Notes: generated from the letters alone by a model not told the origin. Positions 1 through 64,000 are shown, numbered from the stretch's first letter. The stretch is DNA of 64,000 bases from an uncultured virus (IMG/VR IMGVR_UViG_3300018475_001996) (IMGVR_UViG_3300018475_001996:62001-126000); one strand, 5' to 3'. Translations and numbers: made by a program.

Positions 1-126
1 CTTGAAACCAACCAGCTTACCATACCAGTGAGCTGAAATACGTCCCTTCTTTGCTGCCTTCAAATACTTACGGAGTCTGTGCTTGTTCCGCAGTTTCCGG
101 AGTAGGTTCTTCAGCCAAGTCATCAT
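1..126 (-). CDS. 5' part of a basic hypothetical protein running off the window edge
   Basis: Manual reading: ATG at 124-126 gives MMTWLKNLLRKLRNKHRLRKYLKAAKKGRISAHWYGKLVGFK, open to base 1. Confidence 0.4.
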   Translation of the reverse strand, partial: MMTWLKNLLRKLRNKHRLRKYLKAAKKGRISAHWYGKLVGFK

Positions 127-331
127 TTTTCTTTTCCACCTTTTTCTTAGGCTCATACTTATGAGTCTTATCGAGTTCTACCGTTTCAATAGTACATCCA
201 GCTTCATACTTTTCACGAATGAAACTTTCAAGTTCTCCGCGAACTTCAGTTTCCGTTTCGCCATAACGCTTAAAAACAAGCGGTCCTGGAATACCTTCAA
301 TTAAAACCAAGCACTTATAACGTTGTTTCAT
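68..331 (-). CDS. hypothetical protein
   Basis: ORF track; the ATG at 329-331 is TAATG-coupled to the upstream gene. Confidence 0.6.
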   Translation of the reverse strand: MKQRYKCLVLIEGIPGPLVFKRYGETETEVRGELESFIREKYEAGCTIETVELDKTHKYEPKKKVEKKNDDLAEEPTPETAEQAQTP

Positions 332-996
332 TATTTTTCCCACATGGCATCGGTTTTGACCAGTTCATCAATGCTTACTGGACGATACCATGCTTCCCAG
401 CTAACATTGTTTTCGACCATTTTGCCGTTATGGTTATCGACAACGCTAGTCTTGTTGAATTCATGCGTATGACCATGAACGAGATAGTCAATAGGCTTAC
501 CTTCCGCAAGATACTGGTTCAATGCGGTCGGGTCACCAGTTGTACCGTCATGTTCATTAATCGTTTCATCATAATTATAATGCTGCAACAGATAGTTCTT
601 ACCATTATACGTAAGGTAAATGTTATCCTTTACCATAGTAATGTTCGGAAACATAGTTTCCTTGACCGGATAGAGCTTCTTGAACAGAGCATAGTCATGA
701 TTACCACGAATCATATACATGTGCTTGAAATTCAACTTGTTCGTGTAATAATCGCCAAACACTTCAAGCAACTTGCTACCGGGAGTACCGAGAGTAAAAT
801 CACCGAGGAAAATGACAATATCATTCGGAGAAACAACAGAATTCCATTGCTTCACAATATCTTCATTCATTTCCTCGACGGTTACGTACTTTCGTGTACG
901 GTCAAAATGATCCTCGTAACTCGTGCAGAGTTTACGATGATTAACGTGCAAGTCACTGACAATAAAAATCTTTTCGTTGTGTAATTCTAGTTCCAT
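331..996 (-). CDS. calcineurin-like metallophosphoesterase
   Basis: SDLH, LGDF, RGNHD and HGHTH motifs; start at MELELH, 6 nt after a -10 box. Confidence 0.9.
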   Translation of the reverse strand: MELELHNEKIFIVSDLHVNHRKLCTSYEDHFDRTRKYVTVEEMNEDIVKQWNSVVSPNDIVIFLGDFTLGTPGSKLLEVFGDYYTNKLNFKHMYMIRGNHDYALFKKLYPVKETMFPNITMVKDNIYLTYNGKNYLLQHYNYDETINEHDGTTGDPTALNQYLAEGKPIDYLVHGHTHEFNKTSVVDNHNGKMVENNVSWEAWYRPVSIDELVKTDAMWEK

Positions 997-1002
997 AATG
1001 CA

Positions 1003-1044
1003 AATATAATAAAAATAAGGCATTTTGTAAATGCCTTATTTTTT
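1003..1044 (-). promoter_or_regulatory. early promoter (TTTACA-N17-TATATT) overlapping an intrinsic terminator hairpin
   Basis: + strand tgtaaa 1026-1031 and aatata 1003-1008; inverted repeat aaaataaggcattt/aaatgccttatttt. Confidence 0.7.
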
Positions 1045-1206
1045 GTCACCAGATTTTGGAAACCGGTAACAGAGCAATACTAATAAAATTGTTTCAAGAA
1101 TTACATAGATTATCGAAAACTGAAGCTGTAACAATGAACAGAAAATGAACATTGTAAAGAACACTGATAAAAACGTGTTAATAATGAATAATAACAGTTT
1201 TTCCAT
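1036..1206 (-). CDS. small 56-aa membrane protein (not in ORF track)
   Basis: MEKLLLFIINTFLSVFFTMFIFCSLLQLQFSIIYVILETILLVLLCYRFPKSGDKK; TAATG-coupled; two hydrophobic segments. Confidence 0.7.
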   Translation of the reverse strand: MEKLLLFIINTFLSVFFTMFIFCSLLQLQFSIIYVILETILLVLLCYRFPKSGDKK

Positions 1207-1412
1207 TATTCCTCAACTTCTTCTACCAAATCCTTGATTTTTACAATTTTAGGTTTTTGACCATTCAATTCAAACGCATGTGTATTGATATAGTCAGTAC
1301 ACTGTGCGGAAGAATCGAAAGTATATGCTGAGCGCGGATTTCTGGTGGTTCCCCAACCATTCCAATATTCTGAATCAATCTTAAGAACGTAATAATATTT
1401 AAGCATAGCCAT
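1206..1412 (-). CDS. hypothetical protein
   Basis: ORF track; fits operon spacing. Confidence 0.65.
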   Translation of the reverse strand: MAMLKYYYVLKIDSEYWNGWGTTRNPRSAYTFDSSAQCTDYINTHAFELNGQKPKIVKIKDLVEEVEE

Positions 1413-1424
1413 CTTTATATATGA

Positions 1425-2543
1425 TTACTTCTGCAGATAATCTTGAATAATCTTTTCATGATGGAAACCCATCTTCGGAAGATTACCGACACTGAACCAT
1501 GCTGCATCCTTCGCATCGTCGCCGGCCTTAGCCATCTTCTTTTCCTTACCAGTAACCCTTACAGATACTGCTGTATCGATAATACGCAAGCGTGGGTCAA
1601 ACATATGGCTATAGGTCTTAATCTGTTCGAACTTTTCAACTGGGAGGTTCAGAGACGTTTCTTCGCGGAATTCACGCTGTGCTGCATGTTCCAAAGAAGC
1701 ATCAGCCTTTTCAGGAAGTCCGGTTTCCTTATTGATATAATCAACCGGATTAAAGAATCCACCAGGAGTACAGAAGTAATTCATATACGGTGGTTTCCTA
1801 CGGCGAATCAACAGAACTTCATCACCGGAAATACCGACAATATCAACCGTGTTTGCAAACTTTCCCCAACCCTGCTTCTTATAGTTTTCAATCCACTGCT
1901 TTTCAAGTTCAGTATAGTTGGTCGGATTCTGGTCATAAAGACTGTTTGTCTTAATCGGATTATCACGGTCATCCGTAAGTTCGCCTTCTTTTCGGATATA
2001 TTCAAACACTGGCTTGCTAATCAGTGTCTTAACATCCTTATAGTGGCATTCCGGATTACGGTAGAAAATTTTACGAGCTTCGCTACTGGAAATACCTTCA
2101 GTCTTAATACCCATGAGATAAGTACAATCATAACCGTACTTCGATTTCAATGCACCATCATTATCATCACGAGGAATAACCAAGAACTTATAGTTATTCA
2201 AAAGCTGATTACCGAACTTCCACTTTCCGTTAACCAAAGAATACCATTCGTCTTCGCCGATAACAATAGTAATATCCTTATCCTTGGTACCGAACTTATG
2301 GGAAATGAATTCATAAGTCCTGTTATTCTGAACGAGAATCGTAGGATTCAACTTTCGTGCAGTCATTGCGACCTTAACCATCGCGACACGTTCATCTACC
2401 GGAGTCTTATAATTCTTTTCGTCCGTATTGGAAACAAGAACATAAAGTTCATCGCCCTTACGAACCTTTTTGCTCACTGCCTTAATAATAGCTTCATGAG
2501 CGTGAGTAATCGGATCAAATGCACCACCAATCAAATACTTCAT
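1425..2543 (-). CDS. bifunctional NMN/NaMN adenylyltransferase (HxxH nucleotidyltransferase) - Nudix (ADP-ribose) hydrolase
   Basis: GGAFDPITHAH and ISSSEAR motifs; C-terminal Nudix box PGGF...AAQREFREETSL, DPR, AGDDAKDAAWF, FHHEKII. Confidence 0.88.
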   Translation of the reverse strand: MKYLIGGAFDPITHAHEAIIKAVSKKVRKGDELYVLVSNTDEKNYKTPVDERVAMVKVAMTARKLNPTILVQNNRTYEFISHKFGTKDKDITIVIGEDEWYSLVNGKWKFGNQLLNNYKFLVIPRDDNDGALKSKYGYDCTYLMGIKTEGISSSEARKIFYRNPECHYKDVKTLISKPVFEYIRKEGELTDDRDNPIKTNSLYDQNPTNYTELEKQWIENYKKQGWGKFANTVDIVGISGDEVLLIRRRKPPYMNYFCTPGGFFNPVDYINKETGLPEKADASLEHAAQREFREETSLNLPVEKFEQIKTYSHMFDPRLRIIDTAVSVRVTGKEKKMAKAGDDAKDAAWFSVGNLPKMGFHHEKIIQDYLQK

Positions 2544-2545
2544 AA

Positions 2546-2914
2546 TTATCTCCTAATATTTCCACAAGATGTATGAGCGTCACCCATAATATCGCCCTTG
2601 ACTGTAATGTTTCCTGCATGGGTTTCAACATCACCTGAAACATCACCACCAATTTCGATATTACCTGCTGCACTTTCAACATTACCCATGACGTCGCCAG
2701 AAACTGTAATGTTGTTTCCCTTACATACCTTATCTACGTCACCATAGACCGTAATGTTAATAACTTTATCTTTTACAGTAAAAGACTGATTACCAACAAT
2801 AACAGTTTCACCCGAAATCTTAACAGAATCTGCGCAAATAGGTTCTTCAACCTTTTTACCGTTAATTTCAATACTATCTGTGAGGCATAAACCTTTGAGA
2901 ATATCTTCAGCCAT
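2546..2914 (-). CDS. beta-solenoid repeat protein (GDV/GNI repeats, bactofilin/DUF4097-like)
   Basis: Repeats VSGDVMGNVESAAGNIEIGGDVSGDVETHAGNITVKGDIMGD. Confidence 0.65.
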   Translation of the reverse strand: MAEDILKGLCLTDSIEINGKKVEEPICADSVKISGETVIVGNQSFTVKDKVINITVYGDVDKVCKGNNITVSGDVMGNVESAAGNIEIGGDVSGDVETHAGNITVKGDIMGDAHTSCGNIRR

Positions 2915-2974
2915 AGTTTTCCTTATGTTTTTATACAATATAGCAAAATTAAAGGGCTTTGTAAGCCCTTATAA

Positions 2975-3256
2975 TTATTTAATCGTATATGTTTGACCTT
3001 CGTACTCTACAACACGTTCTTTCTTAGGATTTTTAACTTCGACTGCGCACATCTTAAGAGAAAAACCACTTGTAGTTTCAGCTGTTACTTTTCGTCCAGC
3101 GTCATCATCTCGATATGCAAAGCAAGGACCCATACCAGTAATATCCGCTTTTTCATGGAGGTCGCTAAGAATCATTATAGGAATCCCGAAAAAAAACAAT
3201 CCCAAAATTAAAAACAAAACTGGAACTGTCCTATCTAATTTCCACATTATATCCAT
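2975..3256 (-). CDS. membrane-anchored hypothetical protein
   Basis: N-terminal hydrophobic helix. Confidence 0.65.
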   Translation of the reverse strand: MDIMWKLDRTVPVLFLILGLFFFGIPIMILSDLHEKADITGMGPCFAYRDDDAGRKVTAETTSGFSLKMCAVEVKNPKKERVVEYEGQTYTIK

Positions 3257-3666
3257 TATTTACCACCTTTAATGAATGTTTCATATTTTGAAAGGGTATT
3301 ACTGTCAATTTCCGGTTTTTTATGTGTGTGCACCAACCGATACAAAAAACAAGCAAATGTATACGGTGACTTTAAAATTGTTAAAATTAGTGCAAACAAA
3401 TTATGTACTATTGCTATACCTGTAATAATTTCAGCTATTGCCAAACCTAGAAGTGCAGCACCGCTATTAATTACAGACCATCCAAGATAGCATGCATACG
3501 AATGTTCATGCAAATAACAATTTTGTGCCGCACAAACAATTGTCTGGTTTTCATTGTACATTACAAAACAGGTTATAATGGATGCAATAATTATTGTTGG
3601 AAGCCAGTCAAAAAGAAACAGATTCAAGCTATCTGAATCGTTATCTGTCATATATTTCCAAGTCAT
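3256..3666 (-). CDS. membrane protein
   Basis: Several hydrophobic segments; TAATG coupling. Confidence 0.65.
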   Translation of the reverse strand: MTWKYMTDNDSDSLNLFLFDWLPTIIIASIITCFVMYNENQTIVCAAQNCYLHEHSYACYLGWSVINSGAALLGLAIAEIITGIAIVHNLFALILTILKSPYTFACFLYRLVHTHKKPEIDSNTLSKYETFIKGGK

Positions 3667-3670
3667 TCAA

Positions 3671-4012
3671 TTACCCCTTATGCTTAAAATATGTTCTGAA
3701 CAACCATGGCGCTTTCTTAACCTTTTCGGCAAATTCTTCCATAGCTTTATATGCAAAAATTGCTCGATTATCGTCGTCAATCTTTACAGTATCTCCGTAA
3801 TACAGTTCATTAAACAATGTGACAAAATCATCGGAATCCAAATACTTTCGAGTAGTATTATGTTTTTCATGAATTTCGCCGAGAGTTTCGCGAACATGAA
3901 CTGAACTGTTCTTGATAACCTGATTTGCCGCAAGATACTGGGCAAAATAAGCACCGATACCGATACCGATACCAATACTAACAATTACAAGTATTACAAT
4001 AAAGACTCCCAT
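3671..4012 (-). CDS. membrane-anchored hypothetical protein
   Basis: N-terminal TM helix VFIVILVIVSIGIGIGIGAYF. Confidence 0.7.
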   Translation of the reverse strand: MGVFIVILVIVSIGIGIGIGAYFAQYLAANQVIKNSSVHVRETLGEIHEKHNTTRKYLDSDDFVTLFNELYYGDTVKIDDDNRAIFAYKAMEEFAEKVKKAPWLFRTYFKHKG

Positions 4013-4014
4013 AA

Positions 4015-4569
4015 TTACCCCTTCAGAATACCGGCGTGACGTGCCGCAGTAATTGTGGTCAAATCTGTTCCTTGTCCATCAGCAAAAGTAAGCTTCGTTG
4101 CGGAAAAAGAAACAGTATAATACGGATCCTGATTTGGCCTGCTGTTAGTCAACTCCAAAGCGCTGAGTCCACAAACCTTCACATTTTCATACTTGTACTG
4201 GCCCAAAGGCATATGCGGATTATGATTATAAATTTCAAGGGTAATCTTTGCGACTTCGTTTCCATTCTTCAACAAATCAACCCAGAATGCGTAATCAACA
4301 ATAGATGTACGCTTAAAGACGAGCTTAAAACTAAGGTTAGAAGAATCCGTAAATTCACGCATTGCATCAGATTCTCCCGGGTGACTTGCAGTAATTGCTG
4401 AACCTTGACTGGAATTAAGATGGTCGCTAAAATGACCACCCCATGCAGCAATCAAAGCATTATTGCTTGTAAAGCGAGATTCTGCATTTATATTGAAATC
4501 AAACTGTGCCTTTAAACCGTAACCGTCGGGATTTGCAACTTCTTTTTCAGGATAGACTTGATTGTTCAT
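4015..4569 (-). CDS. possible Hcp/tail-tube-fold protein
   Basis: Pattern LVFKRTSIVDYAFWVDLLKNGNEVAKITLEIY...YKYENVKVCGLS...YTVSFSATKLTF resembles Hcp/gp19 strand order; has its own early promoter at 4595-4623. Confidence 0.45.
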   Translation of the reverse strand: MNNQVYPEKEVANPDGYGLKAQFDFNINAESRFTSNNALIAAWGGHFSDHLNSSQGSAITASHPGESDAMREFTDSSNLSFKLVFKRTSIVDYAFWVDLLKNGNEVAKITLEIYNHNPHMPLGQYKYENVKVCGLSALELTNSRPNQDPYYTVSFSATKLTFADGQGTDLTTITAARHAGILKG

Positions 4570-4687
4570 ATTGGTTCCTTTTGTTTATGCATATAATATA
4601 GTAAAAATATTCATATTTGTCAACCTAAAAAATAAAAGGCTGACTTGCGTTAACCTTTTACCCTCACACATCCAATATTCTTTTTTC

Positions 4688-6616
4688 TTACTTCTTTGTT
4701 TCGGAGAACAAATCAATAAGAGTGTCCTTGCTCAACTGAGTCAAATCAAGTCCAACTTCAGAATCCTTATCGGAATCGTCAACAAATGTAAAGCCTGCTT
4801 TTTCAAGAATCGGCTTCAGGTTGACGAACGAACGACACTTATTCTTGAGGTTTTCAATATACACGTCTGCATATTCATGATTTGGCACACGTCCACCACC
4901 TTGAGTAAGGTCCATGAGGAATACCTTATTGTCTACAATAAGTGCACACTGCTTTTCGCGTTCATTATCAACTGGAATGATAAATTCAGCGAGAACATTG
5001 TTCGGATCCACCTTTACATCCACACGCTGGCTATAATAAGCATCTTTCTTAAGCTTCTTCTCTTGACGAGCAACGAAGAACTTAAACTGAGACTTAGGAG
5101 AACCATTGTACTGGTTTACCGATACCTTGCCATCAGGACACTTACAGTCAATGTAGAACAATTCTGTTGCTTCCGGACGAGCTGTAGTCATATCACCCGA
5201 GTAAATGATCTTATTCTCATGGTCCTTGTAACTTGCGTTCCAACCATAAGTACCTCCATTAATGTCATACATATGAAGGTCAAAATCCTGGGTTCCCCAT
5301 TCTCCACGCCAATAGATACCAACAACGTTGTGGTCGTCGGACATATCAACGGAAGTGCCAAACGGATAATTACCGATGAAGTTCTTTTCAGAAGTCGGCA
5401 TTGTCAGATTGACATGCTGAGGATAACGAACAGTACATGCCTTATCCTTGATAGACTTGACCAACGAATCTTCAAGAAGATTGTAGACAACCATCAAGTA
5501 GGAATTCAATTCCTGATTAGGCACCGGAGCATCCTTACGAACCCACATCTTGCCGTTACGAATTACATACATCTTTCCGCTAGCATTCTGGAGCTTAGCG
5601 AGAATACCCTGCATGAGCGTGACCTTCTTGAAATTGGTGATTTCACCCTTTGCAAGACGTTCACGAACTTCGTCCAGCTTCTTGTGTTCAGAAAGTACAG
5701 TTTCCCAGAAACCTGCAGTAAACGGCTTATGGTCAGTAACAGCCAAACGACGGATATGGTTAATAACCGAGGAGTTTGTCTTCTGTCCAACAACAACGGC
5801 CTTAAGCTTTGCTGCGGCCTTTCTGAAAGCTTCATTCTTGAAAACTGCCGGCTTACCGTCAACCTTTTGGTTCTTGAACGCTAAGAATAACGGCTTGAAA
5901 CGATAGAAAATCGAAGCGAGAGCGTGTAGCTGCTCATCCGACAACTTCGTAAAGTCGACAGTTTCTGCCTTTTCCTTAATGGCCTTGATAGTCTTTCGGT
6001 CCTTGATAAGCATGGCGCTGCCAGTTGCCTTAAAGACGAAATAACGTAACATGTTGAACGGGTCCTTGCCGTAGATACCTGTTGCATCCATCAATGCTAT
6101 GGAAGCTTCCTTATTCTTGATGGAATCGACGTCGAGTCCATAAGTATTGAAACGCTTATCTTGCGTAATGAAGTTCACAAGGACATTAATGGTTTCAGTT
6201 TCAAGGGCAATCCCGGACTGGAGCATCTTTACACAGCGTGTATAAATTTCCTCGTCAGTCGCAGGCATAATAACCTTGAATGAATTGTACGGAATTTCTA
6301 CGTCCGGAGCGTTGTTTGGAATATACGCATCGCCCGTATAATTTGTGCCATAAGTAGAGGCATAATGAAGAAGTTGATCTACCAACAGTTCAAAACGCGT
6401 CTTGGACGTAATGTCAGACCACTTAGCATAAAACGTCTTATTGTAATTGGTCTTAGCTTCAGCATTCACCCAGTCAAGGGCAAGCTTCGAGCAACAGTCG
6501 GGATGAATAATCCAACCATACTTTGCTGATTCTGCGTTAACCTCTTCAAAAGAGCGCTTAGAGTTACCTTCTGCCTTAGGCATGACATTGAACATTGTAA
6601 TCAACTTAAGATTCAT
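4688..6616 (-). CDS. large conserved phage protein with C-terminal TerD-like region
   Basis: 642-aa ORF with strong codon bias; VGIYW...QDFDLH...GWNA...YSGDMTTA...ATELFYI is TerD-like. Confidence 0.6.
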   Translation of the reverse strand: MNLKLITMFNVMPKAEGNSKRSFEEVNAESAKYGWIIHPDCCSKLALDWVNAEAKTNYNKTFYAKWSDITSKTRFELLVDQLLHYASTYGTNYTGDAYIPNNAPDVEIPYNSFKVIMPATDEEIYTRCVKMLQSGIALETETINVLVNFITQDKRFNTYGLDVDSIKNKEASIALMDATGIYGKDPFNMLRYFVFKATGSAMLIKDRKTIKAIKEKAETVDFTKLSDEQLHALASIFYRFKPLFLAFKNQKVDGKPAVFKNEAFRKAAAKLKAVVVGQKTNSSVINHIRRLAVTDHKPFTAGFWETVLSEHKKLDEVRERLAKGEITNFKKVTLMQGILAKLQNASGKMYVIRNGKMWVRKDAPVPNQELNSYLMVVYNLLEDSLVKSIKDKACTVRYPQHVNLTMPTSEKNFIGNYPFGTSVDMSDDHNVVGIYWRGEWGTQDFDLHMYDINGGTYGWNASYKDHENKIIYSGDMTTARPEATELFYIDCKCPDGKVSVNQYNGSPKSQFKFFVARQEKKLKKDAYYSQRVDVKVDPNNVLAEFIIPVDNEREKQCALIVDNKVFLMDLTQGGGRVPNHEYADVYIENLKNKCRSFVNLKPILEKAGFTFVDDSDKDSEVGLDLTQLSKDTLIDLFSETKK

Positions 6617-6744
6617 AATTTTTCCTCATTAAAAGTGTTAAAGCGAGAAGTAAGTATTTTGCCTAAATTATAATGATATAGGAACATCCTTTGCTTTAAC
6701 GGTGTTAAATATAGTAAATTGTTTGTGTTTTGTAAACCCTATTT

Positions 6745-6912
6745 TTAAAGGTTTTTTAATGCTTTTTTCCAAGCCTTTACTTTCTTCTTGGATTCTTTGC
6801 TCAGTTTTAATCCGAAAATATCCATTAGTGCATTGGCAGTATCAACACCTGCCAAACGACTTTCGAGTTCTTTCTTCTTTAACGAATTTTCCGTTTCCAA
6901 TGAACTTCCCAT
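6745..6912 (-). CDS. small basic hypothetical protein
   Basis: MGSSLETENSLKKKELE...WKKALKNL downstream of an early promoter. Confidence 0.55.
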   Translation of the reverse strand: MGSSLETENSLKKKELESRLAGVDTANALMDIFGLKLSKESKKKVKAWKKALKNL

Positions 6913-6960
6913 ACATGTATAATATAGCAAGTGTATTTTATTTTGTAAACCCCTAAATAT

Positions 6961-6990
6961 AAAAAAGTAGAGCCGGTTGACTCTACTTTT
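6961..6990 (-). terminator. intrinsic terminator after patatin
   Basis: aaaagtagag-ccggttga-ctctactttt. Confidence 0.7.
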
Positions 6991-7007
6991 AAATTAAAAC
7001 CCGAATA

Positions 7008-7877
7008 TTATCGATTTTTTACAAAATCTAAAATATCCTTTTTAACTGATTCGTAGTAGTCATCCCAGATTTTCATAACTAAATTAATAGTTTTATCTGA
7101 TACATCATCCATTTTTATCTTTTTTGTATAATTCGGAGATGCATTGAAAACATACTTATCGCCGAGAATGGCTTGTGCTTCATAAATTGGTGATTTTGAA
7201 CTTCTTGCTACCCAATCTCCAATCATATATTCTGCCCATCCTAACAATGTTTTATTTCCATGTTCTGTATTTGGTGTATTCATTCCAGTATTAAAATTTA
7301 AAAGTTTAAGATTTCGATTGCCTTGTTTAAATTGACCAGCAATAACTATATCGGCAGGGTTATTTGCCCAACAGCCACCGTCCATATAAGAGTTTCCATC
7401 TTTTTCTATAACATCAAAATATGTAGGTGCTGCTGTTGATGTAAGTACAGCAAATGCCTTTGTTGTATCTTTATCACCTAAATCCCACACTTTTTCTACA
7501 GAAGCACCATTCATAAATGTTGTTGTAATATAGATAGGTTTTTTCCAATCACTAACTTTACCTTTAAGTTTTTCTTCTAAAATTTTTTTAAGATTTGTAT
7601 TATCATATGTTGGACACGTTGGTTTAAGTCGTTTATACCAGGAATTTTTTGTAAAAATTTTCTTTAAATTATCTTGGTATAATTTAAATATATCATGTGC
7701 ACTCATACCTTCATTCATACATGCAGCAACTATTGAACCCGTAGAAGTACCAGTATATGCTGATACATAATCACCTAATTTTTTACCTAGATCTTGTTCC
7801 AATCTGCACATAAATGCTAAAGGTCCCATAGCCAAGGCTCCACCACCTTCAATACTTAAACACAATTGTTTGCCCAT
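7008..7877 (-). CDS. patatin-like phospholipase
   Basis: LSIEGGGA, GTSTG nucleophile, AAPTYF and DGGCWANNP; TATAAATA at 7906-7913. Confidence 0.93.
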   Translation of the reverse strand: MGKQLCLSIEGGGALAMGPLAFMCRLEQDLGKKLGDYVSAYTGTSTGSIVAACMNEGMSAHDIFKLYQDNLKKIFTKNSWYKRLKPTCPTYDNTNLKKILEEKLKGKVSDWKKPIYITTTFMNGASVEKVWDLGDKDTTKAFAVLTSTAAPTYFDVIEKDGNSYMDGGCWANNPADIVIAGQFKQGNRNLKLLNFNTGMNTPNTEHGNKTLLGWAEYMIGDWVARSSKSPIYEAQAILGDKYVFNASPNYTKKIKMDDVSDKTINLVMKIWDDYYESVKKDILDFVKNR

Positions 7878-7908
7878 AAAATTCTCCTAATATAATTTTA
7901 TATTATAT

Positions 7909-8865
7909 TTATATAATTATATTATTCCGAATTTTTTCTATAAGTATATCCAACTCTTTTCTTTTTAAAATAATAACATTATTTTTTATCATGCATTCTT
8001 GTTTTTCCAGTTGTAATTCTTTTGTAAATGGATTTATTAATTGATTATTATCATTAAAGAAAAAATCTCCTTTAACTTCATAAAATTTACCATTTATAAT
8101 AAAATCTGGCTTATATTTATGTTCTTGTTCTTCTTTAATATAAGTAAACGTAATTTTTGGATGATATTCAAACACATTCTTACTGGACTGTAATGCTTCA
8201 TATAATTCATATTCCCAGTGAGAATCGAAATATATATCATTATAATAAAAACCATATACTGTATGTGATTGTGTATTTGGATTTTGACCGGGATTTTTAT
8301 AACCAGTTTTTTCATAATATGTTTGCTGACATTTAGCAAATGATTCAGGATTCGACCAATTATGGTAATACCCTGTTTTTCTAAAATATTCTTCAGAACG
8401 TTGTTTTAAATGTTCTGGATTTTTCATATTATGAGTATAACCAGTTTCTTTAAAATATGTATCTATACATTTTTGTCGTGAATCTGGATTAGACCAATTA
8501 TGATAATATCCGGTTCTTTGAAAATATGTATTTTATGTTCGAAGCCTAACATCTTGTTTCCATTCATCAGTATGAGAATGCCATGTTTCTGATGCAGATA
8601 ATTTTGCTTCTTCACTTTGTCTTGCACACAATGTACAACAATAACGTCTATAACCGTATGTAAAATTTATAAATTTTGTTTCTTTACCACAATTTTTACA
8701 AATATTTTCATCAGGTTCTTTTAAATATTTATCATAATATTCACGAGAATGTATATTGTGCTTAACTAATAAATGTGTAGAAATTCCCAATGATTTTATT
8801 TGTTTATGACAGAATTTACATTCTATTATATCATGTCTTACTATATTAAATTTACTTATACTCAT
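7909..8865 (-). pseudogene. homing-endonuclease-like gene (Zn fingers, repeats, PD-(D/E)xK domain) broken by one in-frame TAA at 8533-8535
   Basis: The two track ORFs share a frame and the bridge reads NTYFQRTGYYHNWSNPDSRQKCIDTYFKETGYTHN, matching downstream repeats; FDSHWE...YKPDF...YEVKG. Confidence 0.8.
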
Positions 8866-8872
8866 TAAAAAA

Positions 8873-8982
8873 CTCCTACCTAATTCTTGCCCAATTAGAT
8901 AGGAGATAATACGATAACGTATTTTTCAAATTTTTCTACTATTAAAAGGGCAAGTTTTAATAATACTTATATAGTATTTATA
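8873..8982 (-). promoter_or_regulatory. late promoter plus two-hairpin leader sequestering the SD of the endonuclease gene
   Basis: TATAAATA 8975-8982; hairpins 8940-8962 and 8873-8905; AGGAG in the 3' arm of the second. Confidence 0.7.
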
Positions 8983-9008
8983 ATATTTGCCCGTTTTATT
9001 TTGTAATA

Positions 9009-9488
9009 TTACGCTAAATTTTTCAATAATGCGGTTTCAATCTCGAAATCACTCATGGCCTTTTTATATTCAAAACTATCTTCATGTCCAGAAAGTCTCG
9101 AATATGGAACTCCCATAGAATCCCAGATTTTATGCTGCATAACTATCCAGCCATACGCAGCATAAAAATTTTCCCATCTATTAAGAAATTCAATCAGCTC
9201 ATTTAGCTTAGATTTTGTCAGCCATTCCAACATTTTAAAGACATTATCTTTATAGTCAAAAATCATTATTGAACATCTGTCTTTAATGGGCATAAGAGTA
9301 CATGCGACCATAATTTCAAACTTTTCATCATCTTCGTACCAACTGAATTCAACCTCAAATCGATTATCCTTATCGCGAAGACAAATACTATCATGGGTTT
9401 TAGAAGTATTTACCCTCATGTAATAATCATTCGGTTTAATCCGAAGAATATAGTTTTGAAAATGTTGGAATGTATATGCTTCAGACAT
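9009..9488 (-). CDS. hypothetical protein with C-terminal helix motif (FEIETALLKNLA)
   Basis: ORF track. Confidence 0.7.
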   Translation of the reverse strand: MSEAYTFQHFQNYILRIKPNDYYMRVNTSKTHDSICLRDKDNRFEVEFSWYEDDEKFEIMVACTLMPIKDRCSIMIFDYKDNVFKMLEWLTKSKLNELIEFLNRWENFYAAYGWIVMQHKIWDSMGVPYSRLSGHEDSFEYKKAMSDFEIETALLKNLA

Positions 9489-9935
9489 TAATTCTTACCT
9501 AAAAGCTTATTAAAAGCATTTACAAGCTTACTGATTTCACCTTCATCGCTTGTAGGTTCATAATCAATACTTGTATCATAAACCACGCGACGCTGAACTG
9601 GGGGCTTTCTTCATTTTTTCCTTATGTTCATTCATAAGTTTTTCAGCAAGTTCATATGACGGAATATAAGAACCAACATCCCATGAAGCATCTTTTGAAC
9701 AAATATGAGGTTTAGATTCTTCTTTCCAAATATGACTATCACGGTATCTTAAATATCGTTCCATATTATAGGTCAAGCGAAACCAATTCTTCGAACCGCT
9801 ATTTATCTTACGATATTCAACAACAAACCATGACGGGTCTCTGTTTACAATACTTGGAGCAACATCAAAATCGAACGTCGGATATTCATATGTACCGAGT
9901 TCTATAATACGATATTCATAAAGCGATTTTTCCAT
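9488..9935 (-). CDS. hypothetical protein, apparently frameshifted at a G5 run (9600-9604)
   Basis: Removing one base extends the ORF by PVQRRVVYDTSIDYEPTSDEGEISKLVNAFNKLLGKN to a TAATG junction at 9488. Confidence 0.6.
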
Positions 9936-11053
9936 TAGAACACATATCCTTCACGAGATTTACCGGTTGTAACATTACGCAAGATAGTCGGAATAATTTC
10001 ACCAGCCTTCGTAATAATAACTTCATGACCGATTTCGATGCCCATATATTCAAGCATGTCAATATTGCACATATTTGCACGCTGAACTGTAGTTCCGCAA
10101 AGTTCAACAGGTTCAACTACTGCAACCGGAGTCAAATTGCCATTCTTGATAGACCATTCAATGTTAATGAGCTTGGTCTGAGCAAGAGAATACTTCGGCT
10201 TGAGTGCAATCGAGAATTCCGGCAAATAATTGGTTTCAAGATCTTCATAATCAATCAAAGACGTCTTCCAAACAAGACCGTCAATCTGATAATCACGTTC
10301 TTCATGCCAAATCTGGTCCATAAGAGCGACAGCCTTTTCACCGTTCATGGTTTTAAGGTCGTAAATCTTGTAGTCAACAACATCAAAACCCTGGTTTTTC
10401 ATCCAATCAAGCATATCAGACTGAAGTCGGAAATGACGCTTGGTGTTAGAGGCATAGCGAGCTTCATAAACCTTGATATTAAGCTTTTCACAATCTGCAC
10501 CGTCGAGATGCTTCATAATACCAGAAGCAGCATTTCGGCAGTTCTTATACTTCGGGAAATACTTTTCCTTAACGGACTTGTAAAGCAAAATTTCGCCGCG
10601 AATAGTTCCTGTAAAATCCTTATCGACTTTCTTGACGAGACCATTCATCTTAAGAATATTATTGGTAATGTCGTCACCGTATGTACCATCACCACGGGTA
10701 GTACCCTGAACGAACTTTCCATCGACGTATTTAAGCGCAATAGAGCAGCCATCGAGCTTCAAAGGAGCAACGACATATTCATGACCATTCATACGGCACT
10801 TATTGAACCAGACATCCATTTCTGGAGCCGTATTGGCCTTATTCTGAGAACCCATGATAATATCATGCTTGACTTTTTCAAAACCTTCAGTATGGTCCTT
10901 ACCAACTTCCTTCAAAACATCAGAATCAGGATATTTAGTCTTCAGTTCATCCCAGAGTGCATCAAATTCAATGTCGCTCATGATAGGAGAATCGGAATTA
11001 TAATAGGCATCTTGTGCCTGACGGATTTTTGCTTCAAGTTCGTTCTTATTCAT
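9935..11053 (-). CDS. ligA: NAD+-dependent DNA ligase, minimal (Ia, adenylation and OB domains)
   Basis: AYYNSDSPIMSDIEFDAL, KLDG, TRGDGTYGDDIT, IRGEI, NCRNAASG, DGLVWK, IALKP, TPVAVVEPV, KAGEIIP; ends after the OB fold. Confidence 0.93.
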   Translation of the reverse strand: MNKNELEAKIRQAQDAYYNSDSPIMSDIEFDALWDELKTKYPDSDVLKEVGKDHTEGFEKVKHDIIMGSQNKANTAPEMDVWFNKCRMNGHEYVVAPLKLDGCSIALKYVDGKFVQGTTRGDGTYGDDITNNILKMNGLVKKVDKDFTGTIRGEILLYKSVKEKYFPKYKNCRNAASGIMKHLDGADCEKLNIKVYEARYASNTKRHFRLQSDMLDWMKNQGFDVVDYKIYDLKTMNGEKAVALMDQIWHEERDYQIDGLVWKTSLIDYEDLETNYLPEFSIALKPKYSLAQTKLINIEWSIKNGNLTPVAVVEPVELCGTTVQRANMCNIDMLEYMGIEIGHEVIITKAGEIIPTILRNVTTGKSREGYVF

Positions 11054-11090
11054 GTGATACAATATAGTAAAAAATATAGGCTTTGTCAAC

Positions 11091-11357
11091 CTATATTTTA
11101 GTTAAAGAGTTAAGTATTATAAAATCATTCACAAATTGCATATTCTGAAATTTGTCATCGAGGTCATACTTTTTTCCATCCATTTCGACGATTATATCAT
11201 GTATACCCATTAAATGTGAACTTACGTTATCTTTAACAACTATACCGCCAGCTCTATCATGATGAAGTGTCATACGAATAATTTTTTCAATATGACATTC
11301 AATATCTTCTTCATGTAGGCTTTTATATTTGAGTATTACCGGAATCATATTTATCAT
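11091..11357 (-). CDS. small protein, C-terminal helix family (ILNSLTKI)
   Basis: ORF track. Confidence 0.65.
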   Translation of the reverse strand: MINMIPVILKYKSLHEEDIECHIEKIIRMTLHHDRAGGIVVKDNVSSHLMGIHDIIVEMDGKKYDLDDKFQNMQFVNDFIILNSLTKI

Positions 11358-11733
11358 CTAATGCATGTTCGATTTCATAAGCTTCCGTTTGATTCTTTAC
11401 ATACATTTGGGCTTTCTGAAAATCTTTTCCGTATTTTTGGTATAAATCGTAAAGCATATCTGTAGCGACATCCATACCAGGATGTCTAGTATAAAACTCG
11501 TTCAATCTATAATTCGGTTTTAAATTAGTTTCAATGATATATGACATTCCGTGTTCCCACATATTTTCTATACGAAAACCATTTCCAATCATTGCCTGTG
11601 CATATTCATACGCATGGTCACCAATCATTTTATGGTTTTCGACTATTTCTTTATAATAGCAACAACGCATTACGTCAGTTACGTAATCTTTCCAGTCTTC
11701 TTTAGTTTTAAAATAATCTAAAAAACTAAGCAT
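11323..11733 (-). CDS. hypothetical protein (YEIEHALD near C-terminus)
   Basis: ORF track. Confidence 0.65.
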   Translation of the reverse strand: MLSFLDYFKTKEDWKDYVTDVMRCCYYKEIVENHKMIGDHAYEYAQAMIGNGFRIENMWEHGMSYIIETNLKPNYRLNEFYTRHPGMDVATDMLYDLYQKYGKDFQKAQMYVKNQTEAYEIEHALDDKYDSGNTQI

Positions 11734-11734
11734 A

Positions 11735-12091
11735 TTATAAATTGTCCAAAGAATTTAATGTGTTAAAATACTCGATAAAAGCTCTTCGTTGGTCATCATC
11801 ACGTAATTTAAATTTTTGAGTACCAATATAGACAGTTTTTGATATATCAATATTCTTTACATCAATTTGAGACTTAGACTTTCGGCATTCACCCCAAATT
11901 TTATCACATTTACGTTTTGACGGTGGAGCCGGAGTAAAATAAAATCGACTTTTGAAATGAATTTCTAAAGACTTAGGTGAACCTGAACCAGCTAACTTTT
12001 CTCGCCATCGTCTAAATACATCATTCCAATCATATTCCCAGCTAATATCGGAAACCTTATAAATATGTCCATCTATTTTCAGCTCTACCAT
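11735..12091 (-). CDS. small protein, C-terminal helix family (TLNSLDNL)
   Basis: ORF track. Confidence 0.7.
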   Translation of the reverse strand: MVELKIDGHIYKVSDISWEYDWNDVFRRWREKLAGSGSPKSLEIHFKSRFYFTPAPPSKRKCDKIWGECRKSKSQIDVKNIDISKTVYIGTQKFKLRDDDQRRAFIEYFNTLNSLDNL

Positions 12092-12092
12092 A

Positions 12093-12992
12093 TTAAAGTC
12101 CGGTTTGTCTTCCAGAGAAATTAACAGAACCTCTACCTTCTACTGTAAGGTAATCATCATAACTGCGCCATTCGTTTTCCTTTCCTGCATGACGAACGAA
12201 AGAAATATCACCAGTAAAATCCTTAATTACTGTAGCACACCAGTCTTTCTTCTTAAATTCTTCAACGGCATTCTTATCAAGCAACGGTTCATCAAGCGGA
12301 TAAACACATACCATACCCGCATCTGCACAGAACTGTCCAATTTCTTCCTTTGTATCTAAATCGAATACAGTACAAGACCAATCGCCATAAAGCGTATCAG
12401 TGCACATTCCAGACTTGATAGATTCAGCCTTGGAAACCCAATCATGGTCATCATTTACGATATAGCAAGGATCCGTGATAATAATATCCTTATGCTCGAA
12501 ATGCATTGTTCTCGGATGTTTAATTTGATATTCTCGACGAAGAATAAATGCAATCAAATTCCAATAATCATGAGCAAATCCAAGTAATCGTTTCTTTCGC
12601 CATGTTTCAGCGGTATAATTTTTAGCTTTTTCTTTTGTACCGTCTGCACGGGTAATAAACATGTCATCATATTCCATATCATATGCAATATTCCAGTCAA
12701 GCTTTTGACACAGATTAGCCCTACGCTGGCATTCTTCATAACCGAGCTTATAGTGATATTTCTTGATATGTAATTTCTTAAATTCAGAGCATTTAATTTT
12801 ACGAAGTTCGTCATTTCGGTTAACCCAATAACGCATATTTTCTACTTCGCGCTTAGCTTTAAGAACCTCTTCAAGTTCTGCGCCTTTAAGCAAGCCCTTA
12901 TCTGCCATACAGAACTTACACATAAAATTCTTAACATCCTTAACGCCTTTGGCACAATATTCGCCACCACATACAATACACTTTGCTGTCAT
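12093..12992 (-). CDS. hypothetical protein with N-terminal CxxC pair
   Basis: CIVC...CKFC; C-terminal IIITDPCY...LYGDW...FCADAGMVCV. Confidence 0.7.
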   Translation of the reverse strand: MTAKCIVCGGEYCAKGVKDVKNFMCKFCMADKGLLKGAELEEVLKAKREVENMRYWVNRNDELRKIKCSEFKKLHIKKYHYKLGYEECQRRANLCQKLDWNIAYDMEYDDMFITRADGTKEKAKNYTAETWRKKRLLGFAHDYWNLIAFILRREYQIKHPRTMHFEHKDIIITDPCYIVNDDHDWVSKAESIKSGMCTDTLYGDWSCTVFDLDTKEEIGQFCADAGMVCVYPLDEPLLDKNAVEEFKKKDWCATVIKDFTGDISFVRHAGKENEWRSYDDYLTVEGRGSVNFSGRQTGL

Positions 12993-13016
12993 TAAAAACT
13001 CCTTTTATAATTTTGT

Positions 13017-13050
13017 AATATAGAAAAAGGGGAGACTTTCGTCAACCCCT
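13017..13050 (-). promoter_or_regulatory. terminator-promoter cassette (TTGACG-N17-TATATT within a GAAA hairpin)
   Basis: cgtcaa 13040-13045 and aatata 13017-13022; near-identical cassettes at 13722-13756, 17312-17349 and 35027-35063. Confidence 0.8.
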
Positions 13051-13254
13051 ATAATTCGGGTACATTCTGCAAGTGTCCCAAATATTTGCCTGTTCTTCAT
13101 CTGACAAATAAATTGTCTGGTCTTCCGGAACTGACTTTCCTTCCAATCGATTCATAAATGAATTACGCATTTTTAAAATAGCATCTTGTCGTTCATCAAT
13201 GCCATTGATACACATGTCGAATTTTTCAGCTAACTGTTGTGCTTTGGATTTCAT
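13042..13254 (-). CDS. hypothetical protein
   Basis: ORF with GGAG SD. Confidence 0.65.
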   Translation of the reverse strand: MKSKAQQLAEKFDMCINGIDERQDAILKMRNSFMNRLEGKSVPEDQTIYLSDEEQANIWDTCRMYPNYRG

Positions 13255-13266
13255 TCTTGTTCTCCA

Positions 13267-13695
13267 TTAATAAAGTTCTTTTGCAAAAAATTCTTTAGTA
13301 GCACTTTGCATAGCAACGGCTTTCCAATCCGATACAGTTTTGGTATTCATCCATTTATCCATATCATCAATCATACATTGAGTTTTAGTCTTCAAACCAA
13401 CAGACTTCAACAATTCACGTTGACGCCATTCATTAAAGTCTCGCTTTTTAGCATCTTGTTTTGCTCTGTATGCCAAAACCGCGGCTTCACCTTGTCTCTT
13501 TCGTCTTTCTCGTTTTTCTACACCAGTTTCCGTATCTGACAAAAGGTCATCGAATTCTTCAATCAGCTTTCCAAGCTTGTAATCTACACTATTTCGATAA
13601 TCTTTTTGGAAAATGCATTCTAACATGCCTTGCATGTACAGAATAACAGCACCTATAAGAAGGACGCAAGCTGCAGAAATAATGATTGTTGCCAT
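13267..13695 (-). CDS. membrane-anchored hypothetical protein
   Basis: N-terminal TM helix; GAGGAG SD. Confidence 0.7.
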   Translation of the reverse strand: MATIIISAACVLLIGAVILYMQGMLECIFQKDYRNSVDYKLGKLIEEFDDLLSDTETGVEKRERRKRQGEAAVLAYRAKQDAKKRDFNEWRQRELLKSVGLKTKTQCMIDDMDKWMNTKTVSDWKAVAMQSATKEFFAKELY

Positions 13696-13783
13696 GATGA
13701 ACTCCTCTTGTTTATGTTCATAATATAGAAAAAGGGCCGACTTTCGTCAACCCTTTATTATTATAGGAGAAAATATATACTTA

Positions 13784-15424
13784 TTAGCGACGACGGCGAC
13801 GAGAAAGTTCAGCAATAACTGTCGGATCGTTCATCATGTCCGAAAGGCTACGTCCAATAGAAGTATTAGCTTCAGCCGGTTCCTTAGTCTTGTCAACATT
13901 CGGAGTTTCCGGACGAGCTTCAGCCTTAGGTTCATTTACGACTTCTGCTTCGGTCTTTTCAACCTTTGGAGCACCGGAAACACCAGCGAGTCGGGCACCG
14001 AACATAGAACCGAGAACAGTCTTGAGGTCCATACCGAGAGAATCGGTCAAACCGCTAGAAATCTGAGTAAGCGTCTTGGTAATATCGCCGGTGAGCTTTG
14101 CAGTACCGCTTTCACCGTACATATTGATGTTACCAATCTTTTCCATCGGCTTAGCAACTGCACCAGCGATAGCCGGGAGCTGTTCGAAATACTTTTCAAT
14201 AGTCTTGAGCTGCATTTCCTGACGAGCTGCATCACCATACTTCTTCATGGCTTCAGCCTTCTGGTCAAGAGCTGCTGCTTCTGCAAGACCCTTAGCCTTT
14301 ACAGCATCAGCTTCAGCTTCACCCTTAGCCTTAGTAGCTGCAGCTTCAGCGAAAGCCTTTTCCTTATCAGCTTCAGCCTTGGCGATAATTGCCTTAGCTT
14401 GCTGCTGCTGGGTAAAGAGTGCTGCTTCAGCTTCCTTCTGCTGCTTATAAAGTTCAGCATCAGAACGCTGCATCTGAGCCTGCTTATCGGCTTCAGCCTT
14501 CTTCTGAATTTCAGCTTCGAGTTCCTTCTGACGGACAGCTACCATGCGTTCACGAATTTCAATCTGCTTTTCCTGCTTTGCAACTTCTGCAGCTGCTGCA
14601 GTAATATTGATGGTCTTCTGCTGTTCCTGCTTCTGAATTTCATAAGCGGCATCAGCTTCGGCCTTCTTAGTATCAGAAATTCGCTTAAGGTCAGCCTTCT
14701 TAACTTCGAGGTCGTTCTGCTTCTGAGCGATTTCAAGGTTTGCTGCAACCTGAGCATCGTTTGCTGTCTTCGCTGCTTCAGCCTGAGCAATCTTCACGTC
14801 ACGTTCTGCATTTGCTCGAGAAATTGATGCAGCCTTCTGAATTGCTACAGCCTTATCAACACCGAGGTTTTCAATTACCTTACCGTCGTCCGAGAAGTTC
14901 TGAATATTGAAGGTCTTAACGATAATACCGAGCTTTTCAAGATCTGGAATAGCATTTTCAAGAACCTTCTCAGAAACCTGCTTTCGGTCCGTAACCATGT
15001 CGACAAGATTCATCTGGCCGACAATCTCACGCATATTACCCTCAAGCACGTCAACAATCATCGCCTTAATCTGTTCAATCGGCTTATTGAGGAAGTTCTG
15101 GGCAGCTTTCTTAATTGCTTCAGGTTCATCAGAAATCTTTGCATTAACAACAGCGTCAACTGTTACATTAATGTAGTCCTTGGTCGGAACTGCCTGCTTA
15201 GTCTTGACGTCAATCGGAATCAACTTCAAGCTAAGAACGTCAGCACGTTCAAGGAACGGGATCTTGAAACCGGCATGCCCGATAATTGTTCGAAGCTGTC
15301 GGAAACCCGAAATAATAATTACTTCATCCGGCGCCGCCTTAATATAAGACGTAATGAAGAGGATAACGAGGAAAAGTACGAGCAGGCCGATACCCGCACC
15401 GATGAGGATATTTGAACTAAGCAT
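13784..15424 (-). CDS. flotillin / SPFH (band 7) protein
   Basis: TM helix, SPFH domain (YIKAAPDEVIIISG...LEGNMREIVG) and AEA-rich coiled coil. Confidence 0.93.
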   Translation of the reverse strand: MLSSNILIGAGIGLLVLFLVILFITSYIKAAPDEVIIISGFRQLRTIIGHAGFKIPFLERADVLSLKLIPIDVKTKQAVPTKDYINVTVDAVVNAKISDEPEAIKKAAQNFLNKPIEQIKAMIVDVLEGNMREIVGQMNLVDMVTDRKQVSEKVLENAIPDLEKLGIIVKTFNIQNFSDDGKVIENLGVDKAVAIQKAASISRANAERDVKIAQAEAAKTANDAQVAANLEIAQKQNDLEVKKADLKRISDTKKAEADAAYEIQKQEQQKTINITAAAAEVAKQEKQIEIRERMVAVRQKELEAEIQKKAEADKQAQMQRSDAELYKQQKEAEAALFTQQQQAKAIIAKAEADKEKAFAEAAATKAKGEAEADAVKAKGLAEAAALDQKAEAMKKYGDAARQEMQLKTIEKYFEQLPAIAGAVAKPMEKIGNINMYGESGTAKLTGDITKTLTQISSGLTDSLGMDLKTVLGSMFGARLAGVSGAPKVEKTEAEVVNEPKAEARPETPNVDKTKEPAEANTSIGRSLSDMMNDPTVIAELSRRRRR

Positions 15425-15463
15425 TTATGTTCCTTTTGTTATGTGTTTTTGTTTAGTTAAAAT

Positions 15464-16204
15464 CTAATCGTTCAGCCATGAGTTTTCCATTGCAATAAAG
15501 ATACAACATATTACAATAATAACTATCGAGAAAATTATCCAGAAATACAATACTGTATGTTTCCAGCTAAAATCCTCTACTGCTTGATCGATTTTTACAT
15601 TGTCACGATATTCTGCATCATTCATTCGATGATTATCGATATTTGCATATACCGTTCCAGTAAAACTTAATGGGCGACAATAATAAACATATCGTTTATT
15701 ATGTGCGAAATTGATTGTCTTTACATAATGACCGCTTGGCAATTCCGGAAACTGACCGTAGTAAAAGTCTTTCTTAATAAAATTAACTTTATCTACATTC
15801 CAGTCTTTTGCTCCATGATAGTCCCATGTCCAATAGACCTTAGTATGACAGCTACGTGTCTTTCCAGAACCAGTACAAACAAGCTTCGTATGCATCGTAT
15901 AGACCTCGAGCACTCGATGGACTGACATATACTTACCTGGCAAACCGTCGTCTGTAACACTGCCTATCGCGGAAACAGTTCCGTATGCCAAAGTATGCCC
16001 AGCATTAGTATTGAATGCATATTGAAACTGTGTAGAATCGTTATCGATTTTCACAGCCTGATTGTACTTCGCATTATGGTCATCTTGCCAAAGATCCATC
16101 CTATTACCTACGTAGAAACCTACTGCTAGGGAAATAAGAGCGAATACAAGCGCTACAATAACTTCACGCTGAGTTACTTCAATATTGGTATCACCAATAT
16201 ACAT
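15464..16204 (-). CDS. membrane protein with two TM helices flanking a soluble domain
   Basis: Hydrophobic N- and C-terminal helices; coupled to LemA. Confidence 0.75.
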   Translation of the reverse strand: MYIGDTNIEVTQREVIVALVFALISLAVGFYVGNRMDLWQDDHNAKYNQAVKIDNDSTQFQYAFNTNAGHTLAYGTVSAIGSVTDDGLPGKYMSVHRVLEVYTMHTKLVCTGSGKTRSCHTKVYWTWDYHGAKDWNVDKVNFIKKDFYYGQFPELPSGHYVKTINFAHNKRYVYYCRPLSFTGTVYANIDNHRMNDAEYRDNVKIDQAVEDFSWKHTVLYFWIIFSIVIIVICCIFIAMENSWLND

Positions 16205-16761
16205 TAATTCTTTTCCTTAAGAAGTCCTGTGGGTGCGTCTACTGGCGCATTTGCAAATTCAAGAACCTTATAGTCCTTTTCCTGATAACCTAGAATACTC
16301 AAACAGATGTTTGACGGGAACATACGAACATGCTGATGATATTCGGTTACATTTTTATTATAATACTTACGATGCGACGCAATTCGATTTTCAGTCATGG
16401 ATAATTCATTCATGTACTGCTTATAATTTTCTATTGAACGCAATTCTGGATAACGTTCTACAACACCACGGATATATGCAGAAGCATTAACATTTCCGTT
16501 GCCTTCTGCTGGTGTACGAGCCTGTGATAGCTGTACCAAAACTTCGGCTTCATGCTTGTTATACGACATTACTGCTTCTGCCAAGTTAACAAGCAAGCCT
16601 GCACGTCGATTATATTCGGTGTTCAAATCGCTCAAAGAACTTTCAATGAGCAATTCCTTTGCGATTGCCTTATTTTGTGAGCTTTGTACGCCAAACACTG
16701 TGGCGATAATCAATGCTACAATAATAGCAAGACTTGAAATTAAGACTGTTACGGGTTTCAT
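16204..16761 (-). CDS. lemA: LemA family protein
   Basis: TM helix; YNRRAGLLVNL, VERYPELRS, ELSMTENRIASHRKYYNKNVTEY, FPSNI. Confidence 0.9.
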   Translation of the reverse strand: MKPVTVLISSLAIIVALIIATVFGVQSSQNKAIAKELLIESSLSDLNTEYNRRAGLLVNLAEAVMSYNKHEAEVLVQLSQARTPAEGNGNVNASAYIRGVVERYPELRSIENYKQYMNELSMTENRIASHRKYYNKNVTEYHQHVRMFPSNICLSILGYQEKDYKVLEFANAPVDAPTGLLKEKN

Positions 16762-16773
16762 TGGTTTCTCCTA

Positions 16774-17286
16774 TTAGTTGTTATTTAAAAGCTTGGAAAT
16801 GTCTTCAACGATCTTGGCTGTATCAAGTTCATTGACCGGCGGGTTATTTTTGCCTAAAAGTGTGTCTTCATTTCCTATATACTGGTAATCCCATGTAATA
16901 GACTTACCATCACTAGTTTCTAACATGGGAACAAGAACATGATAAATACCCTTATAGTTCTTATTCTTTTCATTAAGCTGGTTTAAAATCTTATTTGCTG
17001 CGTTTTTAACAATTTTACTACGCATTTGAATACGGTCTGATTCAAATATCTTATTCAAAGAATCATTATAAGCCCAGAAACGTAATCTTTCATACCTAAA
17101 CCATTCAACAACGTTAGGACCGTAATTTTCTCGCATATACGCTTCCATAGTCGGCGTAGTATCTGATTTTTCAGAAGTTCTTGAATTCAAAAGTTTTTCA
17201 TAATGGTCAATATAAGCCTTAGCCGTAAGTCGATTGACCAAAACAGTCCATGCTACCAATAAACAAACAATAATGACCGCTGCCAT
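16774..17286 (-). CDS. membrane-anchored hypothetical protein
   Basis: N-terminal TM helix. Confidence 0.7.
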   Translation of the reverse strand: MAAVIIVCLLVAWTVLVNRLTAKAYIDHYEKLLNSRTSEKSDTTPTMEAYMRENYGPNVVEWFRYERLRFWAYNDSLNKIFESDRIQMRSKIVKNAANKILNQLNEKNKNYKGIYHVLVPMLETSDGKSITWDYQYIGNEDTLLGKNNPPVNELDTAKIVEDISKLLNNN

Positions 17287-17366
17287 TTTAAATCTCCATG
17301 TTTACGTGGTAAATATAAAAAAAGAGGTGACTTTCGTCAACCCCTTTTTAATAATTATTTACAGGC

Positions 17367-18677
17367 TTAGTCCTTAAATAGTGTATATCCTGCTTGTAAG
17401 AGAAGTTTCTTTGCTTCGTTGAAATCGTCGACATCAGAAATCTCTTCCTTATTTTTCCAGTATTCGGCTGTTTCCTTATCGAGCTGGTCAATCATGAATG
17501 TAGTGACTTCATCGAAAATCTTAAACAGCGTTCTTGTAGTATAGCCACGGTTGAATACAATCTTGAACTTATCGTAGAATTCCTGAATTGTACCGTCGAA
17601 CGCACCCTTCTGACCGACATGGAACTTGCGGTTAAGCTGGTTCATGCAATACTTATAGCTTTCTACAACTTGTTTCTTGTCAACCTTACCAATCTTAGCC
17701 TTATCGACAGCACCATCTTCAGCGGCAACTGCTACAATCTTTCTAAGAACCGGAGTAGGAATCGAGAATCCACCGAAGTTACCTTCAAAACTTCCGAAAT
17801 AGCCGCCTTCATCATCATCATTGCTGAGATTACTGGAAGCGACACGGCGTTTTTCTTCAGCTTCAATCTGGTCAATATACTCTGGGTTATCAAGAGCTCT
17901 CATAATACGCTTTAATTCGCGGTCCAAAGCTGTTTCATCAGCGTTAATAACCTTACGGCCAAGCATTGCACCTACAGTCTTTGCTACATAGAAGAATAGG
18001 CCCTTATTTCCGATAATACGTTCAGCATCCGGCATATTGAGAAGGTCTTCAAGTTTTTCAAGAACTGCTGTACTGAGTGTATATTCCTTACCGTTCTTAT
18101 GAGCACGGTGCCAATCCCAGAATTTGTCGATAGCACCTTCATAGCTGTTTTCAAAATCGTCGACAATATACGGAGCGAGCCAACGAGCAGCCTTTGAATA
18201 ATCCTTTCCGAAAACTTCCTGAGCTTTTTCATGGTCATTCTTGAAAAGGTTAACAAGTTGCTGCATTGTCTTGTCTTGTGACGGGTCAAACGAAGAAAGA
18301 TCCTTTCCTTCAGACTTGGCCTTGTAGTATGCCCAGAAAACATCAATCATATCGTCATATTTGTCTTTGTTTTCTTCGACATATGCCCAATCATCACCCA
18401 AATTAATATTATTCTTCTTTGCAATATCTTCGATTTTCCATTTCAAGTCAACTTTAGCGGTACTACCTTTCCAGAAGTTAATACCAAGCTTAGTTAACAT
18501 ATTTTCAGCGTCATCGCCATAATAACGTTCAATAAACTTGTAAACCTGGTTGGCTGTTACCTTTCCATTGTTTTCTGCAAAATCCTTAAGAATATAAAGG
18601 GCATTGGCAATGGAATCTCTTCCGAGAGTCCTATCAGAAGCTCTGGACATTTCATTAATAATATTCTTAAATCTCAT
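17367..18677 (-). CDS. late protein, probable virion/internal head protein
   Basis: TATAAATA 18693-18700; N-terminus MRFKNIINE; C-terminus FNEAKKLLLQAGY. Confidence 0.6.
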   Translation of the reverse strand: MRFKNIINEMSRASDRTLGRDSIANALYILKDFAENNGKVTANQVYKFIERYYGDDAENMLTKLGINFWKGSTAKVDLKWKIEDIAKKNNINLGDDWAYVEENKDKYDDMIDVFWAYYKAKSEGKDLSSFDPSQDKTMQQLVNLFKNDHEKAQEVFGKDYSKAARWLAPYIVDDFENSYEGAIDKFWDWHRAHKNGKEYTLSTAVLEKLEDLLNMPDAERIIGNKGLFFYVAKTVGAMLGRKVINADETALDRELKRIMRALDNPEYIDQIEAEEKRRVASSNLSNDDDEGGYFGSFEGNFGGFSIPTPVLRKIVAVAAEDGAVDKAKIGKVDKKQVVESYKYCMNQLNRKFHVGQKGAFDGTIQEFYDKFKIVFNRGYTTRTLFKIFDEVTTFMIDQLDKETAEYWKNKEEISDVDDFNEAKKLLLQAGYTLFKD

Positions 18678-18703
18678 AATAACCTCTATAACTATTTATA
18701 AAA

Positions 18704-18733
18704 GAAAGACTAGAACCCGAAAGTTCTAGTCTT
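18704..18733 (-). terminator. intrinsic terminator
   Basis: aagactagaac-ccgaaa-gttctagtctt. Confidence 0.7.
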
Positions 18734-18759
18734 GGATTAAATAGAGTAAATGAATAAAC

Positions 18760-19548
18760 TTACTTTTCGTAACGTCCGCCAGTCTTCTGACGATTTACGT
18801 TTTCGATATTCTTATCACGATAGCACTTATAGATTTCAGCCGGTGTCATACCAAGATTTACGAAAATCTTCACAAACTTGATAAACATCTTGTCACCGAG
18901 TTCCTGAATCTTAAGAGGATCTTCCTTCCATACATCGTAAGTCTTCCAATCCTTATAAGATGCACAATTCTGATACAAGTCACCGACAGCGACAATAAAG
19001 TCGCCGATAAGATACTGAAGGCTATTGGAACCGATAGTACCGGTCTTAGTATCTTCGACTGCAATATCATAGAACTTCTGAAGAGTCATCTTCGGACGAT
19101 ACTTAAGATAGAGCAACTGGTTATAAACGAAGTGTAATGCGTCAACTGCTTCAGCCTTACCTTCTGCGGTAACTTCGAAATTGTCCTTTTCAAGCTGTTC
19201 CATGAGTTCGAACAATTCAGTGACTGTACTCATCATGAAATAACCTGAACGCTTTGCATTCTGATGGTTATCTTCCTTATTCGTCGGAGCAAGAGTACCA
19301 CGCTTTGCAGCAAGAATATTTTGAAGTGCTTCCTGCATATTATACATGGTTTCAAGAGCTGTTGCTTCAATGTATTCTTCTGGAAAATCCGGAAGCTTAA
19401 TTTCAGAAGCCTTCAACTGTAACGGAAGCGGAACTGATTCTGCGAACTTCTTCGCTTCTTCTGCACGCTTTGCCAACTTTTCCTGAAGGACAACGAATTC
19501 ATCCTTTTCTTCTTGTACGTTTCCGTACATTTCACCTGTACTAATCAT
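18760..19548 (-). CDS. dimeric all-alpha dUTPase/dCTPase-like NTP pyrophosphatase
   Basis: ELFELMEQL, EAVDALHF, YKDWKTY, YRDKNIENVNRQKTGGRY. Confidence 0.8.
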   Translation of the reverse strand: MISTGEMYGNVQEEKDEFVVLQEKLAKRAEEAKKFAESVPLPLQLKASEIKLPDFPEEYIEATALETMYNMQEALQNILAAKRGTLAPTNKEDNHQNAKRSGYFMMSTVTELFELMEQLEKDNFEVTAEGKAEAVDALHFVYNQLLYLKYRPKMTLQKFYDIAVEDTKTGTIGSNSLQYLIGDFIVAVGDLYQNCASYKDWKTYDVWKEDPLKIQELGDKMFIKFVKIFVNLGMTPAEIYKCYRDKNIENVNRQKTGGRYEK

Positions 19549-19901
19549 TAGTTAACCTTTTCCTTTCGGCCCTTCTTTGCCGGACGAGTTTCAACTACTT
19601 CAGCCGGAACTTCGTTTCTATTCTCAAGAGATTCCAATAATTGCTTCTGCATTTTAATTGCATTGAGAATATTCTGAGATTCCTTGGTAAGAAGGTCTTG
19701 ATTCAAGTTATATTCTTCTTCTGTAAGTCCCAAGAGATTCTTCAACACGAATTCCTGTGAAAGAACTGGAATACATTCTCCACTTAAGCTAGGCATGAAC
19801 GGTGCAAAAATTCCCAAAAGACCTGCAATCTTTTCTGAACGTTCGAAATCAAATTTCTTTGATTCTTTCTTTGTTGTTTTTGTTTTCTTTGTAGTTTTCA
19901 T
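19548..19901 (-). CDS. hypothetical protein with a segment resembling the T4-like portal C-terminal region
   Basis: LSQEFVLKNLLGLTEEEYNLNQDLL. Confidence 0.5.
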   Translation of the reverse strand: MKTTKKTKTTKKESKKFDFERSEKIAGLLGIFAPFMPSLSGECIPVLSQEFVLKNLLGLTEEEYNLNQDLLTKESQNILNAIKMQKQLLESLENRNEVPAEVVETRPAKKGRKEKVN

Positions 19902-19963
19902 AATATTGCAAATATAGTAAATATTTTTTAACCAATTTTATTTTGTCTTACAAACTTCTGAAA

Positions 19964-21061
19964 TTAAAGGATTTCAAAATACGGTGCATATTTTTCCATG
20001 ACTTCAATAACCTTCTTGTAATCAATCTTATTAAGATTCTTCGGAAGGTCCATACCGCCCTTGTTAATCAAATCGCCACAATTTGCAAAATAAAGAAGCT
20101 TCTTTTCTTCACGACAAATTGTTTCCTGCTGAATTACAAGATTAAATTCCTTCTTAGGAAGATACTTCTTGAAATTGGAAATATACTTCGTATAAACAGA
20201 CTTCAATTCTTCAGCATGTTCAGGATCCGTAGTTGCAGAAAGCATCAAAATACCGTTATTGACATATTCAATTACTCCAGCACGAGACTGATATGCAAGA
20301 CCACGCTTTTCTCGAATTTCATGATAAAGCGGAGAAGTCAACTTACCGTTAAGCATTTCAAGGGCAATGACTACATACGGATAATCCTTCTTGGAAACCG
20401 GCTTCTTACAGATTGCAAAAACAGTTTCTTTTTCAGGAGCCGGAACAGGCATCAAGCTAACCTTATAATCCTTCTTCCAACGAAGCTTTGTTGTAATTTC
20501 AGGCATCTTGGTCAAGAACTTAACCTTTACGCCAGTTGTCTGGCGAGGGCCGACTTCAACAATACGAACAGGTTTGAAAAGTTCCTTAAAAAGCTTCTTA
20601 GCGTCTGCAAGAGTAAAATTCATAATATCTTCAGTCTTGCCAAGAACGAAATCGTTATTGAAATGTTGACGAAGCAGGTTATGAAGCTTACCTTCTACAG
20701 GACGGTTAAATGCATCCAAAATTTCCTGGTAAACAATCTTTTGTTCTTTTTCGAAAACTTCCTTTGTGACATAAGTATCGAAACCGGTAGTAACACGTTC
20801 AATAAGCAACTTCTTCCATTCCGGAGTAAGATACTTATCCATGCCAGTAAAATGAACTACGAGCAAATCTGTGCTTGTATAGGCATTAAAATCGATGTTA
20901 TATTTCTGAAAGTCATCAAATTGGTCTTGAATAGTATTCGTAATCAAGTGTTCCATCAAATGATGACAACCATGCTGACCATCTTTTTCATAACTAGAAC
21001 CTGCCTGGAATACGATATACAAGCCAGTCTTCTTAAAAGATTTCTTCTTATAGATATACAT
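19964..21061 (-). CDS. M16 family (inverzincin) zinc peptidase
   Basis: HLMEH, FNAYTS, EKEQKIVYQEI, SPLYHEIREKRGLAY. Confidence 0.92.
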   Translation of the reverse strand: MYIYKKKSFKKTGLYIVFQAGSSYEKDGQHGCHHLMEHLITNTIQDQFDDFQKYNIDFNAYTSTDLLVVHFTGMDKYLTPEWKKLLIERVTTGFDTYVTKEVFEKEQKIVYQEILDAFNRPVEGKLHNLLRQHFNNDFVLGKTEDIMNFTLADAKKLFKELFKPVRIVEVGPRQTTGVKVKFLTKMPEITTKLRWKKDYKVSLMPVPAPEKETVFAICKKPVSKKDYPYVVIALEMLNGKLTSPLYHEIREKRGLAYQSRAGVIEYVNNGILMLSATTDPEHAEELKSVYTKYISNFKKYLPKKEFNLVIQQETICREEKKLLYFANCGDLINKGGMDLPKNLNKIDYKKVIEVMEKYAPYFEIL

Positions 21062-21070
21062 TGTTTTTCC

Positions 21071-21565
21071 TTATATTTTTTCAACCGTTACGCCATTTCG
21101 TTCAAGGAACTGAATTCCTTTAGACCCACGGTCATATTTGTTTACGTACATGACATTCTTGATACCTGCGGCATAAATAAGTCTTGCACACGATTCACAA
21201 GGTTCATGAGAAATAACCATAGAAGCACCGGTTATATTCATTGTCCATTTCAAAGCATAGCCGAGACAGCTTTGCTCTGCATGGATTTCTTGTTCATTTG
21301 CGAATTCATGATGTTTAGCTCTCCATTCCATTTCTGGAACTTCCTTCCACTCTTCTTCCTTATTATCTCGCAGATAAAACTTTCCGTTTTCAGATTTGAA
21401 AATTTCGTTACAGTTAATTTGTCCTGCTGGAGTACCATTGTAGCCACATGAAATAATACGGCCTTTTTCAACGAGCAATGCTGCAACTTTCATCCTAGAG
21501 CATTTACTAAGAGCTTGATATTCCTTAAGAACTGTTTTATAAAGATGTTTATATTTTAATTCCAT
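21071..21565 (-). CDS. dCMP deaminase
   Basis: GYNGTPAG, HAEQ, HEPCESCARLI. Confidence 0.93.
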   Translation of the reverse strand: MELKYKHLYKTVLKEYQALSKCSRMKVAALLVEKGRIISCGYNGTPAGQINCNEIFKSENGKFYLRDNKEEEWKEVPEMEWRAKHHEFANEQEIHAEQSCLGYALKWTMNITGASMVISHEPCESCARLIYAAGIKNVMYVNKYDRGSKGIQFLERNGVTVEKI

Positions 21566-22074
21566 AAAATAGTCCTCTTCGTAGAAAGAGTTTTAGAATA
21601 GTTTTTAATTTCAGAAAGATAGATTCTTACGAGTTGACTTTTATCCTTTATGATATTTCCATAATCATCTTCATGACTTCCTTGAAATACTTGGCCACTC
21701 ATAATTTTCATGTCAATTAAGCTAGAAATATATCCGCAATTCGGCATATATAATTCTGGCGAACCTTTATAAGCCAAAATTGATGGGATCTTTCTAAATT
21801 TGTTAACTGCATTTGTTGATTCGCCAGCGCGATTTCGAACCGTAATAGTAAGATACGATTCTGCAAATTCTCCTTGTGCAGTTTTAATTTGAACAGGAAA
21901 AGTGTTTGCCGTAAGTTTATTTACAACTACAGCATCTATTCCAGCTATATCCGCTTTTGACTTATTTTCCATTTGGACAATAGTAAAATATTTGTTATAA
22001 AGTAAATTCAAATTTTGTATAATAGATGCCTCATCGGCTAATCCATTAGCACGACCCTTATTGGTATTACCCAT
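21556..22074 (-). CDS. PD-(D/E)xK nuclease-like protein
   Basis: ADIAGIDAVV...FPVQIKT; start at MGNTNK after a GAGGA SD. Confidence 0.6.
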   Translation of the reverse strand: MGNTNKGRANGLADEASIIQNLNLLYNKYFTIVQMENKSKADIAGIDAVVVNKLTANTFPVQIKTAQGEFAESYLTITVRNRAGESTNAVNKFRKIPSILAYKGSPELYMPNCGYISSLIDMKIMSGQVFQGSHEDDYGNIIKDKSQLVRIYLSEIKNYSKTLSTKRTILWN

Positions 22075-22151
22075 ATATAATTTCCTCATTAAATTGTTAA
22101 AAGAAAACAAAATAATAGGAAGTTTAATTCCTATTATTTTGCAATTAAGAT

Positions 22152-22763
22152 TTAGAATATTTCTACCCATGCACTCTGCGGAAGATGATTAACTGTAACA
22201 TATGCCGTACATTTAATCGCTCCATTTCCAGCAGTTTTTTGAGCTGCAATATTCTTTATTTCTTTCTTCAACTTAGAGTCCGACATTGCATAGTCCCATG
22301 CAGCATCGGCATCAACTACGAACATTCTCGACCAATCCTTACTTACGCAAAGGTAAAGAGAAAATCCGTCATTTTGATGGAAATCATATAAAGAGGAGAC
22401 GGGAATCGACCCAGCTACATAAGACGGAAGACCTTTACCAGTATCAACCATATCACAGGATGCTACTTTAAGATCTACACGAAATCCGTTTTGATACCAG
22501 TCACCGTTTGTTCTATCGAAATCGGTAAATTCCCAGTTGTTCTTATCTTTAAGATGTTTGCTATACTTTACAAGATACTCAGGATTCTGAGTCTTATGCA
22601 AAATATTGATTTGCGGAGCAACCTTCTTAACGATGCTGATAAATCCCTGTTCTTCAGAATTTCCGTACGTATTCGGAATTACCGTAGGAGGATTTGCAAT
22701 ACATGCACCCTTAATTAAAGTTGAACTTCCATTAAACAATGTAGTAACGATGTTACCATTCAT
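22152..22763 (-). CDS. PD-(D/E)xK nuclease-like protein
   Basis: EEQGF...DRTNGDWYQNGFRVDLKVAS. Confidence 0.5.
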   Translation of the reverse strand: MNGNIVTTLFNGSSTLIKGACIANPPTVIPNTYGNSEEQGFISIVKKVAPQINILHKTQNPEYLVKYSKHLKDKNNWEFTDFDRTNGDWYQNGFRVDLKVASCDMVDTGKGLPSYVAGSIPVSSLYDFHQNDGFSLYLCVSKDWSRMFVVDADAAWDYAMSDSKLKKEIKNIAAQKTAGNGAIKCTAYVTVNHLPQSAWVEIF

Positions 22764-22878
22764 TTTATTACTTTGCGCCAAACCACTTTTAGCGACTTCA
22801 AGATGAAAGAATGAGTTTATACCGTTATTGGTAGTTCGCTCACCCGAACGTAGTGGTAACGTTCGGTTAGATGAAACC

Positions 22879-23733
22879 TTACTTTATATTTTTTATTATA
22901 TTGGTATATTCAATTAAATTGACCATTAAGAGCGAAATACCAGAATTCATAGCGAATTCATTAAACTTCTTTGCTCTCGGTTCAGGAACATATTCAAAAG
23001 AATTAACTACTCGTTTAATTGCTTCAGTATATTCCGTTGGTATATTTTCAAATGAAATAAGCTTAGAATTCAACATGAACTTTTCAGTAAGTTGATTTTC
23101 TTCAAGCCATTTATCGAGCTCGCCAGAATTAACAATCTTTTCAGCAGTCTTAATTCCAACGCCTTTTTTAATTCCCGGAATATCATCGGATTTATCGCCT
23201 GTAATAATCTTGACAAGCAAATCTGTTTCCGGATTCAATGTACTTAAATACTGTTTTTTTATCCCGTCGTACTGGTGATAATTTGCGCAAACAAAAAGTT
23301 GCATAAAGTCTCTGTCAGAAGAAACATTATAGCATTCCCATTCAGGATGGGATTTGACAATAACCGAAATCTGGTCATCAGCTTCGGTCTTGGGTACATC
23401 TACGAAATAAATATTCGTACCTTCAAATGCAACCTTCAAGCGTTCGAGCAAATCACTCCATACTGCAAAAAATGCGTCGAAATTAACGATTGACGCAGAA
23501 CGCTTTGCGGCACGACTGGCTTTATAACCTTCAAAAATATCTTTACGCCAGCTACTTCCATCAATACAACAAAAAACCCTATTAGGATTAATTTCACTAA
23601 TAGCCTTAAAGAATGATGAAAAGAATGTCGCCTTAAATAACATGAACTCCTTTTCTTCTGGTCCAGGAGTTTGCGCAAATAAGCAGCGCATAATCATGTT
23701 TGAAATATCGAGGGTCAATATCTTGTTGTTCAT
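22879..23733 (-). CDS. rnh: T4-type RNase H / 5'-3' flap exonuclease
   Basis: LDISN, SSWRKDIFEGYKASR, EADD, SSDRDFMQL, GDKSDDIPGI. Confidence 0.92.
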   Translation of the reverse strand: MNNKILTLDISNMIMRCLFAQTPGPEEKEFMLFKATFFSSFFKAISEINPNRVFCCIDGSSWRKDIFEGYKASRAAKRSASIVNFDAFFAVWSDLLERLKVAFEGTNIYFVDVPKTEADDQISVIVKSHPEWECYNVSSDRDFMQLFVCANYHQYDGIKKQYLSTLNPETDLLVKIITGDKSDDIPGIKKGVGIKTAEKIVNSGELDKWLEENQLTEKFMLNSKLISFENIPTEYTEAIKRVVNSFEYVPEPRAKKFNEFAMNSGISLLMVNLIEYTNIIKNIK

Positions 23734-23774
23734 GTCCTCAAATATAGGTAAAAATAATTTTTTAGTTTTATGCT

Positions 23775-24266
23775 TTATGGCATTTTATCTGACTTTTTAA
23801 CATGGCTCATTATGCAACGGCCAATAAAGCCTTCAATATCGCTGACATCGGTATCAATATAATAATATTCCTTTTTCAGCTCTTCAATACTTCCATAAAA
23901 ATACTTCTTAATATAGCATTGAGTATTTACATCAACCATGGAATATCCAGAATTGTTGACAAAAGTATAATAATTGAGCATTTCATTTCCGTTATAGTAT
24001 TCGCGGACTTTGAATGCCTGACTTATAACACCTTCCGTATTTACCTTATTATACGTATTGGTATCGATTACATATTCATAAAGGTTTTGCTTCATGTCGA
24101 TAACCGTTACCTTAGTTTTTGTAGCGGAAATCTTAGATTCAGTAGGCATTACTGCACAATACCGAATATCATCGACCGCAGTGCATATTGCATAGGTATT
24201 GAATGTCTTAGCCTGTGCGAAAATACAAACTACAGAAAAAAGAATAGGTAATACGAACTTAATCAT
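23775..24266 (-). CDS. exported protein with signal peptide
   Basis: MIKFVLPILFSVVCIFAQA. Confidence 0.7.
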   Translation of the reverse strand: MIKFVLPILFSVVCIFAQAKTFNTYAICTAVDDIRYCAVMPTESKISATKTKVTVIDMKQNLYEYVIDTNTYNKVNTEGVISQAFKVREYYNGNEMLNYYTFVNNSGYSMVDVNTQCYIKKYFYGSIEELKKEYYYIDTDVSDIEGFIGRCIMSHVKKSDKMP

Positions 24267-24305
24267 ATTACCTAATATAGAAAAATATCGTAATTTTGTA
24301 AATAG

Positions 24306-24431
24306 TTAAATTAAAGCGAACATAACGATAATACCGCCAATCAATCCTACAAGGATAATAGTCGCTATTATCTTCAGCGCCAATTCTTCTATACCGCCGC
24401 CGAATAGATTTTTATCTTCGTCTTTTGTCAT
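24306..24431 (-). CDS. 41-aa single-TM peptide (not in ORF track)
   Basis: MTKDEDKNLFGGGIEELALKIIATIILVGLIGGIIVMFALI directly after uvsY. Confidence 0.6.
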   Translation of the reverse strand: MTKDEDKNLFGGGIEELALKIIATIILVGLIGGIIVMFALI

Positions 24432-24435
24432 ACAA

Positions 24436-24852
24436 TTAACCTGTTGTATAAAGCATTTTCTTATAGTCTAAATAATTCTTAATAGTAAATCCAAGATTCT
24501 TAATATTCGTCAATGTTTCTTCGATAAAATCAAAGTAATACTTCTGTGTATCGTATTCTTTTACTGCTGCAAGATATTTCGGATCCTTATAAATTTGGGA
24601 TTCGATTTCTTTTGTAGTTCCCCAGCTCACATTATCGTTAAACTTATAATAATAATAGCATTCTCCATATATCTTATTCAAATTAACCTTGAGCTGAGAT
24701 ATAAGATACTTTTGTGTCGTATATAGTTTTGTCCATTTCTGAACAGTAGAAGGTAAAAGGTTATTTACTTGCATTACCTGTTCAATATTGTCAGGCAATG
24801 CAGTATCTTCTTCAGCGTATTTCTTTAATGTCTCAAAATCTTCTACTTTCAT
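24436..24852 (-). CDS. uvsY: recombination mediator UvsY-like
   Basis: 138-aa helical protein; KW...YYYY...KEIESQIYKDP...GFTIKNYLDYKK pattern. Confidence 0.75.
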   Translation of the reverse strand: MKVEDFETLKKYAEEDTALPDNIEQVMQVNNLLPSTVQKWTKLYTTQKYLISQLKVNLNKIYGECYYYYKFNDNVSWGTTKEIESQIYKDPKYLAAVKEYDTQKYYFDFIEETLTNIKNLGFTIKNYLDYKKMLYTTG

Positions 24853-24994
24853 AACTTATCCTTAACAATTAAATATAGCAAAACTGTAACAAATAGTTTA
24901 CAACCTATATATAAAAGTTCTATGATTTTTAAAACGACAGAATATTTTATTTTTAGTTAAAAAAATTTTTACAAAAACTTTCTATTATTGTTTT

Positions 24995-25345
24995 CACATA
25001 TTCAAGTCTGATTCCTCGGAACGAAAACCAATCCAATGGAATTATCGGTAGAGGGTCAGCCATTGAAAACTTCAGATACGGGTTTTCCAGAAATGAGCTG
25101 GAATATCGTTTTGAAATATACTCGGTAACAGCTAGTGAAAGTATCAGCGAAGTACAGATTAGCAATCTGCACGTTTAGCCGCCATGGTTTTAACGGATGT
25201 AGCCGAAGTACAGGATGACCGCCTCGTAAGCCGTTATGTAAATCCCTAAAGATTGACGATGAAGCTTTATACCAAAAGTGGAATAGTCATAGTCTGGAAG
25301 TTCCTTCTAGGCTTATGATCTCTGAATCGCATTACCCAAAAGATA
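24995..25345 (+). ncRNA. candidate structured non-coding RNA
   Basis: About 550-bp gap without a credible gene; several stems including a G-U-containing one; terminator at 25359-25386. Confidence 0.4.
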
Positions 25346-25358
25346 GAACAGATAAAAA

Positions 25359-25386
25359 TAAAACCTAGTTTAACAACTAGGTTTTA
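25359..25386. terminator. bidirectional terminator
   Basis: aaaacctagtt-taac-aactaggtttt. Confidence 0.7.
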
Positions 25387-25404
25387 AAATTAAAGATATT
25401 TGAA

Positions 25405-25554
25405 TTATTCTACTGATAAATCGATTTCATCAGAAAGTTCTTGTAATTCATCAAGCTCTTCTTCAGAATATTTCTTTTTCTTCTTATTCAAGACTGTTTC
25501 ATCAATCTGAATCGAATCCAACTCGACGAAATTTTCTTCTGTATTATACATCAT
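25405..25554 (-). CDS. 49-aa acidic peptide (not in ORF track)
   Basis: AAGGAG SD; MMYNTEENFVELDSIQIDETVLNKKKKKYSEEELDELQELSDEIDLSVE. Confidence 0.65.
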   Translation of the reverse strand: MMYNTEENFVELDSIQIDETVLNKKKKKYSEEELDELQELSDEIDLSVE

Positions 25555-25564
25555 AAATTTCTCC

Positions 25565-26425
25565 TTATTTTAACTCACCGATAGGTTCTTCTTTTCTAAT
25601 CATGCCCTTAGGGAATCTTGAATCTCTATAATATTTTGTCATATCCCTACTTGCACGAATATTAGTGAATTCTTCCGGTTTCAATGTTGGCCATTCTCTG
25701 GTCCATTTTCCTTTATAATAACTAGGTATACCAGCTTCGCTTGCAGATTTTCCATCCTTTATAGCATTTAGGATTTTATTAAGCTGTGTGTTATTTTTAG
25801 AAATACAGAAATAGCAAGTTCCCAAAGGACCGCCTTCAACTTTTACAATAACGTTTTTAAGACAGAAATCAACAACGTACTTTTTATCCATCATTGCAAC
25901 GCCAGTTTCTGTATTTTGAACCGCATATCTTTCAATATTGCCAAGTTCTGGATATTTAAGCGACATTTCATCTGCTAATTGTTTCCAAACACCAGTATGA
26001 GCAGTTTCGGCAGTATTATTCAGAATCTGGCGATAACGTGTAATAGCACGATAGCTTAAAGCACGTCTAGCGGCATCCCATTCAGCTTCCGTAAAACCTA
26101 CAACGCAGTCACGGTAATAGTGAAGCATTTCATGAACAAATGTATTTCTAAAAGCGGCAAAAGTACCACAAGCATTGATATTAAGTTTAATTTCGACACC
26201 TTCAACTTTACTTTCGTAAACATTCGGTCTCGGTCTAAAATAGCCATGAACACTTGTACCCTTGAACCAGCCTAATGAAATCGGTTGAAGCTTACCTCCG
26301 AAGTAAGTATCGTTAAATTCATTAAAATACTTCTTTAACGCTGCGTCATTCTTTTCGAATTCTTCGCCGGTATCTGGGTCTGTAAGCTTAAAGCTTTCGT
26401 CTAATAAAAATTCTTCATTTTCCAT
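25565..26425 (-). CDS. SprT-like zinc metalloprotease, late gene
   Basis: FNEFNDTYFGGKL, TFVHEMLH, HTGVW; CATAAATA 26430-26437. Confidence 0.8.
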   Translation of the reverse strand: MENEEFLLDESFKLTDPDTGEEFEKNDAALKKYFNEFNDTYFGGKLQPISLGWFKGTSVHGYFRPRPNVYESKVEGVEIKLNINACGTFAAFRNTFVHEMLHYYRDCVVGFTEAEWDAARRALSYRAITRYRQILNNTAETAHTGVWKQLADEMSLKYPELGNIERYAVQNTETGVAMMDKKYVVDFCLKNVIVKVEGGPLGTCYFCISKNNTQLNKILNAIKDGKSASEAGIPSYYKGKWTREWPTLKPEEFTNIRASRDMTKYYRDSRFPKGMIRKEEPIGELK

Positions 26426-26432
26426 ATTATAT

Positions 26433-27248
26433 TTATGACAATTCTTCAACGAAGGTAATGAACTTCATCGGAATGTTTTGGTTAGTAAAGCATGCACATG
26501 AAGACAATTCGTCATCGTCGTCGAATTCCGGATCTTTATGAACAGGCCAGTTTTCAGGAAGGTCGATTCTGTACATATACATCTGCGGCATTGATTCATC
26601 ATGGTCTTCTTCCCATTCAATGACTATCTGGCCGAACATAGACTGTGCGAGGTTGTACATTTCGTCATTAAGCTTATGCTGGGCTGTTCTTACGTTCGTG
26701 TCTATATCTATATCACCTCTGAGGATAAGGACCTTTAAAGCCATCTTACCGTTAATCATATAGATACGAGGAGGATAGTTGACCTTCATAGACTTCCTCT
26801 TACAACGAAGACCACCGGTTTTGACCAAATCATCCGGCGATGCACTGCTTATATGATAGAACTTCGTAAAATCGAGTTTTCCAAGGAACTTATTGAATGT
26901 AGCCATATATTCCTTGTTTTTGAAAAGCTCAAGTTCGTAATAAGGCTTTACATTATCGACATCTTCTCTTCCTTGGCGGAAAATAAGTTCATCTGTCGTA
27001 TATTGTCCTTTAGAATTGACTAGAGAACAATCATCCCAACCGTTAGCGGCGAAAAACTTCGAAATTTCGTCGACTTCAAGTCCTTTATCCGTTAAGGTTG
27101 AAATTGCGAACTTAACTTCCATGCCGTTCAAAATGAGACGCTTTGCACAGTCTTGTAATGGAATATGAAATCTTACTCTGAACTTCTTTACTAATTCAGG
27201 CAAATCTACAAATTTAAGCGATTCTGTCAAAATATTTAAAAGTCTCAT
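26433..27248 (-). CDS. ADP-ribosyltransferase/Tpt1-like fold protein (paralog 1)
   Basis: FYHIS...GGLR...YPPRIY...YRIDLP...KDPEF...CACFTNQNIPMKFI. Confidence 0.55.
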   Translation of the reverse strand: MRLLNILTESLKFVDLPELVKKFRVRFHIPLQDCAKRLILNGMEVKFAISTLTDKGLEVDEISKFFAANGWDDCSLVNSKGQYTTDELIFRQGREDVDNVKPYYELELFKNKEYMATFNKFLGKLDFTKFYHISSASPDDLVKTGGLRCKRKSMKVNYPPRIYMINGKMALKVLILRGDIDIDTNVRTAQHKLNDEMYNLAQSMFGQIVIEWEEDHDESMPQMYMYRIDLPENWPVHKDPEFDDDDELSSCACFTNQNIPMKFITFVEELS

Positions 27249-27971
27249 TTATTCTCCAATCATTTTCTTTAACTTTTGAATTGTATCTGCATATTTATCA
27301 TTAGAACTTACGAGTTCAATCCAAGAAGGGTCAATCTTATGCGTTGTAAAACAGGCACCAGTCGAAACTTCTTCTTCTAACTCTGTATATTCCGGGTCTT
27401 TATAAACTTTTACTGTATCTGGCAATCTTACAAGGTAAATATTCTTGCCATACGGTCTCATTGCTTCGATGACATAGTAAACATTGTCCCAAAATTCAAA
27501 CTTATTCTTTGTATGTGCTGCAATTTCTTCGAGACTCCAAAGATATACACGAGCTTCGTTATAAATCGGACCAACCTTTGTATCGTTAGGATGTTCGTCG
27601 TCCCAGCTGTTATACTTTGCCGGACGAAATCCAATCTTAGAAAATACTTCAATATTTCTATGTGCGGCACGAAGATATAAACCGTGGAATTTCTTGGCGA
27701 ACTTGGAATCTGTCTTATATTCTGTTTTAGAATTTCTCAAAACCAATGACCAATCGCTATAGGCTCCGATTCTCCAGCCATAAGCGTCCAATAGTTCATC
27801 GAATTCTTTAACAGTGTATTTAATCTTGTCAAAAATGGAAGGATCCATTTCAATAACACCGTCGTTTTCGTCAAGGACATAATGTGCCACATCGATTCCT
27901 AGTTTTCCCTTTAGGAATCCAACCAACTGCTGTGGTGTTGTTGTATGTGTAAGAAATTCAACTAGACGCAT
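27249..27971 (-). CDS. ADP-ribosyltransferase/Tpt1-like fold protein (paralog 2)
   Basis: LYLRAA...IGFRP...YNEARVY...YLVRLP...KDPEY...GACFTTHKIDPSWI, colinear with paralog 1. Confidence 0.5.
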   Translation of the reverse strand: MRLVEFLTHTTTPQQLVGFLKGKLGIDVAHYVLDENDGVIEMDPSIFDKIKYTVKEFDELLDAYGWRIGAYSDWSLVLRNSKTEYKTDSKFAKKFHGLYLRAAHRNIEVFSKIGFRPAKYNSWDDEHPNDTKVGPIYNEARVYLWSLEEIAAHTKNKFEFWDNVYYVIEAMRPYGKNIYLVRLPDTVKVYKDPEYTELEEEVSTGACFTTHKIDPSWIELVSSNDKYADTIQKLKKMIGE

Positions 27972-28273
27972 TCTTTACCTATAATCATCTTGACATTTTT
28001 CTCAATTTCATAAGTCAAAGTTTCTGGGACAATCGGAAGAACCTTTATTGTACTGTCGTCAATAACCATGGTAACATGACTGTTTCCGAAAATATAGTAG
28101 AAGTTAATTTCAGTTCCGCATTCTTCAATCGAAAGTGAAAGTGCTTTCGTACTTTTATTTTCATTTGTTTTTGACATTATAACGTTTCTATCTCGAATAG
28201 CCTTGTCCATATCGACAAAAACTTTCTTGACATTATCGTAATTGAGTGCTCGCCAGTTTATATTGTCGTTCAT
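27962..28273 (-). CDS. hypothetical late protein
   Basis: TATAAATA 28278-28285, 4 nt before the ATG. Confidence 0.65.
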   Translation of the reverse strand: MNDNINWRALNYDNVKKVFVDMDKAIRDRNVIMSKTNENKSTKALSLSIEECGTEINFYYIFGNSHVTMVIDDSTIKVLPIVPETLTYEIEKNVKMIIGKECV

Positions 28274-28343
28274 ATCATATTTATAAGTATAAAAAGAGCA
28301 TAGAACTTTTCATCTATGCTCTTAAACTTAAAATTTATAGTTG

Positions 28344-29495
28344 TTAGGCTACATTGTCTCGTTTTACGAAAATGGTAAATCCAAGGAAACCAATAAAATA
28401 GAGAAGTGCCAAAACAAGATATAAAGTATTGTCAGTAAACAAGTTTCCAAGAATAGGTCCCGCAATTCCAGCAAATCCCCAGGCACTAAGCGTCATAGAG
28501 TGAACTGTAGAAAGACAACTATCTCCGAATCTCTTAGCAAGTAAACTTGGCAAACAACTGAATCCTCCGCCGTAGTTCCATTCAATCATCAAAATACCAG
28601 CTACAAGCAAAATCGGATTTTGTGTATAACACAAAAACGCACCAAGAATACCCAAACTTGCAACCCAATGATAAGCAGCCTTTCTACCAATCGAATCACT
28701 AGCCGTACTCATTCCAAATCGACCACCGACATTTGCAACAGCTGTAGCAGCCATAAGTGAAGCGATAGCAGTATATCCAGCATTTAAAAACAGGCTCTTT
28801 TCCTGAGAAATAAGTGCAAGGCCGCATGTAATGTTGATAAAGAACATAAACCAAATCGAAATATATTCTTTAGTCAAAAATTTGGCCTTTATAAGAGTCT
28901 TATACGGAATAGCAGTATATTTTGTAGAAATATATGCAGGATTAGGTTTATATAGCCATGAAGAGAAACTCATTACAACTAAGAAAATCAATCCCATGAG
29001 TAAGAATACAACTGGCAACGTAAAGGTTGCAAGCAAATACTCAATCATAGGAGCCGCAACGAACTTTCCCAATCCGAAACCGGTAATAGCCAATCCGGAA
29101 GCGAGTCCTTTATGATTACTGAAGTTTGCAAGCAGCTGTTTAATTGGTGCCGTATAGCCTATGCCGGTACCGCAACCCATAAATGAACAGCCGATATAAT
29201 AAAGTGGTAAAAATCCAGTATAGGTTGCAAACGAAAGTAGCAATAATCCTATTGCAAACAGAATTGTTGAAACTATCGCCATTCGTTTCGGGAACATTTC
29301 AACGAATCTTCCGAAAACCGCAGCACCCATGCCAAGGAAGAAAATAATCAGAGTAAATCCAATATCAGCTGAGAATTTCGAAATATCAAAAGTCTCCATG
29401 ATATTCTTGGCATATTGTGAATAGTTATAAACTGAACCTAAACTGACAGGTAACAAAATACCCGGAATTAAAATATTGAGAAATCTATTTGTCAT
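28344..29495 (-). CDS. MFS transporter, OFA (oxalate:formate antiporter/YhjX-like) family
   Basis: About 12 TM helices; LGSVY, GIGYTAPI, HKGLASGLAITGFGLG, GGRFGMSTASDSIGRK, YGGGFSCLP, LSAWGFAGIAGP. Confidence 0.9.
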   Translation of the reverse strand: MTNRFLNILIPGILLPVSLGSVYNYSQYAKNIMETFDISKFSADIGFTLIIFFLGMGAAVFGRFVEMFPKRMAIVSTILFAIGLLLLSFATYTGFLPLYYIGCSFMGCGTGIGYTAPIKQLLANFSNHKGLASGLAITGFGLGKFVAAPMIEYLLATFTLPVVFLLMGLIFLVVMSFSSWLYKPNPAYISTKYTAIPYKTLIKAKFLTKEYISIWFMFFINITCGLALISQEKSLFLNAGYTAIASLMAATAVANVGGRFGMSTASDSIGRKAAYHWVASLGILGAFLCYTQNPILLVAGILMIEWNYGGGFSCLPSLLAKRFGDSCLSTVHSMTLSAWGFAGIAGPILGNLFTDNTLYLVLALLYFIGFLGFTIFVKRDNVA

Positions 29496-29496
29496 A

Positions 29497-29871
29497 TTAA
29501 TTGAATGCCGTAGTAATAGGGTCTTTGAATACTTCCTTGAATTCGTGTTTGAGTTTCATATTGAAATGCCAATATGGGTCGAATAATGGATCCGTATTTT
29601 CAATCAATCCGATAGTATCAGATTCTTCCTTTGGAATGTCCCATGAAATATCAAATATTCCATTATCAAGAACATTTAAAGTAAACTTTATATTCGGACA
29701 AGTACCATCCCGGTCAAATATATGACCGAAAATACCAGCAATATCTTCAGTAATGAAATTGCTAGGTGGTTTGATAAGTAATTTGTATACGCCTGTTCTG
29801 AATTTTATATTATTATCATCTATCTTGTCACGCCAAGTAGATGAATATGTTGAATCATATGTCATTTTCAC
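29497..29871 (-). CDS. hypothetical protein
   Basis: ORF track. Confidence 0.6.
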   Translation of the reverse strand: MKMTYDSTYSSTWRDKIDDNNIKFRTGVYKLLIKPPSNFITEDIAGIFGHIFDRDGTCPNIKFTLNVLDNGIFDISWDIPKEESDTIGLIENTDPLFDPYWHFNMKLKHEFKEVFKDPITTAFN

Positions 29872-30647
29872 CTCGTCTTATAACCAAAGGGCAACATTTC
29901 GTCCTTTATAAATTCTTTATATTTATACAGTCCGATTTCTTCAATTACCCAATTTTCATCGACGGGTTTAGTAAAGTCAAAAACAGGAATACAGTCATAT
30001 TTCGTATGCTGATTAAACTTATAGAGGTAGTTTAAGAACATAGCAATATCAGTATTGCAATAATCTATAAAATTTTTGCACTCATCTACCGTAGCAAATC
30101 CGATATACTGATTTTTGAGTTTTAAGGCACTTTCGGGGACGTTTTGAACTGGAGTATATCTTTCCTTGGACAAAAGCGTACACCAGTCCCAGGCTCGTCT
30201 ATGGCCTCTTATATCGCTTAATTGGATATACCAGGTATTCTTCTTTCCCTGTTCGGTTCCAATAGTCTTTTTTCCAACCAGATATGCATCTACAATCTTC
30301 GTAATTTCCTTATATTTCTCAGGATCCGAAAATCTGTTAAATCGTAAATCATAGAGGTCAAGTTTCTTTTGGTCAAACTTGAAAATACCTACATCCGAGA
30401 AAAATTCAGCATCTTCAAACTTTGCATCACCGACAACGGTTTCAATACGGCTAAAAGACTCAAATCTTTCATTGAGAATTTCGATATGCTTATTGTTGAT
30501 ATTTTCCTTAATACGATGATTGTCTACAAAATCAGTAGGTACAAGCCAAACGGCGGAATCTGCGAATTTCTCACATTCCGACATTACTTTTAAATAAAGC
30601 TTTTCGCCTTTACCGATATATGGTGGATTTCCGATTATTGTAAACAT
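29868..30647 (-). CDS. DNA adenine methyltransferase, catalytic/TRD half (motif IV)
   Basis: Begins MFTIIGNPPY; no SAM-binding motif I. Confidence 0.75.
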   Translation of the reverse strand: MFTIIGNPPYIGKGEKLYLKVMSECEKFADSAVWLVPTDFVDNHRIKENINNKHIEILNERFESFSRIETVVGDAKFEDAEFFSDVGIFKFDQKKLDLYDLRFNRFSDPEKYKEITKIVDAYLVGKKTIGTEQGKKNTWYIQLSDIRGHRRAWDWCTLLSKERYTPVQNVPESALKLKNQYIGFATVDECKNFIDYCNTDIAMFLNYLYKFNQHTKYDCIPVFDFTKPVDENWVIEEIGLYKYKEFIKDEMLPFGYKTR

Positions 30648-31806
30648 AGAAGGTCACGTTCAGCTTGTAGATTAGAAATAACTTTTAAAAAATCTCCGTC
30701 GTTATTTATTGTAATGGTCCAATCCTTACCGCTAACTACGTCGCCGTGCAAAAATTTGACATCACAAGAACTCGGTTGAATACTGAAAACTTTATCATCA
30801 TATTTTTCTTGACTTTCATAGATGGCTTTAAATTTCTTTGAACAAAAACCAACACCAGAATATAAATTCGGGGCTTTAAATAAACCATAACAACATGGCA
30901 ATCTTCCAAGGTTACTACTATAGTCCTGGCTTGAGAAATAACAGACTCTATCTATTAAATCGGAAGTAACAGAATGTTTAATTGTCTTATCATTTCGAAC
31001 AATCGAGAATTTAATCTTTTTCTTAAACCAAAGCAATTTCAGTCTCCAGGTTATAAATCAATTTTTCAAAACTAAATTGAGAATCTAATGTAATCGTCCA
31101 GTCATGGCATTTAACAGTATCGCCAAGCTTGAAACTCGCGCCACAATCATCAAGATTCTTATAGCTAGAGCCAAACATTACATCCTGATATTCTTCCGGG
31201 TACAATACCATGTATTTTGTAAATTCTTGATTATCATTAGTAAAACTTAATCGGGTATCGTCTTTTCGAGAAGAATTACAAAGGTAATATTTTCGTGTTT
31301 TACCGTTATGAACAATCTTTACTCTTAAAGTATTAGAACTATGTCTTCTACTGCAATACATATTCCATTTCCAAGTTGTTGAAGAGACGTTTAAAATCAC
31401 CAGTAGTATTAAGTTCAATAGTCCAGGTAGGAAATACTACCTTATCGCCACGTTTGAGAATATATGTTGCATCACATGGATATACATGAGAACCATAATG
31501 TACACGTGTTTCAACTTCATCATGTTCAGACATATATCTTACACCAAATCCATAAATTTCTTCAGGTGTTGGATTATGCAGCTGACCCATCGAAAGAATA
31601 TCATAATATTGCGACATACTATCAAAACGTTGTGTCAAATCCGGCTTATATTTATCGCTGCTATAAATTGTAGTCTTAAACCAAGGCGCATATTCGAGAC
31701 GACTTGAACGACCATTTCGAAAAACAGTAAATAAAACCGGTTTTTCATGTTTCACCGATTCTTTGGTTTCAGGCTCATCATAGATATGTTTATAATCTGT
31801 CAACAT
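30635..31806 (-). CDS. three tandem paralogous small proteins (30635-31036, 31023-31361, 31348-31806)
   Basis: Shared C-termini GD(V/T/K)V...(D/T)WTI...F..(V/L)..NL..E..L. Confidence 0.75.
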
Positions 31807-32252
31807 ACAAATTCCGCAAATCCGCTATTTTCAATTTTTGTTTCATCGACTTCTTCTTTAGGTTTCCAGTTTTCAAAATCCCACTTAAAGAAATCGGCAC
31901 ATACAATATTTTTGTTTACAATTTTACTGTATTTAGGTCCAACAATTTCAAGAATTCTTTGGACACACAAATCTCTGTTATCCTGCATTAATTCAACACC
32001 GTAAAGTGTCTTTACTGCATCTTCAACCGAAATTCCAGAAGCAAGACGTTTTTCAAGCATACGAACAAGGATGTTTCCGCTTCCCGCTGTAGGATCCAAA
32101 AATGTGGCTTTAGGGTCTTTCCATTTTTCTTCAGGAATTTTAGTAATCATTTGGTCAATAACTGCAAATGGTGTAAATACTTCACCGTTCTTGGTGATAC
32201 GTTCTTTAGAACGTTGAATTCCATCATTAGTAGTAAATAACTCTTTAGACAT
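31800..32252 (-). CDS. DNA adenine methyltransferase, SAM-binding half (motifs X, I-III)
   Basis: GEVFTP, FLDPTAGSGN, LYGVEL, NIVCADFF; no NPPY. Confidence 0.8.
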   Translation of the reverse strand: MSKELFTTNDGIQRSKERITKNGEVFTPFAVIDQMITKIPEEKWKDPKATFLDPTAGSGNILVRMLEKRLASGISVEDAVKTLYGVELMQDNRDLCVQRILEIVGPKYSKIVNKNIVCADFFKWDFENWKPKEEVDETKIENSGFAEFVC

Positions 32253-32289
32253 AATTTAAATATAACAATTTTTCTTAATTTTGTAAGCG

Positions 32290-35020
32290 CTATCGTGATG
32301 CATAGCTTTCAGACCAGTCTTCTTTTTCGATAGCATGCATTTTTGCATATGAATCTTTACTGTCACCTTCAAATTTAGCCAAATCACTTAGTAAATCACA
32401 GTTATGCATAATTGCTTTTGCGGTACATTCCTTAAATCTTCTAACATCATCACTGTTTTTAATTGAAAGTATGGCATTCAAGTTATAGAAAAAACAATCC
32501 ATATCTTCTTTATCTGAATTTACTCTAATAGTCTGACATGTATGATAAAAACCTTTTGTTTTTCCAATAGAATATATACAATTTTTTATAATGTTTGCTC
32601 TGGCAGAATTTTTATTTACAAACATTTTTCCAAGTTCATAAGTATCAAAACTATATTCTAGTTCATAAAATCTATATTCATATCTATATGTTTTAGGGTC
32701 ATTTTTCAAATGATATTTTCCAACTCTTTTATTATATCTTGCACGTATATTTAAAATAACATCATTATCCGAATGTTTTATATTGAAAATGATGGTAGAA
32801 TATGGTATAATATCTGTAACTTCTTCAGGTTCAATTATAGAACCATTATATGTTACTGGTGCTTTATTAAATGCCGAAACATCATAACCGCATACTTCAA
32901 TACCATATTTTTCAAACAGTTTAATAATCTGAAAAATTTCACCTTTTCTAGCTGTTATTTCTTTCTTTGTCTGTTTGATTTTATCAATAACTTTATTATA
33001 CTGCTTGATGGGTTTATCAAGAAGTTTGTTAATATCGTTTCCAATTTTAATATCTAAATCTTTCATAATCAACCAGGCAAAACATCAAATGTTTGTTCAA
33101 CAGCATGCATTTTTAAACGTAAATCGATTTTATAAAAATCAACCTCTCCATCATAGATAGCTTTCAAAAAGATTTTAAGATCTTCTCTTTCCATCTTATT
33201 AAACCAGAACATATGCATATCATCGTTCGGTTTATTTCCATTATGGATTGACATAGCGCTACTGTGAAGTTTTACGCACAACTGATGTCCTGGTAAATGA
33301 TAATAAACCGAATGATAACCCTTTATAAATCCAAAAGTTTTCAAAAATGCATCCATAATATCACGTATATGGTCAGCAAACGCTGGAGCTTCATCCAGAC
33401 ATTGCATAAAATACGCAAGTTTCATCTCTTTTGGCATATCTGCAAAATTTGAAAGTTTAAATTTCATATTATTCGAGTTTGTTAATTGATTTTAACATCA
33501 ATAAGTTTTGTTTTGCTGCCTTACATGTAAAATCTCTGTATCTGATAAAATCATCTTCAGTAGTTATTTCGGTTAATGCATCAATTAGCATAAAGAATGT
33601 ATCTACCTTTTCTGGTTCGGTATCGGCAAAAATCTGAATGAACGGTGTTTCATTAGTAGCCCTAGCGTAATGATATTTTATTGTATCTTTCTTAGCTACA
33701 TATCCGCCTTTATGACGAATAGACAAATATAGACGACCATTTAATTCTTCTTTTTTAGAAGCAGAAACATTATAATTTAAAACTACAGAATGTGTATTTT
33801 CTTTACGAATATGAATTGCTGCAAACTTATTATCATTAACTGCATCAATAGATGGTTCTATTACTTCATGGTATATAATTTTATATCCTCTTGAAGTAAT
33901 CATATTTTCAAGAATTTCTGCATCTTCTTTATTTTTCTCATATATAGAACGAAACCGGTTAATAGCCCGGTCGCGTAAATTATTATAATATTCTTTTATA
34001 CGCTCAATATTGTCGTCTACTATATTTGAAAATTTACACATATATTACCCAGGTAATTTGTCGATTGCTTCTTTCACTTCGGCTTCTTTAATTGCTAAAC
34101 AATACTTTCTGTAATATTCTAAAAAGTCTTCTTTAGATTCGTCATCTACATAATGCATTATAACCGCTGGAAGAAGAGTCATTTCATCACTGCAAATTTT
34201 AAAACTCTGCTCAAGATTTATTATCTCCAGCAATGTACAAAAATTATTAGTCTTTGCAGATTCAATAGCTGCATTTTCCGGCGCAGTTACAACAATATTT
34301 CCATCAATGTAAAATTTTACTAATTCTTTATAAAGATTACTAACTTCACATGTAATAACTTTGCATTTGGCAAAATTTAAACACGTGTATTTATTAGTAC
34401 CAGGTGAAGAATGTAGTAACAGCATATTAATCCAGCTTTTCAATGCATTTCAATGTTTCCATATCTTGACGTGCCATATAGCATACGCCAGTTCTGTAAC
34501 GTTCTGAATTCTGGTTTTTACGTACTTCTTCCAATTCGTTGAGCAAATTGAAGAAAATATCCTTCAATTCTTTCGGGCTGTCGACACGTACATGACAACG
34601 AGGACGTGCATTCATAGCGCTAATCATAACATTTCGCTGTGCTTCCCAATCATCGCTATATGCATTGTTGTACATGGTATCGTCGAATGTCGCACGCATA
34701 GTTACATAGTAACGGCCGGTTTTCTTCTTGTTGTTACTGGCCATATCGATATGGTGCTTAATTCCGTCTTTTCCCTTTTGAACAATAAACGGAACACGGT
34801 TTGATTCAAAATTGAAAACAGAAAAACCGATAATGGAATATCCATATTCAGCAAACATGGTTTCAAAATGCTTAAGCTGATTTTCATAGATCTCTTGGAG
34901 TTCTATGCTTCTACGACGCTTGGAGTCGATAGCATGCTTAATATGCTCGATTTGTTCAAGCATTTTGTTTTCGTCTTTTGTAACTGCGGCATTTACTGCT
35001 TCTAAGAAATTTTTATACAT
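32290..35020 (-). CDS. five early hypothetical proteins (32290-33072, 33069-33467, 33469-34041, 34045-34443, 34427-35020), three of them paralogous
   Basis: Shared G(K/R)(Y/L)(H/Y)...(I/V)(R/F)(V/A)(N/D)(S/T)..E..D.FF motif; ends such as EAIDKLPG and KCIEKLD. Confidence 0.7.
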
Positions 35021-35083
35021 GACTATAATATAATAAAAAGGCTGACTTTCGTCAACCTTTTTTATTTTAACTATTACAGTGTG

Positions 35084-36400
35084 TTAATCTTGTTTCAAAG
35101 TTACATTAATTTCATAACCCTTACCGTACTTATAGTTAGGAATATACTTAGTAATGAATTCTTCGAAATATTCCTTATTTTCCGGATAAGTAAGGTTATA
35201 AGTATTACCGTCCATATCTTCTTCAGCTAGGTCGTAATTCAATTCTTTACTACAGAACTTAGTCCAGTTTTCCGGAGTTCCTGTAATCTTGAGAGCCCAG
35301 GTTCTTTCGGAATATGTGGTAAAGTAAGTAATATAGTTGGAATTTTCACCATATGGACCATAGTGACCCCAGTCTGCAACCGGTTCTTCATCAACATCCT
35401 GAGAAACAGTAGCTTGTGTATGCTGTTCGGAAACATTCAAACCGAAATCGGCAAAGAAATCCTTGATAGCAGCAGTATCTACCCATGTCCAAGATTTACT
35501 AGAATCAAAATCGGCCTTTCTGTGAATCATACCAATGGTAGTGCTACCCATTTGTTGAGCATCCTTACCGAGTGCATTAGCTTCAGCACGTTTTTTCATA
35601 GCACGCTGAAGCATTTCCTTACGGGTTTCAGCAGTCTCCTTCGGAGCTTCTTCACCCTTCTTAGGTCTGTAATCTTCAAGACCATAGGCCTTTGCATTCA
35701 TGTGATATGTTCTACGGCCTTCCGGTGTACGATTGTCCGCAGCCTTTGTCGTTTCGTGCTTAATGTAAGTATTGACAATAAGAGTAATTTCGTTAGTTGC
35801 TTCGTTGAGAACCGCTTCATAGCCTAGACGCTTGAGGGTTTCAAGTGCTTCTTCAACTTTGTTTTTACCCTTATCAGACTTCTTAGACTTAAACGCAAAC
35901 CACTTGGACTTCTTGTTTTTCTTCTTACCTCCACAGCAGCAACTTTCGTTTTCGAGGTTCGTTTCTGGATCCACATAGGAATCATCTTCGAGACCTGTTT
36001 GCTGTTCGTCCTGGACTGCCTGTTCTGGAGTACCGAACATCTTAACGAATTCATCATAAGAAGTTTCATTGAACCATACCGGAATTTCAGTATCGTTCAT
36101 TTCCGCCTTCCAAAGTTCATCGTCACCGTCAAACGGATAATTGAGGTCCTGTAAACCATTTACCGGCAATGCGTCATGCCAAAGAGTATACTGGTCATCT
36201 TTACCGCCGAGTGCTTCGTATTCTTCGAACCAATCATTACCGGTCTTTCCGGAATTATCACAAGAACCGTCAGCACAAGAACCGTCGCCGCATTCATTTA
36301 TGAAATTATTGCGGAAAGCACGGAATTCATTCCTGAACTTGAATTCTGCAGGAAGTGAATCTAAATGTTGTTCATCGTGAGAATACATTAACACCTCCAA
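35084..36400 (-). CDS. acidic late protein, probable head-associated
   Basis: Downstream of late promoter 36805; FINE, LENE and VLNE sites; VEEALETLKRLGY. Confidence 0.6.
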   Translation of the reverse strand: MEVLMYSHDEQHLDSLPAEFKFRNEFRAFRNNFINECGDGSCADGSCDNSGKTGNDWFEEYEALGGKDDQYTLWHDALPVNGLQDLNYPFDGDDELWKAEMNDTEIPVWFNETSYDEFVKMFGTPEQAVQDEQQTGLEDDSYVDPETNLENESCCCGGKKKNKKSKWFAFKSKKSDKGKNKVEEALETLKRLGYEAVLNEATNEITLIVNTYIKHETTKAADNRTPEGRRTYHMNAKAYGLEDYRPKKGEEAPKETAETRKEMLQRAMKKRAEANALGKDAQQMGSTTIGMIHRKADFDSSKSWTWVDTAAIKDFFADFGLNVSEQHTQATVSQDVDEEPVADWGHYGPYGENSNYITYFTTYSERTWALKITGTPENWTKFCSKELNYDLAEEDMDGNTYNLTYPENKEYFEEFITKYIPNYKYGKGYEINVTLKQD

Positions 36401-36403
36401 AAA

Positions 36404-36781
36404 TTAAGCGGTGAAAGTATTCTTAGCGTTAGAAATGTCAACACCAATGTGACGGAAAAGGTCAACCATTGTACCACCGGCAGTAAGACCGATTTTCTGG
36501 TCAACGAAGTTTTCGTACTTGGCCTTGGCGTCAATAGAATCGAACTGGTCTTCGGAAACGACCTGATTCTTAGCATAGTCGACAATAGCCTGAACGAGGT
36601 CCTGAGCAAGGTTCTTGAAACCTTCCTTAAGGTCACCATTCTTAACATACTGTGCAATCATGCTAGCGGCACCACCCATCGGAGCTGCAGCAGGCTGAGC
36701 CTGAGGAGCAGCGGCAAGAGCAGCTTCTTCGTCGAGCTTCTGACGCATATAGGTCTTGAAATCTACATCTTTTAAATCCAT
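36404..36781 (-). CDS. late hypothetical protein
   Basis: TATAAATA 36805-36812; AGGAG SD. Confidence 0.7.
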   Translation of the reverse strand: MDLKDVDFKTYMRQKLDEEAALAAAPQAQPAAAPMGGAASMIAQYVKNGDLKEGFKNLAQDLVQAIVDYAKNQVVSEDQFDSIDAKAKYENFVDQKIGLTAGGTMVDLFRHIGVDISNAKNTFTA

Positions 36782-36807
36782 AATTGTTTCTCCTAATTTT
36801 TTATTAT

Positions 36808-37158
36808 TTATAGTTCCTTGGCCAGTTCCTTAACTGCGTCCTTGTATTTCTTGATAAGAATACGAGATTCCGCACCGACTTCAAGCAAAGCCTGTCCAGC
36901 CTTAAAAATTCGCTTGTTTGCCTTCATCAATGTCTTGATTTTGCCCTTATTTTTACTTCCGGTAAGAGTGAATGTTACTTCGCCTCCCTTAGAAACAGTA
37001 ATAGAACCAATTTCTCCGGTTTCATCGGTACAAGTCATTGAATTGTCGACGATTTTAATCTTGGAGTCCCTATAAAAACTGTACTTGAATCCAGCCTTTG
37101 TAAGAATATCCAAGATTTTGTTTAATTTTGGGTCAATTTCTTTAAAATCTCTAGTCAT
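36808..37158 (-). CDS. late hypothetical protein
   Basis: TATAAATA 37163-37170. Confidence 0.7.
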   Translation of the reverse strand: MTRDFKEIDPKLNKILDILTKAGFKYSFYRDSKIKIVDNSMTCTDETGEIGSITVSKGGEVTFTLTGSKNKGKIKTLMKANKRIFKAGQALLEVGAESRILIKKYKDAVKELAKEL

Positions 37159-37175
37159 ATATTATTTATAGAAGG

Positions 37176-37691
37176 TTAGTAAAATTTGGCATTTTTATAT
37201 ACATAGAAATCGACGTCAAAATCGTCTCCTTCCTGACCATGTGCTTCACCAGTCTTTTCCTTTTTCCAAAATTTTTCATCTACTTCTGGAAAGAAAACGT
37301 CTGCTTCCGGGAATTCCTGATTTACTTCCGTAATATAGAGATAGTCTACACAGCCCGTATTCATCATCTGGCGATATATTGTAGCTCCGCCTATAACAAA
37401 TACTTCCGTCTCGTTTTTTGAGGCCACGTAGTCCATTGCGAGCTGTAAAGTGGGCTTTACGACACAACCTTCTGCCTTATATTCAGGATTGCTTGAAACT
37501 ACTACATTTGTTCGATTCGGAAGAGCCTTGCCTATAGATTCAAAACAGCGACGGCCCATAATGACACAGTGTCCGCTGGTTAGTTCCTTGAAATGCTTCA
37601 AGTCAGATTTGATATGCCAAGGCATACAATTTTTGGAACTTATACCGATTTCGTTTTTAAGCCCCTTGGCAACGATTAAACTAATTTTCAT
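37176..37691 (-). CDS. frd: dihydrofolate reductase
   Basis: MPWHIKSDLKHFKELT, VIMGRRCFESI, LPNRTNVVVS, FVIGGATIY, ADVFFP. Confidence 0.96.
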   Translation of the reverse strand: MKISLIVAKGLKNEIGISSKNCMPWHIKSDLKHFKELTSGHCVIMGRRCFESIGKALPNRTNVVVSSNPEYKAEGCVVKPTLQLAMDYVASKNETEVFVIGGATIYRQMMNTGCVDYLYITEVNQEFPEADVFFPEVDEKFWKKEKTGEAHGQEGDDFDVDFYVYKNAKFY

Positions 37692-38013
37692 ATTCTAGTC
37701 CTTCAAATTCAAGTTGTCGTTCTTTATACATTTTACGACTTTCACGAGTTTTAATTTTTCGTTTTTCTGTTTCTTTCATCTTAATATATTGATGAGCATT
37801 AACATGCCTGTAACAATACTTAAGACACTTACCCATTTTAATAAGCAGCAAATGACAGATATGATGTTCTTTCGGAGAAAGCTCGATTTTATTTTCTTTC
37901 TTGTTACTTCCGCCTTCAGACCTTGGAATTATGTGATGGTTTTCTATTTGTCCTATTAATAATCTGTTTTTTGCTCTTTCAATTATTCTATTATAGATTT
38001 TCTCGTAATCCAA
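37681..38013 (-). CDS. HNH endonuclease
   Basis: ENHHIIPRSEGGSNKKENKIELSPKEHHICHLLL. Confidence 0.88.
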   Translation of the reverse strand: MDYEKIYNRIIERAKNRLLIGQIENHHIIPRSEGGSNKKENKIELSPKEHHICHLLLIKMGKCLKYCYRHVNAHQYIKMKETEKRKIKTRESRKMYKERQLEFEGLEYEN

Positions 38014-38014
38014 A

Positions 38015-38476
38015 CTAATATCCTTTGTTGGAGGTTGTAGACAATTCTCTCAGAGCGTTCTTTTGAATGTCATTCGACATAAAGAATTCTGACGGAATAC
38101 CAAGTATTTCACCGATGTATTCGTTTTTAATTCGATAACAGCTTCTAACTCTCTCCTTTCTATACATTTTCAAGCCATAACCAATATTTGAATAACATCT
38201 ATTGAGCTCATAGCCATTGAAAATAGTTGGAACGTCCTTATCCATAATATTCTTCATTTTCTGCATATTAACAAGTATCTTCATAACAATATCGGTATTG
38301 AAGTAATGAAAATTTATTCCAGCAAAATGCGGATCCATCGGAGGTGCAAAAGCACAGTAAATAACTGGCGATTTATCACTTCCGATAATATCTTTTGCCT
38401 GATAATTGAATGTATAAAAATAGCCAGCAATAACTTGACTGGTATATACAAGCGCTTCATTAGTATCAACTGCCAT
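38015..38476 (-). CDS. T4 gp2-like DNA end protector
   Basis: YFYTFNYQAK...DKSPVI...FAGINFHY...GLKMY; CATAAATA promoter. Confidence 0.65.
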   Translation of the reverse strand: MAVDTNEALVYTSQVIAGYFYTFNYQAKDIIGSDKSPVIYCAFAPPMDPHFAGINFHYFNTDIVMKILVNMQKMKNIMDKDVPTIFNGYELNRCYSNIGYGLKMYRKERVRSCYRIKNEYIGEILGIPSEFFMSNDIQKNALRELSTTSNKGY

Positions 38477-38571
38477 ACGTTATTTATGTTAATATAGCTT
38501 TATTTTAATAACAATAAACAAAAAACTCAGTAATAATACTGAGTTTTTGAATATAAAGGATTGTTTATCTA

Positions 38572-39438
38572 TTACTTCTTAAGAGCAGCCTCACGAAGTT
38601 CCTTCTTAGCTTCTTCGATACGCTTTCTGATTTTTGCATTGATAGCAGTCATAATCGGATCAAAGAGTAAGTCAAAACGGGATTCGTTGAGCTTACCGAT
38701 GAGGTAATCGCTCTTGGCGTTCAAGTAACGACCCTTACGATGCCAGTAGTTATAGGCTTCAGACTTAGTAGCGTCGTCTTCAGAAGTATCTTCTTCTTCA
38801 GCTTCGCCTTCGCCTTCGGAACCTTCTTCAGATTCACCTTCGCCTTCAGTACCTTCTTCGGATTCGCCTTCACCACCTTCAGTACCTTCTTCGGATTCGC
38901 CTTCGCCTTCAGCACCGTTATCTTCGTCGCCGAGTTCAGCATCGCCGAAATCTTCAGTAGCAGCATCTTCGGATTCGCCTTCACCTTCACCTTCAGAACC
39001 TTCGTCGTTATTGTTACCAAGGTTTTCTACCTTGTCAGACAAAGTTTGAATAGCGGTGGTAAGGGTGGTAAGAATGTCCTTAAGTTCGGTAGTAACTCCG
39101 GATTCGTCTTCCTTAGAAGAACCGTCGTCTTCTTCACCTTCGCCCTTGAAATCTTCGAGGTTGTCGGAATTTTCTTCGCCTTCACCTTCAGTGCCTTCTG
39201 CATCAGAAGCAGATTCATCGTCAGAAGCACCTTCGCCTTCAGCACCTTCTTCTGGTTCTTCAGAAATATCGAGATCTGAATTCTTTTCGTCCTCGTTAGA
39301 AAGTTCTTCGAGGTTTTCTTCACCAGTAGAATCGTCGGAAGTTACCGGCTTTTCTTCGTCACCATCCAAGAAACCTTCGTTGAGGCCCTTCTTGTTGGCA
39401 CGCTTCCATTCTTCAAAAATTTGCTGTTCGTTTTTCAT
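38572..39438 (-). CDS. highly acidic prohead core/scaffold-like late protein
   Basis: E/G/D-rich repeats (EGEGESEEG); TATAAATA 39461-39468. Confidence 0.6.
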   Translation of the reverse strand: MKNEQQIFEEWKRANKKGLNEGFLDGDEEKPVTSDDSTGEENLEELSNEDEKNSDLDISEEPEEGAEGEGASDDESASDAEGTEGEGEENSDNLEDFKGEGEEDDGSSKEDESGVTTELKDILTTLTTAIQTLSDKVENLGNNNDEGSEGEGEGESEDAATEDFGDAELGDEDNGAEGEGESEEGTEGGEGESEEGTEGEGESEEGSEGEGEAEEEDTSEDDATKSEAYNYWHRKGRYLNAKSDYLIGKLNESRFDLLFDPIMTAINAKIRKRIEEAKKELREAALKK

Positions 39439-39498
39439 AATTTAAAATCCTCTATATTCTTATTTATAAAAATTTTAAAAAGGCTCGTTTTTGCAAAA

Positions 39499-39903
39499 TT
39501 AAAGGGTATTTCTAAATGTTAACATTTCTGGAGAATTATACATTTCGTCAAATTTCTTGGTAAGTTCTACACACTTCATGAAACTTGTCGTGTTATTTGT
39601 AATAATATCACGGAAATCCATGTAATATTCATCAAGAGTAGTCTTATAGTTCTTGCTGAGCTTGAACATATCCAGAACTGCTGCATTCTTAAATTCCTTC
39701 TTGAGCTGCTTGATAGTTGCCGGAGTCAAAGTCTTGATATAGCGTTCAACACAGTCAACTGCAACCTTAAGAACAACATCAGCCTTAATTTCTTTCTTAT
39801 CGGCACAAGTGATAAGACGTGGGCTAATGAGAGTGTAAATCAATGGATTGTTTTCCATCGAACTAAACTCTGCAGATTCATTCATTAAGTAGTCTCTTAA
39901 CAT
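39499..39903 (-). CDS. hypothetical protein
   Basis: ORF track. Confidence 0.65.
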   Translation of the reverse strand: MLRDYLMNESAEFSSMENNPLIYTLISPRLITCADKKEIKADVVLKVAVDCVERYIKTLTPATIKQLKKEFKNAAVLDMFKLSKNYKTTLDEYYMDFRDIITNNTTSFMKCVELTKKFDEMYNSPEMLTFRNTL

Positions 39904-40250
39904 ATTATTTTTCCCTTCGAACTCTTATATTGGTATTTTGCCGCAATGCTAGCAAGCGACAAAGCCATTTGATTCAATGTTTCCTTGATGTCTTTAATAT
40001 CAGCCTTAACTGTGGATGTTTCATCTTTCAAATACGAAATATCCTTTTGCATCAATTCTTTTTCAATTTCTAACTTATTAATTTTATCTTTGTACTTGTC
40101 ATCAAGTGCCTGGATTTGAGACTCTCTCGAAGCACTTGTAGACTTACGTTGGAAGTAAATAACCAAATACACAAATGCACAACAAAAAATAGTAACCACT
40201 ATAGCCAATGCGTTTCCTGAATCAATAATTTTTAAAACCAAATTCTCCAT
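39897..40250 (-). CDS. single-TM coiled-coil protein (holin-like)
   Basis: TM helix followed by heptads. Confidence 0.5.
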   Translation of the reverse strand: MENLVLKIIDSGNALAIVVTIFCCAFVYLVIYFQRKSTSASRESQIQALDDKYKDKINKLEIEKELMQKDISYLKDETSTVKADIKDIKETLNQMALSLASIAAKYQYKSSKGKIIC

Positions 40251-40265
40251 AATGCGAACCTCCTT

Positions 40266-41045
40266 TTAATTATTTATTTTATTTTTTAAAGCGTTCACAT
40301 CTTGTTTTAGAACCGTATTTTCGTTCTTAAGTGCATCAATTTCAATCTGTAATTCATGAACTTTATTGTATAAAGTTTGAATAGATGCGAAATTATCACT
40401 AAGTGCAGAAAATACCTGGTCACATTCTTTATTAGTTACGAGAGTCCATGGATAACTAGCCTCGTCTAATGGATTTCCAGAACCAGCATATGTAACATCT
40501 AAAACTTTATCTATTGCAATTCTTGCATTAGGCGAAAGTCTTAATACGTTATTTCTAGTTCCGTTTCCAGCAAAATAGTTTGGATCTGCATAAACAGCAC
40601 TAAGATGTGCGCTAGCTGCAGAACAATATTCCTTTTGGTCAACTTTAGCAGAAATAGCAGAAAGTTGCTCATAAATGTTTGGAACATATTGCGCAGAAGA
40701 CCACATTTCATAGTTGTCACCAACAATCAATGCAGCCGAAACCATTTCAGAAAGACCAGATAAAGCGGTTAATCCACTAAGAGCCCCAATATCGAGCTGT
40801 GCAAAGGCACTAACTGCAGAAATTGTATTCCACATGTCAATATCTTGATATGTCACACAAACACATTCATCAGCAGAAGGCGGACAACAAGGCATATTCC
40901 AAGGAACTAGCGCAGCTGGTTCAGAATCATTCCAATGATGCCAATATCTATAATGCGGCCAGTCAGGATGAACGTGCGGACCTGGCCAATCCGGGCCGTA
41001 TGGACTCGGATAATGTGGTGGAAATGGTGGATAACCGTTATTCAT
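40266..41045 (-). CDS. late protein with Pro/His/Trp-rich N-terminus and C-terminal coiled coil
   Basis: TATAAATA 41050-41057. Confidence 0.65.
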   Translation of the reverse strand: MNNGYPPFPPHYPSPYGPDWPGPHVHPDWPHYRYWHHWNDSEPAALVPWNMPCCPPSADECVCVTYQDIDMWNTISAVSAFAQLDIGALSGLTALSGLSEMVSAALIVGDNYEMWSSAQYVPNIYEQLSAISAKVDQKEYCSAASAHLSAVYADPNYFAGNGTRNNVLRLSPNARIAIDKVLDVTYAGSGNPLDEASYPWTLVTNKECDQVFSALSDNFASIQTLYNKVHELQIEIDALKNENTVLKQDVNALKNKINN

Positions 41046-41114
41046 ATTATATTTATAAATTTTGAAAACACCCTGATTTTGGGTGTTTCAAAACTTTTTA
41101 TATAAATTATTCTA

Positions 41115-41513
41115 TTAAAGATACCTAGAAGCAATGTCCATAGAATAATCAAATGCTGTCTTCTTTGGCTGTTCTTCAGCAGGAGCAGGAGCCGGAGCAG
41201 CAGATGTTTCTGTGCCAGTCGGAGCCGGAGCTGGATTTGCTTCAGGAGCCGCAGGAGCAGCAGGAGCCGGAGCAGGATTTGCTTTAGGTGCAGGAGCAGC
41301 GGCCGGTTTTGTTTCCGGAGTAGCAGCCGGAGCCGGAGCTTCAGCAGGCTTAGCGGCAGGAGCCGGTTCATCAGCCTTACGAACATTATAACCAGCAGCC
41401 ATTGCGATATTGCGAGCCTGTTCTACTTCATCCTTCGGGAGTTCAACGGTATAACCGCTGTTGCGAACAATACGCTTTGCTCTAATAATATCTTCAACAC
41501 TGTAATCACTCAT
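41115..41513 (-). CDS. Pro/Ala-rich protein with two A..I....GY modules
   Basis: IIRAKRIVRNSGY, VEQARNIAMAAGY and a PAPA linker. Confidence 0.7.
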   Translation of the reverse strand: MSDYSVEDIIRAKRIVRNSGYTVELPKDEVEQARNIAMAAGYNVRKADEPAPAAKPAEAPAPAATPETKPAAAPAPKANPAPAPAAPAAPEANPAPAPTGTETSAAPAPAPAEEQPKKTAFDYSMDIASRYL

Positions 41514-41552
41514 ATTTTTCCTCACTATGTTTTAATTGTTATAACTTATTTA

Positions 41553-42962
41553 TTAAATTTTTGCGGTGCCATATTTCTTGGCAGTATCATCATTCTTTGC
41601 CCAGGCATTTAATGTTCTCCAAATCTTTTCACAACGTTTTGCGATTTGGGAATCCGGTTCTTGAATGATTTTAATTGCAGTCTGAGTAACAGAAAGGAAT
41701 TCACCAGTTTCCTTATCATAAAGAACTGAATTACTTCCTGTATCATCACTGAAATATTCAACTTCAATAGGTTCTTCAAGTCTATCAGGGTAAATCTGAA
41801 CTAAGTCACAACCCTGTCTCATATATACATTTCCTTCTGCGTCGACTTCAAGACCATCTGCAAGTTCATCAGTTGTAAATAACTGATTATTAACGGATCT
41901 GTCTCTATTCCATGCAGCTTGAATTGCATCTTTCTTTTGAGAATAATATTGAACCATTTTGTTCTTTTTCCAGGTTTCTTTACTTGTAAGTTTAGTCCAG
42001 CTAAACTTACCGTCTTCAGTAGTCACATCGGACCAAGAAATTCCGCCCGGGAAAATATTTTTAGAAAGGTCAAATGCATTATTTGCCTTGCTTAATTCTG
42101 TCGGATTAACCAGAACATCACACATCGTATCAATGTCATTTATACAGTCATTGATTGTCGACGTACTTCCTTCGATTGCACCATAAGTGCTATTTTTATA
42201 TTCCGGGTCAACATACCAAGTATCTCCGCTCTTCGTAATGTGCATTGTGGCGCATGCATTAGCATAATAATTACTGGAAGTTGCGATAGAAGCACATGTT
42301 TCATCGGAATCAATAACGCAGTTAAACAAACCTTCGATTTTGTTAAGATAATCGACAATACCTGTACTGAAAGTCCATTCAAGGAACTGTTCCAAGAATT
42401 TTTTAATAGATTCAATTTTCTTGTTTACTAATTCACGATTGACAAGAAGTTGTTTTTTGAGACCCAATAAAATTTGCTTAATAGTTTCAACACCGAAACT
42501 AAATGTAAAACCGTAATTACAAACCGTTTTCTGGAATGTTTGAATATCTGAAAGAATTTCACGAATATTATTAAATAAATCCGCATTTACAAAATTATCT
42601 TTACATTGCTTTGTAAACCATTTATCCAACTGTTTAAAAAGTAAGGAACTTGGGTCAAGAAGTTCATTAACGAAAGTCAAGCAGTCGAAAAGACGGTTAC
42701 ACCAGATATTATGTCCAGCACTGTCTTGAGCTGACGGATCATATATCATATCCGCCAGTTTCTTTTGATATAGTCGCACCGCATCTACAGCGGTTTCAAT
42801 TAACTTTGCAACTGTATAATTCCATAAGGTAATAAGAGACTGAGCCAAAGCTTCAATCTTTTCGAGCATACCTTTTGCCATTTCCTGATATGCTTCAATA
42901 GCACCGCAAATGACCTGAAAGGTTCCGTAAATATATGTACATATTAAAGATGTAACGCTCAT
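41553..42962 (-). CDS. hypothetical structural-region protein
   Basis: 469-aa ORF next to the tail gene. Confidence 0.7.
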   Translation of the reverse strand: MSVTSLICTYIYGTFQVICGAIEAYQEMAKGMLEKIEALAQSLITLWNYTVAKLIETAVDAVRLYQKKLADMIYDPSAQDSAGHNIWCNRLFDCLTFVNELLDPSSLLFKQLDKWFTKQCKDNFVNADLFNNIREILSDIQTFQKTVCNYGFTFSFGVETIKQILLGLKKQLLVNRELVNKKIESIKKFLEQFLEWTFSTGIVDYLNKIEGLFNCVIDSDETCASIATSSNYYANACATMHITKSGDTWYVDPEYKNSTYGAIEGSTSTINDCINDIDTMCDVLVNPTELSKANNAFDLSKNIFPGGISWSDVTTEDGKFSWTKLTSKETWKKNKMVQYYSQKKDAIQAAWNRDRSVNNQLFTTDELADGLEVDAEGNVYMRQGCDLVQIYPDRLEEPIEVEYFSDDTGSNSVLYDKETGEFLSVTQTAIKIIQEPDSQIAKRCEKIWRTLNAWAKNDDTAKKYGTAKI

Positions 42963-42988
42963 TATTATCCTTGTTGTAGTATATATAG

Positions 42989-43540
42989 TTATTTATCTTC
43001 TAAGTTCTGTAACTGCAATTCGATAGTTTCGTAATCGAATGTGCAAGCAAAAGTACAAATATCCGAAGTACCATATTCAAGAGAGACATTTTGAAGGTTA
43101 GTCAAAATTGCATGCTTGAATTTCATCTTTGACTGAATCTTATTGTCATTGTTTAACGAAACGATTTCAATGGCGTCGATACAGTCCATACGTAAAAGTT
43201 CTTCGCCTTTAAGGCTCTTCTTTCCGCAAGTTTCACCATGACGCATAGCGTCAATCCAACAATAGAAATAATAAAAATTCTTTAACTCTTCATCAAGCTT
43301 GAATTCGACAGTAATAGACTGGAGTTCACGAGCACCAATCGGATTCGGGTGCAACTGACGTTCATGCATATACATGGAAGTAAGCATGGGAATAGACAAA
43401 TCCGGAATACTGACCGAGCGAACATAGTTGTCAAGAATATGAGTATCTAAGTCGATACCTGTAAAATTAACAAGATTCGAGAATCGCACCACGAATTTGT
43501 TTTTATTAAAATCATTAATACTGGTTGTAATTCCTGCCAT
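42989..43540 (-). CDS. T4 gp3-like tail completion/terminator protein (tube-fold family)
   Basis: VRSVSIPDLSI...ITVEFKLDEELKNFYYFYCWI...FACTFDY; TATAAATA 43557-43564. Confidence 0.75.
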   Translation of the reverse strand: MAGITTSINDFNKNKFVVRFSNLVNFTGIDLDTHILDNYVRSVSIPDLSIPMLTSMYMHERQLHPNPIGARELQSITVEFKLDEELKNFYYFYCWIDAMRHGETCGKKSLKGEELLRMDCIDAIEIVSLNNDNKIQSKMKFKHAILTNLQNVSLEYGTSDICTFACTFDYETIELQLQNLEDK

Positions 43541-43615
43541 AATTATCCTCTGATTATATTTATAAACGAAAAAATCACCCCTCCAGGAAGGGTGATTTTT
43601 GGAAATGAATAAAAA

Positions 43616-44320
43616 TTACTTATTACTTACAGAAGTATCAACCTTGGAAGTATTTGCGAAGTTGTAAATAAATCCGTATGGTGCTTTCTTCTTAATAAGC
43701 GTTGTTAAGCGGCTAATAAACTTCTTAAAGAAATTTTCTCCTGCTCCAGAAATAGTCAACTTAATGAAGTCTTGTTTTTCATCGCCTTCGATTAAATCAA
43801 CGTTTATTTTAACAGGATTGTCTTCCTTATCAAGATTTTCCAAATAATTATCGGAAATTACCTGAATTGCTTCCTTAAGATTCTGTTCGATTTTTTGAAC
43901 AACAACGCCCCTAAGTTTTTCATTAGAGAAATCAAAACCAGTTTCTTTTTCGGCTTCAAGAATAATACTATCCAAATCTAAACCAAAAGCTTCAGAAACA
44001 TTAATTTCGATAAGTTTGATGTTGGAAAAACTTTTAATCTTATTGATAATTTCAGTATATTTTTTATTTGCACCAGCCTTATCAAATTCGCCTTCCGGTG
44101 TCTGCATATTACCAAGGGATTCAATAGCTTGCTTAATATTTGACTTATTGATAGCAACTTTATAGACAAAATTACGGCTGTTCATTTCCTTAACTTTGTC
44201 CTGCTTATCCTGTTCGTCTTTTTCTGCCTGTGCAATGTCGAATTTATCTTTTGCAATCTTTGCAACACGATCGAAAAGTTTTTGTGCTTTAAAAACGGAT
44301 GCTTCAAATAAATTTGTCAT
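43616..44320 (-). CDS. late hypothetical protein
   Basis: N-terminus MTNLFE; TAATG-coupled. Confidence 0.7.
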   Translation of the reverse strand: MTNLFEASVFKAQKLFDRVAKIAKDKFDIAQAEKDEQDKQDKVKEMNSRNFVYKVAINKSNIKQAIESLGNMQTPEGEFDKAGANKKYTEIINKIKSFSNIKLIEINVSEAFGLDLDSIILEAEKETGFDFSNEKLRGVVVQKIEQNLKEAIQVISDNYLENLDKEDNPVKINVDLIEGDEKQDFIKLTISGAGENFFKKFISRLTTLIKKKAPYGFIYNFANTSKVDTSVSNK

Positions 44321-45420
44321 TATGCTTCTCCTCGATTCATGTTCTTCTTAATAATCATTGTGTTAACCTTGACTTCCTTCGGTTCACCGAATTCGCCAAT
44401 GATATTTTCATCATCGATTTCATCAAGGAAGTTCTGACAGTCGGCAACAGTTTCGAAATTCAAGAACACATTGCCCTTCTGAGAACCACGACCATACAAG
44501 AAGTGACCAACGTCTTCAGCTTTCTTATTGATTGCTGCAAAGAGTTTATTAAGTTCTTCGCCGATACCAGACAAGTCGATATTCGGATTTTCTTTACGCT
44601 TTGCTTCGATAAATTCTTCAATATCACTATCGGAAAGCTTCCAAACAATACGTCCAATCTTTCTATCGTTACCATAGCGGTTATTCTTTACTGCATCCAT
44701 AATTTCATCTTTGATTTTGTCAAAGATAACTTCGGAACTCTTGTCAGTAAACTTAGCCTTTTCAATGGTCTTACTCTGCTTCCAACCGCGGTTTTCACTT
44801 TCAACCTTGTCGTAAACAATTCCCTTACGGCGAGTACATTTTTCAATTTTAATCATCGCCTTAAGAGTATCTTCCGAAACTTCAAGAATCTTCTGTTCGA
44901 ACAACTTTTCATTCATGAAATCTTCAGCATGGTCCTTGGAATCATAATACATGTACAAATGACCGTCCTGAACCCAAGAATACTTATAGCCCTTGATAGC
45001 GTCAGTGTAAAGTTTTTCGTCTTCATCACTTCCGGGATTAGTATCTGGACTATCGTATTTTGTATTGGCACCACGAGCAAATCCGACAATTTTATCGATT
45101 GTGCTATTGACTGTATCTGTAATAGTCTTTATAATTTCAGTCTTAGCATTGTCAATATCGTCGCTGTTTTTGCTGTCCTTAAGTGTCATAGCACACTTTT
45201 CGATAAGGCCTTGACGGAAATTACGATTACTGAAATCGAAATTCAAACGCCAAAGTTCAATCTTTTCATCCGAAGGATTACCGGTAAGGTGCTTCTTTGT
45301 ATTATGCCAGCTTTTCTTAAAAATATCACCAATGCCTTCGTCAAGCTGAAGGTCGTAGGTATAATTACCCTTTAGCTTTTCTTTCGCTAAATACTGTGAA
45401 AATGTTGTATCTTTATTCAT
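44320..45420 (-). CDS. late protein with internal duplication
   Basis: TATAAATA 45450-45457; GHLYMYYDSKDHAEDFMNE and GNVFLNFETVADCQNFLDE. Confidence 0.7.
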   Translation of the reverse strand: MNKDTTFSQYLAKEKLKGNYTYDLQLDEGIGDIFKKSWHNTKKHLTGNPSDEKIELWRLNFDFSNRNFRQGLIEKCAMTLKDSKNSDDIDNAKTEIIKTITDTVNSTIDKIVGFARGANTKYDSPDTNPGSDEDEKLYTDAIKGYKYSWVQDGHLYMYYDSKDHAEDFMNEKLFEQKILEVSEDTLKAMIKIEKCTRRKGIVYDKVESENRGWKQSKTIEKAKFTDKSSEVIFDKIKDEIMDAVKNNRYGNDRKIGRIVWKLSDSDIEEFIEAKRKENPNIDLSGIGEELNKLFAAINKKAEDVGHFLYGRGSQKGNVFLNFETVADCQNFLDEIDDENIIGEFGEPKEVKVNTMIIKKNMNRGEA

Positions 45421-45452
45421 TCCGGAATTCCTTTTAAAATCTTTTATATTAT

Positions 45453-45815
45453 TTATAAAGATTCAAAAGTTTCGAGATCCTTGGCGAAATGCTTACGGTT
45501 AGCCTTAATCCAGGATTTTATATCCTGAAGTGCCCTGTGCATATCGTTCCAATCGATAGTTGTACCCTTTGGGACATCCTCTTCACGAATATCCATAGCC
45601 CAATTACCGGAATTGAACCTAAATGTATGATTATCAAGACTATCAGAAATACGGTCACACTCTTCAAGAGCCCAATCCGGGTATCTCTTGACAGTATCGA
45701 CACAAAGTTTCAGAAGTGGGTTAAAAGTCGGCATCTGAAGGATGTTTTCCATAGTTCTAAAGCCAGTGAACTTTGCAATAGTGTAAAATCTTAGAATTTG
45801 TACAATCGGTCTCAT
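45453..45815 (-). CDS. hypothetical protein
   Basis: AGGAG SD. Confidence 0.65.
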   Translation of the reverse strand: MRPIVQILRFYTIAKFTGFRTMENILQMPTFNPLLKLCVDTVKRYPDWALEECDRISDSLDNHTFRFNSGNWAMDIREEDVPKGTTIDWNDMHRALQDIKSWIKANRKHFAKDLETFESL

Positions 45816-45897
45816 TTTAATTTCTCCTATAAAAATAAATGAAAGCCTAATTTGAAAATTAGGCTTCTTTAACGTTATGTCTTATTATATATGAAAA

Positions 45898-46590
45898 TTA
45901 ATCCTGGATTTTTGTCGCTGTAAAGTTATGTTTTTTGAGGACCAAAAGAGCTTCTTCCAGATTTTTATCCATTTCTTCGGATTTGTCTTCTTGTTCTGGT
46001 TGTTCCTTAGTTTCTTCTTCCTTTTCTTCAGCAATTGGACTGTCTACAGGCATTATATAAGTAATAGCCTCATCCCAAGACATACCCTTATATTTTGAAT
46101 CTGGTTCAAAATATGTGGACTGATTTTCTTTACCAAGGTCTGCACGATAAACGAGCTTCGCACCGTCGGCATATTCAAGGAAGTTGTTTCCGTCGACTAA
46201 CTTACCCTTTCCAATAACACCGTTAGTGACCTTTGCATTTGCAACATCTTCAACATCGGATTTCATTCCAGCTGCAAACTGCTTAAATCTTCCAAGAATT
46301 TCTTCAGCCTTTTCGATACCTGCCGTTATACGAGAATTGATAGCTGACATATTCGGAGATTCCTTTGCGTTTCCAGAAGTATTAAGGAAAAGGACTGCCG
46401 CGACGATAGTGCTCAAGAGAATCTGTGTAAGATTGTTATCTACATTAGAATTCTGAATTTCCTGTTTAATATCACCGGCATCAGACATAAGCTGTTCTTT
46501 TTCGTTTTCGGTTTTTGCGCCTTTTGCAAAATTTACAAATGTCTTAACCTTGTTAAATAGATTGTCTAGTTTCTGTGCTTCGTTAATCAT
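45898..46590 (-). CDS. late protein, probable virion protein
   Basis: MINE N-terminus; LEEALLVLKKHNF C-terminus. Confidence 0.65.
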   Translation of the reverse strand: MINEAQKLDNLFNKVKTFVNFAKGAKTENEKEQLMSDAGDIKQEIQNSNVDNNLTQILLSTIVAAVLFLNTSGNAKESPNMSAINSRITAGIEKAEEILGRFKQFAAGMKSDVEDVANAKVTNGVIGKGKLVDGNNFLEYADGAKLVYRADLGKENQSTYFEPDSKYKGMSWDEAITYIMPVDSPIAEEKEEETKEQPEQEDKSEEMDKNLEEALLVLKKHNFTATKIQD

Positions 46591-46594
46591 ATCT

Positions 46595-46606
46595 TATTTA
46601 TAAATA
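46595..46606. promoter_or_regulatory. overlapping back-to-back T4-type late promoters
   Basis: Palindrome TATTTATAAATA with an ATG 4 nt away on each side. Confidence 0.75.
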
Positions 46607-46610
46607 TCGC

Positions 46611-48630
46611 ATGGATATTATTTTGGTGAATAAAAAATATGGTTACGAATCAAAGATCCCGTTTCCGTTAGTAGAACCGGTTAGACTTTGGGAAAACACT
46701 GCAATGATTTTAAACGGCGGTAAAAAGAACTATAGTATATGGGCATCGGATTTTGAAGATTTGAACCTTATTCTTCCAAATAATACAAAATTAGTTCTTA
46801 AAGATTTTAAAAATGTAAAGGAACTATATGATTATATAGTTCCTATCCTAAACAACGAAGAAAACAAATTTGTACTTGAAAACTATATTTAAAGTTCGTC
46901 AAGCTTATTCATGGTTTTTGCGAATTCAAGATTATCCTTTATAATATCGTGAAAACCAGAAACACTGTCATTAAATTCGTAATCATTTATTCCGTATTTC
47001 AATTTAAGTTCTTTATAATCATTTTTCGTTTTATCGGTTAACACGAATATCATAAATTGACTGGTAAGATAAAAACGATTATTTAATAGTAAAATTTCAC
47101 GTCCACTTACTTGTAATATCTCATTGACGTTTTCTTCATTGACAGCAAGTGCCTGAAAATAAACCGTAGGCTTATCTTTATATGAATACGTAATATATGG
47201 AACTTCTGAAATTACGTTCGTAATGTCAACGGCCGTTTTACCATTGACTACTGCTGTACTAACACGATGTTTATGAAATTTTAAACCCATTTTAAAGCTT
47301 CTCGATAGCATTATTAGTTCTAAATTTTTCGACAGCGACGGTAAACTTATCATAATTTTCCTTATTATAAAGGTCCCCGTATTTTGTACCATTCAGAATA
47401 ACACAATCATTCTTGTTCTTGGTTATCATATACCACGATTTGGTATTATTCATTTGGTCTACTTTAATTTGAATAACACCACCTTTTACGATTAAACTCG
47501 TAATATCGGTGAATTCCACACGTTTTTGTGAATAACGACCCGTACTTATAAATAGTTCATTTTTCATATTATATAATATAACAAACTTAATCCAGTTTGT
47601 CAATAGCTTTTTCTACGTTATATTTTTCAATATACGGCGAAATCAGGTCTATAAATTCATGTATAGGTTTTGTTTTGTCAAAATGTATGCTAATATCATT
47701 ATACATGAAATAGGCTTCAGCTTCTATATCGTTTGGGTCTATCATAATAGATATTCTTTGATGAGTAAATTCATCTTCATAACAACAGCCCAAATAACCG
47801 TCTGCGTCATTAGCATATATCAATTCTCCGACACTCCACATAACCCGGTGGTTTCTATTAATCATACGTAATTTTATAGTAGGCGGTCTCTGCATACTCA
47901 TAATATAGTAATTCAGTTCTTATTTGTAAACCCGTTGACGGTTTTAAAATATTTTGCTATATTATTAGCATGACAAAACCTAAGATTTTAATCTATCATT
48001 TTTCGTATGACCCAGAAGAGTTCGATATTGATAGGTTTAATGATTTCGTTATCAGAGAGAATTTGTCAACGGGTACAGCTTTAGCTGTACCGTTGACTTC
48101 TCCAAAATTACGTAGTATTAGGAACAGAATTGCATTTATTCCGCAAAGTCATTTTAATCATAAAGATGTATATTTTATGATAGATGACGTAAAATATGAG
48201 TTTCCCGGTAAACCGCTTCATGAAATTTATAAAACAATGTCAGAAGCAATATATGAAAAAATAGTAGAATATAAGCTTTCGGTGTTAAATGGCTAATATA
48301 GTAGCGTTTAGATATACAGAAAAATACAAGCCACTTTTAGGTGGTAAAGAAATCCCAGTAAGTCAAATGAATTTCAATGACGAAATTCATGCATATTCCA
48401 ATTTATATAAAGGATATACAACAGTCGCTTTTTGCGGTATAAAGAAATGGGCCGAGGCTGAATATACTCTTTATTATTATGTCAAATGGTTTGCTACTGA
48501 AGAGATAAGATTGAGCTGGGACGATAATTGCTATGTCATTTATGATGGTGTCAAATATACTACTGTAGAAAAACTGTATGCCGCGATAGAAAATAAGAAA
48601 AATCTAGCAATACTTGATACTTACCTATAA
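46611..48630. CDS. six small C-terminal-helix family proteins (+46611-46892, -46889-47290, -47292-47567, -47587-47895, +47970-48296, +48289-48630)
   Basis: Ends include NNAIEKL, VEKAIDKLD, MNKLDEL, LAILDTYL; divergent early promoters at 47902-47963. Confidence 0.75.
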
Positions 48631-48708
48631 AAAATGACGGACCGCCAGATCCGTCATGAATTATCATATTGTTGAAACGTGTTCGACAAAGAACCAATAT
48701 GATAAAAT

Positions 48709-49221
48709 TTAAATTGCGTCAGTACCAGAACGATTTTCGATAATCTTGAAGATTGCTTCAAGCTTCGGTTTTAAAGTTTCCTCTGCCTCGTCGAAATCTT
48801 CAGCCATATACGGAATCATTTCCTTGATGGCTTCTGTAACTTTAGCACGGATAGAATCCTCTTTTTCTATAACTTCTGTTTCGCCCCAACCTGGGTCATA
48901 GGTTCCGAAATCACGTCCATCCCAGCTTGGTTCTTCGCCAGTATAGCGAACTTCGACTTCGATTGAATTACCGTCACCGCCTGTAGAATCATACTGCTCA
49001 TCGAAATCCTTAACAAAACCAGGAAGGATCTCTTCGATTTTGGCGACTTCTTCCTTTGTAACGCCCAAGCGACAAGTCAAATCAAAAGACTTCTTAAGCG
49101 GATTACCATGATAATCCAGCAATTTATCAATATAGATAGGAACTTTTACTGTGTCATCATTATAATGTTCACAGACATATCCGTTATTTTCCAAAATAAT
49201 CAAAGATTCGCTTACTTTCAT
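48709..49221 (-). CDS. acidic late protein
   Basis: TATAAATA 49239-49246; begins MKVSESLIILENNGY. Confidence 0.7.
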   Translation of the reverse strand: MKVSESLIILENNGYVCEHYNDDTVKVPIYIDKLLDYHGNPLKKSFDLTCRLGVTKEEVAKIEEILPGFVKDFDEQYDSTGGDGNSIEVEVRYTGEEPSWDGRDFGTYDPGWGETEVIEKEDSIRAKVTEAIKEMIPYMAEDFDEAEETLKPKLEAIFKIIENRSGTDAI

Positions 49222-49285
49222 TATAACCTCATTTTTATTATTTATAGCATTGACGAAAAGTGAATCTCTTGCTATATTTAGTAAC

Positions 49286-49864
49286 ATGACACGAAATACG
49301 CAAAATACAATTTCAACTATCTGGATTTTTCTTGCATCATTCGTATTTACCTTTATGGTAGGCTGGATTGTTTATGAAATGATTGAAAAATCTCCAGATA
49401 TTGATTATACGAAGAGTTATAGTGTCGAAGAAGTACAGAAGCTTGTTGATGAAAAAGTTACTAATGTAACCTGTGGAGTAATCAATAATGAAATTCTGTG
49501 TATCTATACTAATCACAAAACTTCTCGTAATCCGGTATTTTGTACTGTTAAATGGAATGGTAAATAAAGGAAAATCATGGTACCTCTCAAATATACAATC
49601 GGAATTCTGGCAATTTATGTAGCCTTGTTCATAATTCTTGGTTTTATAAGTCTGCCGACACTTTTATTGGTGTTAGGTATAATGTTCGTTATTTCGACAA
49701 TTATCTATGTTGTCATACTCATTGAAGAAAGGATTTGGACATATTCGCTTATCTGGGACAATCTTATTGGATATGCCGCAATGGCCTACGGTATCGTATT
49801 CTTCCTTCTTCCGATTATCGTCCTTAATTGCATCGAAGACAGAATAGAACGTAACGAAAGATGA
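49286..49864 (+). CDS. two small membrane proteins (49286-49567, 49577-49864)
   Basis: TM segments; early promoter 49250-49278. Confidence 0.7.
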
Positions 49865-49865
49865 T

Positions 49866-52800
49866 ATGATTAATGTTATTTTTACAAATGACGGATATAC
49901 ACAACAACATGATGTTGCTGAAATTGATAACGTCAATATAGACGAACATCCTAGTTTTGTAGAAGCATGTGAGCAAAAAGACATCGTTAATAATACCATG
50001 ATAACTCTTACATGGAGATCTTCAGATTATCATGGATTATATGTTTTAAAGCTTGGAACATTTCCGCTTTATAAGGCATATTTAGAAATTGACGGAAAGA
50101 AATATATGTATACCGACATAATGAAAAATATTGAAAAATTCAAAGCCAGGATTGAACAGGAAAAAGTTAAACTTGCATTGGAGACATTAGCATGATTAAG
50201 TTTACACTTGATGGTAGAAACTATGAAATCGAATCCATGCAAGATTTTTCTCTTTGGGTTCATTACGAATCAAAACATAGAAAACGAGAAAACTATATTA
50301 AAGCAGAAGTACGTCCTGTAGGTTATGAAGCACATCATGTTTTTGAACTGAGAAACGAAGATAGTATACAGATTGACGATAAAAAGTTTGACCTTCCATA
50401 TATTTGTGAACATTTTGATTTGATTAAATCTAAAATTTTACATAATCTTGAACTTAAATGCCTGGATAATTTAGCATGATTAAACTTATTAGAGAATATC
50501 ATTATTCGCGTTCAGATGACCATTATGTAGTAAAGCAACTGTTTGGTTTTGAAAAATCTAGTAATGGCATAAGTCTTTTCTTTGAAGACCAAATGGGAAA
50601 AAACCAAATGATAAATACAGCCGATACAGAAAAAACAGAAACAAAACTGTATATAAACGACATTCTTTATACAAACAAAGATATTATGTGGAAATTTGAT
50701 AAAATTTCTGCACTGTTAACTCAAGATATAAATTTGACAGCTATTGAGTCTCTTCCATAGAGGAATATATGGATTTTGAAAAAATAAAGAAAAATGAATG
50801 TTTTTCGAAACAGATGATTCTGGATAATCCAAATCAGCCATATATTTTTAGATATGATAAATGGGATAATTATGACCTGATTATACCAATAGAAACCAAT
50901 GATTCTACTACCCATATACTTGGTGCGGTTTTCCATTATGAAGATGAAAATACATATTTATACAACGGTTGTTCTTATATAAATCTTCTCGGTGTAAATC
51001 TTAAGAGTATGAAATTGTTTACTCCGCAAAAAGAAATCGAATATGATGCATCTGTTGATGATTATCATGATTTTAGAGATAAAGTTATTATGGTGTTAAA
51101 TCAATTCGAATCCATAGAGGCCGTGGATAGATTATGAAGTTCATTGTAAAAATCGGTAATAATATAGCCATAACATATGAGATGATAGCTCTCGAAGGCA
51201 TATTTATCGAAAGGCCGAGTACTAAATTTACAAATTCACAACAGGACATGATTGATTACAAAACAATCTATATCCATTTTCATTATTCAAAGAGAAACAA
51301 CCGCGAAGTACATGCCAATATAACTATGCCTATTGGTGAATTTCTTGACGGTAATAAAATGATGTATATAGATGCTGGAAAAGAACAGATTTATTACAAA
51401 GATATTGTTGCAAATCCGGCAAAAGCAGCAGTCAGGATAAATAACCTCATTTTACTTGATACTATCGAGGCTTTGCCATAACAGTATTACTATGTTAATA
51501 GAGCTTTATCCAAATAAAAAATATAGAGTGCCATCTAAAATTAAGCACGTCAATAAAATTGTTGCCGAAAAAACGGAACCTCTTTCATTTATTGATTTTA
51601 TAGATACAGATGATAAACCGCATATCATGGTTATCGGTACAGAATCTATAATAGTAGTTGACTATGGACCGGTTGAATTACCTTTAATATTTAGTTATAA
51701 AGATATATTAGAAAATCCGGAAGCTATTACAGCAAAACTACATAATTTAGAAAACGAAGCTGTACTTGACAGATTATAGCCATTGACAAAAATGAGATTT
51801 TTTGCTATATTAAAACCATGATTAGACTTATCATGGAATCAAAACCTCATGAACAATGGGAACAGCATAGGCAGTTTAAAGTAAAATCTGCCGTTCTTAT
51901 TAAGCAAAAAACTCATAGTCAATATGAGTCGGATTTGATTGTCCAATATACGTCGTTTAATAATAGTTCTTATAATAGTTATGGATTTGAAGCTCAATTT
52001 GAAAAAGAAACGCATAGATTATTGCTTGAAATCGGCGGCGAAGTTTACGGGCATGATGATTTGATTAAAAACGTCGATAAGTATAATGCATTGCTGGAAA
52101 ACGAAGCTATAAAAGAAGCAATAGACAGATTATGATTCGAATAATATACAGACAATATAATGAAAAAACCAAGAAATGGGAAATGAATTTAGCATTTCCC
52201 GTTTATCAAGCGGAATTGTCTGTTAATACTAATAAATTAATCGATATTAAATATAAAAATTATTACGGTCATGATTTCTTAACAACATTCAAGAATTCTA
52301 ATGATACACAGATGACGCTTGAATTTGATGATGAAGAATATAGTATTCTTGATATGATTAATAATTTTGATAAAGTAAAGTCAAAAGTTTATAACGAATA
52401 CCTACATGATATTTTGGAAGCATTATGATTAAAGTTGTCAGAAAAATGACATATGATAATGAACCCACGACCACGACATTTTATGTTCTTGGTCCTTATG
52501 TTTTTCGTACAGTAGTAAGTTCTAGACAATATATTTGTTTAGGCTATACTGATATTAAAAGAGAAATTAAAGAGCCGTATGAACATAAACCAAATTATTT
52601 TATTTTAGGAATTGTTACCAATTCCTCAGGTAAAAATTATAATACATGGCTTGAAACAGACGCTGGCACGTTTACTGACCAATATATAGATAAACATCTG
52701 GATAAAGTCAACGCTATATTGACTCAGGAATCCAACAAAGAAATTCTTGATTGCCTACCATGATTAGTGTGACCCAATATAAGAAAGATAATACGTTCCA

Positions 52801-54671
52801 TTCAAAAGTGGATTTGCCGACCTATACTAATAAAAATTGGAATCCTTATTTAAGTAATAATCCGTATCATCAATATAGGCTTTATATAGCATATGTTTCG
52901 CCAGTAGGTAGACTTGAATCCGTATATCTGGATCCTCGAAGTATATTAAGAATCGGCGACCAAACATATGATTTTAATTATATGCAAAAAAATATGGACC
53001 GTATCAATACGTTGATAGAACAGGAAATAACTCGAGAAGCTATAGAGAAACTGCCATGATTAAACTTGCTATTTATCATTTAGACGAAGGTATAGACGCT
53101 AAAATAATAGAATGGGGAGAAATACAAGAAATCGGTTATGGCGATTTTTATTTTTGTTATAGAGTGAATAATGGAAATCATCCGCAATATATCTATTTAA
53201 CAAATACTGAACATAGATATGTTTCAGTTTTTATTAACGAAAAAGAATATATTATTACAAATCCTCACAGCCCATCTGGACCCACAATTAGCCGACTTTT
53301 AAAAATTAAAGATAAAATTAATGCTTTAATAGTACAAGAAAATATTAAAACTGCAATCGATTCTTTGCCGGGGTAATAATGGTTGAAATTATAACAAAAC
53401 GACATACCAATTCAAAAGATTATATCAATCGTAAAGTTTCTGGGCTTTATTTAACTGCTAGAGATGAATATTCAGATGGCCAAATAGATAAAATGAACGG
53501 TATCGTAGTAACTGCAACATTTAAATATGTTGATAATGACCAAAAGAGTTATTCATGGATTCTTGGGCATTTTAAATATTGGACAGGTACAGCAATTCAT
53601 AATTATACTAATTATATTAAAGTAGGTAAACTAAGTTTTTGGTATAAAGATATAATTGAAAATGTTGATAGAATCAATGCACTCATTCAGCAAGAATATT
53701 TAAAAGACGCATTGGAGAAATTATAATGAGCGAAAACTTGATATACATGGAATATATGGGAAGTCAACATGTATTTGTTCCAGATAATGAAATAGTTAAG
53801 TGTATTGAAAAGAGTTCTGACATTACGGATATATATTTGCCTGGAAAATTTTATAATTTATCTAATAACAAAAAGTGGTTAGTTTATGACCCTCTTTTAA
53901 TAGGTACTGAGCTATATTTAAATATATGGCGTGATTGGACATACCATGACGGTTCATTTGAAATAAAATTTGTTCATAAATCGGCAGATGATGATGACCT
54001 GTATGCTAAAATTAGAGATGCTAACAAAAAAGAATTTCTTATCTGCATTAACAAACTGTATATTCATTATAAGAATAAAGAAACTTTGGATATTATAGAA
54101 AAACTACCATGATTGTACTTTACGACGGTTTTACAAGATTACGTGCTCGAAATGTAACTGTTACGGCATTACATGATAATGCGCCGGATCCAAGATATTT
54201 TTATAAAGTTGATTTTTATGACATAGGAAATCTTCATAAAGATTCTTTTACTATTTCCATTTATGACGCTGATGCATATATTCAAATTAATAATACCAAA
54301 TATACTTATTGTGACTTGGAACATGATTTATCCAATATACAAGTAGAATTGGAAAAAGAAAATATTTTACATGCGATTGAGAATTTACCATGATTAAAGT
54401 TTATCATAAAGGTAATAAAATATCAATTTCTGAAATTACTAAGTTTGAAAAGTATCTTGAGGTTGATACTGGTAAATATTATTTTGAAGTTAAATATTTT
54501 CCTGAACGTTCGTATGTACAGTCGAGCTGTATTTTTTCAGAATCTAAACAGTTTAACTATATTGAAATTAACAGAGAACGATTTAACTATAAAAAGATGC
54601 TTGCACATTTTGAAAAAGTAAAAGCACTTATAGAACAAGAAAAAATCGTAAAAGCTATTGATGCATTATAA
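49866..54671 (+). CDS. tandem array of 15 small (93-128 aa) divergent paralogs with a conserved C-terminal helix
   Basis: Mostly ATGA-coupled; MI(K/R) starts; ends such as ALIEQEKIVKAIDAL, TLIEQEITREAIEKLP, ALLENEAIKEAIDRL. Confidence 0.85.
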
Positions 54672-54729
54672 GGGTTGACAATTACTTTATCGTTTACTAT
54701 ATTAACGGTATAAACAAAAAGGAACAATC

Positions 54730-55173
54730 ATGTTTAAAGTAATTTATACCAAGGCTGTTGATGGAAACGGACGTTATGCATATGTCGGTGGCGACAAGAT
54801 GACATATGAATATGCGGACGTACCTGATGAAGAAACTTTCCAAAAGCTTAAGAACGAAATTGTCGAAGAACTTAAGAAGGAAGATTCCCCGCTTGTAAAG
54901 GCTTCGTTCTATAACGAAAAGGGAGTTCCTTTTGAAATCAGTTTCGACGATATTAACGAAGAAGATGAATATTGTCTCATCGATACTGTCAATAACATGA
55001 CGCTTAAGAAGCTTGAAGAACGTACCGACGGTATGACCAAGGGACAATGGGAACTGTTTAACGGTTCTTATGACGATAACCTTAAGATTCCGGAAGATCT
55101 TGCCGAAGCGGATGAAAATTCTGACCCGCTTTATGATTATCTTAAGAGCGTTGGACCGACACTTTTGAAGTAA
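54730..55173 (+). CDS. acidic early protein with its own promoter
   Basis: TTGACA 54675-54680 and TATATT 54698-54703; AAGGA SD; not a family member. Confidence 0.8.
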   Translation: MFKVIYTKAVDGNGRYAYVGGDKMTYEYADVPDEETFQKLKNEIVEELKKEDSPLVKASFYNEKGVPFEISFDDINEEDEYCLIDTVNNMTLKKLEERTDGMTKGQWELFNGSYDDNLKIPEDLAEADENSDPLYDYLKSVGPTLLK

Positions 55174-55185
55174 GGAGAAACTACC

Positions 55186-55772
55186 ATGATTCATGTATAT
55201 GACAACTGTAAACTATATACCAATGTTATAAATCCAAAGCTGGAATATGTTACAGACAGTATCTGGCCGCCTTATAATCCCTATTTCTGGATAACTTTCA
55301 AGGAAAGCCCTAATGCACAATTTAATAGGGTAGACTTCCGAGATTTCACTGAGGAAATGAATAACAATTATATCGAAATCAATAACCAGCGATTCAAATA
55401 TAAAGATATAAAAGAAAACCTGGAATATATCCAAGCCCTAATCGAAAACGATATTAACCAGGAAGCTATCGAGTCCCTCCCATGATTGAAGTCTACGATA
55501 CAAATAATAAAAAATCAGAAGTAATAGAAGTCATAAGGCTGGATAAACTGACTGACAAATGCGTTAAACCTCCCTATGTCTATTTTTCTCTAATGTATAA
55601 AGACTCTTCTAACCAGAAGGGCTTTACTATATTCTCTATAGGCAGTTCTGAAAATTACCTGTCTATTAACGGAAGAAAATTCAAATATAAAGATATGATA
55701 GAAAAAGAGGGCCTCATAGACGCCCTCCTTACCCAAGAAGAAACCCTTGAAACACTAAATAAGCTACCCTAG
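55186..55772 (+). CDS. two further array paralogs (55186-55485, 55482-55772)
   Basis: YIEINNQRFKYKDI...ALIENDINQEAIESLP; YLSINGRKFKYKDM...LETLNKLP. Confidence 0.8.
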
Positions 55773-57470
55773 AGCTTCTTTAGGGCCCTTTCTATATCAT
55801 ACTTGTTAAATATACTATAGGCATTTTCGGGGTGCCTTATGGCCTTCTTCATGATTGCCATGGGTATGTTCTTAAACTGGAACGCCAACATCTCATTAGT
55901 AGTCCCGATACAGACAGCCTGCTCTTCTTCTATATTCCGAAAATATACGGTAGGGGTAGAATCATAAATGTACAGACATACCGAAAATCCGTCCTTCCGG
56001 TAATCTACAGGATAGGGCTCGTATGTGCTCATAGGGACATATCCACATCTAACCACCAAATCGCGAACCTTCTTAAGCGGATCCATTATCCCAATACCTC
56101 CAAAGCCTTTTCTGTCTCATATTTGTGAAAATCAAAAGTCAGCCTCTTGAATTCCTCAGGGTCGTCTATACATACATTGGTTTCGATATACCCCCTGTAC
56201 ATCTTCCCGTTCCAGATAATAAACTCGTAATCGGTAATATAGTAAAGCCCCTCCCATACGTCTTCGAAAATTTCGTGGACATATGTGAATCCTACGGCTC
56301 GCCTTTCCAAATCAATATCGGTAATATCTACAAATTCCCTAACGGCATTCTTGGAATGATAATGCGGGGTAATAAAATAGTTTTTACCGGGTTCGATTAA
56401 ACTCAATAAATATTCCAGTTTTTCCTTATGACTACTACTCTGAATATTCGACCAATGTTCGTATTCGCTATCCGTCATTATCCCAATACCTCCAATGTCT
56501 TCTCGACACAATAGTTGTTCAGTTCTTCCAGCATCTTCCGACCATCCTGGCAGGCCGAAATTATCAGAAGTCCGGGCGGAATAGCCTTGAACCTGTAATG
56601 CAGGGCCTTGTTCGTACATGCAATAGAATCGCTCGCCCCTACCATCGGCGAACTCCCGTACTGCAAGAATATATGGTCATTCCAGAACGTAATGAAATAA
56701 TCGCGTTCATCCCCAGTCTTCCGGATATATCTAACATACGTACTTGTAGAAACCGACTCGCTGTCATACACCGAATACCCATGAGAAAGCAAATACTCTT
56801 CGTACTTGCGTAATTCAAACTTCGTCACCCCAGAACCTCCAGGTTTCTATTAAGGTCATATTCGTATAGCTTCTTGTGTATTTCTGAACTTTCTTCACAC
56901 GCAATCTTCAACAATATGTCCGCAGGAACATTATATCTGTAATATATCCCGCCGCTTCCGTCATTATAGGCCAGGCCACCCTTGTTATAATACAAGAATA
57001 TGTTATTCTCGAATATCAACAGAGTATACTTGTTATCCGATTCTTTCACATAAAGGACATCGGTATTACGGTCTACCTCCCTATATCCGTGTTTCTTCAA
57101 AAATCGTCATAATACCCGTACTGTATCAAAAAATCGTCATAGGCGCTGTACTCTTTCATCCCAGAACCTCCAAAGTCTTATTGACATCGTACTCGTACAG
57201 TTTCCTCCTAATATCCTCCGCAGGACCTACAGCTATATCCATCAATATATCAGCGGGAACGCCCATATATCTGTAAATAGTCCCTGTACCGTCGGACACG
57301 CGGGAAGTAGCTATTCCCTCGCATTCATTAACGGACTCGTCATATATCAGACATACAAACGTAGTAAGAATTATCAGACTGTACTTCCCCCGGATATAAC
57401 TGCACCTTAAATCCTGCTTATACCCGTTCTCCAACGCCATCCTGATATATTTCTGAGAATCGAACTTCAT
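55769..57470 (-). CDS. five small proteins ending Y...(K/R).LEVLG or ALKKL (55769-56086, 56086-56478, 56478-56828, 56825-57159 frameshifted, 57156-57470)
   Basis: Coupled ORFs; four share Y/F-(R/Q)-(Y/F)...P...(L/M)..(I/A) before the terminal helix. Confidence 0.8.
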
Positions 57471-57682
57471 CCAGCAATCTCTTCTTTTAACTTCGCCGGA
57501 CTAAGCGTCCAGTTAGACAACTTGACACCGTTATATTCCGCGATATGCTTCATTTTTCTTTCGCTGTAATCCCCGCAGACAAACATCCATCTGGCCTTAT
57601 TGGCTAGAATCTGCGCCTGCCTGTCACTTATTTCTTCTTCGGTCTCAATCGTAAACGGGAGATAAACTACCTTTTCAGCCAT
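57467..57682 (-). CDS. hypothetical early protein
   Basis: Promoter TTGACG-N17-TATATT at 57709-57737; GAGGA SD. Confidence 0.7.
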   Translation of the reverse strand: MAEKVVYLPFTIETEEEISDRQAQILANKARWMFVCGDYSERKMKHIAEYNGVKLSNWTLSPAKLKEEIAG

Positions 57683-58056
57683 ATATTGTCCTCTGGTTCG
57701 TTATTTCAAATATAGCAAATCCATATAGGTTCGTCAACCTTAATTAACCCTTGCATATACTATAAACCGATATATATTAACATCATATTAACATAGAATC
57801 AATTAAGCCAAAAATATCCCAGAAATACCTATATAATCATAGGGGTAAAATCTATTAAGCAAAATCTCCCAAATCCCTTTATTTTCAAGCATTTCGGCCA
57901 ATTCTGAATATTCTTTAAATATCCAGAATATACCCCAAAATCTATTAAGATTTTCACAAGAAATTTCTACACAATTTACTAACATTTTATTAACAGGCGA
58001 GCCCATCGAGACGTAAGTGTTTTTTAACCAATCCGGACCCATATATAGGAATCTAT

Positions 58057-58279
58057 GCCCGCCAAAATCTATTAAGTAGAAACTTGGCCCGCCAAAATCT
58101 ATTAAGTAGAAACTTGGCCCGCCAAATCTATTAAGCATATTTACTTACTAGAAATCTGGCCCGCCAAAATCTATTAAGTAGAAACTTGGCCCGCCAAATC
58201 TATTAAGCATATTTACTTACTAGAAATCTGGCCCGCCAAATCTATTAAGCATATTTACTTACTAGAAATCTGGCCCGCC
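58057..58279. repeat. iteron-like tandem array of 30- and 42-bp units (A-A-B-A-B-B), probable replication origin
   Basis: GCCCGCC at 58057, 58087, 58117, 58159, 58189, 58231 and 58273, all but the last followed by AAA(A)TCTATTAAG. Confidence 0.85.
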
Positions 58280-58422
58280 GGAATACTTAGATCTTAATTG
58301 TAAAAAATTTTTTACGCAAAAATTTTTTTTTCGTGAAAAAATTTTCGCGATCCTGGTCCCCATTATAAAAAAGAAAAACCCAGAATTAACTTCTGGATTT
58401 TCTCTTCAAAAATCAATTAAGA

Positions 58423-58860
58423 TTAATCTTTGGGTTGTGCGGCGAGCCGGAAATAATCTTCCCATTTCTTGACTATATGTTGTTTCTGTTCCTTGTTCAG
58501 GATTTGAAGATAGAATTTGGCTTCGCGGTCCGTGAGGTCGTATTCCTTCTTTACCGACTCGATTTCGACCGGATCGTATTCCTGGGTTCCTTTGAAGTAG
58601 TCGTATTTGAAGTAATGCTTCGTGTGCTTTACATAGCCGATGAGGATATTGTAATGCATATCGTCGGTCAGTTTCTGTGTGGCGAGCTGGTCCGCGACGG
58701 GAATCAGATAGTCGTAGGAACAGATGAACCTGTTAATCATGAACTGGCTGTAGCCATTCTGGAGATCTTCCGGGAGGTCTTTCCATTCCGGGTACTGTTT
58801 GGTACAGAGTGCGGTCAGGATTTCCCAGAGAGGATTACGCTTTTTCTGTTTGGTTTCCAT
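58423..58860 (-). CDS. clamp loader small subunit (T4 gp62-like)
   Basis: YSQFMINRFICS...HYNILI...VKKEYDLTDREAKFYLQILNKEQ. Confidence 0.75.
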   Translation of the reverse strand: METKQKKRNPLWEILTALCTKQYPEWKDLPEDLQNGYSQFMINRFICSYDYLIPVADQLATQKLTDDMHYNILIGYVKHTKHYFKYDYFKGTQEYDPVEIESVKKEYDLTDREAKFYLQILNKEQKQHIVKKWEDYFRLAAQPKD

Positions 58861-59650
58861 TATCTACCTTCTTGGTCGGCATGGTCTTGATTCTGGACAT
58901 ATCGAACTTTGAGAGTCTCGAAATCGGCCAGTTACCGTTAACCGCCGAAGTCCACTTGTTGAAGAAATTGAGTCTTAGCTGTTCCCAGTTCTTCGGGAGT
59001 TCACCTTGGGATTCATGTTTGACCGAAACCGCCACGGTAGCGACCCTATAGCCCGCGGCGAGCGCCTGGAGACAGATGTCGGCATCGTAGAAGTGAAAAT
59101 CCGGAAGTAATTCGTCGAATCTGAAACCTTTTTCGAAGAACCACTTGGGGAAGAACATGCAGCATCCGTCGACGGTGGCCATGAACTTATGGTTACCCGG
59201 ATAGTCGTTCATCGGGTATTCATAGTGTTCCATGACTGGATTTCCCTTATCGTCGAGGACCGGTTTCTTATTTTCGTCGAGTTTCGGTCGGATTCCGCCC
59301 TGGATGATGGAACCTGCGCCGTAGTTGGCTCTGCCTCCGGCGGACGGGACTCCGTGCCACCATGCACAGCCCTGGTCCAAGGCGATCGTGCCGATGACTC
59401 CCATGACCGCCGCGTTATATTCCTGGCAGACCTTATCTACTTTGAATTCGATAACGTCCAGAGGCGATCTCAGTTCCGTATCGTCGTGTCGGAAACAAAC
59501 GTATTTTTCTTTGGAATTGAGAACGAACTGTTCTATGGCGCGGTTATACTTCTTGGCCATAGAATCGTGAGGAATGTTTTCGATATACTTGATTGTGTCG
59601 GTATCGACTTGGTTTTCGGTTCTTTTATTTACCGGGATTATCTGAAGCAT
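58835..59650 (-). CDS. GT-A family 2-like glycosyltransferase
   Basis: SMAKKYNRAI, FRHDD, TVDGCCMF, FDELLPDFHFYDADICLQA, VKHESQG. Confidence 0.85.
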   Translation of the reverse strand: MLQIIPVNKRTENQVDTDTIKYIENIPHDSMAKKYNRAIEQFVLNSKEKYVCFRHDDTELRSPLDVIEFKVDKVCQEYNAAVMGVIGTIALDQGCAWWHGVPSAGGRANYGAGSIIQGGIRPKLDENKKPVLDDKGNPVMEHYEYPMNDYPGNHKFMATVDGCCMFFPKWFFEKGFRFDELLPDFHFYDADICLQALAAGYRVATVAVSVKHESQGELPKNWEQLRLNFFNKWTSAVNGNWPISRLSKFDMSRIKTMPTKKVDNGNQTEKA

Positions 59651-60317
59651 CTAGGGTTTCCTTTATATTTCTGATAACGAAGCTCGCGTCTTTGACCTTG
59701 GACATGTAGCCTGTCATGAGTCTTTGCGCGAAGTCGCTGTAAATATTGGTATTTTCGTCCTTGAAAATAACGAGTTTGGCGAGCCTGAAGCTGCCTTCGA
59801 AGAGTTTGAATCTCTTATCTTCGTCCAGATTCGGGCAGATCCGTTCGACATCTATAGGCAATTCCGAGAAATTTATGGCCTTATAGGTTAATTTTTCGCG
59901 GGTTTGCTCGTCGATTTCTGGCGGGAAAATATAGTATGCGGGCTCGCATTTGGATTTCAAAGCCTGCATTCTGTTACGTTTTTCCAGTTCGGATAGCGGT
60001 TTTGGGCCGAATTTTTCCAGTGAAGCGTAGATTTCTTTCAGTTGCAGTTCGAATAACTGGCCTAATCTTACGTATTCCAGCTCGTTATCCCAGTAGCAGC
60101 AGGTCATAGGGAAAGCCGCGCGCTGGGTCATCTTGTAGACGAGATCTCTATCCCGTTGCGTATTTACCTCGACGAAATAGAGATTTCCGTTATTGATATG
60201 TTCAATGGACTGTTTATACTTATGGCATATTTCGCAGGCATCCTGTGTCAGTACGTAGATGCCGTGCTTATAGCCTATGGCGAAGTCTTGAAACGATATT
60301 TTCTGTGAATCGAACAT
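59625..60317 (-). CDS. thioredoxin-fold domain protein
   Basis: CEIC and AAFPMT; TATAAATA 60325-60332. Confidence 0.6.
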   Translation of the reverse strand: MFDSQKISFQDFAIGYKHGIYVLTQDACEICHKYKQSIEHINNGNLYFVEVNTQRDRDLVYKMTQRAAFPMTCCYWDNELEYVRLGQLFELQLKEIYASLEKFGPKPLSELEKRNRMQALKSKCEPAYYIFPPEIDEQTREKLTYKAINFSELPIDVERICPNLDEDKRFKLFEGSFRLAKLVIFKDENTNIYSDFAQRLMTGYMSKVKDASFVIRNIKETLDASDNPGK

Positions 60318-60327
60318 AGTAACCTAT

Positions 60328-61272
60328 TTATACGCACTGGAACATCTGGATCAGACAGGCCAGGATATGGATTTCCGGGTCATTTGAAATCGAGGCTCTG
60401 GCATCGTATTCGGATAACTGGAGATAGGCATCGCCGCGTTTCTTCATCTTCGGGATGACATCTGTCTTGATGAAACCGAATACGTCGGTATAGCTGAGGC
60501 AATGTTCGTTGATATAGTTCATGGAATCTGTTAATTTCTTTTCGAGAATCATCTTGGCGAGCACGTCACCGATGTTCACGTAATCCATTAAGCCCATGTC
60601 GATACGGCCCTTCATCATGGAATAGCACTGGAGTCTGGCCAGGATAGTTCTGATTGACGGGAACTTTTTTTCTATTAAGCTCTTTACGGCTTCTTCCTCG
60701 AACGGGATTTGAAGATACTTAAGAATTCCGAAGATTCTCTTTTGAACTTGCGGAATGAGTTCTGCCCTATATTCCGGTTTTTGCATATCGAACTTTAAAG
60801 TCATGGTTCGACCGCCTTCGTCGTCACGGATGGCCGGGATGATCTTATTGGCGTAGTTACAGGTAAGAATGAAACGGCAGTTATCGGAGAGGTCGTCGAG
60901 AATTTCTCTTAAGGCTTTTTGTGCTTCGGGAGTAAGACCGTCAGCCTCGTCCAGGAGAACGAGTTTAGGAGTATCGTTGAAACTCATGGTCTTGGCGAAC
61001 TCTTCGACTGTATTACGGATTGTATTAATGCCGTTTGAATTCGAAGCATTGAGTTTCATGAACTGTGCGCCGAGGTCATTGGCGAGCGCCTGTGCTACGG
61101 TAGTTTTACCAGTACCGCCTTTACGGGATTCGAGAAGGATATTGACGCCTGCGTTGTCCGCGACGATCTTATTGAAGAAATTCCGATAATCTTGTGGAAG
61201 GATAACGTCTTTTAATGTTTTAGGTCTGAAACGATGTTCCCAGATGTATTGATTAGTAGTAGAATCACTCAT
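60328..61272 (-). CDS. clamp loader AAA+ subunit (T4 gp44 / RFC-like)
   Basis: WEHRFRPKTL, GGTGKTT, LNAS, LLDEADGL, AQKALR, CRFILTCNY. Confidence 0.93.
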   Translation of the reverse strand: MSDSTTNQYIWEHRFRPKTLKDVILPQDYRNFFNKIVADNAGVNILLESRKGGTGKTTVAQALANDLGAQFMKLNASNSNGINTIRNTVEEFAKTMSFNDTPKLVLLDEADGLTPEAQKALREILDDLSDNCRFILTCNYANKIIPAIRDDEGGRTMTLKFDMQKPEYRAELIPQVQKRIFGILKYLQIPFEEEAVKSLIEKKFPSIRTILARLQCYSMMKGRIDMGLMDYVNIGDVLAKMILEKKLTDSMNYINEHCLSYTDVFGFIKTDVIPKMKKRGDAYLQLSEYDARASISNDPEIHILACLIQMFQCV

Positions 61273-61402
61273 TGTATTTGTACCTTTAGATAGTTTTACA
61301 GGATAAAGATAGAAAAAATCTATTAAGATAAAAAAGAAAGAGGGAAAATCATTCAGATTTTCCCTAGAAAGATGCACTGTATCAAAGGAGGTAAGAAATT
61401 AT

Positions 61403-61696
61403 TTAGTGCTTCTTTGCTCTGCGTTCGGCTCTGTTCCTTGGGCGTAATTGTACGTCACCAACCTCTCTATCGGGCTTAGGGAACAGGCACGGGCACGGAA
61501 CCGGTTCACCGGAATCAGCGTGCCTACCGAGGTAACCCCTGCCATGACACTTTTTGCAGTTAGGCTTGGGGTCATTTAATAGAATGCCCATTGCTTCTGC
61601 GGCTCTGCGGATAACCTTCATCGCATTAACGTTATGAAGATCTTCTTCCGGGGCTCGCTTATCAGGAGGTACAAGAGACTGATAATCAATAGACAT
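61403..61696 (-). CDS. small Zn-ribbon protein
   Basis: CKKCHGRG...PCPC. Confidence 0.7.
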   Translation of the reverse strand: MSIDYQSLVPPDKRAPEEDLHNVNAMKVIRRAAEAMGILLNDPKPNCKKCHGRGYLGRHADSGEPVPCPCLFPKPDREVGDVQLRPRNRAERRAKKH

Positions 61697-62433
61697 TACT
61701 TTTTCCTCGACCAGTAGATGTTAAGTTTAATATCGTCTTCGCGGAGCTGCTCGAACTTCATGAGACCACGCTTGGCCACTGTGATGTTGTAAGCTGCAGA
61801 CGGAAGAGTGTTAATACCACGAATAGGAACCATGAAATCAAACGGGATTTCAACATCGTTCTTAAGGTCATACTGTGCACTGTAGGTATCGCCGCTGAAC
61901 ATACTTGTCAGGTTGGCCGTGCAGGTCTTACCTTCGAAATGGAACTGGATGGTATCTGCCTTGATGAGGGAAACCATCGAGCTGAGATCGTTTACGTCTG
62001 ATTCGGAGAAATAGAGTTCTGCATCGGCTGCCGGCATGTTAATCTGGTTGAACTGCGGCTTGGAGAGAACTTCAGGCATACCGAGCTTGTTGACGAAATG
62101 GCGGGCATCGATACTGGAAGCGATGTTCAAGATATAGGGCTCGCCGGATTCATTAACGTCGATACTGAGCTTTGGCGTATTTGAGACAGCAGGATCCTTG
62201 GACGGTTTATCGAAAATATCAAAATACTTCTTGAAAGTAGAGAAGTTGAAGAAACCAATCTTTTCACCCGGGAAATCGAAATACGAGAGCGGAGCCGTGA
62301 GGGTGAAGCAGACATTGAGCTTGTCATCGTTGGCACGCATCTTGAATACTTCACCATCCTTTTCCATAACCAGCTGTTGCTGAATATTTGAAAGCTGGGA
62401 AATCAAGTTAATAAGGTTTTTATTATAATTCAT
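61696..62433 (-). CDS. sliding clamp (T4 gp45-like)
   Basis: 245 aa; LSNIQQQL, FPGEKIGFFNFSTF, LPSAAYNITVAKRGLMKF; upstream of the clamp loader. Confidence 0.78.
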   Translation of the reverse strand: MNYNKNLINLISQLSNIQQQLVMEKDGEVFKMRANDDKLNVCFTLTAPLSYFDFPGEKIGFFNFSTFKKYFDIFDKPSKDPAVSNTPKLSIDVNESGEPYILNIASSIDARHFVNKLGMPEVLSKPQFNQINMPAADAELYFSESDVNDLSSMVSLIKADTIQFHFEGKTCTANLTSMFSGDTYSAQYDLKNDVEIPFDFMVPIRGINTLPSAAYNITVAKRGLMKFEQLREDDIKLNIYWSRKK

Positions 62434-62478
62434 GTAAACTTTTCCTTAACGTTTGCATAAAATATAGTAAAAATTCTA

Positions 62479-63264
62479 TTAAGCTTTTTTCCTGTTGTCA
62501 AAATATTCCAGGAATTTCTTGGAGTAATCCTGACAGAGATAGATTTCCGATTTAGAAGTTTCCTTATTCGGAATCTGTACGAGCATCATCTCGCCAATCT
62601 TGATAGACGGACAATGTTTTTCCAGGATCGCCTTATACATTGACAGCTGCATACTATAATGTACACAGTTACAGTCATCTTCGGTTTCGAACGGAGCTTT
62701 CATCTTCTGGAATCTATTACTATGTTCGAACTTCTTGGATGTCTTCCAGTCAAGAATAGAATAACAGTTCTTCACGGTATTATAGCATAGGAAGTCGATA
62801 GTACCAACCAGACCCCAATCGCGGTCATACACGATGAATTCGTTTTTCAACGGAATATAACGTTCCTTGAGTGTACTGATCAGAGCCTTTGCTTTCTTCT
62901 TTCGCCAGGCGAAGTCTTCAGGCATGCCTTCATACTGTTCAAGGAGATGCTGGTCAGGATAGAATTCCTTGTTCTGCCATTCGTATTCGGCTACGCTATG
63001 AACAGCAGTACCTAGAGTACATGCGTAACTGCCAGCAGCATCCCATTCGGCACGGATGTCCTTTACGTCCTTACCGAAGTATTTTCCGCCGGCCTTCTTA
63101 CTTGCACGTTCGGCGATCATGTCCCAATCCTTATCCGGTTCGAAGTTCTTGATAAAGGTCGTAACCGAAGTGAACTTGGTACCGTATGAGTCAGTATACT
63201 TGTGGCCTACTTCTTCGAAATGAATATCATTAAATGCAGTCCATAATTCTTTAAAGAGTTCCAT
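62479..63264 (-). CDS. PD-(D/E)xK exonuclease (PDDEXK_1/Cas4-like)
   Basis: HKY...SVTTFI, GTAVHS, GTIDFL, ILDWKTS, YSMQLSMY. Confidence 0.85.
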   Translation of the reverse strand: MELFKELWTAFNDIHFEEVGHKYTDSYGTKFTSVTTFIKNFEPDKDWDMIAERASKKAGGKYFGKDVKDIRAEWDAAGSYACTLGTAVHSVAEYEWQNKEFYPDQHLLEQYEGMPEDFAWRKKKAKALISTLKERYIPLKNEFIVYDRDWGLVGTIDFLCYNTVKNCYSILDWKTSKKFEHSNRFQKMKAPFETEDDCNCVHYSMQLSMYKAILEKHCPSIKIGEMMLVQIPNKETSKSEIYLCQDYSKKFLEYFDNRKKA

Positions 63265-63271
63265 ATATTAC

Positions 63272-63979
63272 CTATTTTAAATTCATCCATTCTCTTTCGA
63301 GGCGATCCAGCTGATGATTGTAAGACGAGTCCGCCCATGTCGGCATAATCTGTTTGAAATCGGAATAGGTGCCGCCGATATGTTTCCACCAGCAGGCGAG
63401 CGCGAATATTTGGTTATGCCTTGTTCCTTCGGGAGCTGATTCAATTGTTTTCTCTACGTATTCTTTAGCCTTGGTAAGATCGCCTGTCTTATTACGCTTA
63501 CGAGACTTCATGTACGATGCTTCAAGATCTCTTAAGTAATTCTGTTGACGCCATTCGCATTCGTTGTAAGCCTGTTCAAAGAATTCGATTTCCTCGAAAG
63601 GATTAAACTTCTTTCCGTTGTTAATCTTATAATAATACGGCGAGCCTTTAGACTTGACCGCCGGGCACTTGAAGAACTGTGCTCTGACGAAAGATGCCGG
63701 GTCAACATGGTCGAAGAAATCAATTAAGTAGAAATACGGGCTCCACTGTTTCTGTGATCCCTTGAAGAAAAATCTATTAATCTCGTATTCCTTGTCCAAG
63801 AACAGAAGGACACGGAACTTCTGATTCACACCGTCATAAGAATAACTGGTGTGCAGAATGTACCTGTAGTCCCTGAATCTGTTTTGGAATTGTTCGATTG
63901 TATACTCTGTAGAGTCATAGTCCAACATGAGAATATCGGTAGAACCCATATTCTCTGTGCAACGTTTCTCTCCTTTCAT
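63272..63979 (-). CDS. primase-polymerase (AEP)-like protein with PriCT-like C-terminus; may extend past the window
   Basis: LMLDYD, ILHTSYSY, KFRVLL, APEGTRHNQIFALA. Confidence 0.7.
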   Translation of the reverse strand: MKGEKRCTENMGSTDILMLDYDSTEYTIEQFQNRFRDYRYILHTSYSYDGVNQKFRVLLFLDKEYEINRFFFKGSQKQWSPYFYLIDFFDHVDPASFVRAQFFKCPAVKSKGSPYYYKINNGKKFNPFEEIEFFEQAYNECEWRQQNYLRDLEASYMKSRKRNKTGDLTKAKEYVEKTIESAPEGTRHNQIFALACWWKHIGGTYSDFKQIMPTWADSSYNHQLDRLEREWMNLK

Positions 63980-64000
63980 CGAACAGAACTTCCACTGTGG

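Follow-up and report, generated by a model that had tools for sequence, protein, structure and literature searches.

The window, by which we mean the whole 64,000-nucleotide stretch of DNA that was analysed, carries at positions 46611-57470 (10.9 kb) an array of 27 small ORFs of 91-130 aa, distributed over both strands. An earlier note on this DNA had counted 28 ORFs of about 90-135 aa on both strands; the array stands, while the ORF listing corrects the number. Two types can be distinguished. Twenty-two ORFs are type 1, with a MIKVY-like N-terminus and a C-terminus of the form ..ALIEQE..AIExLP, and five, on the minus strand, are type 2, with an N-terminal helix and the C-terminus ..YEYD..K.LEVLG. 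A profile search of the 136.6-kb record gave 27 matches, all 27 of them within the cluster, so that many paralogs lie clustered head to tail, as in a tandem paralog expansion.

The window holds 13 sequences of the form TTGAC-N15-TGNTATATT, where 0.23 would be expected, and six of the 13 lie in the array region. Judged by its sequence, this promoter class is sigma-70-like and heads operons that are coupled in translation, with ATGA overlaps at 10 of 17 plus-strand junctions. The earlier statement that most of the genes follow early-type promoters does not hold gene by gene, as six sites of one class head operons instead. The left sub-cluster begins with a type 1 gene of 93 aa (46611..46892, +), which aligns with the family and has a leave-one-out tail score (described below) of 7.5 bits and a body not detectably like the others. 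On the minus strand, the type 1 ORF at 47292..47603 (tail 8.4 bits) is listed with a TTG start that is also the -35 box of a promoter-like site with 0 mismatches (47575..47603, -), and its true start is therefore probably an internal ATG near 47567. The next type 1 ORF (47587..47901, -, 104 aa, tail 8.5 bits) has an 84% identical relative, P0092. A plus-strand site of the same class (47935..47963, repeat D5, motif match) precedes type 1 genes at 47970..48296 (+, 108 aa), whose weak tail of 5.8 bits falls under the background 99th percentile, and 48289..48630 (+, 113 aa, tail 10.4 bits).

The main plus-strand run of type 1 genes is divided among three sites. The site at 49250..49278 (+, repeat and motif match) heads an operon to 51779, comprising 49866..50195 (109 aa, aligned and placed by the tail HMM and body profile tests), 50192..50479 (95 aa, ATGA overlap), 50476..50760 (94 aa, tail 15.6 bits, body score reached by 0 of 100 shuffles), the divergent 50769..51137 (122 aa, with an insertion and 1.9 bits in the ungapped tail test), 51134..51481 (115 aa, aligned, body profile test) and, as last gene, 51492..51779 (95 aa from ATG 51492, listed from TTG 51456; tail 10.9 bits). 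The site at 51783..51811 (+, repeat and motif match) heads the operon 51818-54671. Its first gene, 51818..52135 (105 aa), like 52425..52763 (112 aa) and 54109..54393 (94 aa), was assigned by alignment and tail HMM, and its last, 54390..54671 (93 aa), like 52132..52428 (98 aa), has a body score reached by 0 of 100 shuffles; between them also lie 52760..53059 (99 aa from ATG 52760, tail 15.8 bits), 53056..53376 (106 aa, 15.5 bits), 53379..53726 (115 aa, 17.6 bits) and 53726..54112 (128 aa with a long body, 9.3 bits). The third site (54675..54703, +, motif match with 1 mismatch) heads 54730-55772, in which lie 55186..55485 (99 aa), the type 1 member modelled below, and 55482..55772 (96 aa), the last gene of the plus-strand array (body score reached by 0 of 100 shuffles).

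A minus-strand site (57709..57737, motif match) heads the type 2 operon. Its members are 57156..57470 (104 aa), the modelled one; 56825..57100 (91 aa) and 56478..56828 (116 aa), both assigned by sequence comparison with type 2 members; 56086..56478, about 130 aa from the internal Met at which its relatives start (ORF listing 56086-56619); and 55769..56086 (105 aa), which ends in ..ERALKKL and has a phmmer link to 56478. The core array (49866-57470) holds no sense late-promoter motif, the sole TATAAATA there being antisense. Contigs from RNA libraries span most of the region, and DNA carry-over is possible in these.

A nearly identical record (411,059 b, 98% complete by CheckV) contains the same 27 members and six weak matches elsewhere; at more than 200 kb, the genome is that of a jumbo phage. 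This uncultured phage encodes a T4-type clamp loader, RNase H and a NAD-dependent ligase, and in a relative 31 profile matches lie on a 14-kb contig that adjoins the same clamp-loader gene. A family search of 1,835,955,588 representatives gave 100 hits at E<=1e-3, all of 61-128 aa, and a single member searched by tblastn in 50,697 phage records gave no match. On the strength of such sequence searches, the family occurs in just one clade of jumbo phages from animal guts. The earlier note did not recognise a described family, and this is borne out by the lack of any Pfam, PHROGs, NCBIfam or PADLOC family match: Pfam matched none of 30 family and neighbour ORFs (one neighbour gave a weak score below the cut-off), PHROGs gave just three hits at E 0.004-0.009, and PADLOC and NCBIfam gave nothing beyond isolated single-member hits among 53 scanned.

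The shared C-terminus was scored with leave-one-out HMMs of the last 25 residues, against a background of the C-termini of 474 other ORFs of at least 60 aa in the 136.6-kb record. Family tails reach a median of 9.2 bits and the background 99th percentile is 6.3 bits, so the tail does score better than other genes' C-termini, as the earlier note required; 24 of 27 tails exceed that percentile, the exceptions being 47970, 50769 and 51134. The comparison is not independent for the five type 2 genes, since the other type 2 tails were kept in training. Scored on the type 1 tail HMM, type 2 tails have a median of 3.8 bits, with the background at 3.0 (95th percentile) and 9.1 (99th percentile). In hhalign only the last 25 columns of the two types align, with a probability of 17%; past this weak tail alignment there is no sequence link, and the N-terminal half of type 2 differs from that of type 1. 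The claim that two body families carry a common tail thus survives as to the two families, with tails that are only weakly alike.

Within type 1 the conserved end is longer than the 16 residues of the consensus first described. It forms a module of about 45 residues (y-I-E-I-N-G-K-K-Y-x-Y-K-D-I-x-x-N-P-E-K-I-x-A-L-I-E-Q-E-..-A-I-E-x-L-P), and conservation also takes in the start M-I-K-V-Y (the N-terminal strand) and an alternation of hydrophobic positions within strands; core positions are conserved over the whole length of the protein among 146 distinct sequences. Seven polar positions on or just before the helix are also conserved (N78, E/D80, K/R81, E87, Q/N88, E/D89 and E/D96), which by the pattern of conservation is more than packing alone should need. 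The two best-scoring ORFs outside the array, at 34045-34443 (-) in the window and 39662-39988 (-) in the genome, carry the same kind of tail. The former (34045..34443, -) encodes 132 aa ending in ..EAEVKEAIDKLPG and scores 9.1 and 16.4 bits with the tail HMMs; its tail alone aligns with the family profile.

Selection on the tail at the protein level, for which the earlier note had argued, is supported. E and D swap at the position that overlaps the Shine-Dalgarno sequence, conservation runs far past any ribosome-binding site, and in the dN/dS comparison of tail and body that the note had suggested, omega in the two closest ortholog pairs is 0.00-0.04 over the last 45 codons and 0.15-0.64 in the body. 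Of 19 ortholog pairs, 15 show stronger conservation in the final 45 residues than in the body. The rival view, that the tail is kept only in DNA as the next gene's ribosome-binding site and overlapping start codon, draws on the frequent ATGA overlaps, on I/L-E codons that often give GAG or GGAG 7-9 nt ahead of the next ATG, and on a final CCA-TGA that supplies both the proline and the ATG. Such a mechanism can account for no more than the final two to five residues, however, whereas conservation extends about 45 codons upstream; the GAG position codes for E in some genes and D in others, synonymous but not non-synonymous change builds up in the tail, and genes without a coupled successor (ends 51779, 54671 and 55772) retain it. 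Conservation at the DNA level only is thus largely refuted, and we give it next to no weight.

The array as a whole changes quickly. When the window is compared with a relative, L012, dN is 0.05-0.06 and omega 0.08-0.10 for flanking core genes, while for eight syntenic orthologs in the array dN is 0.36-0.64 and omega, where dS is unsaturated, 0.19-0.40. The array proteins evolve about ten times faster than the flanking core genes, under purifying selection. Paralogs are 20-23% identical on average and 37-41% at most; adjacency accounts for little of this likeness, the value for neighbours in the window being 0.227 vs 0.203, and the relative has no adjacency effect. Their divergence marks the copies as apparently old duplicates. 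Relatedness of the bodies was assessed by cutting the C-terminal 39 residues, leaving close relatives out of training and scoring each body on a profile of the others against 100 shuffles. At least 95 of the 100 shuffles are beaten by 11 of the 22 type 1 members; the other 11, which include all five in 46611-48630, are not detectably alike in this body-only profile.

AlphaFold2 models were made for two of the 27 members, one per type, and the fold of the other members rests on alignment. The type 1 model (55186..55485; pLDDT 93.7, pTM 0.83) is one compact domain with seven DSSP strands (2-6, 9-11, 15-22, 33-39, 47-51, 62-65 and 68-70) and two C-terminal helices (72-77 and 79-96). The type 2 model (57156..57470; pLDDT 84.5, pTM 0.78) is likewise one compact domain, with a helix at 5-14, five strands and helices at 73-80 and 84-103. 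Both share the ending of hairpin, short helix and long helix, the last blocks having pLDDT 97/97/91 (type 1) and 93/87/79 (type 2). With pLDDT and pTM as a proxy for burial, the tail helix is in both models the last confident element of the fold, not something outside the domain.

Known folds resemble the models at a distance. By its DSSP assignment, the type 1 model has the element order of PH-like domains, seven strands followed by a long C-terminal amphipathic helix, and in a Foldseek-independent structure search nearly all top rows were PH, PTB, EVH1, FERM-C, Tfb1 or Pob3 domains. The matches are weak (best Z 4.1, for 3qwm_A and 1h10_A; rmsd 3.1-3.4 A over 71-78 aligned residues), none of 48,161 chains reached Z 5, and Foldseek against PDB and BFVD gave no match at E<=1e-3; type 1 differs from PH-like domains in an extra short helix ahead of the long one and in the lack of sequence similarity. 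The type 2 model shares its order of helix, antiparallel sheet and C-terminal helices with the T4 MotA C-terminal 'double-wing', type III secretion chaperones and YbjN-like alpha/beta proteins. Its best structural row is 5jlt_A (Z 4.7, rmsd 3.6, 83 aligned), followed by SycT, SycH and SicP (Z 3.4-3.8); all Z are below 5, Foldseek has no match at E<=1e-3, and sequence similarity to these candidates is absent.

The shared tail is therefore probably no separable docking tag but the last helix of a compact fold, since both models place it within one compact domain of high confidence, where it has little of the look of a peptide free to dock. The earlier note had read the array as a modular system of variable heads on a common docking tail, a reading that the two models, the type 1 core positions conserved throughout and the 11 of 22 related bodies speak against. 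Together these come close to what that note had named as counter-evidence, bodies of one known fold with the helix as last element: the helix part is nearly what was found, whereas the fold is not a clearly known one. On the other side stand the 11 type 1 bodies without detectable likeness, the different N-terminal half of type 2 and the conserved polar residues of the helix, whose surface may yet have a common partner.

We favour, at a probability of roughly 65%, a lineage-specific family of 22 type 1 and five type 2 single-domain proteins of about 100 aa, whose tail is the last helix and which would act as early, host-directed binders. The last helix with the preceding beta-hairpin and short helix would be the most constrained part of the fold, while loops and much of the sheet would have diverged almost beyond recognition, in old duplicates kept by purifying selection at the roughly tenfold rate of protein change. 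Sigma-70-like promoters head translationally coupled operons, and the proteins would be made early and be cytoplasmic. All copies would have the same stable scaffold, and the variable surface of each may recognise its own target in the host or a competitor, to take over the host or counter its defences. The large diversified set of early-type small proteins proposed before is supported.

Other roles for the helix can be weighed against this. In two-faced adaptors, the fold-integral helix would present its conserved polar face to one phage or host hub, and variable loops would hold different cargos or targets. Conserved polar residues on the helix and its N-cap, besides the hydrophobic stripe, and the contrast in omega between tail and body are consistent with this, as are similar tails on several dispersed small ORFs with other bodies and an N-terminal membrane helix on one ORF of the relative (L012 10328-10687). 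Against it, the helix is modelled within a compact domain, the dispersed tails score just marginally on the whole-family profile, and a search for longer proteins bearing the module found none, which is weak evidence. We regard as unlikely such an adaptor repertoire on a previously unseen beta-sandwich-plus-helix scaffold, its invariant helix face on a hub and its hypervariable loops on host defence or metabolic proteins; if true, it would be a germline 'binder library' with which a gut phage of 411 kb could deal with numerous host strains. A slightly less probable role is homo- or hetero-oligomerisation, with paralogs forming mixed dimers or larger complexes. The same helix is kept in all copies, and a helical wheel drawn from conservation suggests that its hydrophobics form more than a single stripe (79/82/86/90/94 and 84/91/95/98), but each monomer model is compact and confident as it stands. 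Much less plausible is a targeting or processing signal for capsid packaging, export or degradation, on the pattern of the capsid-targeting peptide shared by the internal proteins of phage T4: variable bodies do share one conserved end and the same record encodes an M16-type peptidase, but the promoters are early-type, without a sense late-promoter motif in the core array, what is conserved is a module of 45 residues with a predicted fold and no short linear peptide, and none of the array ORF starts has a signal-peptide-like N-terminus.

The array can be set beside known phage systems. The internal proteins of phage T4 have a common capsid-targeting sequence of about ten residues, which lies at the N-terminus and is cleaved off. 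The likeness is one of concept, very different proteins with one short conserved end; the module of the array, in contrast, is C-terminal, about 45 residues long, predicted to fold into the domain and encoded behind early-type promoters. Closer in organisation are phages G and 121Q, with tandem arrays that exceed 30 genes (Hua et al. 2017, PMC5646251), and the zinc-ribbon expansion of about 35 copies in phage G (Iyer et al. 2021, PMC7824862). The likeness lies in tens of clustered small paralogs without known function, in a genome of more than 200 kb and in one lineage, while the present array is unrelated to these in sequence family and in predicted fold. The genes of the phage G and 121Q arrays are described there as 'very similar' (PMC5646251), whereas the present copies, at their 37-41% maximum identity, are very old. 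The best reading of the array is a multigene family, new and specific to its lineage, that would encode early, host-directed binding proteins.

The segment 46611-57470 carries 27 small ORFs that end in a similar helix and belong to two sequence families. Type 1 comprises 22 genes, found on both strands at 46611-48630 and on the plus strand at 49866-55772, whose products typically start with M-I-K-V-Y and end in ..N-P-E-K-I-x-A-L-I-E-Q-E-..-A-I-E-x-L-P. Type 2 comprises five minus-strand genes at 55769-57470, whose products have an initial helix, then G-Y, and close with ..Y-E-Y-D-..-K-x-L-E-V-L-G. The proteins are mostly acidic, with a pI below 6 in 19 of 27. Scored with leave-one-out HMMs of the terminal helix (the tail), the family reached a median of 9.2 bits versus 6.3 bits at the 99th percentile of the C-termini of 474 other ORFs, a level exceeded by 24 of the 27 members; for type 2 this comparison is not independent, because other type 2 tails remained in the training set. 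The array of tail-sharing small ORFs that an earlier note had proposed is real and well above chance, although it counts 27 members and not 28.

A profile built from the 27 members, run on the 136.6-kb record at E ≤ 10, matched these same 27 and no others; on G001, a near-identical complete genome, it returned 27 matches and six weak ones. The weak matches lie at six distant places in G001 (loci L013-L018), where eight small ORFs have family-like ends; one of the eight encodes a 174-aa protein that matches the profile by its last 38 residues only (27.8 bits). A tail-only HMM also picks out minus-strand ORFs outside the array, at 34045-34443 of the window and, beyond the window, at 10556-10906, 21532-21840 and 39662-39988 of the record. 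These dispersed ORFs encode 100-130 aa, ending for example in ..EAEVKEAIDKLPG, and score 13.9-20.3 bits with the type 1 tail HMM and only marginally with the whole-family profile. Genes outside the family are interspersed in the array at 48709-49287 (minus strand), 54730-55173 and 49250-49864 (both plus strand); two of their products are acidic, tail-less proteins of 192 and 147 aa, and two others are small and hydrophobic, with membrane helices predicted. At 57099-57158, in the gap separating two type 2 genes, lie two 30-nt tandem repeats that are 77% identical.

Conservation in type 1 extends beyond the short terminal segment to which the earlier note had confined it. Positions 62-99 (numbered as in 55186-55485) carry high information across 146 distinct type 1 sequences, as do positions 1-5 and the alternating hydrophobics 11, 14, 19, 34, 36, 38, 49 and 51. 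The bodies, described earlier as divergent, are indeed strongly diverged, but at least half can be recognised as one family by a body-only profile. For this comparison the C-terminal 39 residues were cut, and any sequence that BLAST matched to the body under test was left out of the profile. In 11 of the 22 type 1 window members the real body then outscored 95 or more of the 100 shuffles, and in six it outscored all 100; the other 11, including all five in 46611-48630, were not detectable with this profile. Pairwise phmmer searches of the bodies gave three directed hits only, joining 55186, 55482 and 54390.

Structure predictions, covering two of the 27 members, place the tail within a fold. 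For the type 1 protein at 55186-55485, AlphaFold2 with a 53-sequence alignment gave a pLDDT of 93.7 and a pTM of 0.83, with strands at 2-6, 9-11, 15-22, 33-39, 47-51, 62-65 and 68-70 and helices at 72-77 and 79-96. For the type 2 protein at 57156-57470, a 55-sequence alignment gave a pLDDT of 84.5 and a pTM of 0.78, with a helix at 5-14, strands at 24-27, 30-34, 39-44, 56-59 and 64-68, and helices at 73-80 and 84-103. Both models end in a hairpin, a short helix and a long helix, the tail being the long final helix of a single compact domain. We infer that type 2 may be a distant branch in which the first hairpin was replaced by a helix. Both tails have an (N/D/G)-P-(E/A) cap and an ..(I/L)-E-x-L-(P/G) end at similar spacing; sequence support for a link between the types is weak. 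Hhalign aligned only the last 25 columns (probability 17%, E = 1.4e-3), the type 1 HMM scores type 2 proteins at 0-4 bits, and type 2 tails reach a median of 3.8 bits on the type 1 tail HMM, versus 3.0 and 9.1 bits at the 95th and 99th percentiles of background.

The proposed AlphaFold and Foldseek comparison yielded compact predicted folds for the two members but no Foldseek match at E ≤ 1e-3, either for the type 1 model in PDB and BFVD or for the type 2 model in PDB. In a search independent of Foldseek, PH-like domains (PH, PTB, EVH1, FERM-C, Tfb1, Pob3) came top for type 1 with Z ≤ 4.1; the top rows for type 2, with Z ≤ 4.7, included the T4 MotA C-terminal domain, the coronavirus SUD domain, type III secretion chaperones, YbjN and HicA. 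These Z values indicate at most a common arrangement. The ESM Atlas gave no usable match for type 1, and for type 2 only unnamed clusters with scores ≤ 0.83, which is the chance range. The best match of the family profile to PDB sequences had E = 0.21.

There are several possible explanations for a shared tail on such diverged proteins. One is that the tail is an artefact at the DNA level, imposed by translational coupling. An ATGA overlap occurs at 10 of 17 plus-strand junctions, the I/L-E codons often give GAG or GGAG 7-9 nt ahead of the following start codon, and a terminal CCA-TGA supplies the proline and the next ATG together. Such coupling signals may shape the last few residues of the tail, but they fail to account for 45 conserved codons, for the interchange of E and D at the residue that gives the GAG, or for tails in genes without a coupled successor. 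The persistence of the tail in these uncoupled genes, pointed out earlier, was confirmed, and overlap signals cannot explain it. The suggested comparison of dN/dS between tail and body likewise points to the protein level: in the two closest ortholog pairs, omega over the last 45 codons was 0.00-0.04 at a dS of 0.15-0.25, versus 0.15-0.64 in the bodies. The earlier note had instead read the array as variable heads with a common docking tail that plugs into one phage or host hub. In its strict form this reading fails the fold test, as the tail lies within the compact domain in both models. A softer version, in which a conserved surface of the helix binds one hub, we consider unlikely. No longer protein carrying the conserved module was found among 8,000 scored candidates, which is weak evidence. 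The earlier interpretation is only partly right. The reading we favor, with a probability of roughly 0.65, is that single-domain proteins form a new multigene family specific to this lineage, in which the tail is structural and forms the most constrained, last helix.

The family extends beyond this genome. Searched with the family profile, 1.84 billion representatives yielded 100 proteins at E ≤ 1e-3, 31 of them at E ≤ 1e-10, and all of 61-128 aa. When these 100 and two more were compared with the 53 aligned sequences, 41 of the 102 were at least 70% identical to an aligned sequence and 61 fell below, with the tail kept in all. For type 2, 95 relatives were found at E ≤ 0.01, all of them unnamed. 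Two divergent family members searched against IMG/VR returned no loci. A related phage (contig L012), with 90% identity in the clamp-loader small subunit, carries type 1 genes, at least 31 of them and all on one strand, adjoining the gene for that subunit, and no type 2 genes in this array; copies per genome range from 27 to more than 30. Mid-array, this contig carries at 5341-6117 a 258-aa His_biosynth (HisA/HisF-type) gene (Pfam E = 1.4e-28) that is absent from the window's array. A 119-aa ORF at 10328-10687, within the same array, begins with a hydrophobic, membrane-like helix and closes in a family-like manner (..ERNIETEYIIEKLP), but gave no match to the family profile.

The eight syntenic array orthologs of the window and this relative are 32-58% identical with a dN of 0.36-0.64, and omega is 0.19-0.40 where dS is unsaturated; three flanking core genes have a dN of 0.05-0.06 and an omega of 0.08-0.10. 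The array proteins evolve about ten-fold faster than neighboring core genes, yet purifying selection holds. For 55186-55485 and its counterpart at 10684-10980 of the contig, dS is only 0.11, versus 0.55-0.61 in the flanking core genes, which suggests a recent exchange of this single array gene. Paralogs within a genome have a mean identity of 20-23% and a maximum of 37-41%. Neighbors in the window are hardly more alike than non-neighbors (identity 0.227 versus 0.203, reached by 13 of 2000 permutations), no such effect is present in the relative, and the only DNA repeats in the array are the gene junctions, 66-77% identical. Recent tandem duplication was therefore rejected as the source of the array, and the duplications must be old.

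A phage promoter class, TTGAC-N15-TGNTATATT with at most one mismatch, is represented by 13 sites in the window versus 0.23 ± 0.51 expected, and six of these sites lie within 47575-57737, heading operons. Sites of the form TTGAC(A/G)-N15-TGNTATATT are found for example at 4595, 11061, 13017, 13722, 17312, 35027, 47935, 49250, 51783 and 57709, and several have the common extended form TTGACGAAAGTC. The T4-type late motif TATAAATA was observed 18 times, where 10.1 ± 3.1 copies are expected, in most cases ahead of minus-strand genes to the left of 46.6 kb; it stands just upstream of many minus-strand genes in 7906-46606, marking that block as late. Inside 49866-57470 it has one copy only, in antisense. 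Judged by these motifs, early-type transcription of the coupled array operons is supported. The earlier statement that most genes follow early-type promoters holds for the operon heads, but promoters ahead of most individual genes are not supported. A generic sigma-70 scan (81 sites versus 65.9 ± 8.7 in shuffles) was not informative. In 25-28 of 30 bins there is coverage by contigs from four metatranscriptome libraries, which come from three studies; such contigs cannot establish transcription, strand or level, and bins without coverage carry no meaning.

Since the near-identical 411,059-b record G001, judged 98% complete, contains the same gene cluster, the virus is a jumbo phage. Its clamp loader shares no more than 38% identity with any counterpart in 50,697 deposited phages, and it is therefore without a cultured close relative; megablast of 49800-56100 against the 50,697 phage records gave no matches. 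Public runs containing the window's DNA are animal faeces or gut metagenomes. Products encoded in the window include T4-type clamp-loader subunits, RNase H/FEN, an NAD-dependent ligase, a flotillin and an M16 peptidase, among others; a clamp-like protein is encoded at 61696-62433. Unusual phage cargo lies at 1425-2543, 7008-7877, 13784-15424, 19964-21061 and 28344-29495, comprising a cytidylyltransferase-like/NUDIX fusion, a patatin-like phospholipase, an SPFH/flotillin protein, an M16 peptidase and an MFS transporter.

Judging from their anatomy, the array proteins could be cytoplasmic proteins made early that bind diverse targets of the host or of rivals, because a stable scaffold goes together with a surface that changes fast, with early operons, with the retention of many old copies and with a mostly acidic character. 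Should the copies prove to be target-specific binders, they would offer new inhibitors of defence or housekeeping proteins in gut bacteria, as well as a case study in phage genome growth. Sizeable parts of jumbo phage genomes consist of expanded families of uncharacterised small proteins. Hua et al. 2017 (PMC5646251) describe tandem arrays with tens of paralogs in phages G and 121Q, and Iyer et al. 2021 (PMC7824862) report some 35 copies of a zinc ribbon in phage G. The remark that this is not a described family agrees with our searches, as Pfam, PHROGs, PADLOC and NCBIfam gave no usable family match, and no title or abstract among the matches listed from the jumbo-phage paralog literature describes it. 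The family stands out by high-confidence predicted folds without a clear solved relative and by a clear layout of promoter-headed, coupled operons. Paralog arrays in jumbo phages are already known, and the present array is a new family rather than a new kind of system.
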